Assembly (NCBI RefSeq): GCF_028641065.1
Contig: NC_073386.1
Location: 55,118,001 to 55,182,000, forward strand
Origin: Leucoraja erinacea
Lineage: Eukaryota
Reading direction: 5' to 3'
Length of the DNA stretch: 64,000 nt
Below are positions 1 through 64,000 of the stretch, in pieces. Under the pieces are notes generated by a model. It worked only from the letters and a program-made list of their open reading frames with translations, searched no databases and was not told the origin of the DNA. Each line of letters opens with the position of its first letter. The stretch's first letter is position 1. The translations under genes were made by a program, and so were the position numbers.

Positions 1-837
1 AGTGACTGCTGGAGTGTCGTCCGAGGCAGCAGCAGGCTTGTTTTTTTTAAATGGCGAAGGGAAGTTTGTTGCTTCTGCTTCATATTTACTGTTGAGCCAC
101 TGGACATCACCTCGGTGCCGACTGAGTTGATATCGCTGTCGTCTAGGTGACGTGACGTCAGGTCTAGGTCACGGGCGGTCACCACGGTCACGGGCACGGG
201 CCATGGACGGAAGCCTCTGTATGGCTATTATAATGCTGCGTTCCATTGTACTCGGAACTCGGCACTTTCCGACTTCCGACAAGGAAAAGTGCGACTCTGA
301 CAGAGACACAGCGCACAGGTTGAATTTATGAATGAAAGTATGACGGTTCTGTGACAGAACTGTCATACTTTCATTCATAAAATAAACAGAACTTCTGTCA
401 CTATCGAAGTTGATACGTGTCATTGCGCATTTCTAAGTGGGCATACGGAAATGCTGGAGCTTTCTTAGTGGGTATACGGCATATACCTGCGTATCACATA
501 GACTACACCTCTGGTGAGGACAGACTCTATGATGGCAGTATAAAACTGGACCATCATTGCCTGTGGCAGATTGTGCTTCCTCAGCTGCCGCAGGAAGTAC
601 ATCCTGAAGGGCCTGTTTCCATGCTGTGTGACTATGGATATTGCTCATCTGCAATAATTCTGATTGGCTGCAAAACATCTTTCGATGATTTTCTATCGTA
701 AAGTACAGAAACTTTATGAGTTTGTAATATAAAAGATTTTTGGAAATGCATGCCAAAGGTTTTGTTTTCCTTTGCATTTCCATCCATTTCTAATTGCAGG
801 TAGCAAGTGAGACATCTTACATACAAACATAGTATTG

Positions 838-1752
838 TACTTCCGGTGGCGCTGGTGCCAGCAGCCTCCACCTACAGCCTGGTATCTTTTTGTTTTTCTG
901 TTTATTTAGTTATGTTAAAATGTGTTTTTTTTGTGTTTTTTGGTGTTTTTATGTGGGGGAAGAGGGCACGGTGCGGGGGATACCGTCCTTCGGCCGCTTC
1001 CTGGTGAGGACGCGACTATTATTCGAGTCGCGTCCTCGCTCCCCCCCCTCCCCCCACAGCGGCCTACCTACCTGGATTGGCGCGGCCTTTCCTGCCGGGA
1101 TCGACCGGAGCTCCGGCAGCGGCGGGACAGCGCTGGAACATCACGGGGCTGGCGATGCCTTACCGGGGGTCGCCATCTGGAGCCCGGAGTGCTGGACCTG
1201 CTGCACCAACATCATGGAGCTGCGGTTTGTGGAGCTCCCAACGCGGGCGGCGCTGATGGACAGCGCGGGGTCCTGCGACTCTGCCCGGCTCGACCTGCGG
1301 ACTCAGGAGCTGCAGACTCCAGCAGCGGGAGGCGGCTGATCAGGAGGTCCGGGCCGCTGAGGAGGAGGATGCTCACCGTCGGGGTTCGGCGTCGGCGTTC
1401 CACCAGCCCGGCGTGAGGGCCTGAACATCGGGCCACCCGGGGCGGTGACTGCAGGTGCTCGGAAGGCCCCGACCACGGATGAACATGGAGGGGAGGCTGG
1501 CTGGACTATGGTGCCTTCCTCACCTTGGTGCCATATATGTTATGTTGTGTCGTGGACTTTCTGTGTTTGTGCTTTTTTAAAAAATTTTAAATTTTTAATT
1601 CAATTTCAATTTTATTTTTAATATGTTGTATTATTTATTTATTATTTATTTTTATTATTTTTTTTGTGATTTTTTTATGATACTGCCTGTAAGGGAAATT
1701 CATTTCGTTGTCTCAAATTGAGACAATGACAATAAATTTGAATACAATACAA
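838..1752 (+). mobile_element. GC-rich non-autonomous retroelement with AATAAA-(ATACA)n tail
   Basis: CTTCCGGTGGCGC start, CpG-rich body, tail identical to the short insertion at 17309-17430. Confidence 0.6.
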
Positions 1753-1983
1753 GAATACAAAGAACAGTACAGCACAGGAACAATGCAGCATAGCCTCAGC
1801 CTACAATATTTGTGCCAATCATGATGCCTAGCTGAACTGATCTTATCTGCCTGCAAATATTCTATATCCCTCTATTCCCTACATTTCCATGTGCTTATTT
1901 AAAAGCCTCTTCAACTTCACTGTTGTACCTGCTCCACCCCACCCATGGCTATGCTTTTCAGGCCCCCACCACTTCTTATCTTA

Positions 1984-2303
1984 AAGCCCTGTCCCACGGT
2001 ACGAGTTAATTCCAAGAGTTCTCCCGAGTTTGCCCTGAATCGAACGCGGAGATTTACGATAATGACCACTCGTCGGTACTCGGGGCTCTCGTGGACATTT
2101 TTCAACATGTTGAAAAATCTTCACGAACCTTCCCGTGCTTACCTGCCGTTAGCGAGTCTTCCCGAGTACCTGCCGTTAGCGCTAAGAGACGTCCCCGAGC
2201 TCCGACGTACCCGCTACGTTCATTCTCCGTGCTTACCACGAGTTTGATTTTTTTAAATCTCGGGAGAGCTCTTGGAATGAACTCATACCGTGGGACAGGG
2301 ATT
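1984..2303. mobile_element. PIF/Harbinger-type MITE
   Basis: ~24-bp TIRs (AAGCCCTGTCCCACGGTACGAGTT) with TTA TSD; splits a CR1 fragment. Confidence 0.85.
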
Positions 2304-3804
2304 TTATAGCTATACCATCTAACGAAGGACATTTCCACCTTGGAAAAAAGGTTCTGACTGTCTACCCTTTCTATGCCTCTCATCATTTTATATACAGCTT
2401 TCAAGTCTCCTCCCAACCTCAGATGTTCCAGAGAAAACAATCTGTCCAATCTCACCCTGTAGCTGTAACCCTCTAATCCAGGCAGCATTCTGATAAAGCC
2501 CTTCTGCACCCTCTCCAAAGCTTCCACATCGTTTCAGTCTTGAGGCGACCAGGATTTGTGCAAGCAATGTTAAGGAATAGTAGATACAAAAATTCTTTGC
2601 AAGCTTAATAAAAATCAGGTTTGTGGTTAGTGATGAATCGAGAACATGGTGATGACTTCAAAGAAAGTTCCCCACAATTATCGAGTGTTTTTTTAACAAC
2701 AATGTTACCACGGTGTGCAGGTTTGAGTTATAGGGGAGCTTGGAAAAGTTGGGACTTTTTCTGGTGCATAAGTTTGTTACACAGTGGGTGGTGGATGCCT
2801 GGAATGTGTTGGCAGAGAGGATAGTTGCTTTTAAAGAGGCTTTAGATAGGCACATGGCTATGCAGGGGATAGCCTGGTATGTATCATGTACAGACAGATG
2901 AGATTAGTTTATCTTTGTGTCATGTTCGGCCCAGACATTGTGTTTTTATAAATCTGTTGCACAAACGTGCAGTGATCTGAGAAATCCACTAGAGGGAAGC
3001 ATTGTGCCCCAGGATGCATCTTCATTAGTCTGGAACCCAAAACATCAATAAGCCAGTTCGGTATTTCAACAGACCATGTCACAGGTCACTCTAGATAAAC
3101 ATTCTTGGCAGCTGAGCTGCTGCATGTGTACAGGCCAGCGTTTCATCCGTAGTCAGGATCAAACCCAGGTTTCCAGCGCTGCAAGCGCTGTTGAATTACT
3201 ACTGGAGTTAGATAATGAAGAACAAATGTGAACGGGTGATCTCACTACCATCCCCGTCCCCTCTCGTGTGTCCCATCCCTGTCCGGGGGCCGTCGGAGAT
3301 GTCCATGGTGACAAGACACCGGCCCGGTGCAGTGGCGCCCCCAGGCTTACAATCAGCGCGGAAAAGAAGTGCTAACCCCAGCTCAACTCTGCTCCAACTC
3401 CTGAGGAACCCGTTCCCTGACGGACCGTGGACCGTCAACTGCACCTCTCGCCTTATCCAGTGGTGGTCGGTTAAGAGAGAGAGAGAGGGAGAAAATGTCC
3501 TCCAATGCTGCCGGGAAAGGTCCTGCAGAATTCCAGAGTGTGGGTTTGTGAAGTGAGATTGAAATAAGATCTAATTAATGTTCATAAAAGAGCGACACAT
3601 GTCTGCTATTAAGTTGACAGAATTCTAGATTAATTCATTGGTAGAATACTTAACAATTTATACACAGTTTATGTAGCCGGCGCTTCTTTCTCTTTTTCTT
3701 TATCACGAATGACCTTTGACAAATCCCATGATTCCTTGCGTTTTTCGGAATACCGAACTCGCTTATTGTCCATTTTTCTCTGCAGATGCTGCCAGACCTC
3801 AGGC

Positions 3805-3806
<2 letters not shown>

Positions 3807-3845
<39 letters not shown>
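3807..3845. repeat. (TAT)n microsatellite
   Basis: Direct inspection. Confidence 0.95.
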
Positions 3846-3846
<1 letters not shown>

Positions 3847-4034
3847 AAAAATATTATTGTTAATGTGCTTGTATATTCTCAAGATACTATTAAGTGTATA
3901 CATTCAGTGAATTAATACGTCCAAAGTTATTTTGTTATTTTGCACAAGATTCCAGCATCAGAGTCTCTTGTGCCTCTCACAACACAATCCCCAATAGAGA
4001 GGCTGCACGTTCCATGGATCAATAGGAACAAGAT

Positions 4035-4600
4035 AGAACATAGAATAGTACAGCACAGTTATAGTCCCTACGGCCCACAATGTCTGCGCCGAACATGATG
4101 CCAAAATCATATCTACCTGTACATAATCCATATCGCTCCATATGCCCATCCATAAGTATCTTAAATTTCACTATTGTATCCGCCTCAACCACCCCAAGCA
4201 GCACGGTCTGGGTACTAACCACCCTATGTGTAAAAAAACTTCCCCCACACATTTCCTTTAAATGGTGCTCCTCTCACCTTAAAGCTATGCTCTCTAGTAT
4301 TTGATCTTTCCATCCAGGGAAAAATGTTCTGGCTGTCTACCCAATCTATACCTCTCATAATTTTACATTTTTCTATCAGGTCTCCCTGCAACCTCTGGCG
4401 TTCCAGAGAAAAACAATCCAGGTCTTCCAGCATTTCCCTGCAGCTAATTCCCAGTAATCAACAACCCTCCTCAGAACCCTTTCCAAAGCTTCCACATCTT
4501 TCCTGTAATAGGACAACCAGAATTGCACGCAATACTTCAAATACGGCCTAACCAAAGTCCAACTAAAGCTGCATCGTGACTCCCTGACTCTTATGCTCAA
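4035..4600 (-). mobile_element. CR1 LINE 3' fragment
   Basis: LVRPYLKYCVQFW, RLQGDLIE, FFTHRVV; similar CR1 ends at 7320-7775, 18520-19060, 36245-36780, 49055-49550 and 59000-59570. Confidence 0.9.
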
Positions 4601-5280
4601 AGTGGAAGGTCCATAGAACGGTCTGAAACTTGACATTTTGGATCTTCTAACATGTACGAGCTGGCCACCACTTTAAAGTAAAAGGACAGAGAAACTGGAT
4701 TAAACCATGAAAAAATCAATTTAACAAATAGGCAGAAGCGGATGAAATTCTGATAAATCAAGGTGGAACGCGAAAAGAGAAAGGTTCAGACAGCCAGACA
4801 ACAAAATCACTTCCGAGTTCTCCGATTCTTATAGATTTAAAGTAGCACAATGTCAAAAATCAAATTGACATTCTGAAGTCCAAAACATCCCATTCCTCAG
4901 CTTTCAGTCATGGTATACATCATCTCCACTCCCACAAGCCCAAAATATACCGGTACCTGACCACACAGTAAAAATACTCCTAGAATGCACATCAAAATGC
5001 CAAGCTTGAGTGCTTCTTCGTAACCTGACCTTCTATCATAACCCAAGTCTAGAGTGACACTAAAGTGGGAGGAATTGGCGATAACGAAGATTGCAGCAGA
5101 ATCTTGACCAGTCGTGCAGGGAGGCTGTAGAAATGTTGATGGAGTCCAATACAGATAAGTGCGAGGTGTTGCATTTTGGGATGGCATGGCAGAGTGTTGT
5201 AGTGCAGAGGGATCCAGGAGTGCAGGTACATAGTTCCTTGAAAGTCGCATCACATGCAGATATGGTGGTTTTCAGCACAG

Positions 5281-5640
5281 GGTGACACAGTGGCGCAGCG
5301 GTAGAGTTGCTGACTTACAGCGCCAGAGACTTGGGTTAGATCCTGACTACGGGTGCTGTCTATACGGAGTTTGTACATTCCCCCTGTGACCAAGTAGGTT
5401 TTCTCCGGGTACTGCTGGGGACGTCCAAAGCATGCAGGTTTGTAGGTTAATTATCCCTAGTGCATGGTAAATTCCCTGTAGCTAATACCTAATAAATGCT
5501 GCATGGTACATTCATTTCACTGCACTTCATGGTGCATTTGACAAATACATTTGAACCTTGAACCTAGTGCATGGGATAGGACTGGTGTACATGTGATTGC
5601 TGGTCAGCGTGGACTCGGTGGACCAAAGAGCCACTTTAGT
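5281..5640 (+). mobile_element. HE1/V-type tRNA-derived SINE (interrupted)
   Basis: A-box TGGCGCAGCGG, B-box-like GGTTAGATCC, V-domain core; related copies near 23858 and 55763. Confidence 0.8.
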
Positions 5641-7292
5641 CTATATTGCTTTTATGCATACACAAATAAAACACAAATATAACAATGAAACATACAACAA
5701 TGCAGTGAAACATACAACAGTGCAGCGGGGGGTTCAGTTTACAATTAATGATGCAGTATACAGAACTATTTTCTTATTAAAATATTTTCCAATAACTTAC
5801 ATTATTGTCAATAAATTTATACAGTGTTGATGTCTTTATTTCTATACCTAATCCATTTTTCCCATTTTCCGTTAAACTCGTCTTCTTTCACTCTTAGAGA
5901 ATCTGTCATTTTCTCCATGACAAATATTTCCTGTACTATGTCTAACCATTGTCTAAGTCTGGCTGCAAGCCAGTTTCTTGTAATGGCCTTTCTGTTAACT
6001 GTGAGTAGGATTTTAACCAAGTAATGATCTTCCTTTAGCACCACTGTAGTTATATTACCCGGGTATAAATTGGAACACTTTGTGGAGACTATATATCCTA
6101 ATACCTCCATTAATACTGAATTCACTCTGTCCCAAAATGGTTCTATTTATGGGCAACCCCAGAAGATATGTGCATGATTTGCATCTGTTTGGCCACATTG
6201 CCTCCAGCATGTTTGCTGCCTTAGAATTTGCTTGTTTTTTATGTTAGGCGTAATAAAGAAACAAATCAAATCAAAGTTTCCAATTAAATTCTCTCCATTT
6301 TTGTGAATTAGTGGATGTCTGTAGTGTTACAAACATATGATGCCATTCTTCTTCTGAGATTGTGCTGTTCAATTCCTTTTCCCACTTAAATGTTACATAA
6401 AATGTAGTTTGAGCTTGACATTTCATTAAACTATGATAAAGTTTAGAAATAACCCTTGATGTTTTTTGATGATACACATTAACTATCGCTTCTACCACTG
6501 GATTCTTTTCTTTAAAAAAAAAAAAAATTATTTATTAGAAGTAAGTACAATAATGTGGCATCTTTTTTCAGGTGCCAAATATATATTGGCATGTTACATT
6601 TTATGTACAGCTTCCTTTTTTTTATAATGAAAGAGAGAAAGAGAGACTAGATAATAGAGAATGGAAAAACGTGATGTATAGCATGTGAAAAAGAAAAAGG
6701 AAGAGAGAGAAAGTGAGGAAAAGAAGTGAAAAAAAATGAGAGAGAACGAGAAAATAGGAGATAGGAGATAAGTATTTATATTCTTGACCATCTCTCACCC
6801 AGTCCTGAAACAGTTATTTTTTACGATTTTGTTGCACCATATGCTTCCAAGAAGTCAATAAATGGAGACCAACTCGTTAAGAATTGGTCTGGTTTATCTG
6901 TTAGGAGGAATCGCATTTCTTCAAGATGTGCTGTGTCCAACATATTTATAATCCACATTTTAAGAGTTGGTATGAGTGTATTTTCCCAAAATTTAAGTGG
7001 ATTCTGTTCTTCTAGTGCCTCCCTTTTTACTTTTTTAACTGACATAATCTCTCAGTTGGAGGTATCTAAACAAGTCTTGGTTCCGAAGTGCAAATCTATC
7101 CTTCAAATCTTGAAAACTTCTTAGGTCTCCATTTTCAGTAATAGTACAAATTGCAGTCATTCCTTTCTCCATCCACTCTTTAAATGTTGAGTCATACATC
7201 CCTAGTTTTAATTCATTATCCAAAGCTATCCATCTTAAAACTTTTTGTTGTTTATTCAGTTTAAGTTGTCTTCTTAAAGGGCCTATTTTCAT
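5640..7292 (-). mobile_element. L1/Tx1-clade LINE 3' fragments (nested)
   Basis: CWRQCG...HIFWGCP zinc-finger C-terminus; a second L1 tail at ~6513-6995 is flanked by a TGGATTCTnTTCTT direct repeat. Confidence 0.8.
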
Positions 7293-7775
7293 GCTGTGTC
7301 TCTAAACCAAACTAAACACATTGTTATTATTGTTTTACAAGACATTGGTGAGGCCACATTTAGAATATTGTGTACAGTTTTGGTTACACTGTTATAGGAA
7401 AGGTTTTGTTAAGCTGGAAAGGGTGCAGAGAAGATTTACAAGGATGTTGCCAGATCTCAAGGGCCTGAGCTATGGGGATAGGTTGAGCAGGCTTTACTCC
7501 TTGGCATGCAGGAGGATGAGGGGTGATCTAATAAGACCATGAGAGGAATAAATTGGGTAAATGCACAATAGTTTACCCAGAGTAGGGAAATCAAGAACCA
7601 TAAGTTTAATGTGAGGGAAGGGAACGATTTAATGGGTACCTGAAGGGCTCTTTTTTACTGAAATGGTGGTAGGTATATGGAACGCGCTGCCAAAAGAGGT
7701 AGTTGGGGCAGGTACTATCATAACCTTTAAAAAACATTTGGACAGGTACATGGATAGGATTGATTTAGAAGGATA

Positions 7776-9334
7776 CTAGACTAAGTGGGACCAGAGGGCT
7801 AGTATGGACATTGTGGGTCGAGTGGATTCTTGGGCTGGCAGCTCAGTCACTCAGGCCTGGTGGGCTGGCAGCTCAGTTACTCAGGCCTGGTGGGCTGGCA
7901 GCTCAGTCACTCAGGCCTGGTGGGCTGGCAGCTCAGAAACTGCCAGATATTCTGCCCAAAACAGGTGAGAGACTCTGTGAGAGAGGGTGGATAAATCAAT
8001 TTTAGACATTTTTCATCTTTTTCTGCAGATCACAGCAATGAAGGAGGAAAGTCTATCCTGGCCTGGATCTCACAGGGAGCCAATGAAGGGAGGGAGAAAA
8101 GTACTGGGGTGAGGTTTAATACATGCAGGGGGAATACTTACTGATGGCCCGAAGGGACTCCTCCTGGACTAGTACAGGCCCGATGGGTCGAAGGAGCTCT
8201 TAAAAAAAAATGTGTGAAATCTCAGTGAAAGGCACGTTTTCTGGACTTTTCCAGGCCTGACACGGGCCTTTTGGGCCAAAATACTCCTCCTGCATTTTGG
8301 GCAAAAAGGACTCTTTTCTCAGCTAATAGGGACATTGTGGGCCAAAATTAGTGGTTTCAGGCAGGCCAAAAAAATGATTTAATTTCATTTCCATTTCATT
8401 TCAAGCACAGGGCAAGCCAAACAGCTCATTGCATTTTCATTTCATTTCCATTTTCATTGCAGTTTCAAGCACAGGGCAGGTCGAATAGTTCATTGCATTT
8501 TCATTTCATCTCCATTGCTATTGCAGTTTCAAGCACAGGGCAGGCCAAGCCAAACAGCTCATTGCATTTTCATTTCATTTCCATTGCCATTGCAGTTTCA
8601 AGCACAGGGCAGGGCAGGCCAAGCCAAACACCTCATTGCATTTTCATTTCATTTCCATTGTCATTGCAGTTTCAAGCACAGGGCAGGGCAGGCCAAGCCA
8701 AACACCTCATTGCATTTTCATTTCATTTCCATTGCCATTGAAGTTTCAAGCACAGGGCAGGCCAAGCCAAACAGCTCATTGCATTTTCATTTCATTTCCA
8801 TTGTCATTGCAGTTTCAAGCACAGGGCAGGGCAGGCCAAGCCAAACACCTCATTGCATTTTCATTTCATTTCCATTGCCATTGAAGTTTCAAGCACAGGG
8901 CAGGCCAAGCCTAACAACTCATTTCATTTTCATTAAGGGCTAACAAATCATTTATTGCAAGTACATTGCAGACTCACAGTACAGTTGATTCACAGCCTAG
9001 AATGAGAATGTGGCCTCTCCCTCACGATCTTGCAGAGTGACTGAGTCATGTTCAGGCATCCTGGGTTTTATAGTCCTGCCTCCCCCCCCCCCCCCCACCG
9101 CAAGGGGCGTTACCTTAATCATGGTGATTGACAGGTGAGAGGATCTCAAGGTTTTTTAAACACTCATGACTTTTTTATTTTTCATCGATGGGAAAAATCC
9201 TCGGGGCCTGCTCAGCAGAGGAGGACTGTGAGTAAAATGGCCCCAAAATCATAGCGATATATGGTTGTTTTTTTCTAAAATCAATATAGAGCGCAGACAG
9301 GAAGAGGTCAAGATGAGACTTTTAATTATATAGA
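7776..9334 (-). mobile_element. Non-autonomous Helitron with internal tandem repeats
   Basis: 5' TCTATATAATTAAAAGTCTCATCTTG, 3' GGTCCCACTTAGTCTAG; inserted between A and T of a CR1 3' end (ggata|tgggcc) with no TSD. Confidence 0.88.
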
Positions 9335-12300
9335 TGGGCCAACCGCAGGCTGGTGGGATTAGTGCAGATAGGGCATGTTTGTTTCGTGGGCAAGTCGGGC
9401 TCAAGGGCCTCTCTGAATTACACTATGACTCTATGACTCTATATGGTCATGTAGAATTGCACAGTCATAAAGCATGAAAACAGGACATTCTGACCACACG
9501 TCCATGCCGACCAGACGGTCCCTATCTGAATTAATCACTTTTGCCCTATTTGTAAAGGCAATTCAAGGGCTCATCTAAACACATTAAATGCTGTCAGCGA
9601 CTCTGTTTCCACCACTCTCTGGGTAACAAAGGTCACCTCAGTTCACTTCCCCCTTACCCAAAATCTATGTCCTCTTGTTTTATCTACCTAAGGTAGAGTC
9701 AATGGTCTCGCCAATGTCTTGTACAACTGTAACATTACCTGCCAACTTCTCTACTCAATACTCTGAAATGATGAAAGCAAATGTGCTAAAAGCCTCTTGA
9801 CCACCCTATCTACATGTGTAGCCACTTTCAAGGAACTTGTACATGTATCTGATATAATTGAGGAAATATCTCCTGCAGTGCCCTCTAACAATACCCTTCA
9901 TGGCTTTGTATATCTCAATCATCTCTCCTTAATCTCCTCCATTCCAGTCTCTCTTCATAACTGAAATGCTCTATCCCAGGCAAATCCTGGAGAATTCCCT
10001 CCACGCACTCTCCAGCGCCATTGCATCCTTCCTATAGCATGTTGACTGGAATTGCACGGAGTACCCCAGCTCAGATCTGACCAACATTGGAGCTTAACCT
10101 CCCTGTGCTTGTAGTCAAAGCCCTGACTCATGAAGGCCAGCATCCCATAGGCCTTCTTAACCACATTATCACCTGCTCAGCCACTTTCAAGGAGCTTTGG
10201 CCAAACAGACATATCCTTCAATTCCCCAGTGTACACTAGGAGATTATCAATCATGGTATATGTCCTAGCGTCATTAATAACCCCAAAATGCATCCCCTCT
10301 CATTTAAGATAGACGCAAAAGGCTGGAGTAACCCAGCGGGACAGGCAGCATCTCCAGAGAGAAGGAATGGGTGATGCTTCGGGTCAAGACTCTTCTTCGG
10401 ATCTCGACCCGAATCGTCACCCATTCTTTCTCTCCAGAGATGCTGCCTGTCCCGCTGAGTTACTCCAGCATTTAGTGTCTAGTATGTTCGGTGTAAACCA
10501 GCATCTGCAGTTCCTTCCTACACATCACCTCTCATTTAGTTGCATTAATGCCCATCTATTTGCCGTTTCTCATACCATTTCACCTACTCATTGACATCGC
10601 CCTGCATCCTAGGATTACCATCTCCACTGTCAACAACTCAAATCTTTTCACCACCTGTGCCAGAGACTTGGGTTAGATCCTGACTACGTGTGCTGTCTAT
10701 ACGGAGTTTGTACATTCCCCCTATGACCAAGTAGGTTTTCTCCGGGTACTCCTGGACACGTCCAAAGCATGCAGGTTTGTAGGTTAATTATCCCTAGTGC
10801 ATGGTAAATTCCCTGTAGCTAATACCTAGTAAATGCTGCATGGTACATTCATTTCACTGCACTTCATGGTGCATTTGACAAATACATTTGAACCTTGAAC
10901 CTAGTGCATGGGATAGGACTGGTGTACATGTGATTGCTGGTCAGCGTGGACTCGGTGGACCAAAGAGCCACTTTAGTCTATATTGCTTTTATGCATACAC
11001 AAATAAAACACAAATATAACAATGAAACATACAACAATGCAGTGAAACATACAACAGTGCAGCGGGGGGTTCAGTTTACAATTAATGATGCAGTATACAG
11101 AACTATTTTCTTATTAAAACATTTTCCAATAACTTACATTATTGTCAATAAATTTATACAGTGTTGATGTCTTTATTTCTATACCTAATCCATTTTTCCC
11201 ATTTTCCGTTAAACTCGTCTTCTTTCACTCTTAGAGAATCTGTCATTTTCTCCATGACAAATATTTCCTGTACTATGTCTAACCATTGTCTAAGTCTGGC
11301 TGCAAGCCAGTTTCTTGTAATGGCCTTTCTGTCAACTGTGAGTAGGATTTTAACCAAGTAATGATCTTCCTTTAGCACCACTGTAGTTATATTACCCAGG
11401 TATGAATTGGAACACTTCGTGGAGACTATATATCCTAATACTTCCATTAATACTGAATTCACTCTGTCCCAAAATGGTTCTATTTTTGGGCAACCCCAGA
11501 AGATATGTGGATGATTTGCATCTGTTTGGCCACATTGCCTCCAGCAAGTTTGCTGCCTTAGAATTTGCTTGTTTTTTATGTTAGGCGTAATAAAGAAACA
11601 AATCAAATCAAAGTTTCCAATTAAATTCTCTCCATTTTTGTGAATTAGTGGATGTCTGTAGTGTTACAAACATATGATGCCATTCTTCTTCTGAGATTGT
11701 GCTGTTCAATTCCTTTTCCCACTTAAATGTTACATAAAATGTAGTTTGAGCTTGACATTTCATTAAACTATGATAAAGTTTAGAAATAATCCTTGATGTT
11801 TTTTGATGATATACATTAATTATCGCTTCTACCACTGGATTCTTTTCTTTTAAAAAAAAAAAAATTTATTTATTAGAAGTAAGTACAATAATGTGGCATC
11901 TTTTTTCAGGTGCCAAATATATATTGGCATGTTACATTTTATGTACAGCTTCCTTTTTTTTTATAATGAAAGAGAGAAAGAGAGACTAGATAATAGAGAA
12001 TGGAAAAACGTGATGTATAGCATGTGAAAAAGAAAAAGGAAGAGAGAGAAAGTGAGGAAAAGAAGTGAAAAAAAATGAGAGAGAACGAGAAAATAGGAGA
12101 TAGGAGATAAGTATTTATATTCTTGACCATCTCTCACCCAGTCCTGAAACAGTTATTTTTTACGATTTTGTTGCACCATATGCTTCCAAGAAGTCAATAA
12201 ATGGAGACCAACTCGTTAAGAATTGGTCTGGTTTATCTGTTAGGAGGAATCGCATTTCTCCAAGATGTGCTGTGTCCAACATATTTATAATCCACATTTT

Positions 12301-13121
12301 AAGAGTTGGTATGAGTGTATTTTCCCAAAATTTAAGTGGATTCTGTTCTTCTAGTGCCTCCCTTTTTACTTTTTTAACTGACATAATCTCTCAGTTGGAG
12401 GTATCTAAACAAGTCTTGGTTCCGAAGTGCAAATCTATCCTTCAAATCTTGAAAACTTCTTAGGTCTCCATTTTTAGTAACAGTACAAATTGCAGTCATT
12501 CCTTTCTTCATCCACTCTTTAAATGTTGAGTCATACATTTGTTTTAATTCATTATCCAAAGCTATTCATCTTAAAACTTTTTGTTGTTTATTCAGTTTAA
12601 GTTGTCTTCTTAAAGGGCCTATTTTCATGCTGTGTCTCTAAACCAAACTAAACACATTGTTATTATTGTTTTACAAGACATTGGTGAGGCCACATTTAGA
12701 ATATTGTGTTCAGTTTTGGTTACACTGTTATAGGAAAGATTTTGTTAAGCTGGAAAGGGTGCAGAGAAGATTTACAAGGATGTTGCCAGATCTCAAGGGC
12801 CTGAGCTATGGGGAGAGGTTGAGCAGGCTTTACTCCTTGGCATGCAGGAGGATGAGTGTTGATCTAATAGAGGTGTATAAGACCATGAGAGGAATAAATT
12901 GGGTAAATGCACAATATTTTACCCAGAGTAGGGAAATCAAGAACCATAAGTTTAATGTGAGGGAAGGGAAAGCTTTAATAGGTACCTGAAGGGCTCTTTT
13001 TTACTGAAATGGTGGTAGGTATATGGAACAAGCTGCCAGAAGAGGTAGTTGGGGCAGGTACTATCACAACCTTTAAAAAACATTTGGACAGGTACATGGA
13101 TAGGATTGATTTAGAAGGATA

Positions 13122-14467
13122 TTAGACTAAGTGGGACCAGAGGGCTAGTATGTACATTGTGGGTCGAGTGGATTCTTGGGCTGGCAGCTCAGTCACTCAG
13201 GCCTGGTGGGCTGGCAGCTCAGTCACTCAGGCCTGGTGGGCTGGCAGCTCAGAAACTGCCAGAAATTCTGCCCAAAACAGGTGAGAGACTCTGTGTGAGA
13301 GAGGGTGGATAAATCAATTTTAGACATTTTTCATCTTTTTCTGCAGATCACAGCAATGAAGAAGGAAAGTCTATCCTGGCCTGGATCTCACAGGGAGCCA
13401 ATGAAGGGAGGGAGAAAAGTACTGGGGTGAGGTTTAATACATGCAGGGGGAATACTTACTGATGGCCCGAAGGGACTCCTCCTGGGCTAGTACAGGCCAG
13501 GGTTAGTACTAGCCTCCTGGGCTAGTACAGGGTGGAAGGTGCTCTTTAAAAAAAAAGTGTGAAATCTCAGTGAAAGGCACTTTTTCTGGACTTTTCCAGG
13601 CCTGGCACGGGCCTTTTGGGCAAGAATACTCCTCCTGCACTAATACGGGCATTTTGGGCAAAAAGGACTATTTTCTCAGCTAATAGGGACGTTGTGGGCT
13701 GAAATTAGTGGTTTCAGGCAGGCCAAAAAAATGATTTAATTTCATTTCCATTTCATTTCAAGCACAGGGCAAGCTAAACAGCTCATTGCATTTTCATTTC
13801 ATTTCCATTTCCATTGCAGTTTCAAGCACAGGGCAGGTCGAATAGCTCATTGCAATTTCATTTCATCTCCATTGCTATTGCAGTTTCAAGCACAGGGCAG
13901 GCCAAGCCAAACAGCTCATTGCATTTTCATTTCCATTGCCATTGCAGTTTCAAGCACAGGGCAGGGCAGGCCAAGCCAAACACCTCATTGCATTTTCATT
14001 TCATTTCCATTGTCATTGCAGTTTCAAGCACAGGGCAGGCCTAACAACTCATTTCATTTTCATTAAGGGCTAACAAATCATTTATTGCAAGTACATTGCA
14101 GACTCACAGTACAGTTGATTCACAGCCTAGAATGAGAATGTGGCCTCTCACTCACGATCTTGCAGAGTGACTGAGTCATGTCCAGGCATCCTGGGTTTTA
14201 TAGTCCCCCCCTCCCCCCCCCCCCCCCCCCCCCCCCCCCCCGCAAGGGGCGTTACCTTAATCATGGTGATTGACAGGTGAGAGGATCTCAAGGTTTTTTA
14301 AACACTCATGACTTTTTTCGATAGGAAAAATCCTCGGGGCCTGCTCAGCAGAGGAGGACTGTGAGTAAAATGGCCCAAAAATTATAGCGATATATGGTCG
14401 TTTTTTTCTAAAATCAATATAGAGCGCAGGCAGGAAGAGGTCAAGATGAGACTTTTAATTATATAGA
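13122..14467 (-). mobile_element. Helitron, duplicated copy 2
   Basis: Same termini and flanks as 7776-9334; CTAG mutated to CTAA; fewer repeat units. Confidence 0.85.
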
Positions 14468-15460
14468 TGGGCCAACCGCAGGCTGGTGGGATTAGTGCAG
14501 ATAGGGCATGTTGGTTTCGTGGGCAAGTCGGGCTCAAGGGCCTCTCTGAATTACACTATGACTCTATGACTCTATATGGTCATGTAGAATTGCACAGTCA
14601 TAAAGCATGAAAACAGGACATTCTGCCCACACGTCCATGCCGACCAGACGGTTCCTATCTGAATTAATCACTTTTGCCCTATTTGTAAAGGCAATCCAAG
14701 GGCTCATCTCAACATATTAAATGCTGTCAGCGACTCTGTTTCCACCACTCTCTGGGTGACAAAGGTCACCTCAGTTCACTTCCCCCTTACCCAAAATCTA
14801 TGTCCTCTTGTTTTATCTACCTAAGGTAGAGTCAATGGTCTCGCCAATGTCTTGTACAACTGTAACATTACCTCCCAACTTCTATACTCAATACTCTGAA
14901 ATAATGAAAGCAAATGTGCCAAAAGCCTCTTGACCACCCTATCTACACGTGTAGCCACTTTCAAGGAACTATGTACATGTATCTGATATAATTGAGGAAA
15001 TGTCTCCTGCAGTGCCCTCTAACAATACCCTTCATGGCTTTGTATATCTCAACCATCTCTCCTTAATCCCCTCCATTCCAGTCTCTCTTCATAACTGAAA
15101 TGCTCTATCCCAGGCAAATCCTGGAGAATTCCCTCCAGTGCCATTGCATCCTTCCTATAGCATGTTGACTGGAATTGCACGGAGTACCCCGGCTCAGATC
15201 TGACCAATATTGGAGCTTAACCTCCCTGTGCTTGTAGTCAAAGCCCTGACTCATGAAGGCCAGCATCCCATAGGCCTTCTTAACCACATTATCACCTGCT
15301 CAGCCACTTTCAAGGAACTTTGGCCATACAGACATATCCTTCAATTCCCCAGTGTACGCTAGGAGATTATCAATCATGGTATATGTCCTAGCGTCATTAA
15401 TAACCCCAAAATGCATCCCCTCTCATTTAAGATAGACGCAAAAGGCTGGAATAACCCAGT

Positions 15461-16056
15461 GGGACGTTGTGGGCCGAAATTAGTGGTTTCAGGCAGGCCA
15501 AAAAAAATGATTTAATTTCATTTCCATTTCATTTCAAGCACAGGGCAAGCCAAACAGCTAATTGCATTTTCATTTCATTTCCATTTCCATTGCAGTTTCA
15601 AGCACAGGGCAGGTCGAATAGCTCATTGCATTTTCATTTCATCTCCATTGCTATTGCAGTTTCAAGCACAGGGCAGGCCAAGCCAAACAGCTCATTGCAT
15701 TTTCATTTCATTTCCATTGCCATTGCAGTTTCAAGCACAGGGCAGGGCAGGCCAAGCCAAACACCTCATTGCATTTTCATTTCATTTCCATTGCCATTGA
15801 AGTTTCAAGCACAGGGCAGGCTAAGCCAAACAGCTCATTGCATTTTCATTTCATTTCCATTGTCATTGCAGTTTCAAGCACAGGGCAGGCCTAACAACTC
15901 ATTTCATTTTCATTAAGGGCTAACATTTATTGCAAGTACATTGCAGACTCACAGTACAGTTGATTCACAGCCTAGAATGAGAATGTGGCCTCTCCCTCAC
16001 GATCTTGCAGAGTGACTGAGTCATGTTCAGGCATCCTGGGTTTTATAGTCCTGCCT

Positions 16057-16096
<40 letters not shown>

Positions 16097-16330
16097 CAAG
16101 GGGCGTTACCTTAATCGTGGTGATTGACAGGTGAGAGGATCTCAAGGTTTTTTAAACACTCATGACTTTTTTATTTTTCATCGATGGGAAAAGTCCTCGG
16201 GACCTGCTCAGCAGAGGAGGACTGTGAGTAAAATGGCCCAAAAATCATAGCGATATATGGTCGTTTTTTTCTAAAATCAATATAGAGCGCAGACAGGAAG
16301 TGGTCAAGATGAGACTTTTAATTATATAGA
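15461..16330 (-). mobile_element. Helitron, partial copy 3 (5' part)
   Basis: Created by the internal 1.8-kb duplication. Confidence 0.8.
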
Positions 16331-19300
16331 TGGGCCAACCGCAGGCTGGTGGGATTAGTGCAGATAGGGCATGTTGGTTTCGTGGGCAAGTTGGGCTCAA
16401 GGGCCTCTCTGAATTACACTATGACTCTATGACTCTATATGGTCATGTAGAATTGCACAGTCATAAAGCATGAAAACAGGACATTCTGCCCACACGTCCA
16501 TGCCGACCAGACGGTTCCTATTCTGAATTAATCACTTTTGCCCTATTTGTAAAGGCAATCCAAGGGCTCATCTAAACACATTAAATGCTGTCAGCGACTC
16601 TGTTTCCACCACTCTCAGGGTGACAAAGGTCACCTCAGTTCACTTCCCCCTTACCCAAAATCTATGTCCTCTTGTTTTATCTACATAAGGTAGAGTCAAT
16701 GGTCTCGCCAATGTCTTGTACAACTGTAACATAACCTCCCAACTTCTATACCCAATACTCTGAAATGATGAAAGCAAATGTGCCAAAAGCCTCTTGACCA
16801 CCCTATTTACATGTGTAGCCACTTTCAAGGAACTATGTACATGTGTCTGATATAATTGAGGAATTGTCTCCTGCAGTGCCCTCTAACAATACCCTTCATG
16901 GCTTTGTATATCTCAATCATCTCTCCTTAATCCCCTCCATTCCAGTCTCTCTTCATAACTGAACTGCTCTATCCCAGGCAAATCCTGGAGAATTCCCTCC
17001 ACGCACTCTCCAGCGCCATTGCATCCTTCCTATAGCATGTTGACTGGAATTGCACGGAGTACCCCGGCTCAGATCTGACCAATATTGGAGCTTAACCTCC
17101 CTGTGCTTGTAGTCAAAGCCCTGACTCATGAAGGCCAGCATCCCATAGGCCTTCTTAACCACATTATCACCTGCTCAGCCACTTTCAAGGAGCTTTGGCC
17201 AAACAGACATATCCTTCAATTCCCCAGTGTACGCTAGGAGATTATCAATCATGGTATATGTCCTAGCGTTGTTAATAACCCCAAAATGCATCCCCTCTCA
17301 TTTAAGATTTTTTTATGATTTTTAATTTTTTTTTTTAATTTTATGATACTGCCTGTAAGGGAAATTCATTTTGTTGTCTCAAATTGAGACAATGACAATA
17401 AATTTAAATACAATACAATACAATACAAGATAGACACAAAAGTCTGGAGTAACTCAGCGGGACAGGCAGCATCTCCAGAGAGAAGGAATGGGTGATGCTT
17501 CGGGTCAAGACTCTTCTTCAGAACTCGACCCGAATCGTCACCCATTCCCTCTCTCCAGAGATGCTGCCTGTACCGCCGAGTTACTCCAGCATTTAGTGTC
17601 TAGTATGTTCGGTGTAAACCAGCATCTGCAGTTCCTTCCTACACATCACCTCTCATTTAGTTGCATTAATGCCCATCTATTTGCCGTTTCTCATACCATT
17701 TCACCTACTCATTGATATCGCCCTGCATCCTAGGATTACCATCTCCACTGTCAACAACTCAAATCTTTTCACCACCTGTGAATTTACCAACCATGTCTCC
17801 TACAGATCTTGCATCAGCTTGAAGGATTCCAGGTCCCACTATCTGATGACAGTGGATGATGAAGCAAAACTAGCTGCTTCATAGATAACAAAATTGAGTG
17901 AGTGATTGAGAACGAACTGAATTAAAGGGACTAAGGCGCTCACACAAATGAACAGCAGTTTTTATGTCTCTCTCGTGCTTCATACATCGTGGGATCACTA
18001 ACATGACGCAGAGAAAAAATCTATTACCTTACAGTGGAAAGCACCTGCACGGAAATCCTGAGATACACAGGGTTTTCCCAACAGCCGGAAACAGAGAGCT
18101 GGAGTAATATATACTCACAGTTAATTTATATAATGTATGAAATATTCATGAAGTAAGAAGCCCACTATAAGGGCTTTAAGAGAGAAGCATTTTCAAATAG
18201 ACCACCCCTGACTCTTCTTCTGGATGTGTCTCGATATCACTGCAGAGGTTGGCAGCAGTCATTGCAAGCCTAAGCATTCCTACAGCTATCTTCTGTAAGG
18301 ACTCCATTCTCCGCGTTCCTCAGTCTCTGCCATATTAGCTACCAGGCTTTCCAAATAGATATCTCTGATATCTTAATTTTCTTCCCTAATTGAGCAAAAC
18401 GGTCCCATCTGGAGTGGGAGTGGCTGTGGGGTATCGAAAGGAATCATAGAAAGTGCATCCTCACCCTAAAGTGCCGAGGACATGGTTGAAGGCTCAAACA
18501 TCCAGCACAAGCTCGAAAGGACTTTGGCTAGGCCGCATTTGGAGTATTGCATGCCATTACAGCAAAGATGTGGTGGCTCTGGAGAGGGTGCTGAGGATCT
18601 TTACCAGAATGCTGCCCGGATTAGAGTGTTTCAGCTACAGGCAAAGGTTGGATAATCTTGGATTATTTTCTCTGGAACGTCAAAGGTTGAGGGGAGACTT
18701 GATAGAAGTATATCAAATTATGAGAGGCATAGATAGGGCAAACGGTCAGAACATTTCTCCTGTGGTGGAAATATCCAGCTCTGGAGGGCATAAGGCGAGA
18801 GGGGGAAAGTTTAATGCAGATGTGCAGGGCAATTATTTTACACAGAAAGTGGTGGAGGCCTGGAACACATTGCCAGGGATGGTGGTGGAGGTTGATACGA
18901 TAGTGACATTGAAGAGGCTTTTGAATTGGCACATGGAAGTGAAGGGAATAGATAGATCGAATACAGGCAGATGAGATCAGTTTAGCTAGGCATCAAGTTC
19001 GGCATAAACATGGTGGGCCTAAGGGCCCATTCCTGTGGGCTCGTGTTGTTCTATGTTCTAAGACCCAGAGTGGAAGAAACTTAAGGGGGGATTTGACCAA
19101 AATCCTCATACCGGCGAGCTGGCCTGAGCGGCGGGCTGCCCGTAGCGGCGACTGCGGAGGGCTCTGGAGGCCCCAACCACGGGTGAACATCGAGGAAGAG
19201 ACTGGCTTTGGTGCCTTCCCTCACAGTGGGAAACTTTTGATTCTGCTGTGTGGGGATGTTTTATGTTTAAATCTAACGTGTTGTGTTCTTTATTTTAGTG

Positions 19301-21272
19301 CATGGCTGTATGGTGATCACATTTCACTGTGCCATCTGGCACATGTGACAAATAAATGCATCTTGTATCTTGTATCTTGATGGGGGTGCTTACAATCACA
19401 TAGGATTAGGGTTATGAATGATAGTCACCCAAACGGGTATGCGACCAATTAGAAATAACAACTCAATATTCCTAAACGACTAATATTTTGATTCCAGTGG
19501 GCAGGAGGGAATATTTTTGCTAAATGCTGTCTGTTCAGATGCAAAGTATAAACACAAAATACCCCTTCCTTTCTTGTGCAGAAACAATGAGTTCAGTTCC
19601 CTTCTCCACTGGGAACGCAAAATCATAAGCTGTTTATAGTAGCATTGATAAAACTTTGTGTTTCTTTGTTTCTTAATGTCTCTGTTGTTTCACATTTGTT
19701 GGCTTGCAGTTCATTTGGCATTAATCTTCTCAGAGAAGAGACTGCAAATGCTAGAACCTTAAAACTCAAATTGCTGGAGAAATTCAGCAGGTCAGACAAC
19801 ATCCATTACTGTCCAACACACAGATGCTGCCAGACCCACTGAAATACTCCAGTTACTTTTTTTAAAAACTTCTCATTGATTGGTTTTGTTGTAAGATTGT
19901 TAAGGGCTTGGACACGCTAGAGGCAGGAAACATGTTCCCAATGTTGGGGGAGTCCAGAACCAGGGGCCACACAGTTTAAGAATAAGGAGTAAGCCATTTA
20001 GAACGGGGACGAGGAAACCCTTTTTCTCACAGAGAGTGGTGAGTCTGACCCTCACCTCTCACCCCCCCCCCCCCCCCCGATCTTTTCACATCCCCAATCC
20101 TTTTCACTTGGTTTCATGTATCTTGTGTTTTATGAATGTTGGCAGATCAATTTCCCTCCTGGGATAAATAGTTCTATCATATCTCATTGCATTGAGGAAG
20201 TATCATTTCAATACTTTTGAATGTGCTGGGTTATTTCAGTAGTTCCATGAAGAAGCAGGAAATGACAGTCATTTGGAGTTCTGCATTTTAAATTTACACC
20301 GAGCCCAACAAATGTAACGACTTAACACAATGGAAGTCAAGTTTGTAATATCTTCAACAGAATGTATCCTGGGAAATGAAATGTTCAACCTTGCACCATG
20401 TCTCTTCAAAGGCTTTCAGATTGTATCTGTTTATTTCCAAATATAGACACAAAATGCTGGAGTAACTCAGTGGGACATTTCCAATCATTTCATCAGTTCA
20501 CTTATTTCATTACAAACTCTGCTTCCATTCATACAGAGCCTTTACTTTTGTATATATATTTTGCATATATAAAATATCCTATCCCCAGATTCTGCTCCCG
20601 TCCCAATTAGAGAAATGTTCATTGTCTGTGTGTGTAAGTCACTTACCAAGTCCGTTGCTGAAAATAAGGAACTGCTTTCCAACGAGTCATTCAGAAACAT
20701 CTCTCTGATTCTCGAGGTGCATTTCCATTAAATTTCCCCTAAAACTCAGTCAATTACCATCATTTTGGTACATCCCATGACACATACCGAATGCTACAAA
20801 CGTCATATCTTTTACGGATTGATTATTCATGGTACGTCACATGAAATGTTTTCAAATAACAATATGTCGCAATATAAAATATCACCCTTAACCATTACAG
20901 ACTTGAATGGAGGTCCAAGTCCTGTGAATGGGAAGGAGTAGGAAGGAACTGTAGAAGGAACATCTTTGAGGAGGGCAGCCCTGGCCCTGGCCCTGACCCT
21001 GGCACTGACCCTCCCCCTCTCCCGGGTGAAGCGCGTAGGCGGATGATTCCGGGACGGGTTGAGCACCAGGCACTACAGCCGCTGCACATTTACATCAGTG
21101 GAACCGCAAACAGGAATGCTAGGAGCATTAAAGCAAGTCTTTATGTTGCTGGCCAACAGCATTAAACAGTCTAAAGAAGTCTAGATGACGGAAACAAAAA
21201 TGCACCTGCGGGCCGTATGATTTCAGGTTACAGGCCGGATGCGGCTCATGGGCCGTAGGTTGCCGACCCCTG

Positions 21273-21650
21273 CCATAAAGAATGAGGACATCTCAGATGC
21301 CCTGGTATGGAACACCTCATCTTGAGGTGCAGATGCGGCGTAGATGGAGGAATTGGGAGTAGGGGATAGAGTGGGTGGGTAGAAGTGTAATCTAGATAGC
21401 TGTTCTAGATAGTCAGTAGGTTTATAATAGATGTCAGTCGATAATCTATCTCCTGTGATGGAGAAGATGATATCAAGAAACGAAAGGGAGATGTCGGATA
21501 TGGTCCAAGTGAATTTGAGTGCAGAATGGAAATTAGAAGTGGTTAATGAAGTCCGTGAGTTCTGCATTGGTGCAGGAGGTAGCCCCAATGCAGTCATTAA
21601 TGCTGCGGAGATAGAGTTTGGGATGTGCTTGCAAACCACCACCAGCAGCT
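21273..21650 (-). mobile_element. Penelope-like RT fragment
   Basis: YLRSINDCIG (degenerate RYIDD), NFHSALKFT, LSFLDI, LSTDIYYKPTD. Confidence 0.8.
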
Positions 21651-22649
21651 AATAGATATAAGATTTGTGTATTGTGTTTGGACAATGATGTGCTCTGCGG
21701 GAAATATGTGGGAACATTGACACAGGAATCATTGGCACAGGAATCATTCAAATGAGGAGCGAATAGGGAAATGTTGTTGTCATATAAGACAGCATGAAGT
21801 CATACAGCATGGAAAGAACCCCTTTGGCCCATCTGATCCATGCTGAAGGAAATTAGTGGCATCCATAGTTAGGGAAAGACAAAACATTCCAAGGGTTGTG
21901 AAGCCTAATCAAAGCCAAGCGTAAGGACATCTCTCTGTCCTGCAGTAGAATGTGGAGTAGGAGTGGAAGATCCAACTGATCCTACACAAAACTCCATCTG
22001 TCATGTCCTAATTTGGTATTGTCAACCAACCCAGAAACGTGTAATTTAGTCCCCTCAACAAATCAGAAATATGGAATTGAAAATTTGGAGTTTAGAAACG
22101 ATCAGGTTGATAATCCTCCGCTTCCTTTCTTTTTAGCAGCAATTAGTCAATGAGGAACAATATAGCAGCTATAAATACCCAACTGATCTCTTTCAGAAAA
22201 CAGGTTATGGGCAGATTCATGTCGTTGGGAAAATCCAACCTCGTGCTCATTTATCTATTTGGAGTAATTCCAGGAAGTTGCTTCATGCTCTGTTTCCATT
22301 AAGTCTGAATTTTGTTTACTTCTTTTTCAAATTTCCTTTGTCAAGTATTTTTTTTTTAATCAGAGTTAAAAGCATTACAAGCCAATGTTCTTTCAAATAT
22401 GGCACCCATCCAATGTTCTAGGTATTGTGAAAAACAATAAACATTTCAGCGTATCGCTATTCCCAATGTATCTTTAATCTATTTCATTTTTGTAAAATGG
22501 CCAAACATTTTTTTTCCATGCTACCCCTTGAGTTGCATTTTTTTTGAACAATTAGTGTTTTGGGTTGGCCAAAATCCCCAAGTCATATTGATAATGAGAG
22601 TAACCTTACTGTGAACTATAATGATCCTTAATCATGCCTTGTACTCTTC

Positions 22650-23352
22650 AGGCTCATTGTAGACTTCAGGAAGTCCAGAGGTGGCACGCACACCCCCATC
22701 CACATTAACGGGACGGAGGTGGAACGTGTTTCTAGCTTCAGGTTCCTGGGAGTCAACATCTCCGATGACCTCTCTTGGACCCACAATACCTCTACTCTGA
22801 TCAAGAAGGCTCATCAGCGTCTCTTCTTCCTGAGGAGACGGAAGAAGGTCCATCTGCCTCCTCAGATCCTGGTGAACTTCTACCGCTGCACCATCGAGAG
22901 CATCCTTACCAACTGCATCACAGTATGGTATGGCAACTGCTCTGTCTCCGACCGGAAGGCACTGCAGAGGGTGGTGAAAATTGCCCAACGCATCACCGGT
23001 TCCACGCTCCCCTCCATTGAGTCTGTCCAAAGCAAGCGCTGTCTGCGGAGGGCGCTCAGCATCGCCAAGGACTGCTCTCACCCCAACCATGGACTGTTTA
23101 CCCTCCTACCATCCGGGAGGCGCTACAGGTCTCTCCGTTGCCGAACCAGTAGGTCGAGGAACAGCTTCTTTCCGGCGGCTGTCACTCTACTAAACAACGT
23201 ACCTCGGGTGACTGCCTTATTATTTATTTTTTATTCAAATCGTTTGCTATGTCGCTCTTCAAGGGCGATGCTAAATGCATTTCGTTGTCTCTGTACTGTA
23301 CACTGACAATGACAATTAAAATTGAATCTGAATCTGAATCTGAATCTGAATC
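22650..23352 (+). mobile_element. Rex1/Babar-like LINE 3' end
   Basis: VERVSSFRFLGVNISDDLSW...YRCTIESILT...LPSGRRYRS; (ATCTGA)n tail. Confidence 0.88.
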
Positions 23353-23587
23353 AGGGGAATGTGAAAGTCCTCAAGACTTTACTTAATGTTGCAACGCTCT
23401 GTGCGAGGTGCTTCATGTGAAACACTTACCTGCATTAACCAATGTAATTAGTCCTTTGAAAAACTCAGTCAAGTTCGTCAAACGGAAGTCATGCTGGCTT
23501 TCTTTGCTTAATCCTGCCTCCACTTACTTTCGAAAATAGACAGAAAATGCTGGAGTAACTCAGCGGGACAGGCAGCATCTCTGGAGA

Positions 23588-23626
23588 TGGGTAACGTTTC
23601 GGGTCAAGACCCTTCTTCAGACTGAA
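23588..23626 (-). ncRNA. Minimal hammerhead-ribozyme-like motif in a Penelope terminal repeat
   Basis: CUGAAGA-A-GGGUC(UU)GACCC-GAAAC-GUU; stem I weak. Confidence 0.45.
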
Positions 23627-24989
23627 AGTCACGGGAAAGGGAAACGAGAGATATAGGAATCATGGAAGCTTATCTATGCAAAGCAAACTGCCATAGAAAA
23701 GCAAAAGGCATTACCACAATTGTGAGATGATATGCATAGACATTGATTTTGTTCCACCTGTACCTCTGTACCATGGCCATAGTTACAAAGCCCTGGACAT
23801 TGGAACAATCACCTGCAACATGCAGAGGCAATATTAAGCACAATTTATAAGTGCTTAGGTGGCACAGTGACCCAGATGGTAGAGTTACTGCCTCACAGCG
23901 CCAGAGACACAGTTTCGTTCCTGACCTAGGGTGCTGTCTGTTTAATTGAGATTATCGTCACGTGTGCCGGGGTATAGTGAAAAGCTTTTGTTGCGTGCTA
24001 ACCAGTCAGCAGAAAGACAATACATGATTACAATTGAGCCTTATACAGTGTATAGGTACATGAAAAGGGAATAACGTTTAGTGCAAGGTAAAGCCAGCAA
24101 TGTCCGATCAAGGATAGTGCGAGGGTCACCAATGAGGTAGATGGTAGTTCAGCACTGCTGTGTGGTGTTTGTCTGTGCGCTGTTTGTATTGCCTCTCTGT
24201 GACTGTTTGGGTTTCCTCCTGGTGCTCCAGTTTCCTCACAAATCCCAAAAACGTTTGCAGGTTATTTGGCCTCTGTAAAATTGTTCCGAATGTGTAGGGA
24301 GTGGCAGAGAAAGTAGGTAAACAGAACTAGTTTAAATGGATGATTGATCGCTGGTGTGGACTCGGTGCGCCGAATGGACTAATATATTGCAGATGCCGCA
24401 AATCTGAAATAAAGCAGAAAATGAGGTAATATTCAACAAATCAGCAACACAGTTGATGGAAAAGCCAGAATTAGATTGGGGCAGGCAGCAGCCTTTCAGG
24501 CCTCTTTCCTCTCATGGGTGAACTTATCTTGACCTCAGCTCTACATTGCTGCCCCATAATAATTGTTCCTATTTCCCATAGGAATCCCCATTTTCAGTGC
24601 TCTATTATCCTTAATTCTCCTACAGAACAAGGATCTTTCGGTCTGGGCCTTGAATGTCTTCAATGATGCTGCCTCCACAGGCCTCTGAGGTATTCTAAAG
24701 ATTCAAGGCCCTCTGAGAGAAGGAAATCCCCTATAAACCCTACTTTAAATGGTCAAGATCTTATTCTGTCCCTCCAGTTCTATATTCTCCCATGAGAGTA
24801 AACAAGCACCAAGCAGCTACTTTATATCAATGATTTGGATGTGGATGTGCAAGAACATTAATAACTTTGCAGATGATACTAAACAGGGTGGTATCATGGC
24901 TACCAAATTTAGTTATCGCAAGTGACAGCAGGATTCTTATTAGTGAGGCAAGTGGGCTAAGGAATGGTTAATTAAATTTAGTGCAGGTA

Positions 24990-26606
24990 CAGTGGCTTGC
25001 AAAAGTTTTCATACCCCTTGAATTTTTCCACATTTTGTCACGTTACAACCACAAACGTAAATGTATTTTATTGGGATTTTATGTGATAGACCAACACAAA
25101 GTGGCGCATAATTGTGAAGTGGAAGGAAAATGATACATGGTTTTCAAATTTTTTTACAAATAAAAAACTGAAAAGTGTGGCGTGCAAAAATATTTGGCCT
25201 CCCTGAGTCAACACTTTGCAGAACCACCTTTCGCTGCAATTACAGCTGCAAGTCTTTTGGGGTATGTCTCTACCAGCTTTGCACATCTAGAGACTGAAAT
25301 TTTTGCCCATTCTTCTTTGCAAAATAGCTCAAGCTCAGTCAGATTGGATGGAGAGCGTCTGTGAACAGCAATTTTCAAGTCTTGCCAGAGATTCACAATT
25401 GGATTTAGGTCTGTACTTTGACTGGGCCATTCTAACACATGAATATGCTTTGATCTAAACCATTCCATTGTAGTTCTGGCTGTATGTTTAGGGTCGTTGT
25501 CCTGCTGGAAGGTGAACCTCCGCCCCAGTCTCAAGTCTTTTGCAGACTCTAACAGGTTTTCTTCCAAGATTGCCCTGTATTTGGCTCCATCCATCTTCCC
25601 ATCAACTCTGACCAGCTTCCCTGTCCCTGCTGAAGAAAAGCATCCCCACAGCATGATGCTGCCACCACCATGTTTCACAGTGGGGATGGTGTGTTCAGGG
25701 TGATGTGCAGTGTTAGTTTTCCGCCACACATAGCGTTTTGCATTTAGGCCAAAAACTTCAATTTTGGTCTCATCTGACCAGAGCACCTTCCTCCACATGT
25801 TTGTTGTGTCCCCCACATGGCTTGTGGCAAACTGCAAACGGGACTTCTTATGGCTTTTTTTCAACAATGGCTTTCTTCTTGCCACTCTTCCATAAAGGCC
25901 CAATTTGTGGAGTGCACGACTAATAGTTGTCCTGTGGACAGATTCTCCCACCTGAGCTGTGGATCTCTGCAGCTCCTCCAGAGTTACCATGGGCCTCTTG
26001 GCTGCTTCTCTGATCAATGCTCTCCTTGCCCGGCCTGTCAGTTTAGGTGGACGGCCATGTCTTGGTAGGTTTGCAGTTGTGCCATACTCTTTCCATTTTC
26101 GGATGATGGATTGAACAGTGCTCCGTGAGATGTTCAAAGCTTGGGATATTTTTTTATAACCTAACCCTGCTTTAAACTTCTCCACAACTTTATCCCTGAC
26201 CTGTCTGGTGTGTTCCTTGGGCTTCATGATGCTGTTTGTTCACTAATGTTCTCTAACAAACCTCTGAGGCCTTCACAGAACAGCTGTATTGATACTGAGA
26301 TTAGATTACACACAAGTGGACTCTATTTACTAATTAGGTGACTTCTGAAGGCAATTGGTTGCACTGGATTTTATTTAGGGGTATCAGAGTAAAGGGGGCT
26401 GAATACTTTTGCACGCCACACTTTTCAGTTTTTTATTTGTAAAAAAATTTGAAAACCATGTATCATTTTCCTCCCACTTCACAATTATGCGCCACTTTAT
26501 GTTGGTCTATCACATAAAATCCCAATAAAATACATTTACGTTTGTGGTTGTAACATGACAAAATGTGGAAAAGTTCAAGGGGTATGAATACTTTTGCAAG
26601 CCATTG
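24990..26606 (-). mobile_element. Full-length Tc1 DNA transposon (Passport/IR-DR type)
   Basis: TA duplication at 24988-24989 and 26607-26608; CAGTGG-type ~210-bp TIRs with inner and outer direct repeats; the paralogous empty site at ~58801-58806 has a single TA. Confidence 0.97.
25208..26227 (-). CDS. Tc1 transposase, 339 aa, DD34E with catalytic E->V
   Basis: Uninterrupted ORF; GRPPK, WSDETK and QQDNDPKH motifs; SPDLNPIENLW appears as STDLNPIVNLW. Confidence 0.93.
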   Translation of the reverse strand: MKPKEHTRQVRDKVVEKFKAGLGYKKISQALNISRSTVQSIIRKWKEYGTTANLPRHGRPPKLTGRARRALIREAAKRPMVTLEELQRSTAQVGESVHRTTISRALHKLGLYGRVARRKPLLKKSHKKSRLQFATSHVGDTTNMWRKVLWSDETKIEVFGLNAKRYVWRKTNTAHHPEHTIPTVKHGGGSIMLWGCFSSAGTGKLVRVDGKMDGAKYRAILEENLLESAKDLRLGRRFTFQQDNDPKHTARTTMEWFRSKHIHVLEWPSQSTDLNPIVNLWQDLKIAVHRRSPSNLTELELFCKEEWAKISVSRCAKLVETYPKRLAAVIAAKGGSAKC

Positions 26607-28489
26607 TAAGTGTTTCATTAGGGGAAGTCAAACCAGGGCAGGGCCTTCACTGTGAATGGTGGTCCCTGGGAAGTATTGTAGAGCAAAGGAATCTATGAGT
26701 GTTGGGAGATAGTTCCCTGCAAGTGTCGTCACAGGTAGATCGGGTGGTCAAGAAGGCTTTCAGTACAATGGCCTTCATCAGTCATGGTATCGAGTACAGA
26801 AGCTGGCATAGATCGGAAGAAGGACATGACTTCAGAATTAAGGGGCAGATGTTTAGGGGTAACATGAGGGGGAACTTCTTTACTCAGAGAGTGGTAGCGG
26901 TGTGGAATGAGCTTCCAGTGGAAGTGGTGGAGGCAGGTTTGTTCGTATCATTTAAAAATAAATTGGATAGGCATATGGATGAGAAGGGAATGGAGGGTTA
27001 TGGTATGAGTGCAGGCAGGTGGGACTAAAGGAAAAAAAGTTGTGTCGGCATGGACTTGTAGGGCCGAGATGGCCTGTTTCCCTGCTGTAATTGTTATATG
27101 GTTATAAGGCATAGACTATTTTCTAAATGGGGGGAGAATCCAGAAATCGAAGGTGCAAAGGGATGGAGCAGGATTCCCAAAAGGTTAATCTACAAGTTGA
27201 ATCGGTAGTAAAGTAAGCTAGCATTTATTTCAAGATAAAACAGGCTTGTATACACAAACAAGGACGTAATGCTGAGGCTCTATAAGGCACTGATAAGGTC
27301 GCATTTGGAATATTGTGAGCAATTTTGGGCCCATTTGTGAGGAAGGATGTGCTGGCTCTAGAGTAGGACCAGAACAGGTTCACAAGAATGATCCCAGGAA
27401 TTAGTAGGTTAACCTATGATGAGCATTTGACGGCACTGGGCCTGTACTCACTGGAATTTAGATGAGGGGAGGATCTCATTGAAACATACAGAATAGTGAA
27501 AGTCACGGTATTGAGTTCAGAAATTGGGATAGATCAGAGATGCTGCCTATCCCACTGAGTTACTCCAACATTTTGTGTCTATCTACGGTGTAAGCCAGCA
27601 TCTGCAGTTCTTTCCTACACATGGAAGTTGGGATGTTATGTTACAGTGGTACAAGATGTTGGTGTGGCTGCATTTGGAGTATCACGTTCAGTTTTGATCA
27701 CCCTGCTATAGGGAGGGCATTGTTAAGCTGGAAAGAGTGAGAGAAGATTCACGAGGACAATAGACAACAGGTGCAGGAGGAGGCCATTCGGCCCGTCAAG
27801 CCAGCACCGCCATTCAATGTGATCATGGCTGATCATCGACAATTTTGGACGTTGCTAGAACTTGAGGGCCTGAGCTATAGGTTGGGCAGGCTAAGTCCAT
27901 CCGTAAACCCCTTGGAGCACAGGAGGCTGAGGGGTGATCTTATAGAGGTGCATAAAATCATGAGGGGAATAGCTTAGGGTGAACTAGTTTTTTTACACAG
28001 GGTAGGGGTACCAAGAAGCAGAAGAAGACATAGGCGTAGTGGGCCGAAGGGCCTGTTTCTACACTGCATCTCTAAACTTAACTAAAACTAAACTAAACTT
28101 CCATCCCCTTCAAAATAAAAATTTTACTTTCCTTTACTTTATCTTATTCTGCTGCATCTTGTGTTCATTACATAGTTAGTCTCTGTCCCTGGATCAAAAT
28201 ATGCATTGATAGAGAGAGAAATACAGTTCTTAGCTGAAGTTGATTCATTTTCTTCAGAATTGAGGAAAGTTAGCAATTTATTGTGACAGTAAAGATTTTG
28301 CTGTTTTGACTTTCTCATTTATAAACTCAGCCATAAACTTGTCCAAAATGGAAAGTGGGCATCCTGTTTAATATACTGCTCAGGATGTGAACGTGCAAAA
28401 AATCATTATTTTAATTGGCTTTTGGACAAATTTGCAATTATTTTAATGGACATTAATCTGATTTGGTGTCAAGCTAACCAAACATTCGG

Positions 28490-28858
28490 CAAGAGGCACT
28501 GAAGCAGGCCTCTGAATGTAAAATCTGCCAACAAAGTAATCTAGGCAAACCAATTAAAATACCCTCAGGGGTGACGACAATGCCATCACGACCGTTTGAA
28601 TGCATACAGATTCATTTCATTGAAATGCCAAGGGCCCAGTTTTATAAATATTGCTTAGTGATTTTAGATTTATTTAGCAGGTGGATTGAAGCTCTACCAA
28701 CCACTAAGAATATTGTCACTATTGATAAGGAAATATGTGCACATTTTAATATCCAACAGCAATTTCACTGTGTACACCACCCACAGGCATCTGGGATGGT
28801 GGAAACAGCCAATGGGGCATTGCAAAACAAAATTACCCTGGGGGAATCCTTTTTCTGA
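28490..28858 (+). mobile_element. Endogenous retrovirus integrase fragment
   Basis: CKICQQ...PFECIQIHFIEMP...YKYCLVILDLFSRWIEALPT...HHPQASGMVETANG is a retroviral (gamma/epsilon-like) integrase with an internal deletion. Confidence 0.8.
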
Positions 28859-29261
28859 CAAACAACTATGTTATAAAAAAAATTGGGGATGAAGGAAAAT
28901 TCGGTGGAGAAATGAGGATAGGGTAGGGAGACTGAAATGTCATGGGGAGTCGGTCTTACAAGGGGGCCGATAGAGCTCAGTTGTCTCCCCTCCAATCCCG
29001 GCAACCTCTGCAACCTCTTGGACAGTCAGCTGTTGATGGGGTCCCAGCGAGGCCTGCATGACTATGCCAATGGAAAAGTTACTTTTATAACAATCAAACA
29101 GGTTCGCTTCTTAATAAACAGACAACTCACAAACGTTTGGTAGACCAGTTCAAAGCTTTACTTATTATAGGCTGATGGAAGGGAGGGAGAACTCTAGTCA
29201 AGTGAGCAGTACAGACACTTCACTGTCCTCATCCACTTCTCTGAACAACAGAATTACATGG

Positions 29262-32200
29262 TGAAGTGGGCGCATGTGCGGAGCTCTTCTAGAGTGTGCG
29301 CATGCGCAGGACATTTCTAGAGTGTGCGCATGCGCAGGACATTTCTAGAGTGTGCGCATGCGCAGGACATTTCCGGAGTGTGCGCATGTGCAAAGTATTT
29401 CGGGCGGGAAAAGCCTGCGGAATCAGCCATGTTTGCCGGACGTTTCTTAGTTTGTGTATTGCAGAAATAAGTTGCTTAAAGCTTAAATAAAGTTGTTAAT
29501 TACGAGTAGTGAAAGTTTCATTTATCTCACAACAATTTAAGCAACTTATCTCAGAAGTCAAACAGTCCGACTTGGGATGGAGAAGTTACTGAAACCACAA
29601 CGCTTGGATCTGGATCCCAACTCACCTACTGCTGCAAAGAATTGGAAGCACTGGCTTTGTATACTAAATAACTTCTTTGATGAGTGTGGCAATGATGCAC
29701 CAGACATACTCAAGACATTAATAAGCTTTGTCTCTTCTGATGTATATGATTACATAGAGGAATGTACAATTTATGATTCTGCTATTGATGTACTAAGCAA
29801 ACTCTTCGTTAAGACACCCAATGTGATATTCGCTCGACACCTCCTTGCTACTCGGAAACAAAAACCTGGTGAGTCACTTGATGAATTTTTACAAGAACTT
29901 CAAAGACTTAGTAAAGACTGTGCCTTCAAAGCAGTTAAGTCTGATCAATATCGACAGGAGACATTTATCAATGGTTTGGCATCGCCTTTAATACGACAGA
30001 GACTATTAGAACACAAAACCTTGGATTTACAGTCAGCTTACAATCAAGCTTACTCTTTAGACTTGACTCAGAAAAATTCAGATGCTTATGGCTCATCTAA
30101 TGTGTATTCTGCTGCAACTACTACAAAAGAATTTCACCCACGTACTAATATGGAGCAAACGGAAACAATTTCTACTGATAAAGGTGCCCTTGCTGCAGCA
30201 TATAATTATTCAAAAAGGAACTGTTACTTTTGCGGGGGTAATATTCATAAGAGAGAGACATGTCCTGCTCGAGAGGCAACTTGTAATAGTTGTGGCAAGA
30301 AGGGACATTATTCTAGAGTATGCAAGTCCAAAGCAACAACTAAAAGTGTGACTGCTGCCATATACACACCTTCTTTATGTGCAATTACAGCTGCATTTCC
30401 TCAGAGCTTGTCTCATGCAGCTACAACGGTATCCACCAATGGCCATACACTTAGTGTACTACTTGATTCTGGCGGTTCAGAAAGTTTTATAAGTGAACAA
30501 GTTGTGTCCCGACTAAATCTAACTATAATTCCTTCAAATAGAGAAATCTTGATGGCTCTGACACCTCTCAATACTCAAATTATAGGATCTTGTATTGTAG
30601 ACTTTATTCTGAACAAAACTCGCTATAAATCTGTATGTCTTGGTATTTTGAAAAATTTGTGTAGCGATATAATTCTAGGTCAGGATTTCCAGAAACTGCA
30701 CAGATCACTTCAAATAATGTATGAAGGAACTATGCCTGATCTTGTATTGTCAAAGCCACCAGTATTGTGTGGTCTTTCTGCTGCATCTGTTGAATGTCCT
30801 TCATTATTCACTAATTTATCCTCCAAGTGCAAGCCAATTGCTATAAAATCAACAATAGAGTGTGCGCATGCGCAGGACATTTCCGGAGTGCGCGCATACA
30901 AAATTAACTTCATCAGCACAGAAGTAACTAATCTTTTACAAGAAGGGATTATAGAACCCAGTTTTTCCCCTTGGAGGGCACAAATTGGGCACAAGTTGTC
31001 GTGGTTAAGGACCCCTTGGAGAGACATAGAAAGAGACTATGCATTGATTACTCTCAAACTATAAACCAGTTCACGGAGCTTGATGCATATCCATTACCTC
31101 GAATAGAAGAGATTATCAATACATTAGCTAAGTATAAGATATTCTCTACTTTTGAGTTAAAAAGTGCTTACTATCAAATTCCTCGGAAGGAATCAGAGAA
31201 GAAATACACTGCGTTTGAAGCAAATGGGAAATTATATCACTACTGCAGAGTTCCTTTTGGGGTAACTAATGGTGTGGCTGTTTTTTCAGAGAGAGATGGA
31301 CAAACTTGTTGAACAGGAAAACCTTAAAGATACTTTCCCTTATCTCGATAATATAACTATTGCAGGGAAAGACCAAGCTGAGCATGACGAAAATGTACAA
31401 TGGTTTTTAAATGTTGTACATTCTAAAAATCTAACATTAAATGAGGCAAAGTCAATAACGTCAGTATCATCGATTAATATTCTTGGTTATTGGGTTGGAA
31501 ATTATATAATCAACCCTGATCCAGAAAGACTCCACCCACTCCAAGAGATACCTGTTCCAGCAACATTAAACTCTCTACGAAGGGTTCTTTGTATGTTTAC
31601 ATATTATGCCAAATGGATACCAAATTTTTCTGACAAAATTCAACCTTTGATTAGAGCAAAATCTTTCCCCCTTGACTCTACAGCAATTGGTGCCTTTACT
31701 TCTTTAAAGAAACAATTGGAATCTGCGACATTACACGCCATCGATGAGGATCTCCCCTTTGTTGTTGAATGTGATGCCCCTGATTTAGCAGTATCAGCTA
31801 CATTAAATCAAGGAGGGCGACCAGTGGCTTTCATGTCTCGTACTCTCCAAGGTAGTGAATTGCACTACCCACCCGTCGAAAAGGAAGCTACAGCAATTAT
31901 TGAAGCAGATAGAAAATTGAGTCATTTCCTTGCTCGCCAGCACTTCACTTTGATAACAGTTCAGTGTTCAGTGGCTTTTATGCTGGATAATCGGAAACGA
32001 ACAAAGATTAAAAATAGTAAAATTCATGAATGGAGGATTGAATTATCCGCATATAGTTATTCAATTGAGTACTGCCCTGGTAAGGATAATGTTGCTCCGG
32101 ACACATTAACCCGAGCATTTTGTGCCTCTGTTCATTCTTCTGCACTCACTGATCTTCACAATGGGCTGTGTCATCCTGGAGTCACTCGTTTGTTACACTA

Positions 32201-33521
32201 TGTTCCTTTGCAAAAACTTACCTTTCTCTACAGAAGATGTGAAGATGACGTGTGCTTCATGTAGAATCTGTGCTGAATTAAAACCAAGGTTCTTCCGTCC
32301 TGAAGAAGGAAGATTGATCAAAGCTACTCAACCTATGGAACGATTGAGTATTGACTTCAAAGGGCCTGTACCATCCTCCTCTCAAAATGTTTATATACTT
32401 ACCTTAGTTGACGAATATTCGAGGTTTCCATTTGCCTTTCCTTGTCCAAATATTTCAGCTGCTACTGTTATCAAATGTTTAGATCAACTGTTTTCATTCT
32501 GTGGATTTCCAAGTTACATACATTCTGATAGGGGCACTTCATTCATGTCAAACGATTTAAAGGACTACCTTTCTAAGAGAGGAATTGCAACAAGTAAAAC
32601 AACACCATATCATCCTATTGGAAATGGTCAGGTTGAGAGGTATAACGGAATCATTTGGAAAGCAGTGAAACTGGCTTTAAAATCGAATGATATACCAGAT
32701 CAGCAGTGGGAATGTGTTCTACCAGATGCATTACACTCCATCAGATCTCCACTGTCAACTGCTACCAATACTACTCCACACGAGCAGTTCTTTAACTTCA
32801 AACGGCGTTCTTCTAGTGGTACTTCTCTGCCATCATGGTTGAATAGCCATGGGCCTGTGTTGCTTCATCGTTATGTCCGATTAAATAAGAATGAACCTAT
32901 TGTTGATGAAGTTGAACTGACTGATGTCAACCCTTCTTATGCAACTATCAAGTATCGGGATGGACGTCAGTCAACTGTCTCACTTCGTGACCTTGCACCA
33001 TGTCCATCTTCTCCATCAGCTCCGTCACTTCTTGATAACACTAATCGGGAACTTCCTGCAATACTTCCCGCATCCTCTATGGAAACTTCTACAAGAAATT
33101 CTAAAATTGAAAATCTAAATAACAATATGAGTGAAGTTGATGACCAAGCAATATATCTAGCCCCAGCTATTGAAACACCGGTATCTCCTGAGGCTCCAGT
33201 GCTGCGACGGTCATCAAGACGTATTAAACCTCCTGACCGTCTCAACTTATAAATAGGAGGGGAGAATGAAGTGAGCGCATGTGCGCATGTGCGGAGCTCT
33301 TCTAGAGTGTGCGCATGCGCAGGACATTTCTAGAGTGTGCGCATGCGCAGGACATTTCCGGAGAGTGCGCATGTGCGAAGTATTTCGGGCGGGAAAAGCC
33401 TGCGGAATCAGCCATGTTTGCCAGACGTTTCTGAGTTTGTGTATTGCAGAAATAAGTTGCTTAAAGCTTAAATAAAGTTAAGTTAATTACGAGTAGTGAA
33501 AGTTTCATTTATCTCACAACA
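29262..33521 (+). mobile_element. Full-length Gypsy (Ty3/Metaviridae) LTR retrotransposon
   Basis: TG...CA LTRs at 29262-29534 (273 bp) and 33267-33521 (255 bp); 5-bp TSD CATGG; PPT AGGAGGGGAGAA 33255-33266; order gag-PR-RT-RH-IN. Confidence 0.97.
29577..33252 (+). pseudogene. Gypsy gag-pol, broken by about 3 frameshifts
   Basis: Two CCHC-type knuckles, protease LLDSGG, RT (LDAYPLP, PFGVTNG, YLDN), RNase H (ECDA, EKEA), integrase (SIDFKGP, HSDRG, GQVERYN); frame switches near 30980, 31285 and 32200. Confidence 0.92.
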
Positions 33522-33809
33522 CATGGTATTATATAGTGTTTTTTTGTCACCTTAGCACATTCCACAAACATTAGTCATGGTCAGAGGTACAGAGAATAAA
33601 GATTACTACAGGATGCACCCGAGTGGTCTCGTCACATCAAAGGCATCTTGTCATATGGTACAAGGACTTTACATATCAAAGGTATCGGACATTTGGTGCA
33701 AGGCATCTTACATATCAAAGAGATCTGCCATTTGTTATTGCCCCTTAATGAGATCAATCTAGCTTCTTCTCTGCTTCCTCTCTCGTCACTTGGGAGACAA
33801 ATGTTATAG

Positions 33810-34420
33810 TATTCATTATCTCAAAACACAGCAACCCGAGGCGAACCTAAACTTGACTTTCCTACAAAATGTTATTCAAAGCACAACCTTTTTTACATAT
33901 TCCGGTAGAGATTTACCCCCTGGTGTCAAAAATCAGCTTAGCTGAAAATGGTGTGCTTTATTTCTTGAGTAATTAATAAAAATGTTCACAAATCCGATCC
34001 AATTTTCAATTCAAAACGCCCATTTGTTTTTAGTTTTTTTCGCTGATGACTTGACAATGGATCTTCCTGCCATCTGTTCGCGCTACGATTGGCGTCACCT
34101 CCCACCCCTCCCTCCTCCCCCCGTTGTTCAAACATCGCCCTGTTGACTGAAGATGTTCGCACGCTCGCGACTCAGCTCGGGCCCTGTACCCGGGAGCTTT
34201 GGTCAACGTCCGCTACCGCCCTCCCGCGAGCTGCCGCCCTCACCCCCATGAGCTGCCGCCCTCCCCCCCGCATGCTGCACCCCAACGCGAGCTGACGCCC
34301 ACCCCCCCCGCAATATTTGAACATTACAAAATCCAGCTGCCGTGAGGAGACGACCCCCCCGCGAGCTGCCGTGCAGTCACCCCCCCCCGCGAGCTCTTGA
34401 CTACAGGCCACCCGAAAATT
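33810..34420 (+). mobile_element. Helitron-family internal fragment
   Basis: Collinear similarity to 59700-59960 (gtagagatttacccc, gagtaattaat, ttcgctgatga, gtcacctccc). Confidence 0.55.
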
Positions 34421-34554
34421 AAACCGCGAGCTATGACAATTGGGGCTGTCATAGATTGTCGTAGCTTGTCGCCAGGTTAACGTAACTTGTCACTGGTGCT
34501 GACTTTGGTGAATTCCATTGTCCTAGTCGCTGGCAATCACCTAAAAATCACCTA

Positions 34555-35298
34555 AGTGTGACAGGCCCAGTGTACCAGGCCCCAGGCCCAGTGTGACTGG
34601 CCCAGTGTGACAGGCTCAGTGTGACAGGCCCAGTGGGTAGGCCCAGTGTGACAGGCCCCAGAGTGACAGGCCCAGTGGGTAGGCCCAGTGTGACAGGCCC
34701 AGTGTGACAGGCCCAGTGTGACAGGCCCAGTGTGACAGGCCCAGTATGACAGGCCCAGTGGGACAGGCCCAGTGGGACAGGCTCAGTGTGACAGGCCCAG
34801 TGTGACAGGCCCAGTGTGACAGGCCCAGTGCAGTTTGACAGGCCCTCAGTGTGACAGGCCCAGTGTGACAGGCTCAGTGTGACAGGCCCAGTGACAGGAC
34901 AGGCCCAGTGTGACAGGCCCAGTGTGACAGGCCCAGTGTGACAGGCCCAGTGTGACAGGCCCAGTGTGACAGGCCCAGTGTGACAGGCCCAGTGTGACAG
35001 GCCCAGTGTGACAGGCCCAGTGTGGCAGGCCCAGGGGGACAGGCCCAGTGTGACAGGCCCAGTGGGACAGGCCCAGTGGGACAGGCCCAGGGGGACAGGC
35101 CCAGTGGGACAGGCCCAGTGTGACAGGCCCAGTGGGACAGGCCCAGTATGACAGGCCCAGTGGGCCGGCCCAGTGTGACAGGCCCAGTGTGACAGGCCCA
35201 GTGTGACAGGCCCAGTGTGACAGGCCCAGTGTGACAGGCCCAGTGTGACAGGCCCAGTGTGACAGGCCCAGTGTGACAGGCCCAGTGTGACAGGCCCT
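34555..35298. repeat. 14-bp minisatellite (AGTGTGACAGGCCC)n, about 53 units
   Basis: Direct inspection. Confidence 0.97.
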
Positions 35299-38229
35299 TT
35301 ACTGAAATACAGATGATTGTTCACTATGAAAGGTTTGGCAGTAACTCTGCATTCTGCTGCTTCATAGAGCAAAATTATTTCTGAAAAAACAGGATGTCTC
35401 CTTTGCTGTTACAGCTGATATGTTCCACTTAGTATTCAACCCCCTGTTGCCATAATTGTTATTTTGTCATTTGGTTTCAAAGAATCAGCGCTCTAAATCA
35501 CTTTTTGCAAATGGTTCTTCGAAAAAGAAAAACTTAAGGACACCGACTGGTTTGAGGCATACTTATGTGAAATGTCACGTATCATTGAAGCTGAATGCTC
35601 TGCACACCTTGCACATGATGTACAACCGAACCCCCAGCATGTGAAGAGGTCTAGAGCTTGCAAAAGCAGCCACACAGGTTTTGGAGTGACTTGGCAAAGA
35701 AATCCAAGCTGCACGCAACTATGGGAACTTTTGTGCCGTGTAAGATGGCATAGAGCAATACCATGTCCAAAATTGCTTCTCTGAAATCTGCAGACCTCAC
35801 CATCATCACTGACAAACGAAGCGGGTGGATCACTGTGTCGAACATCATTCTCAGCCACATTCATGCTAGGCTGACATCTCCACCGCAGCTCTTGATGCTC
35901 TCCCTCAGGTGCCAGCGATGAGTGAGTTTAGATTGAGAAATAGAGAGGGAAACAGGCCTCTTCGGCCCATTGTCTAATGAAGAGCCTGAACTCTGAATAT
36001 GCAGACACATACTGCAGCTCACCTACAAATATTGGGGTGACATTGGTTCTTGAGTGGAAGTTGTGAAGGTTGATAGTTTTTCATCAGCCCTGTGGATTAG
36101 TAACATTCCAGTGGAATGCTTATTATTTGCCCCTCTGATTCCATGCCCTCCCATCTGCTTTGGAGACTTGGACTAGCCACAGCCGCCATCTAAAACCACT
36201 GGTGAGGGACCACTAAAAATGACTCCACAAAAATCTTCCAATGAACAGTTTTGGGCTTCATATCTGAGGAAGGATGTGCTGACTTTGGAGAGGGTCCGGA
36301 GGAGAACAATCCCATGGATATTCGGGTTAACAGAGAAGGTGCGTTTGAAGACTCTGGGCCTATACATGCTGAAGTTTAGATGGATAAGGAGGGATCTCAT
36401 GGAAACCCACTGGATCGTGAAAGGCCTAGATTGAGTGGATGTGGAGAGGATGTTTCCAGTAATGGGAGAATCTAGAAGCAGTTGGGGAACAGCCTCAGAA
36501 TAAAAGGATGGACCTTCTAAATGGAGTTGAGGAGGAATTTCTTTAGCCAAAGGGTGGTGAATCTGTGGAATTAATTGCCATAGATGGTTGTGGAGGACAA
36601 GTCATTGGGTATTTTTAAGGCAGAGATTGATAGGTTCTTGATTAGGGAAGGCATCAAAGGTTATGGAGAGAAGGGAAGAGAAAGGGGTTGAGAGGAAAAA
36701 AAATAGATCAGCCATGATTAAATGGCAGAGGAGACTCAATGGGCTGAATGGCCTAATTTTGTCTCTATGGTTTTATGGTTTTCATCTATCGGAAGGTAAA
36801 GCCAATTATTGTCTACTCTCAGTATTTTTGGTATTGTGGTCCAAGGTACACCTAGTCTGCTCCATCAGATAGACCACATTGTACAGAAGCCTGACAATAC
36901 ACTCTCAAACCAGATTAAAAATTCTAAGCTCCGTCATAGTAAGAGACACTGAGTTACACAAAGGTTCAGGGATGGTTTTCAAACTTGCTTGAAAGGATGC
37001 CACATTTCCACTGATTCCTGGTCCATTAGTACTCAAGGTGGAAGGGATTCCAGATGATCATATAATCCTTGAGTCCATGTGTTGGGAGCCTCTATGAGCC
37101 CAACATAAATGATGGACAGAGCACATCACCTCTGACACTACACACTCGCTGGTCCCATTAATCCAGAAATGCTGCCTGACCCGCTGAGTTACTCCAACAT
37201 TCGGTGATTTCTTCGGTATAAACCAGCATCTGCAGTTCCTTCCTACATACTCACTGTGGTGGATGTTAATTTGTGTTTATTGTGTGTTTTGTTGTTTATT
37301 ATTATATGTATGTCTGCAGGCAACGATATTTCGTTCAGACCAAAAGGTCTGAATGACAAATAAAGGATCTAATCTAATCTAATCTAAAAATCTAAACCTG
37401 GTGCGTAGGGAGTGGATGAGAAAGTGGGATAACATAGAACTAATGTGAACGGGTGATCATTGGGCGGCATGGACTCGAAGGGCCAAAGGGCTTGTTTCAT
37501 CTTAAGAGAGTGATATTCTGTGAGTGGATTAGCTGTCTGATCTGTTCCAACCGGTTCTGGCTGTTGAATAAAACAAAAAAACAGCCTTTTGTCGAATTAG
37601 AGGAACTGAAATGAATCTTCTGGGATTAGTAGAAATCTTGTAAATTACCCATAGATCGCAGAATTCCCCTTTGTATCTGCTTCAGATTTTACAGTAAATG
37701 GCACTCTGGTGCTTTAGAACTCTGGTCTTTAAGGCAGTAACAGTTAGTTTCTATACTAACTTTTCATTCTTCTGAACATAAAATATACAACACTACTCTG
37801 CAACACTGATCTGAATGTGGGCTGAATTTATCATGCTGTAGGAAGCAACCTAGACTTTAATAGAGTCGGGCCAAGTCCATGGACACTTTCACCAGGTCTT
37901 TCCTGCTTATTTGCTTGTGTTGAACAAAGGCCAATAACATTTTATAATGCTGGATTTATCAGCAGTAATCAGTTTGATAGTACAAGAGCTGCTGCATTAA
38001 TCTGTGCACTGTCCATGAAGGTCCAAAGCGTTTGCATTTTTCAGCTTAAATTGGGGCAATCTGGTGCAAACTGTGACAAGTCTTTTATCTTAAACTTGAA
38101 TGCAATATTTATGCTTTAAATTGGATTAGCTATAAATAAGATTAGGCTAAATTACATTCCTAATTACATTCCACAGTAGAGCCAGGCTCTGATCAACAGG
38201 TGCAGCACATGAATGATCTTAGTGTATTC

Positions 38230-41190
38230 ATAGATACATAGAAAATAGGTGCAGGAGTAGGCCATTCGACCCTTCGAGCCTGCACCGCCATTCAATATGA
38301 TCATGGCTGATCATCCAACTCAGTATCCCATCCCTGCCTTCTCTCCATACCCCCTGATCCCTTTAGCCACAAGGGCCACATCTAGCTCTCTCTTAAAAAT
38401 AGCCAATGAACTGGCCTCAACTACCTTCTGTGGCAGAGAATTCCACAGATTCACCACTCTCTGTGTAAAAAATGATTTTCTCATCTCAGTCCTAAAAGAT
38501 TTCCCTCTTATCCTTAAACTGTGACCCATATTTCTGGACTTCCCCAACATTGGGAATAATCTTCCTGCATCTAGCCTGTCCAACCCCTTAAGAATTTTGT
38601 AAGTTTCTATAAGATCCCCCCTCAATCTTCTAAATTCTAGCGTGTACAAGCCAAGTCTATCCAGTCTTTCTTCATATGGAAGTCCTGCCATCCCAGGAAT
38701 CAGTCTGGTGAACCTTCGCTGTCTTTCCTCAGATTAGGAGACAAAAACTGTATGCAATACTCCAGGTCTGGTCTCACCAAGACCCTGTAGAACTGCAGTA
38801 GAACCTCCCTGCTCTTATACTCAAATCCTTTTGTTATGAATGCTAACATACCATTTGCTTTCTTCACTGCCTGCTGCACCTGCATGCCTACTTTCAATGA
38901 CTGGTGTACCATGACACCCAGGTCTCGTTGCATCTCCCCTTTTCTTAATCGGTCACCATTCAGATAATAGTGTACTTTCCTGTTTTTGCCACCAAAGTGG
39001 ATAACCTCACATTTATCCACATTATACTGAATCTGCCATGCATTTGCCCACTCACCCAACCTATCCAAGTAACCTTGCAGCCTCCTAGCATCCTCCTCAC
39101 AGCTAACACTGCCCCCCAGCTTCGTGTCATCCGCAAACTTGGAGATGTTGCATTCAATTCCCTCATACAGATCATTAATATATATTGTAAATAGCTGGGG
39201 TCCCAGCACTGAGCCTTGCAGTCAAGAGCGGAACTCGCTATCAAAACATGGAGGGGACGGGGGACACAATTTTTTGGGGGCCACGCGTGCATGCGCACAC
39301 TCACACACACACGCGCGAGGCTTCGGAGGCTCAATCCAGCGCGAAAAGCGGAGATTTTAAAATTGGGATCACAAAAACTTGGGGGCGATGTCCCCCACCT
39401 CTCAAAACATGGGGGGGACGTGTCCCCCCTGCCCCCCCCGGGTTTTCTGCCCCTGCTTGCGGTACCCCACTAGTCACTGCCTGCCATTCTGAAAAGGACC
39501 CGTTTACTCCTACTCTTTGCTGCCTGTCTGCCAGCCAGTTCTCTATCCACATCAATACTGAACCCCCAATACCGTGTGCTTTAAGTTTGCATACTAATCT
39601 CTTATGTGGGACCTTGTCGACAGCCTTCTGAAAGTCCAGATATAACACATCCACTGGTTCTCCCTTATCCACTCTACTAGTTACATCCTCGAAAAATTCT
39701 ATAAGATTCATCAGACACGATTTACCTTTCATAAATCCATGCTGACTTTGTCCAATGAATTCACCACTTTCCAAATGTGCTGCTATCCCATCTTTAATAA
39801 CTGACTGCAGAATTTTCCCCACCACCGATGTTAGACTAACTGGTCTGTAATTCCCCGTTTTCTCTCTCCCTCTCTTTTTAAAAAGTGGGGCTACATTAGC
39901 TACCCTCCAGTCCTCAGGAACTACTCCAGAATCTAAAGAGTTTTGAAAAATTATCACTAATGCATCCACTATTTCTGCAGCTACTTCCTTAAGTACTCTG
40001 GGTTGCAACGTATCTGGCCCTGGGGATTTATCGGCCTTTAGTCAATTCAATTTACCTAACACCACTTCCTGGCTAACCTGGATTTCACTCAGTTCCTCCA
40101 TCTCATTTAACCCCCGGTCCCTTGCTATTTCCGGCAGATTATTTATGTCTTCCTTAGTGAAGACAGACCAAAGTAGTTATTCAATTTGTCTGCCATGTCC
40201 TTGTTCCCCATGATCAATTTGCCTGTTTCTGACTGCAAGGGACCTACATTTGTTTTAACTAATCTTTTCCTCTTCACATATCTATAAAAACTTTTGCAGT
40301 CAGTTTTTATGTTCCCTGCCAGTTTTCTTTCATAATCTATTTTCCCTTTCCTAATTAAGCCTTTTGTCCTCCTCTGCTGGACTCTGAATTTCTCCCAGTC
40401 CTCTGGTAGGCTGCTTTTTCTAGCTAATTTGTATGCTTCATCTTTTGTTTTGATGCTATCCCTGATTTCCCTTGTTACCCATGGATGCACTACCTTCCCT
40501 GATTTATTCTTTTGCCAAACTGGGATGAACAATTGTTGTAGTTTATCCATGCAGTTTTTAAATGCCTTCTATTGCATATCCACCGTCAACCCTTTAAGAA
40601 CCAATTGCCAGTCTATCTTGGCCACGTCTCATACCCTCAAAGTCACCTTTCTTTAAGTTCAGGTCCCTTGTTTCTGAATTAACAATGTCACTCTCCATCC
40701 TAATGAAGAACTCAACCATATTATGGTCACTCTTGCCCAAGGGGCCACGCACAAAAAGACTGTTAACTAACCCTTCCTCATTACTCAATGCCCAGTCTAG
40801 AATAGCCTGCTCTCTCGTTGGTTCCTCTACATGTTGGTTTAGGAACCTATCCCGCATACATTCCAAGAAATCCTCTTCCTCAGCACCCCAGCCAATTTGA
40901 TTCACCCAATCTATATGTAGATTGAAGTGACCCATTATAACTATTTTTCCTTTGTTGCATGCATTTCTAATTTCCTGTTTAATGCTATCCCCAACTCCAC
41001 TACTACTGTTAGGTGGCCTGTACACAACTCCCACTAGCATTTCTGCCCCTTAATGTTTCGCAGCTCTATCCATATCGATTCCACATCCTCCAAGCTAATG
41101 TCCTTCCTTTCTAATGCGTTATTCTCCTCTGTAACCAGCAACGCTACCCCGCCTCCTTTTCCTTTCTGTCTATCCCTCCTCACATATTCA
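38230..41190 (-). mobile_element. CR1 LINE ORF2 (APE endonuclease + RT), 5'-truncated and frameshifted
   Basis: GVVYRPP, SDH, NYRPVSLTS, LDFQKA, GVPQ, FADDTK motifs; CR1 3' tail near 38230. Confidence 0.95.
39223..39455. mobile_element. hAT-type MITE inserted in the CR1
   Basis: 8-bp TSD CTTGCAGT/CTTGCGGT; imperfect CAGGGGCRGAA-type TIRs; interrupts the GVPQG motif. Confidence 0.75.
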
Positions 41191-42730
41191 TGTATGGAAA
41201 TCAGATTATAATCAAGCACTTGGCCCATGTTGACCAACCTGGGTCTCACTGCACTACTGGCACTACTCCTGACCTTGACTGCAGTTGCATGCCTTCTCTC
41301 ATTCCTGACCCTGAGTCCAGCCTTACACCTGGCCCCCTATTCTACCCTGATCATAGCTGCTTACCTGCTTAGGTTCCCAGTGCTGAACACTCCCATTGTC
41401 CCAGCTTTGACTGCACATCTAGTACTATTCCAGACCTTGACTCTGGATGCACACTTGGCCTTGCTCCTATCCCCTCCACACTGACAATATATCTGGCCCA
41501 CACATAAAGCTCAATTTCGGACCCCCTGGACTTAACTTATTACGTTAAAGTCCACAGGTGCTTATCTAATGCAGTAATCTTTTATGAATCACTTCACGGA
41601 CCAATTTTTTATGACAAAATTTGCTCCATCCATTGACTTCCTTGGTATCTAACATGCTAGTTACTTTGTCAAAGAAGTCATCAATTGGTTGAACACAATT
41701 TCTCATCCATAAAATTTTACTCACTCAGCTGTATACGTATTCTGTTACCACTTCCTTCATTTTCCTAACAAACTGTCCTGAAATCATTTTCACCCCCAAT
41801 ATTTTCAGTATTTTGCTGTCTTCCTCTCAGCTGGGACTTTTCCGAAATGCAAAGTCTAATAATTATATATTTAAGCAATAATATTCTATTTAATGTGATC
41901 TTAAGAGTACATAATATTTTCTGTGGTATTCATAGCACAACAATGATAAAAAGATCTTTGTTTTGAGTGTACCTACCAACATGCGTACATTATTATATTA
42001 CAGTTAATATGTACTGAGGGCAAATTTTTGTTCCAATTCTCCCCATTCCCAATTACATTTACATTGAAGTGATTGAAATCCAACTGAAGTTTAAATGACA
42101 TCAGAAAATTAAAACCTCCGGATGGATGATATTCATTACGTGGTTGGTTGGAGTCAGTATCAGCACAATTACTATATTAAACTTTGAATCATCAGATGTC
42201 CTGGTTCAAGCTGAAACTAAAGAGAAATAATAACCACCTCACATATTCCCCTACAAGTATCTCTGTCATTCCTTTAAAATATGCCCCTTCTAAAATAAAT
42301 TAACTTTTCCCAAATGTCTCACCCATTTGTGATAAATGTCAGTCACAAGAAGCTACCATAGCGCACTCTTTTGTTTTTTGTATAAAAATCCAAAAATTCT
42401 GGAATGAAATATTTGAAATCTTCACAAAATTATTAAAAATAAAACTTGTACCAAAAGCAGAATGGATCATTTTTGGAATATCGGAAGGTAACACCGAATT
42501 AAACGTGTTTCAAAAGAACTTACTTAATTACGGGCTAATAATGGGAAGAAAGCTTATACTCAAATTTTGGAAAAATGCTCCAATACCAACAATAAAAATG
42601 TGGATTTCAAACATGTTCGAAACACTACACTTGGAAGAGATGAGACTCCTTCTAGCAGGCAAAGCAGACCACTTCCAAAAGACGTGGTCTGCATTTATGG
42701 AACTATTACAAGTATAAGGTGCTATAGTAA

Positions 42731-43160
42731 TCTATATTACTAAAACTCTGTTCTTGACCGGTTTCGGCTTTCTGTGCTGCAGTTTCCGAGAGTACGCCGC
42801 CACCTACGGCCGTCATTTTTGGCCACCTCACTCAGAGCCCCCCTCCGCCGCAGGTGTGCCGAGGATATTTCCCATCGATGAAAATTGACAAAGATATTAA
42901 TGTTTTTACAACATTCCCCATTCTCTCTGCTGCCCCTGCTGGAGGGAGGGGGAGCGACTATAAAACCAGGAAGTGGTGTGCCTCAATCAGTCTCTGCAAG
43001 TGGTGGTTGCCTCACTCAGAGCTTTGAATGACACTGACAAATGTCTACAGCACTGCGAGTACCCTTAATTTGGTTTGAAAATGAAAATATGGTTAGAGGT
43101 AAAAAAGCACTGCCTGCAAATAGTTGTTTGGGTTCGGGTTGAAGTAAAAAGGCACTCTTT
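42731..43160 (+). mobile_element. Helitron 5' fragment
   Basis: a|TCTATATTACTAAAACTCTGTTCTTGACC start; collinear with Helitron B/A sequence. Confidence 0.8.
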
Positions 43161-45533
43161 ATATAAGGGTTTTAGGCATTTTCTTTCCTTTTTAGTTCTA
43201 GAGAACTATATGTTTTTATAGATTATGTGTCTTCTGTGTGTCTTTTTAACTTGACTTGACTCTGAACAACCGCACAAGAGTTCCTATGTGTGTAAGCACA
43301 AATGGCAAATAAAGTTTTTGACCTTGACCTTTGGAACCGGCGGGGGGGGGGGGGGGGGAGGGTTGGGAGAAATAGGCTTTTTGATTTGATGTAAACAAAG
43401 AATAATAGTTGAGTGGCAAATGACAAATAGTGCTACCATCCCCCAATATTTAACTGAAGGACCAAAATAATGAGTTGTCGGAGCTGTATGTTGTGACAGA
43501 CAGCCCGACACATTGCATGTCATTTTAATATTACACTTATTCCAGCTTGCACTGAGGCTGCTCCATAGCTGGAGCTGCAGTGAGAGACTCGCCAATCCGG
43601 CAAACACTCACCAGCCCCGGCTCCCCACCAACATCTACCCCGCCGCTGCTTCTGCTTCCATCCCTCCCACCACCCCGGACCATGCAGTTGATATTAGTTT
43701 TGAAATTCTTGTTGATCACAGAATTGTTGGTCACAGAGCGCGAGAAATTTGTTACAGCATGAGAGCGTGAGCATTTGGTGAAATGCATGATTCTCACGCT
43801 CAATGCGTGAGAGTTGGCAGCCCTGGTATATTCAAAGACGACCTCCATGCCTGTCTAGGGCAGAAAATTCCAAAGATTCACAACATTCTGAGAGCTAAAA
43901 TCTCTCCTTATCTCACACGTACTTGTCTGACCCCCTATTCCTGGCTGGTGATCCTGGGAATAATCTTCAGTGTGGAAATAAACACTATCCAACTAGTCTA
44001 AATAAACACAAAGACCTCAAAACGACTCTACTCCTCAAATGTTTCCACTCTGTTGTACTTCATAATCTTTATAATTGCATTATCAAATCATTACTTTATT
44101 TTCTGTTTCCTCCTCCCATACTCTTTTTTTAAATCATTGGTGATATCCTATATACACGGCCTTTGACCTATATGTGTCAGTAACTCATTTTAAATGATAA
44201 GAATTTTAAAGGCAGTCATTTCGGTCTAATTGATATTCTATATCACAATTTCTTTGGGATACCAGGTTCCCAAGAGGTTGTGCAGCTCGTATAGTTTATT
44301 TTTGCTGCAGCTCAAAAGTGTTTGTTAAATCAAAGTTGCTCTCCATATATTAAATTTCATAAACGTAGAAGATTTAGAAAGCTAAACTCTAAACAAATAA
44401 ACTTGTCACATTTACAGTAAGCGCTTTGACTGAACCTATAGAGTAACATTGCTGTGATTATATTTAAATCTCAGACCATCAGGAATCACAGACTATCATG
44501 AGAAAGAGCTCAGATAATTATACAGTTTATTAAAACCCGCAACATTAGTCAACATAATCAGTAGTACAAGTGTCCACACAAGTTCTCAGATATTCACTCG
44601 CTTTTAGAACCAGCCAAATCATTCATTCTAGACATGCAATCTTTCCTGGACTGACAGCATTGCAAAATGTACTGGAACTGAACTTTATTTACAATAGTAA
44701 AATTCTAATTGTGAAAAATCTTTGCTAATATTTTAAATTACTTAATTTGAGAGGTGTATTCAGTCAAAAAATAAATACTATTTTAATGAATTTGTTTAGT
44801 CTACATTATTGCAGGAAAAATTATTGAAATAACATGTGTGGACAGTAATGCAAATTGAGTTTAACAATAGTTTAGTTCAATGAGTACAATTCATTTGGTT
44901 TGGATTTCCGGTTCCAGCTTCAGAAAACGGAGTCACCAACCAATGGTCCTCAGCTGAGAGTTCAGTACCTAAACCAGCACACAGTTCCGAGATTCAGCCA
45001 CAATGGAAGATGTCCCAGTTCAATGTGTAGGGAATGCACTGCAAAAGTGGTTCAAATGTACTGGGAAGAACGCAGAACAGTAAGTGTAAAGTGCCTTGCT
45101 CCTGGCTCACATATTGCCTCCCATTACCCACAGGGGAAGGATGGGATCAAGTCCAGCACCATTTTGCATCTGAAAAAACTAGATCTGTTTCACTGAAGAA
45201 TGCTAATAGTTTGAATTGTTCCTGGCACATGGGAGAGAGATATCAAAAATGGATTTGTTTAGGCCAGAGAACTTTTTGAAGTGAATTGTTTGTGCACTAT
45301 TTCCTTAGCTAGGTACTATTCCTTGCAGAACGCCAACACATTCAAATTACAGAGTAAAGTGCCCTAAGTTTGTCTACTGTACACTTTTTAGATAGCAGCT
45401 GTTGGTAATGTGTTGAATCGTGTTATAACCCAACACCTTTATTTCCCAACTCCCTGCCCCTAGCAGCACAGTCCCAGAGATTGATCGGTGCTAGAAGTGT
45501 GAATGTCCATTACTTCGATCCTTTGTTTACACT

Positions 45534-45703
45534 TCACAGTATCTCTCCTGCTATTTTGTAAGATTTTATCAAGTTGCTTCTGCGAAAGGCATAAAACAGA
45601 GCAGAACATATCAGTCCTGCTGATACAAGTGCGGCTCCTATACACACTGCTTCCAGAACACCCGCAGGATTCTCGGCAGGAGTTGCGATATCAGGTATTT
45701 TTT
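45534..45703 (-). CDS. VCAM1: VCAM1-like exon 8, transmembrane + cytoplasmic tail
   Basis: ctttgcag acceptor, phase 1; EKIPDIATPAENPAGVLEAVCIGAALVSAGLICSALFYAFRRSNLIKSYKIAGEIL*; tail resembles human YFARKANMKGSYSL. Confidence 0.88.
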
Positions 45704-45782
45704 CTGCAAAGAGACAGAAGAATATTTTTTAAAAACAATATCAGTAAAATACATTCTCCACACAACAATTCTCAATCTATAC

Positions 45783-46340
45783 TTTTTTTTTTCACTTAAA
45801 TTTTTATTGATTTTTCAGTGATATATACAAACCAGTGCAACACCATCACCATAAATAAAACAAAATAAGAAAAACAGCAATCAATATAAAAAAATAAGTA
45901 GATAGGGGGGGGAAAAAAGTAAATAAATAAAAAAAATGGAATAAGACCGAGTGATTCACTTACCAAATAAAAAAAGAAAATACATTACATTGATTAGTTA
46001 TCTGGAGATAATTCAATATTCATACAAACATACCATCTAGTCATATATAACACAATCTTCCCATATCTAGCTTGGCATTTATCTAATTTGTGTCATGGCT
46101 CAAATAAATGGTCCATTTTCCTCAGATCTTCTCAAATGAATTATCCTTGACTCTCAAGGAATATGTCAATTTCTCCATATTAAAGATATCTCGCACAATT
46201 TCTAACCACTGTTCCTGTTTTGGACTTTTTTCATTAAGCCACTGCCTGGTAATGGCCTTCTTACTTGCTGCAAGCAAAACTTTAATCAAATATGTATCTT
46301 CTATTTTTTACAATATCTTTAATACGCCCCAGATACTTCA
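45783..46340 (-). mobile_element. L1-type LINE 3' end in the last VCAM1 intron, sense orientation
   Basis: Minus strand encodes LLAASKKAITRQW...MEKLTYSLRVK; AATAAA at ~45803-45808 and poly-A at ~45783-45792. Confidence 0.75.
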
Positions 46341-46370
46341 CAGGGCAGGTCAATCTATACTTAAACTTAC

Positions 46371-46626
46371 CGATAACTTGTATTTCCACAAATCCTGTCT
46401 GTTTCCCAAGTTTATTAATCGCTTTGACCTTACAAAGCCCAGCGTCACTTGGTGTATTTTTCATGGATTGTAAAGTTATCGTTACGGAAGGACAGCACAT
46501 TTTCACTTTTGTTCACTAGTTTCTTCCAGGTGAAATTGGCTAAGTGGATGTTATGAATGGTGCAGCCAATGGTGACCTTTTCTCCTTCATCGACCAGTTT
46601 GGAAGGATGAGCCCAAACAGTGAGGT
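46371..46626 (-). CDS. VCAM1: VCAM1-like exon 7, Ig domain 6 (frameshifted in this sequence)
   Basis: caccag / gtaagt; 256 nt (3n+1). First half DLTVWAHPSKLVDEGEKVTIGC...W and second half TPSDAGLCKVKAINKLGKQTGFVEIQVI are in different frames, switching at an A5 run (~46457-46461); TGA at 46445-46447. Confidence 0.8.
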
Positions 46627-47255
46627 CTGGTGATGAGGGGGAAAATACATTTCCATTGACTCTATACATCTACCTGATCTATACATCTCATGATGTCTAT
46701 TAATGATTGTTACAATCATAGATTATTGCAATGTATAATAATCGCCATGACTTGTCAGCTCAAGTTTCTGTTCAAGGAATTAGGCACAAAAAGCTAGAAA
46801 GTCTCTCCAGTCCTGTGCCAAAGGATGGTAGCAGTTAGTTACACTTTCACATACGTTGTTAAATTAAAGCCTCCTCTAGTTGACATAAAAGATTTTGTAA
46901 CACAATTTTAAATTTAAAGTGCCAGAGTTCTGCCCAGTTTATTCCTGCATCCTGGTCAATATTTGTCACTAAACCAACATCAGTCTGAAGAAGGATCCCA
47001 ATAAAATTTGTTTTTCTTCATCATTACAACTAATTGGTTTTCCTCACATTGCTCTTTGTGAGAATGTGCTGCACCACATTTCGTTGCTTCACATGTCAAA
47101 GTAACTTTATTGGTGATAAAGTGTTTGCGTAGTCCTGAATGGTATGAACGTTCCCCCATAAATCCAAATCATTCTTGTCCCCCCTCGTAGTAATTCAAGT
47201 GAAAATACTTTTCACATTCAGTTCCTGTAAATTTCTCATTAATTTCCATACAAAC

Positions 47256-47519
47256 CTTGAACCTGGAGTTTGGTGATGTTGATCTGCTTCCCCAGAGCAT
47301 TAGTGGCCTCACATTGATACAGCCCTGCATCAGCTGGCTGGACATCACGGATTGTCAATGTCCCATTCTCAGAGTCTAGCTTGCTCCATCCGCTCGATGA
47401 CTGCCTCCTCAGTACAAGGTGGGCAGGGGGGTTGGACTGGGTTGTGCAGCTGAACGTGACCCTGTCTCCTTCCTTCACAGCAGAGGGGGTGATGGAGAGA
47501 GTGGTGTCCCTGGGGCTAC
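47256..47519 (-). CDS. VCAM1: VCAM1-like exon 6, Ig domain 5 (tandem duplicate of exon 5)
   Basis: Same splice sites as exon 5, 264 nt, only 3 nt differences from exon 5. Confidence 0.88.
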
Positions 47520-47723
47520 CTGAAACCAGAGGCGTGAGAAATTAATGAATTGCAAAATGTTTAGACAAATCCGTGCGAAAAAATTGTCATAAAATGATAC
47601 AGTGTTGAAACACGTCTTTCGGCTCAACTTGCCCAAACCAGCCATCATGTCCCAGCTACACTAGTCCCGCCCGCCCGTCTTTGGCCCATGTCCCTCCAAA
47701 CCCATCCTATCCATGTACCTGTC

Positions 47724-48551
47724 TAAGGTACACAGGAATGCTGGAGAAACTCAGCGGGTGCAGCAGCATCTATGGAGCGAAGGAGATAGGCAACGTTTCG
47801 GGCCGAAACCCTTCTTCAGACTGATAGGGGGTGGGGGAAGGCGGGGAGAAGAAAGGAAAAAAGGAGGAGGGGCCCGAGGGCTGAGGGAGAGATAGGAAGG
47901 GGAGGAGACAGCAAGGGTTAACAGAATTGTGTGAATTCAATGTTCATGCCCCCAGGATGCAGACTCCCCAAGCAGAATATGAGGTGCTGTTCCTCCAATT
48001 TCCAGTGTTGCTCACTCTGGCCGTGGAGGAGGCCCAGGACAGAGAGGTCGGATACGGAATGGGAGGGGGAGTTGAAGTGCTGAGCCACCGTGAGGTCAGG
48101 TTGGTTAGTGCGGACCGAGCGGAGGTCTTCGGCAAAACGATCGCCAAGCCTACGCTTGGTCTCACCAATATAGATCAGCTGGCATCTAGAGCATTTGGAG
48201 GAGGTGCAGGTGAACCTCTGTCACACCTGGAACGACTGCTTGGGTCCTTGAATGGAGTCAAGGGGGGAGGTAAAGCGACCAGTGTGTCGCATCTCTTGCG
48301 GTTGCAAGGGAAAGTGCCTGGGGAAGGGGTGGAGCGGGAGGGAAGGGAAGAATTGACAAGGGTGTTACGGAGGGAGCAGTCTTTGTGGAAGGCAGACGGG
48401 GGGGGGGGGGGGGGGAGATGGGAAGATGTGGCGAGTGGTGGGGTCACGTTGGAGGTGGCGAAACTGACGGAGGACTATTTGTTGTATGTGCCAGCTAGTG
48501 GGGTGAAAGGTGAGGACCAGGGGGACTCTGCCCTTATTGCGAGTGGGGGGG
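47724..48551 (-). mobile_element. Penelope-like element 3' fragment (GIY-YIG endonuclease + terminal repeat)
   Basis: 12-bp direct repeat CATGTACCTGTC at 47712-47723 and 48552-48563; PGTFPCNRKRC and LIYIGETKRRLGDRFAE motifs on the minus strand. Confidence 0.85.
47786..47826 (-). ncRNA. Minimal hammerhead-ribozyme-like motif in a Penelope terminal repeat
   Basis: CUGAAGA-A-GGGU(UUCG)GCCC-GAAAC-GUU; stem I weak. Confidence 0.5.
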
Positions 48552-48719
48552 CATGTACCTGTCCCTTAAATGTTGGGATAGTCCCAGCCTCAACTACCAT
48601 GGGTGGTATGAATGTTCCCCCATAAATCCAAATCATTCTTGTCCCCCCTCGTAAGAATTTAAGTGAAAATACTTTTTACATTCAGTTTCTGTAAATTTCT
48701 CATTAAGTTCCATACAAAC

Positions 48720-48983
48720 CTTGAACCTGGAGTTTGGTGATGTTGATCTGCTTCCCCAGAGCATTAGTGGCCTCACATTGATACAGCCCTGCATCAGCTG
48801 GCTGGACATCACGGATTGTCAATGTCCCATTCTCAGAGTCTAGCTCGCTCCATCCGCTCGATGACTGCCTCTTCAGTACAAGGTGGGCAGAGGGGTTGGA
48901 CTGGGTTGTGCAGCTGAACGTGACCCTGTCTCCTTCCTTCACAGCAGAGGGGGTGATGGAGAGAGTGGTGTCCCTGGGGCTAC
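48720..48983 (-). CDS. VCAM1: VCAM1-like exon 5, Ig domain 4
   Basis: tttcag / gtttgt, 264 nt phase 1-1; GSPRDTTLSITPSAVKEGDRVTFSC...DAGLYQCEATNALG. Confidence 0.9.
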
Positions 48984-49583
48984 CTGAAACCAGAGGCGTG
49001 AGAAATTAATAAATTGCAAAAAGTTGAGCCAAATCCGTGCAAAGAAACATAATCATAGTCATAAAGTGATATAGTGTGGAAACAGGCCCTTCGGCCCAAA
49101 TTGCCCAAACCAGCTACACTCGTCCCACCTGCCCGCATTTGGTCCATACCCCTCCAAACCTGTCCTATCCATGTACATGTCTGACTGTTTCTTAAATGTT
49201 GGGATCGTCCCTGCCTCAGCTACCTCCTCTAGCAGCTTGTTCCATACACCCACCAACCTTTGTGTGAAAAAGTTACCCCTCAGATTCCTACTAAATCTTT
49301 TCCCCTTCACCATAAACCTATGTCTGGTCATCGATGCACCCACTATGGGCAAAAGACTCTGTGCATCCGCCCAATCTATTCCTCTCATGATTTATACACC
49401 TCTATAAGATCATCCCTCACCTGCTCTCCAAGGAATAGAGTCCCAACCTGCCCAACCTCTCCCTATAGCTCAGACCCTTTAGCCCTAGTGACATCCTGGT
49501 AAATCTTCTCTCATCCCTTTCCAGCTTGACCACGTCTTTCCTATAACAATGATAGTAAAATTACAATAGTGAAACAAACGCAC

Positions 49584-49850
49584 CTTGAACGTGGAATTCC
49601 ACCTCCTTGGTGATTGTCCCCAGTTTATTGCCGGCTTCACAGCGGTACATTCCCGTGTCCCCGAACAGGGCCGGTGACAGGTGCAGAATCGCTCGGTCCT
49701 CGGCCACGACTGACCAGTTGCCGGCAGATAACTTGCTCCACACTATCGTGGCAGCGGGGCTGCTGTCTGCAGCACAGGTTAGCCGAACATCCTGACCCTC
49801 TCTCACTGTGGCAGAGGGCTCTGCAGTAATGTCAATCCCCGTGGGAGCAT
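49584..49850 (-). CDS. VCAM1: VCAM1-like exon 4, Ig domain 3
   Basis: ctacag / gtgcgt, 267 nt phase 1-1; YAPTGIDITAEPSATVREGQDVRLTC...W...DTGMYRCEAGNKLG. Confidence 0.92.
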
Positions 49851-49968
49851 CTGTAGAAGGAGATGGGATAATTCACTACATTAAAGGCGGGCGACTTAAA
49901 CCATTGCCCAGACTACGTCTATGACTGTGATTCCGTTCTCAATGTTATATCTCTGTCTCCATACTTAC

Positions 49969-50271
49969 AGTGAACCTGTAACGTTAGCGACCCCTCGGCC
50001 TTGCGTGGTTGGTTCTCCGTGAGTAATTGCACTCGGCATGTCAGCTCTTGTCCCGAGTCTCGCAATTCAGCCGTCAGTTCGTAGGTGAAGTTCATCGCCG
50101 TTTCTTCCTCTGTGTAGTCACGGAAGCTGTCGGTCTTCAGCAATGTTGTTCCTTTCAGCCACTCCACCTCCACTTGAGCGGGGTAGACTTTGGGGACCGT
50201 ACATCTCACGGAGCCTCTCTGACCAACTTCCAGGCTGCCCACAGTCTCCACGATGAGTGTGTCGGACAGAG
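49969..50271 (-). CDS. VCAM1: VCAM1-like exon 3, Ig domain 2
   Basis: ttgcag / gtaagt, 303 nt phase 1-1; GSLEVGQRGSVRCTVPKVYPAQVEVEWLKG...DSGQELTCRVQL matches the VCAM1 D2 pattern. Confidence 0.92.
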
Positions 50272-51084
50272 CTGCAACGACACGTGGATTCAGGAATCAA
50301 ACAGGGAATCAGGGTGGAATGTACAGCGCCCAAGGTGCCCATCGATTTAGTCAGAGGGTGGTGAATCTGCGGAATTCATTGCCACAGAAGGCTGTGGAGG
50401 CCAAGGCAATGGATATATTTAAGGCAGAGGTAGGCAGATTCTTGATTAGTACGGGTGTCATAGTTTATGGGAGAAGGCAGGAGAATGGGGTTAAGAGGAA
50501 GAGATGGATCAGCCATGAGTGAATGGCGCAGTAGACTCGATGGGCCGAATGGGCGAATTCTGCTCCCATCACTTATGATTTGTTACTAAACTCTCGTTCC
50601 AATCTGCAAAAGGACAACTTTCATGTCAGAAAACATTCATGAATCTGTTAACTAAAATATTTGTTGAAGACCAAAACAAAGGCAATCGTTGGAAGGCCCT
50701 GAACAAAACAGCATGTGCTGGAAATACTCATCTGGCAGGCAGTATTGGTGGAGAGAAAACAGAGGTGATTCTTGTCGGTTAGAGATCTTTGCTCTCCCCA
50801 GATGCTGCGCTACAATGAGTGAAATCTCCCCAGAACAATAACCTTTCAGTGTTAGGAAAGAACTGCAGATGCCGGTTTAAACCGAAGATAGACACAAAAG
50901 GCTGGAGTAACTCAGCGGGACAGGCAGCATCTCTGAGAGAGAAGGAACGGGTGAGGTTTCGGGTCGAGATTCTGTTTCTCTCTTCGTGGAGGTTGCACGA
51001 ATAATTGAGTATTTCCAGTATTTTTTTACTTTTATCTGGACGGCAAAGTTGCGACAAGTTTCCATTCAGGAGATGGGCTAATAC

Positions 51085-53578
51085 TAGGTATGTTACAAAA
51101 CCTAGTATTAACATGGGGGGAGGGGGGTTAAAATGTGTTTTTTCTCCTGCCTGTCCTGGATATATTTTCTAGGAGTGCAAGCTTTTGCTGAAGAATTGTT
51201 CCGACGGCCATTCTGTGAATTTTTATTTTTTTAATTTTATTAAATCGCCCAACAATTTCAGCACTGGAGTAATTTAAAAATCAGCTTCTAAAGCCGTCAA
51301 CGCCGACAATGGGGACGGATTTCAGGTACAGGACAGGTAAAGGAAAGCCGTTTATTTTACATATAAACGTGCTTCTTAGGATGATTACGTTGCGAAACGG
51401 TGATTTAGGCCCCATACGAACCGGCAGTATTTTACCTGCTGATATGGGGTGTAAATTCACCGCAACCGCAACGTTCCAAACGATCGCGTTCCTCAAAAAC
51501 CCACTCGCAAGATGATTAAAATGGCCATTAATTTATGGGAATTAAACACTAAATTTGGCCTATAAATCCATGACAATGAGATTTAGAAATCATGTTATGG
51601 TGTGAATTCTTGTGTGAATGTTATTTGGACACTTAGGCTATTTAAAAATGCTAATCTTTTCTTAAGAAATGGATAGATGTTTAGATCTAGTAATGAATTT
51701 TGTAATTAACTACGGGTTTAGGCCCCATATGACACCGGCAGGATTTTACGTAGATTAGGTAGGTGCTGATCCCGGAGACCGGGGAGAATCATTGCATAAA
51801 TGTTAGGTTAGTAAATTCACCGCAACCGCAACCGTTCCCAATGATCGGCCGCGTTAGCTCAGACCCCGGCAACTCTACCCTGGCTGCGAGGGCGCTCCAA
51901 ATCCAGCGCGGCCCGCGGCCGCCGGACGTCCCAGCTCCATGTCTTCGCAGATGGGATACCAGCGGGGAGCGGGCAATGCCTTACCGGGTCGCCGTATTTC
52001 CGGAACGCTGTGGGAATTAAATTCACTAAATTCTTCCATTTGGCCTATAAATCCATGACAATGAGATTTAGAAATCATGTTATGGTGTGAATTCTTGTGT
52101 GAATGTTAGGGGTAGAGTTGCCAGGGTCGGATCTACAAACGGCGCCGCCCGCAGCGCCAGCATTTACTGCACGGCGACCCGGTAAGGCATTGGCCGCTAC
52201 GTCCCTCCGACCAGGTAGGGGGACTAAGAATTTAAAGTTTACCCTTCACATAAAAGCCCTCCAAACTATAACTGACTAACATTTAAAAATGATTTACAGA
52301 TGTTAAGCGTCTTCCGGTTCCAAGAAATGGATAGATGTTTAGATCTAGTAATTGAATTTTGTAATTAACTACAATTGGGTAACTAACTAATTATATGCTT
52401 TAATTTCAGGTCATCCAAGTAAACTTGTTTTATATTTGTTTCAGAATGCTTCAATCTATAATAACTGAACATTTCTCTCAGTTCTCTTAATTTTTAAGAA
52501 AGTTATGGGCTTTTGACTGTCCTTGATCACAGCTTTTGTGCTAAGTCAATGGAAAAGCAATAGGCAGTCGGGTCACGACCCATGACTCTGTTGCTACGCT
52601 ACTCCAAATGGAGTACACGCGATGTACTACAGGTAGGCACTTACCATTGTTTCCAACGTAGCGGGCCCGTTAAAACCCGCCAAAAATGGCAATTTTTGCG
52701 CTGCAAATAATGATGGAAATCGGGATAAGCGTGTGAGACATTTAGCCTACTTCAGAATTCCAAAAGTGAGGAGAAATGACGGTAGATGGAAGTGAGAGCT
52801 GAAGGGACAACAACAGACAGAGTGCTTAGCGAACATTGGCCGTTTGCTCACTGCATTTCATCAACTAAGGCATTATTTGTGTTTTTTCTTGATTTCTTTG
52901 GCATCTAAAAAGTTTCAGAAGTGATAAATCTCGTGGGGTTTACATACAAAATGAAAACGCATCTGAAGGAAAATTTACAGCCAGATTGATCACTTCTGAG
53001 ACTTTTTAGATACCAAAGGAATCAAGAAAAAACACAAATAATGCCTTACTGTTGATGAAATGCAGTGAGCAAACGCGATAATTCCAATATTTTCAATTAC
53101 GATATCTGCACGGCCAATGTTTACCAAGCACTTTAGCTGCTGTTGTCCCTTCAGCTCTCGCTTCTCTTTACCTTCATTTCGCTTCACGTTTGGAATTCTA
53201 AAGTTGGGTACATGTCTCTCACACTTACACCGATTTCCACAATTTTTTACAGCGCAAAAATTCATCATTTTGGCGGTTTTTAACAGGTAGGAAAGTACGC
53301 GTTTTTTGCATTAATAACATATACCGGAAGTGACGGATGTCCTCCAGATGGATTGAGCGGCTCCATGCGTCAAGCCCTATGACCCAGTGACCTTACGTGC
53401 AACCCCCCTATAGGGAACAAGATGCTAATTTCCGAGTATGAAAATGGCTATAACTTTTTTAATACTGCAGATATGAAAGTGAAATATAGGTGTCAAATTA
53501 AACTTCTTTTTATGCTTTATCTGATGGGATAAATTGCAGACATGATTTTTAAAATCTCAAAATGTTGTAACATTGCTA
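51085..53578. mobile_element. Non-autonomous DNA transposon in VCAM1 intron 2
   Basis: Imperfect TIRs TAGGTATGTTACAA / TAGCAATGTTACAA; flanking CTAATAC/TTAATAC repeat; internal duplications. Confidence 0.6.
52561..53412. mobile_element. Palindromic MITE with two inverted THAP-domain remnants
   Basis: 52680-52925 and 52990-53275 are inverted copies; the minus copy encodes FCAVKNCGNR...FRIP...RVCSLHF (frameshifted). Confidence 0.7.
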
Positions 53579-53589
53579 TTAATACTCAC

Positions 53590-53865
53590 AGAATATATTG
53601 AGGTTGGCATATTTTCTTTTTTCTTCTGTGCCGCATTTTGCGGAACAAGTGTACTTGTGTTGGTTCTGCGTAGTAACCGCGGAGATGGTGAACTTGGACA
53701 CCGAGCCCCGAGTTGTGATTGTTCCGCCCAGGGGGTTATCGGTCCCGATTCTCCACGTGAAGGTCGGAGACGAGCAGCTCTTCGCCTCACAGTTCAACTC
53801 CAGCGAGTCCCCGATACGAGCCCACACGTTTCTAGACGGGTTTAACTCCAAATTGAAGGCGGATC
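53590..53865 (-). CDS. VCAM1: VCAM1-like exon 2, Ig domain 1
   Basis: ctgcag acceptor / gtgagt donor, 276 nt phase 1-1. FNLELNPSRNVWARIGDSLELNCEAKSCSSPTFTWRIGTDNPLGG...HKYTCSAKC aligns to human VCAM1 D1 ([33 protein letters not shown]...HSYLCTATC), including the 4-Cys pattern. Confidence 0.93.
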
Positions 53866-54054
53866 CTGCAGTTTTGAAACAACACACAAGCAATATTATT
53901 TTTTAAAAGCTTACAAGTTTAACGCTTTAAATATTCACCTCTTCATTTCTTTAAACAAACAGATACCAAAATTGATACTTTGGTGCCTGATATTTAACAC
54001 AAAACGAATCGTTAGAAAATGCAGATTATTAGTGGTGTAAAATAAATGAGAAAC

Positions 54055-54115
54055 CTGTGGCGAGCATCAATGCAAGAGTAATTGTAGCGGCTGGGTCGCA
54101 TCTGTCTCCAGCCAT
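54055..54115 (-). CDS. VCAM1: VCAM1-like exon 1 (signal peptide, MAGDRCDPAATITLALMLATG)
   Basis: ATG in accATGg context; hydrophobic stretch; 61 coding nt ending phase 1 at a GT donor (read-through hits TAA); about 115 nt downstream of a TATA box. Confidence 0.85.
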
Positions 54116-54132
54116 GGTTCAGCGGCACTCGG

Positions 54133-54157
54133 ACACACACACACACACACACACACA
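54133..54157. repeat. (CA)n microsatellite in the predicted VCAM1 5' UTR
   Basis: About 12 CA units between the TATA box and the ATG. Confidence 0.85.
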
Positions 54158-54228
54158 AGCCGAGGTTGACTTCACTTCTGCAAGGGGCGTCAGGCTCTGG
54201 AGCTGTGAGCCTGGGCTCCGCCGCCCCG

Positions 54229-54340
54229 CTTTATAACCCCGTCTGGAAGAGCAGGGAACTTCCCTTGGCTTCAGGCGAGCAATCCCCACCACGTACCGCT
54301 CACTGGCTCCTGGTCTTTCTCTGCTGAGGGGAATTTACCA
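54229..54340 (-). promoter_or_regulatory. VCAM1-like proximal promoter: TATA box plus NF-kB sites
   Basis: TTATAAAGC at ~54228-54236; kB site GGGAAGTTCCC 54254-54264; degenerate GGGGATTGCTC ~54276-54286; GGGAATTTACC 54329-54339. Confidence 0.7.
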
Positions 54341-56134
54341 CAAAGGGCATCGCAGTTCAAATAACCACAGGATTTCTTCACAAGTTTCCCAATTCCATAT
54401 CTTGCAGATCATAACCAGCCACTTATGGAAGCGCAGAATCACGTAATCTTTTTTTAATGCTTTTTACGCACGAACGAGAGCCACTCGGCCCATTGAGTTC
54501 GTGCCAGCACATTCATTTGGGTCCCACTGCCGCCCCTCGCCCCATGGTCTTGCAAATCCTTTCCTTCCATTAATGCTCTTGGAATGCAAACACGGAATGT
54601 GTTTCGTTTCTCTCATGTCACTATTCATTATTTGCCAATCGCCTTCATTCTTTTTCACCTCCTTTTTGACGCCAAGACCAATTTATTTTCGACTTTCAAC
54701 CATCTTCACTGACCTGTGCCCACATCAGTTTCCTCCCGTGTTATGTTTCAACGAGACTATAGAAGGACACGTATAGAATGTAGCACAGGGTGGGAGGTCA
54801 TTGAGCCCACTGTGTCTTTTCCAACTCTCTACCAGAGCACTTCATAAGTCAGATCATACCCCAAGTACCTCTGCTCATGCACCTCTTTTGGGACAGGATG
54901 CTTCATTCCACATTGTCCTGCCCACCAAACTGCAACTGTACATTTCTCTGCATGAGGATCAAAGGAAATATTTTAGGAGTGGATCATTTGTCCCCTCGAG
55001 CTTGCTCTGCTAGTCATCAAGATCATAGCCGATCTTCTAACTCCATCTAATTTTCTCTGACTATTCATGAATCCCTTCCTTCCCTGAATATCTGAATATT
55101 ACTCCTCATCTGAGTCCTAAATTATCTAATGTTGTTCTGGTTCAAATTCCTGAGAAGGAAAACATCCTCCCTGCATCCTCTTATTCTAATCTTGAGAGAA
55201 AAAAAAAGTCCAGTCTATTCACTATCTCCTCCTAATGAAAACTTTTGCTTCATAAATTCTGCTCTAACTCCATTTACATGTTTGTAGATGATACCAACAT
55301 AGTGGATCGAATCTCGAACAATGATGAGATGGAGTACAGGAAGTAGAGAGCTTAGTAGTAGGGTAGACACAAAATGCTGGAGAAACTCAGCGGGTCAGGC
55401 AGCATCTCTGGAGATAAGGAAAGGGCGACGTTTCGGCCCGAAACATTGTCTATTTCCTTCGCACCATAGATGCTGCTGCACCCGCTGAGTTTCTCCAGCA
55501 TTTTTGTGTACTTTCCTTCTTCAGACTGAATGGCACGGGAAAGGGAAATGAGAGATATAGGAATCGTAGAAGCTTATCTATGCAAAGCAAACTACCATAG
55601 AAAAGCAAAAGGCATTACCACAATAGTGAGATGATATGCATAGACATTGATTTGGTTCCCACATGTACCTCTGTACTATGGCCATAGTTACAAAGCCCTG
55701 GACATTGGAATAATCACCTGCAACATGTAGAGGCAATATTAAGCACCGTTTGTAAGTGCTTGGGTGGCACAGTGGCCCAGTTGGTAGAGTTGCTGCCTCA
55801 CAGCGCCAGAGACACCGTTTCGTTCCTGACCTAGCAGGGCTGCCAACATTGGGTGAGAGTTGAGAGTGAGAAATTGCGAGGGAGCGTAGCGACTGATGGG
55901 GGAAGGTGTGAGGGGGTGTCCCCCCTCCCATAGTAGGCTCCGGAGGCGGCACCACTCACCCGGTCCGCTCCTGGATCCGGGCCGGGGTTAAAACTCCATG
56001 GGGTGTGGACAGAGCGGTCGACGGACATAGAGCCGCCGGAGGTGAGGGTGGGAGGTGTGTGCTGTGCCTCAGGGGGGAAGGGGGAGGGGGGTTGGTGCTG
56101 GGACCACCGCCGCTGTGTCTCACCTATCACACCA

Positions 56135-57667
56135 TCTGTCCCCTCACATGCCCCACACTGCCCTTGTCCCCACACTGTCCCCCTTGTCCCCACACTGTCC
56201 CTGTCCCCACACTGTCCCCACACTGTCCCTGTCCCCACACTGTCCCTGTCCCCACACTGTCCCCCACACTGTCCCTGTCCCCACACTGTCCCTGTCCCCA
56301 CACTGTCCCTGTCCCCACACTGTCCCCACACTGTCCCACACTGTCCCCACACTGTCCCTGTCCCCACACTGTCCTTGGCACGTTACTGTCTCCACATTGT
56401 CCCCACTGGCCCCACACTGTCCCTGTCCCCACACTGTCCCTGTTTTCCCCACACTGTCCCCACACTGTCACTGTCCCCACCCTGTCCCTGTCCCCACACT
56501 GTCCCTGTCCCCACACTGTCCCTATCCCCCCCCACACTGTCCCCACACTGTCCCTGTCCCCACACTGTCCCCCTGTCCCCTGACCCCACCTGTCCACACT
56601 GTCCCCACACTGTCCCTGTCCCCACACTGTCCCTGTCCCCACACTGTCCCTGTCCCCACTGTCTCTACTGTCCCCACACTGTCCCTGTCCCCACACTGTC
56701 CCCACACTGTCCCCACACTGTCCCCACACTGTCCCCACACTGTCCCTGTCCTGTCCCCACACTGTCCCCACACTGTCCCTGTCCCCACACTGTCCCTGTC
56801 CCCGTACTGTCTCCACATGGTTCCCACACTGTCTCCACAGTTCCTGTCCCCACATTGTCTGCACGTTATTCCCACACTGTCCCCACTGTCTCCACGCTGT
56901 CCCTGTCCCCACACTGTCCCTGTCCACTGTCCCCCCACTGTCTCCACACTGTCTCTGTCCACACTGTCCCACACTGTCCCTGTCCCCACACTGTCCCTGT
57001 CCCCACTGTCCCCACACTGTCCCTGTCCCCACACTGTCCCTGTCCCCACACTGTCCCCCCTCTCCCCCACTGTTTCCACACTGTCCCACACTGTCCCTGT
57101 CCCCACACTGTCCCTGTCCCCACACTGTCCCTGTCCCCACACTGTCCCTGGCCCCACACTGTCCTTGGCCCCACACTGTCTCCACATTGTTCCTGGCCCC
57201 ACACTGTCCCTGTCCCCACTGTCCCCAGACTGTTTCTGTCCACACTGTCCCCACACTGTCCCTGTCCCCACACTGTCCCTGTCCTGTTTCTGTCCACACT
57301 GTCCCCACACTGTCCTTGTCCCCACTGTGCCTGTCCCCCCACACTGTCCCCACACTGTCCCTGTCCCCACACTGTCCCTGTCCCCACACTGTCCCCACAC
57401 TGTCCTGTCATCACTGTCCTCACACTGTCCCCACACTGTCCCTGTCCCCACACTGTCCCTGTCCCCACACTGTCCCTGTCGCCACACGGCCCCCACACTG
57501 TCCCTGTCTACACTGTCCCTGTCCCCACACTGTCTCTACACTGTCCCCACACTGTCCCTGTCCCCACACTGTCCCTGTCCCCACACTGTCCCTGTCCCCA
57601 CACTGTCCCCACACTGTCCCTGTCTCTCCACTGTCCACACACTGTCCCCACACTGTCCCTACACTGT
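56135..57667. repeat. C-rich minisatellite (CTGTCCCTGTCCCCACA / CTGTCCCCACA)n
   Basis: Direct inspection; mixed 17/12/11-bp units. Confidence 0.97.
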
Positions 57668-59647
57668 GGGTGCTGTCTGCTTAGTTTTGTTTATTGTCAC
57701 CTGTGCCGAGGTACAGTGAAAAGCTTCTCTATTAACATTCTGAGACTCTCTACATAATGGAAGTAATCACATTCGGCCCTTCAAGCTAGCATTGCCATTC
57801 AATATGATCATGGCTGATCATACAAAATCAGTACCCAGTTTCTGCTTTCTCCCCATATCCCTTGATTCCGTAACCCCATGAAATTTAAACATGGGAGGCT
57901 TTTTATAGTGAAAAGAAACTGCAAGGCACCATTTTTACCATGTGATGATTTTTCCACACGTCGGTAGTTGTTGTTGGCTCAAGAGTAACTCTGGAGAGGA
58001 ACTGGGTACATCGCAGAAATGAGAAGTAAACAGCAAACTTAGACATACACGTGGGAACTCATTTAAACTTGTGAACATAAACTTGGAATCTCATAGAAAA
58101 CCACGAGTTTGATTTTTTCTTTCACTCGGGATCACTCGTGCGTGGACTCGTACGTGAGACAGGGGCTTAACCAGTCAGCAGAAAGACAATACATGATAAT
58201 AATCGAGCCATTTACAGTGTATAGATACATGATAAGGGAATAACGTTTAGTGCAAGGTAAAGCCAGCAAAGTCCAATTAAGGATAGTCCGAGGGTGGATA
58301 GTCTGAGGGTCACCAATGAGGTAGACAGTAGTTCAGCACTGCTGTGTGGTGTTTGTCTGTGCGCTGTTTGTATTGTCTCTCTGTGACTGTTTAGGTTTCC
58401 TCCTGGTGCTCCAGTTTCCTCACAAATCCCAGACGTTTGCAGGTTATTTGGCCTCTGTAAAATTGTTCCCAATGTGTAGGGAGTGGCTGGGAAAGTAGGA
58501 AAAATGAACTAGTTTGAATGGATGATTGATCGCTGGTGTGGACTCGGTGCGCCGAATGGACTAATATATTGCAGATGCTGCAAATCTGAAATAAAGCAGA
58601 AAATGAGGAAATACTCAACAAATCAGCAACAGCTGATGGAAAAGCCAGAATTGGAATGGGGCAGGCAGCAGCCATTCAGGCTTTACAGATGATACTAAAC
58701 TGGCTGGTATCATAGATACCGAATTTGGTTACCACAAGTGACAGCAGGATTTTTATTAGTGAGGCAAGTGGGCTAAGGAATGGTTAATTAAATTTAGTGC
58801 AGGTAAGTGTTTCATTAGGGGAAGTCAAACCAGGGCAGGACCTTCACTGTGAATGGTGGTCCCTGGAAAGTATTGTAGAGCAAAGGAATCTATGAGTGCT
58901 GGGATATAGTTCCCTGCAAGTGTCGTCACAGATAGATCAGGTGGTCAAGAAGGCTTTCGGTACAATGGCCTTCATCAGTCACAGTAATGAGTACAGAAGT
59001 TGGGATAGACCTGAAGAAGGCATAGACTATTTTCTAAATGGGGAGAGAATCCAGAAATTGAAGGTGCAAAGGGATGGAGCAGGATTCCCAAAAAGTTAAA
59101 CTGCAAGTTGAATCAGTAGTAAAGAAAGCTAGCATTTATTATAAGAGGGCTTGTATACACAAATAGGGACGTAATGCTGAGGCTCTATAAGGCGCTGGTA
59201 AGGTCGCATTTGGAATATTGTGAGCAATTTTGGTCACCATATGTGAGGAAGGATGTGCTGGCTCTAGAGTAGGACCAGAGGAGGTTCACAAGAATGATCC
59301 CAGTAATGAGTAGGTTAACCTATGATGAGCATTTGACGGCACTGGGCCTGTACTCACTGGAATTTAGATGAGGGGAGGATCTCATTGAAACATACAGAAT
59401 AGTGAAAGGCTTGGATAGAGTGGATGTGGAGAGGATGTTTCCACTAGTGGGAGAGTCTAGGACTAGAGGTCACAGCCTCAGAATTAAGGGACGTTCTTTT
59501 AGGAAGGAGATGAGGGGAAATCTATTTCGTCAGAGTTTTATCAATCTGTGGAATTCTTTGCCACAGAAGGCACAACCTTTGAATCCATCACTGAATTTTG
59601 CTGTTGCTGCACCAACCTCTCCTCCCCACCCCCACCTGCATCAATAA

Positions 59648-62337
59648 TCTCTATACTTATAAAACTCTGATCTTGGGTCTTATTTGGGTGTGTGTTTGTG
59701 TGTAATCACATCTTTGCAAAAAAAATTCCAGTAGACATATTTCCCCTGGAGTGCAAAATCGCCTTATCTGCAAATTTCATGCTTTATTTGTCGAGTAATT
59801 AATGAAAATGTTCAAAAATCTGACAAAACATTTAATTTAATAATGACTGTCTTTCGCTGATGATGTCATAATGGGTCTGCAAGCCTTTTTCCTTGCGCTG
59901 CAAGTGACGTCACCTCCCAAAAATTCCCTCCTCCCCCCCCGTCATTCAAAAGACGGAGATGAAGTCGGCCCTGGATTGAAGGTCATAGCTGTAGACTGCA
60001 GCATACCAACTTGTGTTCCTTTGGTCGATGCCTGCCCACCCACCCGCTTGCCCGCCCGCCCCGTCACTGCCTCGCCCCCACGCTGCCTAGCTCGGCGCAG
60101 GGTAGGGAGGTTGCTGTTATTCTCTGCCTCTGTAGCTGCCCTCTCTCTGCCTCTGCCCTCTGCCTCTGCCCGCTAGCTCTGTAGCTGCCCTCTCTCTGCC
60201 TCTGCCCTCAGTCCTCTACCTCCTTCCCTCTGCCCTTGCCCTCTGCCCCTGGACTCTGCCCTCTGTCTCTGCCCCTGCCCTCTCTACACCCCTCCCTCTC
60301 TCTCTCTCTAGCTGGGAGCATTGGCTTGTTTGAAGTTGAAAGGCTATCTACTTACTATACTGCAAATCTCTGTGGCTTGGGAGCTTTGGCTTGAAGTTGA
60401 AAGGCAATCATTCTTACTGCTCAGATGGTGGCTTTGGGTGCTTTGGCTTGAAGTTGACAAAAGAGATATTAAAAAATCACCATTCTCTCTGCTGCACCTG
60501 CTGGAGGGAGGGGGAGGGACTATAAAACCAGGAAGTGGTGTGCCTCAATCAGTCTCTGCAAGATGGATGAAGCCAATGGTCATGTCTCTATGAGCTCTGA
60601 ATAACACTGAACAAATGTCTACACAACTGTGTACCCTTAATGTGGTTTGAAAATGAAAATATGGGTTGTTTGAAGTAAAAAGGCACTGCCTGCAAATGGT
60701 GGCTTGGGAGCTTTGGATTCAAGTTGAAAGGCACTACTTACTGCAAATGGTGGCGGGTGATTTGCTTGAAGTTGAAAGGCACTACTTACTGCACATGGTG
60801 GCTTGGGTGCTTTGGCTTGATGTTGAAAGGCACTACTTACTGCAAATGGTGGCATGAAGTTGAAAGGCACTACTTACTGCAAATGGTGGCATGGGTGCAT
60901 TGGCTTGAAGTTGAAAGGCACTACTTACTGCAAATGGTGGCTTGGCAGCTTTGGCTTGAAGTTGAAAGGCAATTCTTACTGCAAATGGTGGCTTGGGTGC
61001 TTTGGCTTGAAGTTGAATTGCACTATTTACTGCAAATTGTGGCTTAGGAGCTTTGGCTTGAAGTTGAAAGGTAATTCTTACTGCAAATGGTGGCTTGGGA
61101 GCTTTGGCTTGAAGTTTAAAAAAAATCACCATTCTCTCTGCTGCACCTACTGGAGGGGAAGGACTATAAAACCAGGAAGTGGTGTGCCTCAGTCTCTGCA
61201 AGATGGATGAAGCCAATGGTCACGTCTCTATGAGCTCTGAATAACACTGAACAAATGTCTACACAACTGTGTACCCTTAATGTGGTTTGAAAATGAAAAT
61301 ATGGGTTGTTTGAAGTAAAAAGGCACTGCCTGCAAATGGGTGTTTGGGTGCTTTGGCTTGAAGTTGAAAGGCACTTCTTACTGAAAATGGTGGCTTGGAT
61401 GCTTTGGCTTGTAGTTGAAAGGCCCTACTTACTGCAAATGGTGGCATGAAGTTGAAAGGTACTACTTACTGCAAATGGTGGCTTGGGTGCTTTAGCTTGA
61501 AGTTGATAGGCACTACTTACTGTTATGATGGTGGCTTGGGTGCTTTGGCTTGAAGTTAAAAGGCACGACTGCAAATGCACTTACTTCCTGTTTGCACTGT
61601 ATATTGATTTTAGATAAAATGCTACCACTTATGGCTGTGATTTTTGGCCATCTTACTCAGTCCCCCCTCTGCTGTGCAGGTGCAGATAATGCTTCCCATC
61701 AATGAAAAATAAAAGTGTTAGTGTTTAAAAATTGTTGAGAATCTCTCTCCTGTCAATCACGCCCTGAAAGCCGCACCCCTTCCGGTGGGAGCTGGGAGGG
61801 ATTTTAAAACCCGGAAGTGTGGGTGTGGCTCAGTCTCTGCAAGATGGGGGAGGGAGAAGTCACGACTGTCTGAGCTGTGAATCAACTGAACACTCTGAAT
61901 GTCTACTGAACTGTGAGTTTGGTGTTTTGTGTGGTTTTATGGTGGTTTCACCCTGCATGAAATGGTATGAAGCTGCATTTGAATTTTGGTGGCCTTCGAC
62001 CCTGCTTGAAGTGGTATGAAACTGCACTTGAATTTGGTGGCCTTGCACCCTGCTGAAAGTGGTAAGAAACGTGGATTTGAATTTGGTGGCCTTGCACCCT
62101 GCTTGAAATGGAATTTCAAGGAATAGTCATGAGTCAACTGCCAGCCCACCAGCCGTGCGTGAGCTGCCAGCAGATCAGGCTTGAGGGACTGAGCTGCCAC
62201 CCCAAGAATCCATACCAGCACTCCAGAAAGCCCCCCCACTACCACCAATATTGGAATTGGTGGAGAGGTGGAATATTGCGTCGGGGGACCAGCCCTCCCG
62301 TGTGAACATGGGACCCAACGGGTCCCACTTAGTCTAG
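59648..62337 (+). mobile_element. Non-autonomous Helitron A
   Basis: a|TCTCTATACTTATAAAACTCTGATCTTG start; hairpin TGGGACCC-aac-GGGTCCCA 62309-62327, then CTAG 62334-62337; ~54-bp internal repeats. Confidence 0.88.
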
Positions 62338-63648
62338 TCTATATTACTAAATCTCTGATCTTGACCGCTTTTGGCCGACTGTGCTGCGATTTTCGATAGA
62401 ACGCCGCCACCTACGGCCGTCATGTTTGGCCACCTCGCTCAGAGCCCCCCTCCGCCATATCAGTGTGGAGGATTTTTTCTGTCGATGACAAATTAGAGGG
62501 ATATTAATGTTTTTACAAAATTCCCCATTCTCTCTGCTGCCCCCACTGGCGGCAGGGGGAGGGACTATAAAACCAGGAAGCGTCTCTGCCAGACCAGGAA
62601 GCGAGAGGGTCACAGTTCTCTGAGCTGCGAATAACACTGAACGCACGTCTAATCCACGGTGAGTCCCCTCGATGCGCCTGTAAAGTGGCTGCAGTCCTTT
62701 TTAAAAAGTTGGTGTTCACAAAATGAATTTTGTTTGTTGGGTGTCTGCAGCCCAATTGCCTTGCCTTGGCTTTTAAAATCGTTGCAGGGAGGGATTATAA
62801 AACCCAGAAGTGTGGGTGTGGCTCAGTCTCTGCAAGATGGGGGAGGGAGAAGACTCGACTGTCTGAGCTGTGAATCAACTGAACTGTGAGTGTCTACTGA
62901 ACTGTGTGTGGTTTACATGTGGTGTTTTGTGTGGTTTAATGGTGGTTTCCCCCTGCTTGAAATGGTGTGAAACTGCATTTGAATGTGGCCTTGCACCCTG
63001 GCATGAAATGGTATGAAACTGCATTTAAATTGGGTGGCCTTGAGCCTTGCATGAAATGGTAGGAAACTGCACTTGAATTTGGTGGCCTTGCATCCTGCTT
63101 GAAATGGCATGAAACAGCACTAGCATTTGGTGGCTTTGCACCCTGCTTGAAGTGGCATGAAACTGCACTTGAATATGGTGGCCTTGCACCCTGCTTGAAG
63201 TGGTCAGAAACTACATTTGAATTTGGTGGCCCTGCACCATGCTTGAAGTGGTAGGAAAGTGCACTTGAATTTGGTGGCCTTGCACCCTGCGTGAAGTGGC
63301 AGGAAACTGCACTTGAGTTTGGTGGCCCTGCACCATGCTTGAAGTGGTAGGAAACTGCATTTGAATTTGGTGGCCCTGCCCCATGCATGAAGTGGTATGA
63401 AACTGCACTTGAATTTGGTGGCCTTGCACCCTGCTTGGCATGGAATTTCAAGGAATAGCCGTGTCAACTGCCAGCCCACCAGCCGTGAGTGAGCTGCCAG
63501 CACATCAGGCTTTAGTGACTGAGCTGCCACACCAAGAATCCATTTGGCCCCCAATGTCCCTACTAGCCCCCTAGAAACCAGTCCCTTCAGCCCACAACAC
63601 CCATACTAGCACTCCAGAACCCCCCCACACGGGTCCAACTTAGGCTAG
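62338..63648 (+). mobile_element. Non-autonomous Helitron B, fused head-to-tail to A
   Basis: TCTATATTACTAAATCTCTGATCTTG starts directly after A's CTAG; ends ...GGGTCCAACTTAGGCTAG|t; ~48-bp internal repeats. Confidence 0.85.
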
Positions 63649-64000
63649 TACCCTATAAAGATAGGCCTCATTAAAAACTGGAGGTAAATCCCAGCTGTGA
63701 AAGGTTGCACAATGCCTGTTGCTGCACAGTAACATCAAATCTGGAATTAAAGTCGAACAAAATGCCTGTATCAAATTCCACACGCAGATTACTTGAATTT
63801 GCTTATTAATTCCCATGTGATATTGAGTTCCTCTCATCCACTCACCTCACCAATCTGTTGTAGAATCTAAATTCGGACCTTACTCAAGTTTTGTACAGAG
63901 ATGAAATTAAAATATATATTTTACGCTGAGTAATTGTTAACAAAAAAAACCCCTTCAATGACAGAAAATAACAGGTATAAATGTAAAATAAAACAACAAC

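Follow-up and report, generated by a model that had tools for sequence, protein, structure and literature searches.

In Myotis bats, the Helitron HelibatN3 carries the NUBPL promoter, six codons, and a splice donor (PMC4778049, PMC4224331), and this promoter and donor have been demonstrated to trap host exons (PMC4778049). In wheat, a Feng8 reporter supplies a precedent for a Helitron's own promoter lying between its left end and ATG (PMC13286980). Canonical Helitrons (the Helitron1 group, with Helraiser, PDB 7LCC, and Xenopus Heli1Xen1, PMC12001565) share with the skate elements described here a 5′ TC, an AT-rich left end, a 3′ hairpin with CTAG, an A|T target, head-to-tail copies, and non-autonomous derivatives filled with minisatellites. 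In the portions of the literature examined, expression of the animal Helitron transposase is poorly described.

A first-pass annotation of a 64-kb stretch of Leucoraja erinacea DNA (the window, meaning that whole stretch) had proposed non-autonomous Helitrons that disperse a promoter and first-exon module in which TATA, ETS, initiator (Inr), YY1, and splice donor motifs keep their order and spacing. We compared the window with related loci across the genome.

Helitron elements in the window

Five of the modules lie in two adjoining elements, E1 and E2, and further family members occur elsewhere in the window:

7776..9334, - strand: complete type-C element; TATA 9072, Inr at 30 nt, donor 8977, 69- to 74-bp array
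42731..43156, + strand: type A2 module in a 3′-truncated family member; TATA 42959, donor now GCGAGT
59648..62337, + strand: E1, composite non-autonomous Helitron (A|TC...CTAG|T) with three different left-end segments in series
59648..60320, + strand: E1 outer 5′ end, a left end from another Helitron family, without module, kin to 33899-34132
60330..60457, + strand: partial 51/57-bp array ahead of the first module
60496..60631, + strand: type A module; G-run, TATA 60521, CAGGAAG, Inr A 60551, CAAGATGG, donor gone through a 2-nt deletion
60690..61120, + strand: 51-bp minisatellite array, which would be intron 1
61140..61271, + strand: type A module, tandem duplicate of module plus array; TATA 61165, Inr at 26 nt
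61310..61570, + strand: 51-bp array
61584..61777, + strand: internal type-C Helitron left-end remnant, without its first ~30 nt
61778..61918, + strand: type B module; TTTAAAA 61803 (mutated TATA), CCGGAAG, Inr A 61832, donor ACT|GTGAGT 61913
61949..62111, + strand: 48/49-bp array
62309..62337, + strand: E1 right end, hairpin 62309-62327 plus CTAG
62338..63648, + strand: E2, non-autonomous Helitron head-to-tail with E1; CTAG 63645-63648
62541..62664, + strand: type E module (RepHel-linked type); TATA 62566, Inr deleted, donor ACG|GTGAGT 62659
62771..62891, + strand: type B module; TATA 62796, mutated ETS core, Inr A 62825, donor ACT|GTGAGT 62886
62954..63437, + strand: 48-bp array, 10 copies

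The proposed identity as non-autonomous Helitrons is borne out by the TC/CTAG ends, the A|T target, and the E1 right-end hairpin (8-bp stem, -8.6 kcal/mol, z = -2.8), which ends 10 nt ahead of the last base; the right-end hairpin of E2 is decayed (z = +0.8). Like E1 and E2, the fetched loci begin with TC and end with CTAG; A precedes TC in 61 of 66 distinct flanks, and T follows CTAG in 36 of 36, including five head-to-tail joints. Among 51 loci measured, 39 have their first TATA 229 to 248 bp from the 5′ TC. Copies of the autonomous partner on C1, C6, and C8 match both ends of E1/E2, and the copy on C2 matches the left end; these copies have PF14214 above cut-off and RepHel remnants 55 to 80% identical to the C38 frame, and the C1290 frame holds Helitron_like_N, REP, and PIF1. 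One RepHel of the skate genome matches Helraiser over residues 55 to 1514 (E = 1e-224). A Helentron/Helitron2 assignment was rejected, given the TC/CTAG ends and a 1,520-aa frame in which no endonuclease family was found.

E1 is composite. Its outer left end gave weak matches only when a sequence link with RepHel copies was sought, and its internal remnant (61584..61777) matches the left ends of RepHel copies L193 and L207 at 74 to 77% and is, judged by its sequence, the fusion point of two elements. Both type A modules (TATA 60521 and 61165) share an identical donor deletion, CTGTGTACC replacing the CTGTGAGTACC of other genome copies so that the donor is lost. Multi-module elements combine tandem duplications of module plus array with internal left-end remnants of other subfamilies, and the initial estimate of one to three modules per element proved too low, with up to five in one 3.2-kb locus (L006). 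Arrays mostly follow the donor, as first described, except that one also stands ahead of the 60521 module. Two further TATA copies, 14202(-) and 16047(-), are local duplications of the 9072 region and not independent insertions. No non-repeat open reading frame of at least 150 aa stood out as a host gene in the window.

Genome-wide, at least 7,605 related modules have an intact TATA, and exact 20-mer copies of type A number 4,052. Intact TATA-Inr-GTGAGT was present in 73 of 210 fetched loci, many of which overlap and were picked for it. Helitron families without the module are also present in the genome.

Conservation of the module

TATAAAA stands where it had first been placed (60521, 61165, 62566, 62796, 42959, and 9072 on the minus strand, with TTTAAAA at 61803), as does GTGAGT (61913, 62659, 62886, and 8977 on the minus strand). 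The pattern TATAAAA-N20-24-TCAST occurs six times in the window against 0.17 expected, all six being homologous copies, and TATA with Inr (A 28 to 31 nt on) and GTRAGT arose in 3 of 20,000 simulated 400-nt stretches. None of the five modules of 60480-62900 has all five motifs.

In a TATA-Inr Pol II core promoter, the first T of the TATA lies 29 to 31 nt before the Inr A, and GTRAGT is the donor consensus. The consensuses of all five subtypes (A, B, C, D, and E; 54 to 81% identical) fit this arrangement, with TATA-to-Inr distances of 30, 30, 30, 29, and 30 nt; exon length, in contrast to this near-constant distance, ranges from 62 to 82 nt, and intron bases diverge directly after the exon (1 of 20 invariant). 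Because TATA was the search anchor, its own invariance is circular; in a noncircular test across subtypes, 10 of 11 Inr and donor columns are invariant versus 23 of 108 others (p = 8e-6), or versus 22 of 65 when only ungapped columns are used (p = 5e-4). Conserved order and spacing across subfamilies thus holds for TATA, Inr spacing, and donor but fails for the ETS and YY1 cores, which we rejected as conserved parts on per-subtype counts. The ETS core is found in 0 of 23 type C copies, and the YY1 core CAAGATGG in 41 of 49 type A, 1 of 18 type B, 0 of 29 type D, 0 of 23 type C, and 0 of 6 type E exons. At the YY1 position, type E has only CAGACGG or CAGATGG, and the CpG count is 1 in type A versus 12 in type E, suggesting that CAAGATGG may be a decay product.

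The subtypes also differ in exon ATGs: the consensuses of D, C, and E have none, and those of A and B have three and four, respectively. Among individual copies, ATGs are missing from 23 of 29 D exons and 18 of 23 C exons, and all 49 A and all 18 B exons carry two to five. The strongest donors, AAG|GT and ACG|GT, belong to the RepHel-linked types D and E. The motif-versus-spacer comparison that the first-pass annotation had suggested, favorable across subtypes for Inr and donor, turned out otherwise among inserted copies. Slower core decay was not found in type D (6 of 522 core versus 189 of 7,792 other positions; p = 0.07) or type C (21 of 503 versus 316 of 8,773; p = 0.46), and in type A core decay is higher (15 of 517 versus 54 of 3,818; p = 0.02). 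No class-wide purifying selection was seen on inserted copies.

Position of the module upstream of RepHel

On the coding strand of RepHel-bearing Helitrons, the module lies ~230 to 260 bp in from the 5′ TC, and minisatellite arrays, a branch/acceptor-like site, and the ATG come after it in that order. The acceptor-like site, AACTGAAATTGT(C/G)TTTAG|G, is conserved 15 to 20 nt before the RepHel ATG; outside the C38 family, 11 of 12 aligned copies retain its AG regardless of what lies upstream, and exact acceptor 21-mers number 98 genome-wide (control, 0). Of 29 stretches upstream of RepHel, 10 have the module ahead of RepHel or its acceptor (nine by HMM, L207 by eye); 16 of 41 further acceptor sites likewise have it upstream, and all 26 of these RepHel-linked modules are of type D, E, or C.

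Because the module in coding relatives lies ahead of the RepHel ATG and of a conserved site resembling an acceptor, we read it as the RepHel gene's own promoter and noncoding exon 1, which deletion derivatives have inherited and which internal duplication and fusion between elements have multiplied (probability about 0.75). The cassette-like module first described stands, and its position before acceptor and ATG changes its probable meaning from a portable cassette to RepHel's own promoter and exon. Transcription by Pol II would begin at the Inr A, 30 nt downstream of the TATA, and the 62- to 79-nt exon 1 would be spliced across the arrays to the acceptor before the ATG, giving an ATG-free 5′ untranslated region. 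Deletion derivatives that retain a few hundred bases inward of the left end would carry the module along, and multi-module elements would arise through array recombination and through fusion of neighboring elements during rolling-circle copying. Most inserted copies are likely decaying passengers, because exon ATGs have arisen in the high-copy noncoding types and a motif is broken in most window copies; a minority could serve as alternative first exons for host genes.

Several observations count against the native-promoter reading. All module-linked RepHel copies seen are broken; no upstream module match was found in the long-open-frame family (C38, C600, C28, and C29; also C732); and there is no module within reach in 19 of 29 RepHel upstream stretches or 25 of 41 acceptor-site stretches. 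Between module and acceptor, many D, E, and C elements (26 of 30 D loci) contain another promoter-like block that has a donor of its own and could be the real RepHel promoter. Moreover, TATA, Inr, and donor are unchanged in types A and B, neither of which was found with RepHel; this fits poorly with purely passive inheritance.

RNA evidence

Reads of four RNA runs fall on a type A element copy, where depth upstream of the TATA is as high as over the exon and reads run in both directions, consistent with read-through. None of the indexed data sets containing the sequence is recorded as RNA, which weighs neither for nor against transcription. In this one mapping of fragmented RNA-seq, with many copies pooled and 1 to 6% of each run, no start pile was listed at the Inr, no donor-to-host-exon junction was seen, and none of the 24 loose ends listed (392 more lie beyond the listing) falls at the donor. 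The two single-cell runs have poly(A) loose ends at L022:1685 (64 and 65 reads), inside an A-rich tract past the donor; given that tract, they were set aside as likely internal priming rather than a processed transcript.

Alternative explanations

The constancy of types A and B invites a tentative addition to the native-promoter explanation, no replacement for it: after losing RepHel, these lineages may have kept or stacked the promoter and donor, as a copy transcribed at its left end would be a better rolling-circle template. We consider this unlikely, although none of the 26 RepHel-linked modules is A or B despite the thousands of type A copies, and A and B exons gained ATGs while Inr and donor stayed. 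Between types A and E, 15 of 87 noncore sites and 0 of 11 Inr/donor sites differ (chance 0.12, by itself not significant), and B differs from E and C at 25 of 84 and 23 of 71 noncore sites and again at 0 of 11 (chance 0.02 and 0.01); one A sub-lineage changed its donor to GTAAGT, keeping the consensus (8 modules), and promoter-bearing bat Helitrons reach higher copy numbers (PMC4224331). However, A and B may come from lost or unsampled autonomous masters, donor-less subfamilies spread too (4 of 6 sampled type B2 lack the donor), the Inr is shifted in some A sub-lineages, and the families without any module exist all the same. Host selection would instead be the agent if, as first envisaged, the family were mainly a dispersal system for active promoter and exon 1 cassettes spliced into host genes. 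The census, the 73 loci with TATA-Inr-GTGAGT (from the overlapping, picked set), the RNA reads, and HelibatN3, for which HeLa cells and bat transcriptomes prove the same outcome (PMC4778049), speak for it; we nevertheless find it improbable, given that core positions of inserted copies decay no slower than others, that the type A RNA is two-direction read-through with no start pile listed at the Inr, that none of the five modules of E1 and E2 is complete, and that two to five ATGs in A and B exons would hamper translation of a host reading frame.

Capture of a host promoter and first exon, like NUBPL in HelibatN3, with later recruitment to drive RepHel, is a more remote idea still. Several unrelated 5′ regions precede the RepHel acceptor-ATG block (L196, L198, L201-L203, L208, and L210), so promoters were exchanged at some time, from somewhere; but no source appeared among the matches listed, where thousands of copies would hide a single-copy one, the module keeps its place in subtypes just 54 to 59% identical, and exons linked to RepHel lack both an ATG and a coding part. 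Its position before RepHel argues for native origin. Finally, the motifs could be look-alikes, either chance words or binding sites for transposase or host factors near the left end, with no role in transcription. The words were chosen after the fact, ETS and YY1 cores are not conserved, and the type A mapping (pooled copies, 1 to 6% of runs) gave no sign of activity, yet TATA and Inr stay 29 to 30 nt apart while the spacer diverges, the invariant donor has a matching acceptor before the ATG, the exon is ATG-free in coding lineages only, and the arrangement was rare in simulation; we give this account very little credence.

Implications

Under the native-promoter reading, the clade offers a concrete, testable gene model (TATA-Inr, noncoding exon, array-filled intron, and acceptor just before the ATG) and separates two constraints, an ATG-free untranslated region lost in noncoding lineages and a TATA, Inr, and donor kept in them. 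The question raised by bats, why promoter-carrying Helitrons amplify more, becomes directly testable through this lineage contrast. A wider synthesis, which we put forward as speculation and think unlikely, is that noncoding Helitrons keep and stack a working TATA-Inr-exon-donor unit because left-end transcription aids their own copying, and that RepHel is an acceptor-first cassette swapping promoters by fusion with upstream elements that supply left end and donor; a by-product would be a stock of over 7,600 first exons ready for use by host genes. Activation of host genes by the module is possible from its sequence. Should only a small fraction of the modules be active, they would still supply alternative first exons specific to this lineage; should none be, they are the ordinary fossil of a transposon promoter.

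Comparison with described Helitrons

Relative to canonical Helitrons, an acceptor-like site and a separate noncoding TATA-Inr exon here precede the RepHel ATG; no description of a comparable 5′ anatomy was found in the canonical-Helitron literature examined (PMC12001565). The open literature gave no account of the skate family or of a RepHel TATA-Inr-exon-donor 5′ untranslated region, and Repbase/Dfam, subscription journals, or supplements may catalogue the family. The wheat Xuan-Feng Helitrons resemble it in that the autonomous element's promoter lies between left end and start codon and non-autonomous partners exist (PMC13286980). The Feng8 promoter was assayed and is heat-responsive, with no TATA-Inr-exon-donor cassette mentioned in the available text of PMC13286980, whereas the skate promoter is predicted. 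The supposition that this was an undescribed kind of system does not hold, since HelibatN3 already disperses a promoter and splice donor (PMC4778049). Both are high-copy non-autonomous Helitrons that carry a promoter, a first exon, and a donor close to the left end, and in both exon trapping is possible in principle. The HelibatN3 cassette, however, is a captured piece of a host gene with six codons and demonstrated activity, whereas the skate module is a putative cassette that lies upstream of RepHel, is noncoding there, and is stacked up to five times.

Two adjacent Helitrons carry the module

The window belongs to a 2.19-Gb assembly and contains two Helitrons, arranged head to tail (59648 to 63648), in both of which our open-frame check of the window found no protein-coding capacity:

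59648 to 62337: E1, Helitron with TC start and CTAG end
62338 to 63648: E2, Helitron with TC start and CTAG end

Both are canonical Helitrons by their ends, hairpin, target site, and partner copies. Each TC is preceded by A or by the prior CTAG, each CTAG is followed by T, and E1 ends in an 8-bp hairpin (z = -2.8; that of E2 has decayed). Among fetched genome loci, the base before TC is A in 61 of 66 distinct flanks and the base after CTAG is T in all 36. All motifs reported in the first-pass annotation are present at their positions. They make up a module of TATA box, Initiator (Inr), short exon, and GTGAGT donor, which occurs in subtypes A to E. The spaced pattern TATAAAA-N20-24-TCAST occurs 6 times in the window versus 0.17 in shuffles; because the 6 matches are homologous copies, a single-origin simulation, in which 3 of 20,000 400-nt stretches contained TATA, spaced Inr, and GTRAGT, is the fairer estimate. 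None of the five modules first annotated is complete: both type A modules of E1 have a donor hit by a common 2-nt deletion and one has a shifted Inr, while the modules whose TATA lies at 62566, 61803, and 62796 have no Inr, a mutated TATA, and a mutated ETS core, respectively. Within E1, module and array are tandemly duplicated (60313 to 60936 versus 60994 to 61577) and an internal left-end remnant (61584 to 61777) resembles type C left ends (74 to 77%), together indicating how multi-module layouts form. The frequent layouts among 60 loci taken in genome order are A-B, A-A, and A-A-B; at the 51 loci where the distance between the 5′ TC and the first TATA could be measured, it was 229 to 248 bp in 39.

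The Inr and donor are conserved across subtypes

Two disjoint exact patterns gave 3,553 and 4,052 genome matches (controls, 1 and 0) and thus at least 7,605 modules, a count that excludes type C. From 210 loci plus the window we extracted 167 distinct modules, 150 of which fall into five subtypes (A, 61; D, 30; C, 29; B, 23; E, 7); the other 17, deletion variants and singletons, were omitted from the consensus comparison. The five consensuses are 54 to 81% identical to one another, with TATA-to-Inr distances of 30, 30, 30, 29, and 30 nt and exons of 62 to 82 nt; GTGAGT is invariant. Of the 20 intron columns that follow it, 1 is invariant. With module-finding columns excluded, 10 of 11 Inr and donor columns are invariant. 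Among the other columns, 23 of 108 are invariant (p = 8e-6 for the difference), and 22 of 65 when the comparison is limited to ungapped exon/spacer columns (p = 5e-4); both p-values are indicative only, because the subtypes are related. The proposed persistence of motifs across diverged subfamilies holds for the spaced TATA-Inr pair and GTGAGT; ETS, whose core is absent in type C, and CAAGATGG, found essentially only in type A, are ruled out as conserved module parts. Exon ATGs number 0 in the D, C, and E consensuses, 3 in A, and 4 in B; the individual donor-bearing copies of A and B all contain 2 to 5. A 5′ UTR released from constraint after loss of RepHel, the Helitron transposase, would be expected to show this pattern.

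The module lies upstream of the transposase gene

RepHel genes are present in the genome (78 matches to PF14214), and one open frame with Helitron_like_N, REP, and PIF1 matches Helraiser (PDB 7LCC; E = 1e-224). Decayed RepHel copies on contigs C1, C6, and C8 have the same left and right ends as E1 and E2, and one on C2 has the same left end; their module lies on the coding strand, at the same left-end distance as in non-coding elements. Shortly before the RepHel ATG stands AACTGAAATTGT(C/G)TTTAG^G (^, splice boundary), with 98 exact copies genome-wide, which we infer to be a branch point and acceptor; alignment was possible for 17 of 29 stretches, of which 5 are C38-type and do not have the site, and 11 of the other 12 retain the AG. 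The module was found in 10 of 29 RepHel upstream stretches (9 by HMM, L207 by eye) and within 6 kb of the acceptor at 16 of 41 further acceptor sites, where one D call is weak and some are D/E intermediates. Each of the 26 RepHel-linked modules belongs to type D, E, or C, with types A and B unrepresented. This placement before RepHel suggests a native origin. The module is likely, with a probability of roughly three in four, the promoter and non-coding first exon of the transposase gene itself, multiplied in non-autonomous derivatives. The first-pass annotation had proposed that such Helitrons disperse ready-made Pol II promoter/first-exon cassettes able to splice into host genes; the feature it described is real but is better explained as probably the transposase's own.

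In 26 of 30 D loci there is another promoter-like block, which has a separate donor:

L071 to L100, ~750 to 1270 bp inside the left end; also the C8 copy (L067:7221-7380) and L192: second promoter-like block

It consists of CAAGATGGCGGC, which we take to be YY1-like, 1 to 4 tandem 36-bp units holding ATGACGTCATTTCCGG, and donor G^GTAAGT, and may serve RepHel as its principal promoter or as an alternative one. The reverse complement of ATGACGTCATTTCCGG is one base off the overlapping ETS-CRE motif reported in PMC3464117.

The RepHel acceptor-ATG block is preceded by unrelated 5′ regions in different copies (L196, L198, L202, L208, L210). At L201, L203, and L197, the sequence abutting the acceptor is a right-end hairpin of a Helitron without CTAG, with a GTGAG donor-like word upstream; such junctions suggest exchange of 5′ end and promoter through fusion with an upstream element. 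One RepHel family (G000 at C38:11.40 Mb, C600, C1290, C74, C779) has open frames of 1,290 to 1,739 aa that are 95 to 100% identical over most of the protein and is possibly recently active; its upstream stretches gave no match to the module, and its acceptor site has lost 13 nt. At L241 to L280, right after the acceptor, the RepHel start (MSGK/N) is fused in frame to the helicase past Walker A (fusion point VRGQGDVAIAV, ~residue 1331). Of 40 acceptor sites inspected, 32 have this amplified deletion derivative, whose longest frame (in L244) spans 303 aa; it could be neutral or could encode a putative repressor-like truncated protein.

Lineages not found with RepHel, copy decay, and RNA

A simple fossil model explains less well the core conservation of A and B, which were never found with RepHel: compared with their nearest relatives, they have 0 differences at 11 Inr/donor sites while 17 to 32% of other sites differ (chance of 0/11: A-E, 0.12; B-E, 0.02; B-C, 0.01). 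Either autonomous A and B masters were lost or unsampled, or transcription helps these non-coding copies get copied. The spread of donor-less subfamilies (B2) and module-free Helitron families speaks against the second option. Also less well explained by the fossil model, one type A sub-lineage switched its donor to GTAAGT, AAT^GTAAGT replacing ACT^GTGAGT, and has a different ~30-bp array after it:

L216 (decayed), L222, L227, L228, L230, L232, L235, L238, L239: members

Slower core decay was not found among inserted D, C, and A copies, with core versus other non-CpG bases at 1.2% versus 2.4% (p = 0.07), 4.2% versus 3.6%, and 2.9% versus 1.4%, respectively (query copies L001, L071, L101, and L102 excluded). 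Four raw RNA runs, from organisms designated A and D, perhaps other than the window's species, and read to 1 to 6% each, placed 567 to 1,372 reads per run on one type A copy, in both directions. Depth upstream of TATA is as high as over the exon, read starts do not pile up at the Inr (1581) in these runs of fragmented RNA, and none of the 24 loose ends listed (392 more lie outside the listing) falls at the donor (1659); as the comparison pools thousands of copies and fragmented RNA, this is compatible with a few active copies. Poly(A)/poly(T) loose ends at L022:1685 and 1510, in both single-cell runs (64 to 65 and 35 to 37 reads), lie at A/T-rich tracts and are likely internal priming.

Other features of the window

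5322 to 17308: local multi-kb duplications that triplicate a type C module (5322 to 8722 versus 10659 to 14064, 95%; 8503 to 10310 versus 15510 to 17308, 94%)
25208 to 26239, minus: uninterrupted 343-aa frame, presumably resembling Tc1/mariner transposase
29265 to 33521, plus: LTR retroelement-like insertion, terminal repeats 95% identical, frames in three pieces that we take to be gag/pol-like
33899 to 35297: left end related to the outer one of E1, then an array of 50 copies of a 14-bp unit
56136 to 57667: 1.5-kb C-rich minisatellite with weak reverse similarity to the 33899 to 35297 array region

Comparison with known systems

Our search, which did not extend to repeat databases and supplements, found no literature on this skate family; Helitron head-to-tail junctions are already known (PMC5876387). 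Bat HelibatN3 likewise has a promoter, first exon, and donor near its left end, and its exon trapping was demonstrated both in HeLa cells and by three transcripts from bats (PMC4778049). Host-gene use by some skate copies is plausible and has in HelibatN3 a proven precedent. Promoter-bearing bat Helitrons attain higher copy numbers (PMC4224331). Unlike in promoter-capture HelibatN3, the skate module sits before RepHel, suggesting native origin; since we also found no host source, we do not class it as a promoter-capture element. Helitrons with their own promoter before the ATG include wheat Feng8, where it was assayed (PMC13286980), and Xenopus Heli1Xen1, where it is presumed (PMC12001565).
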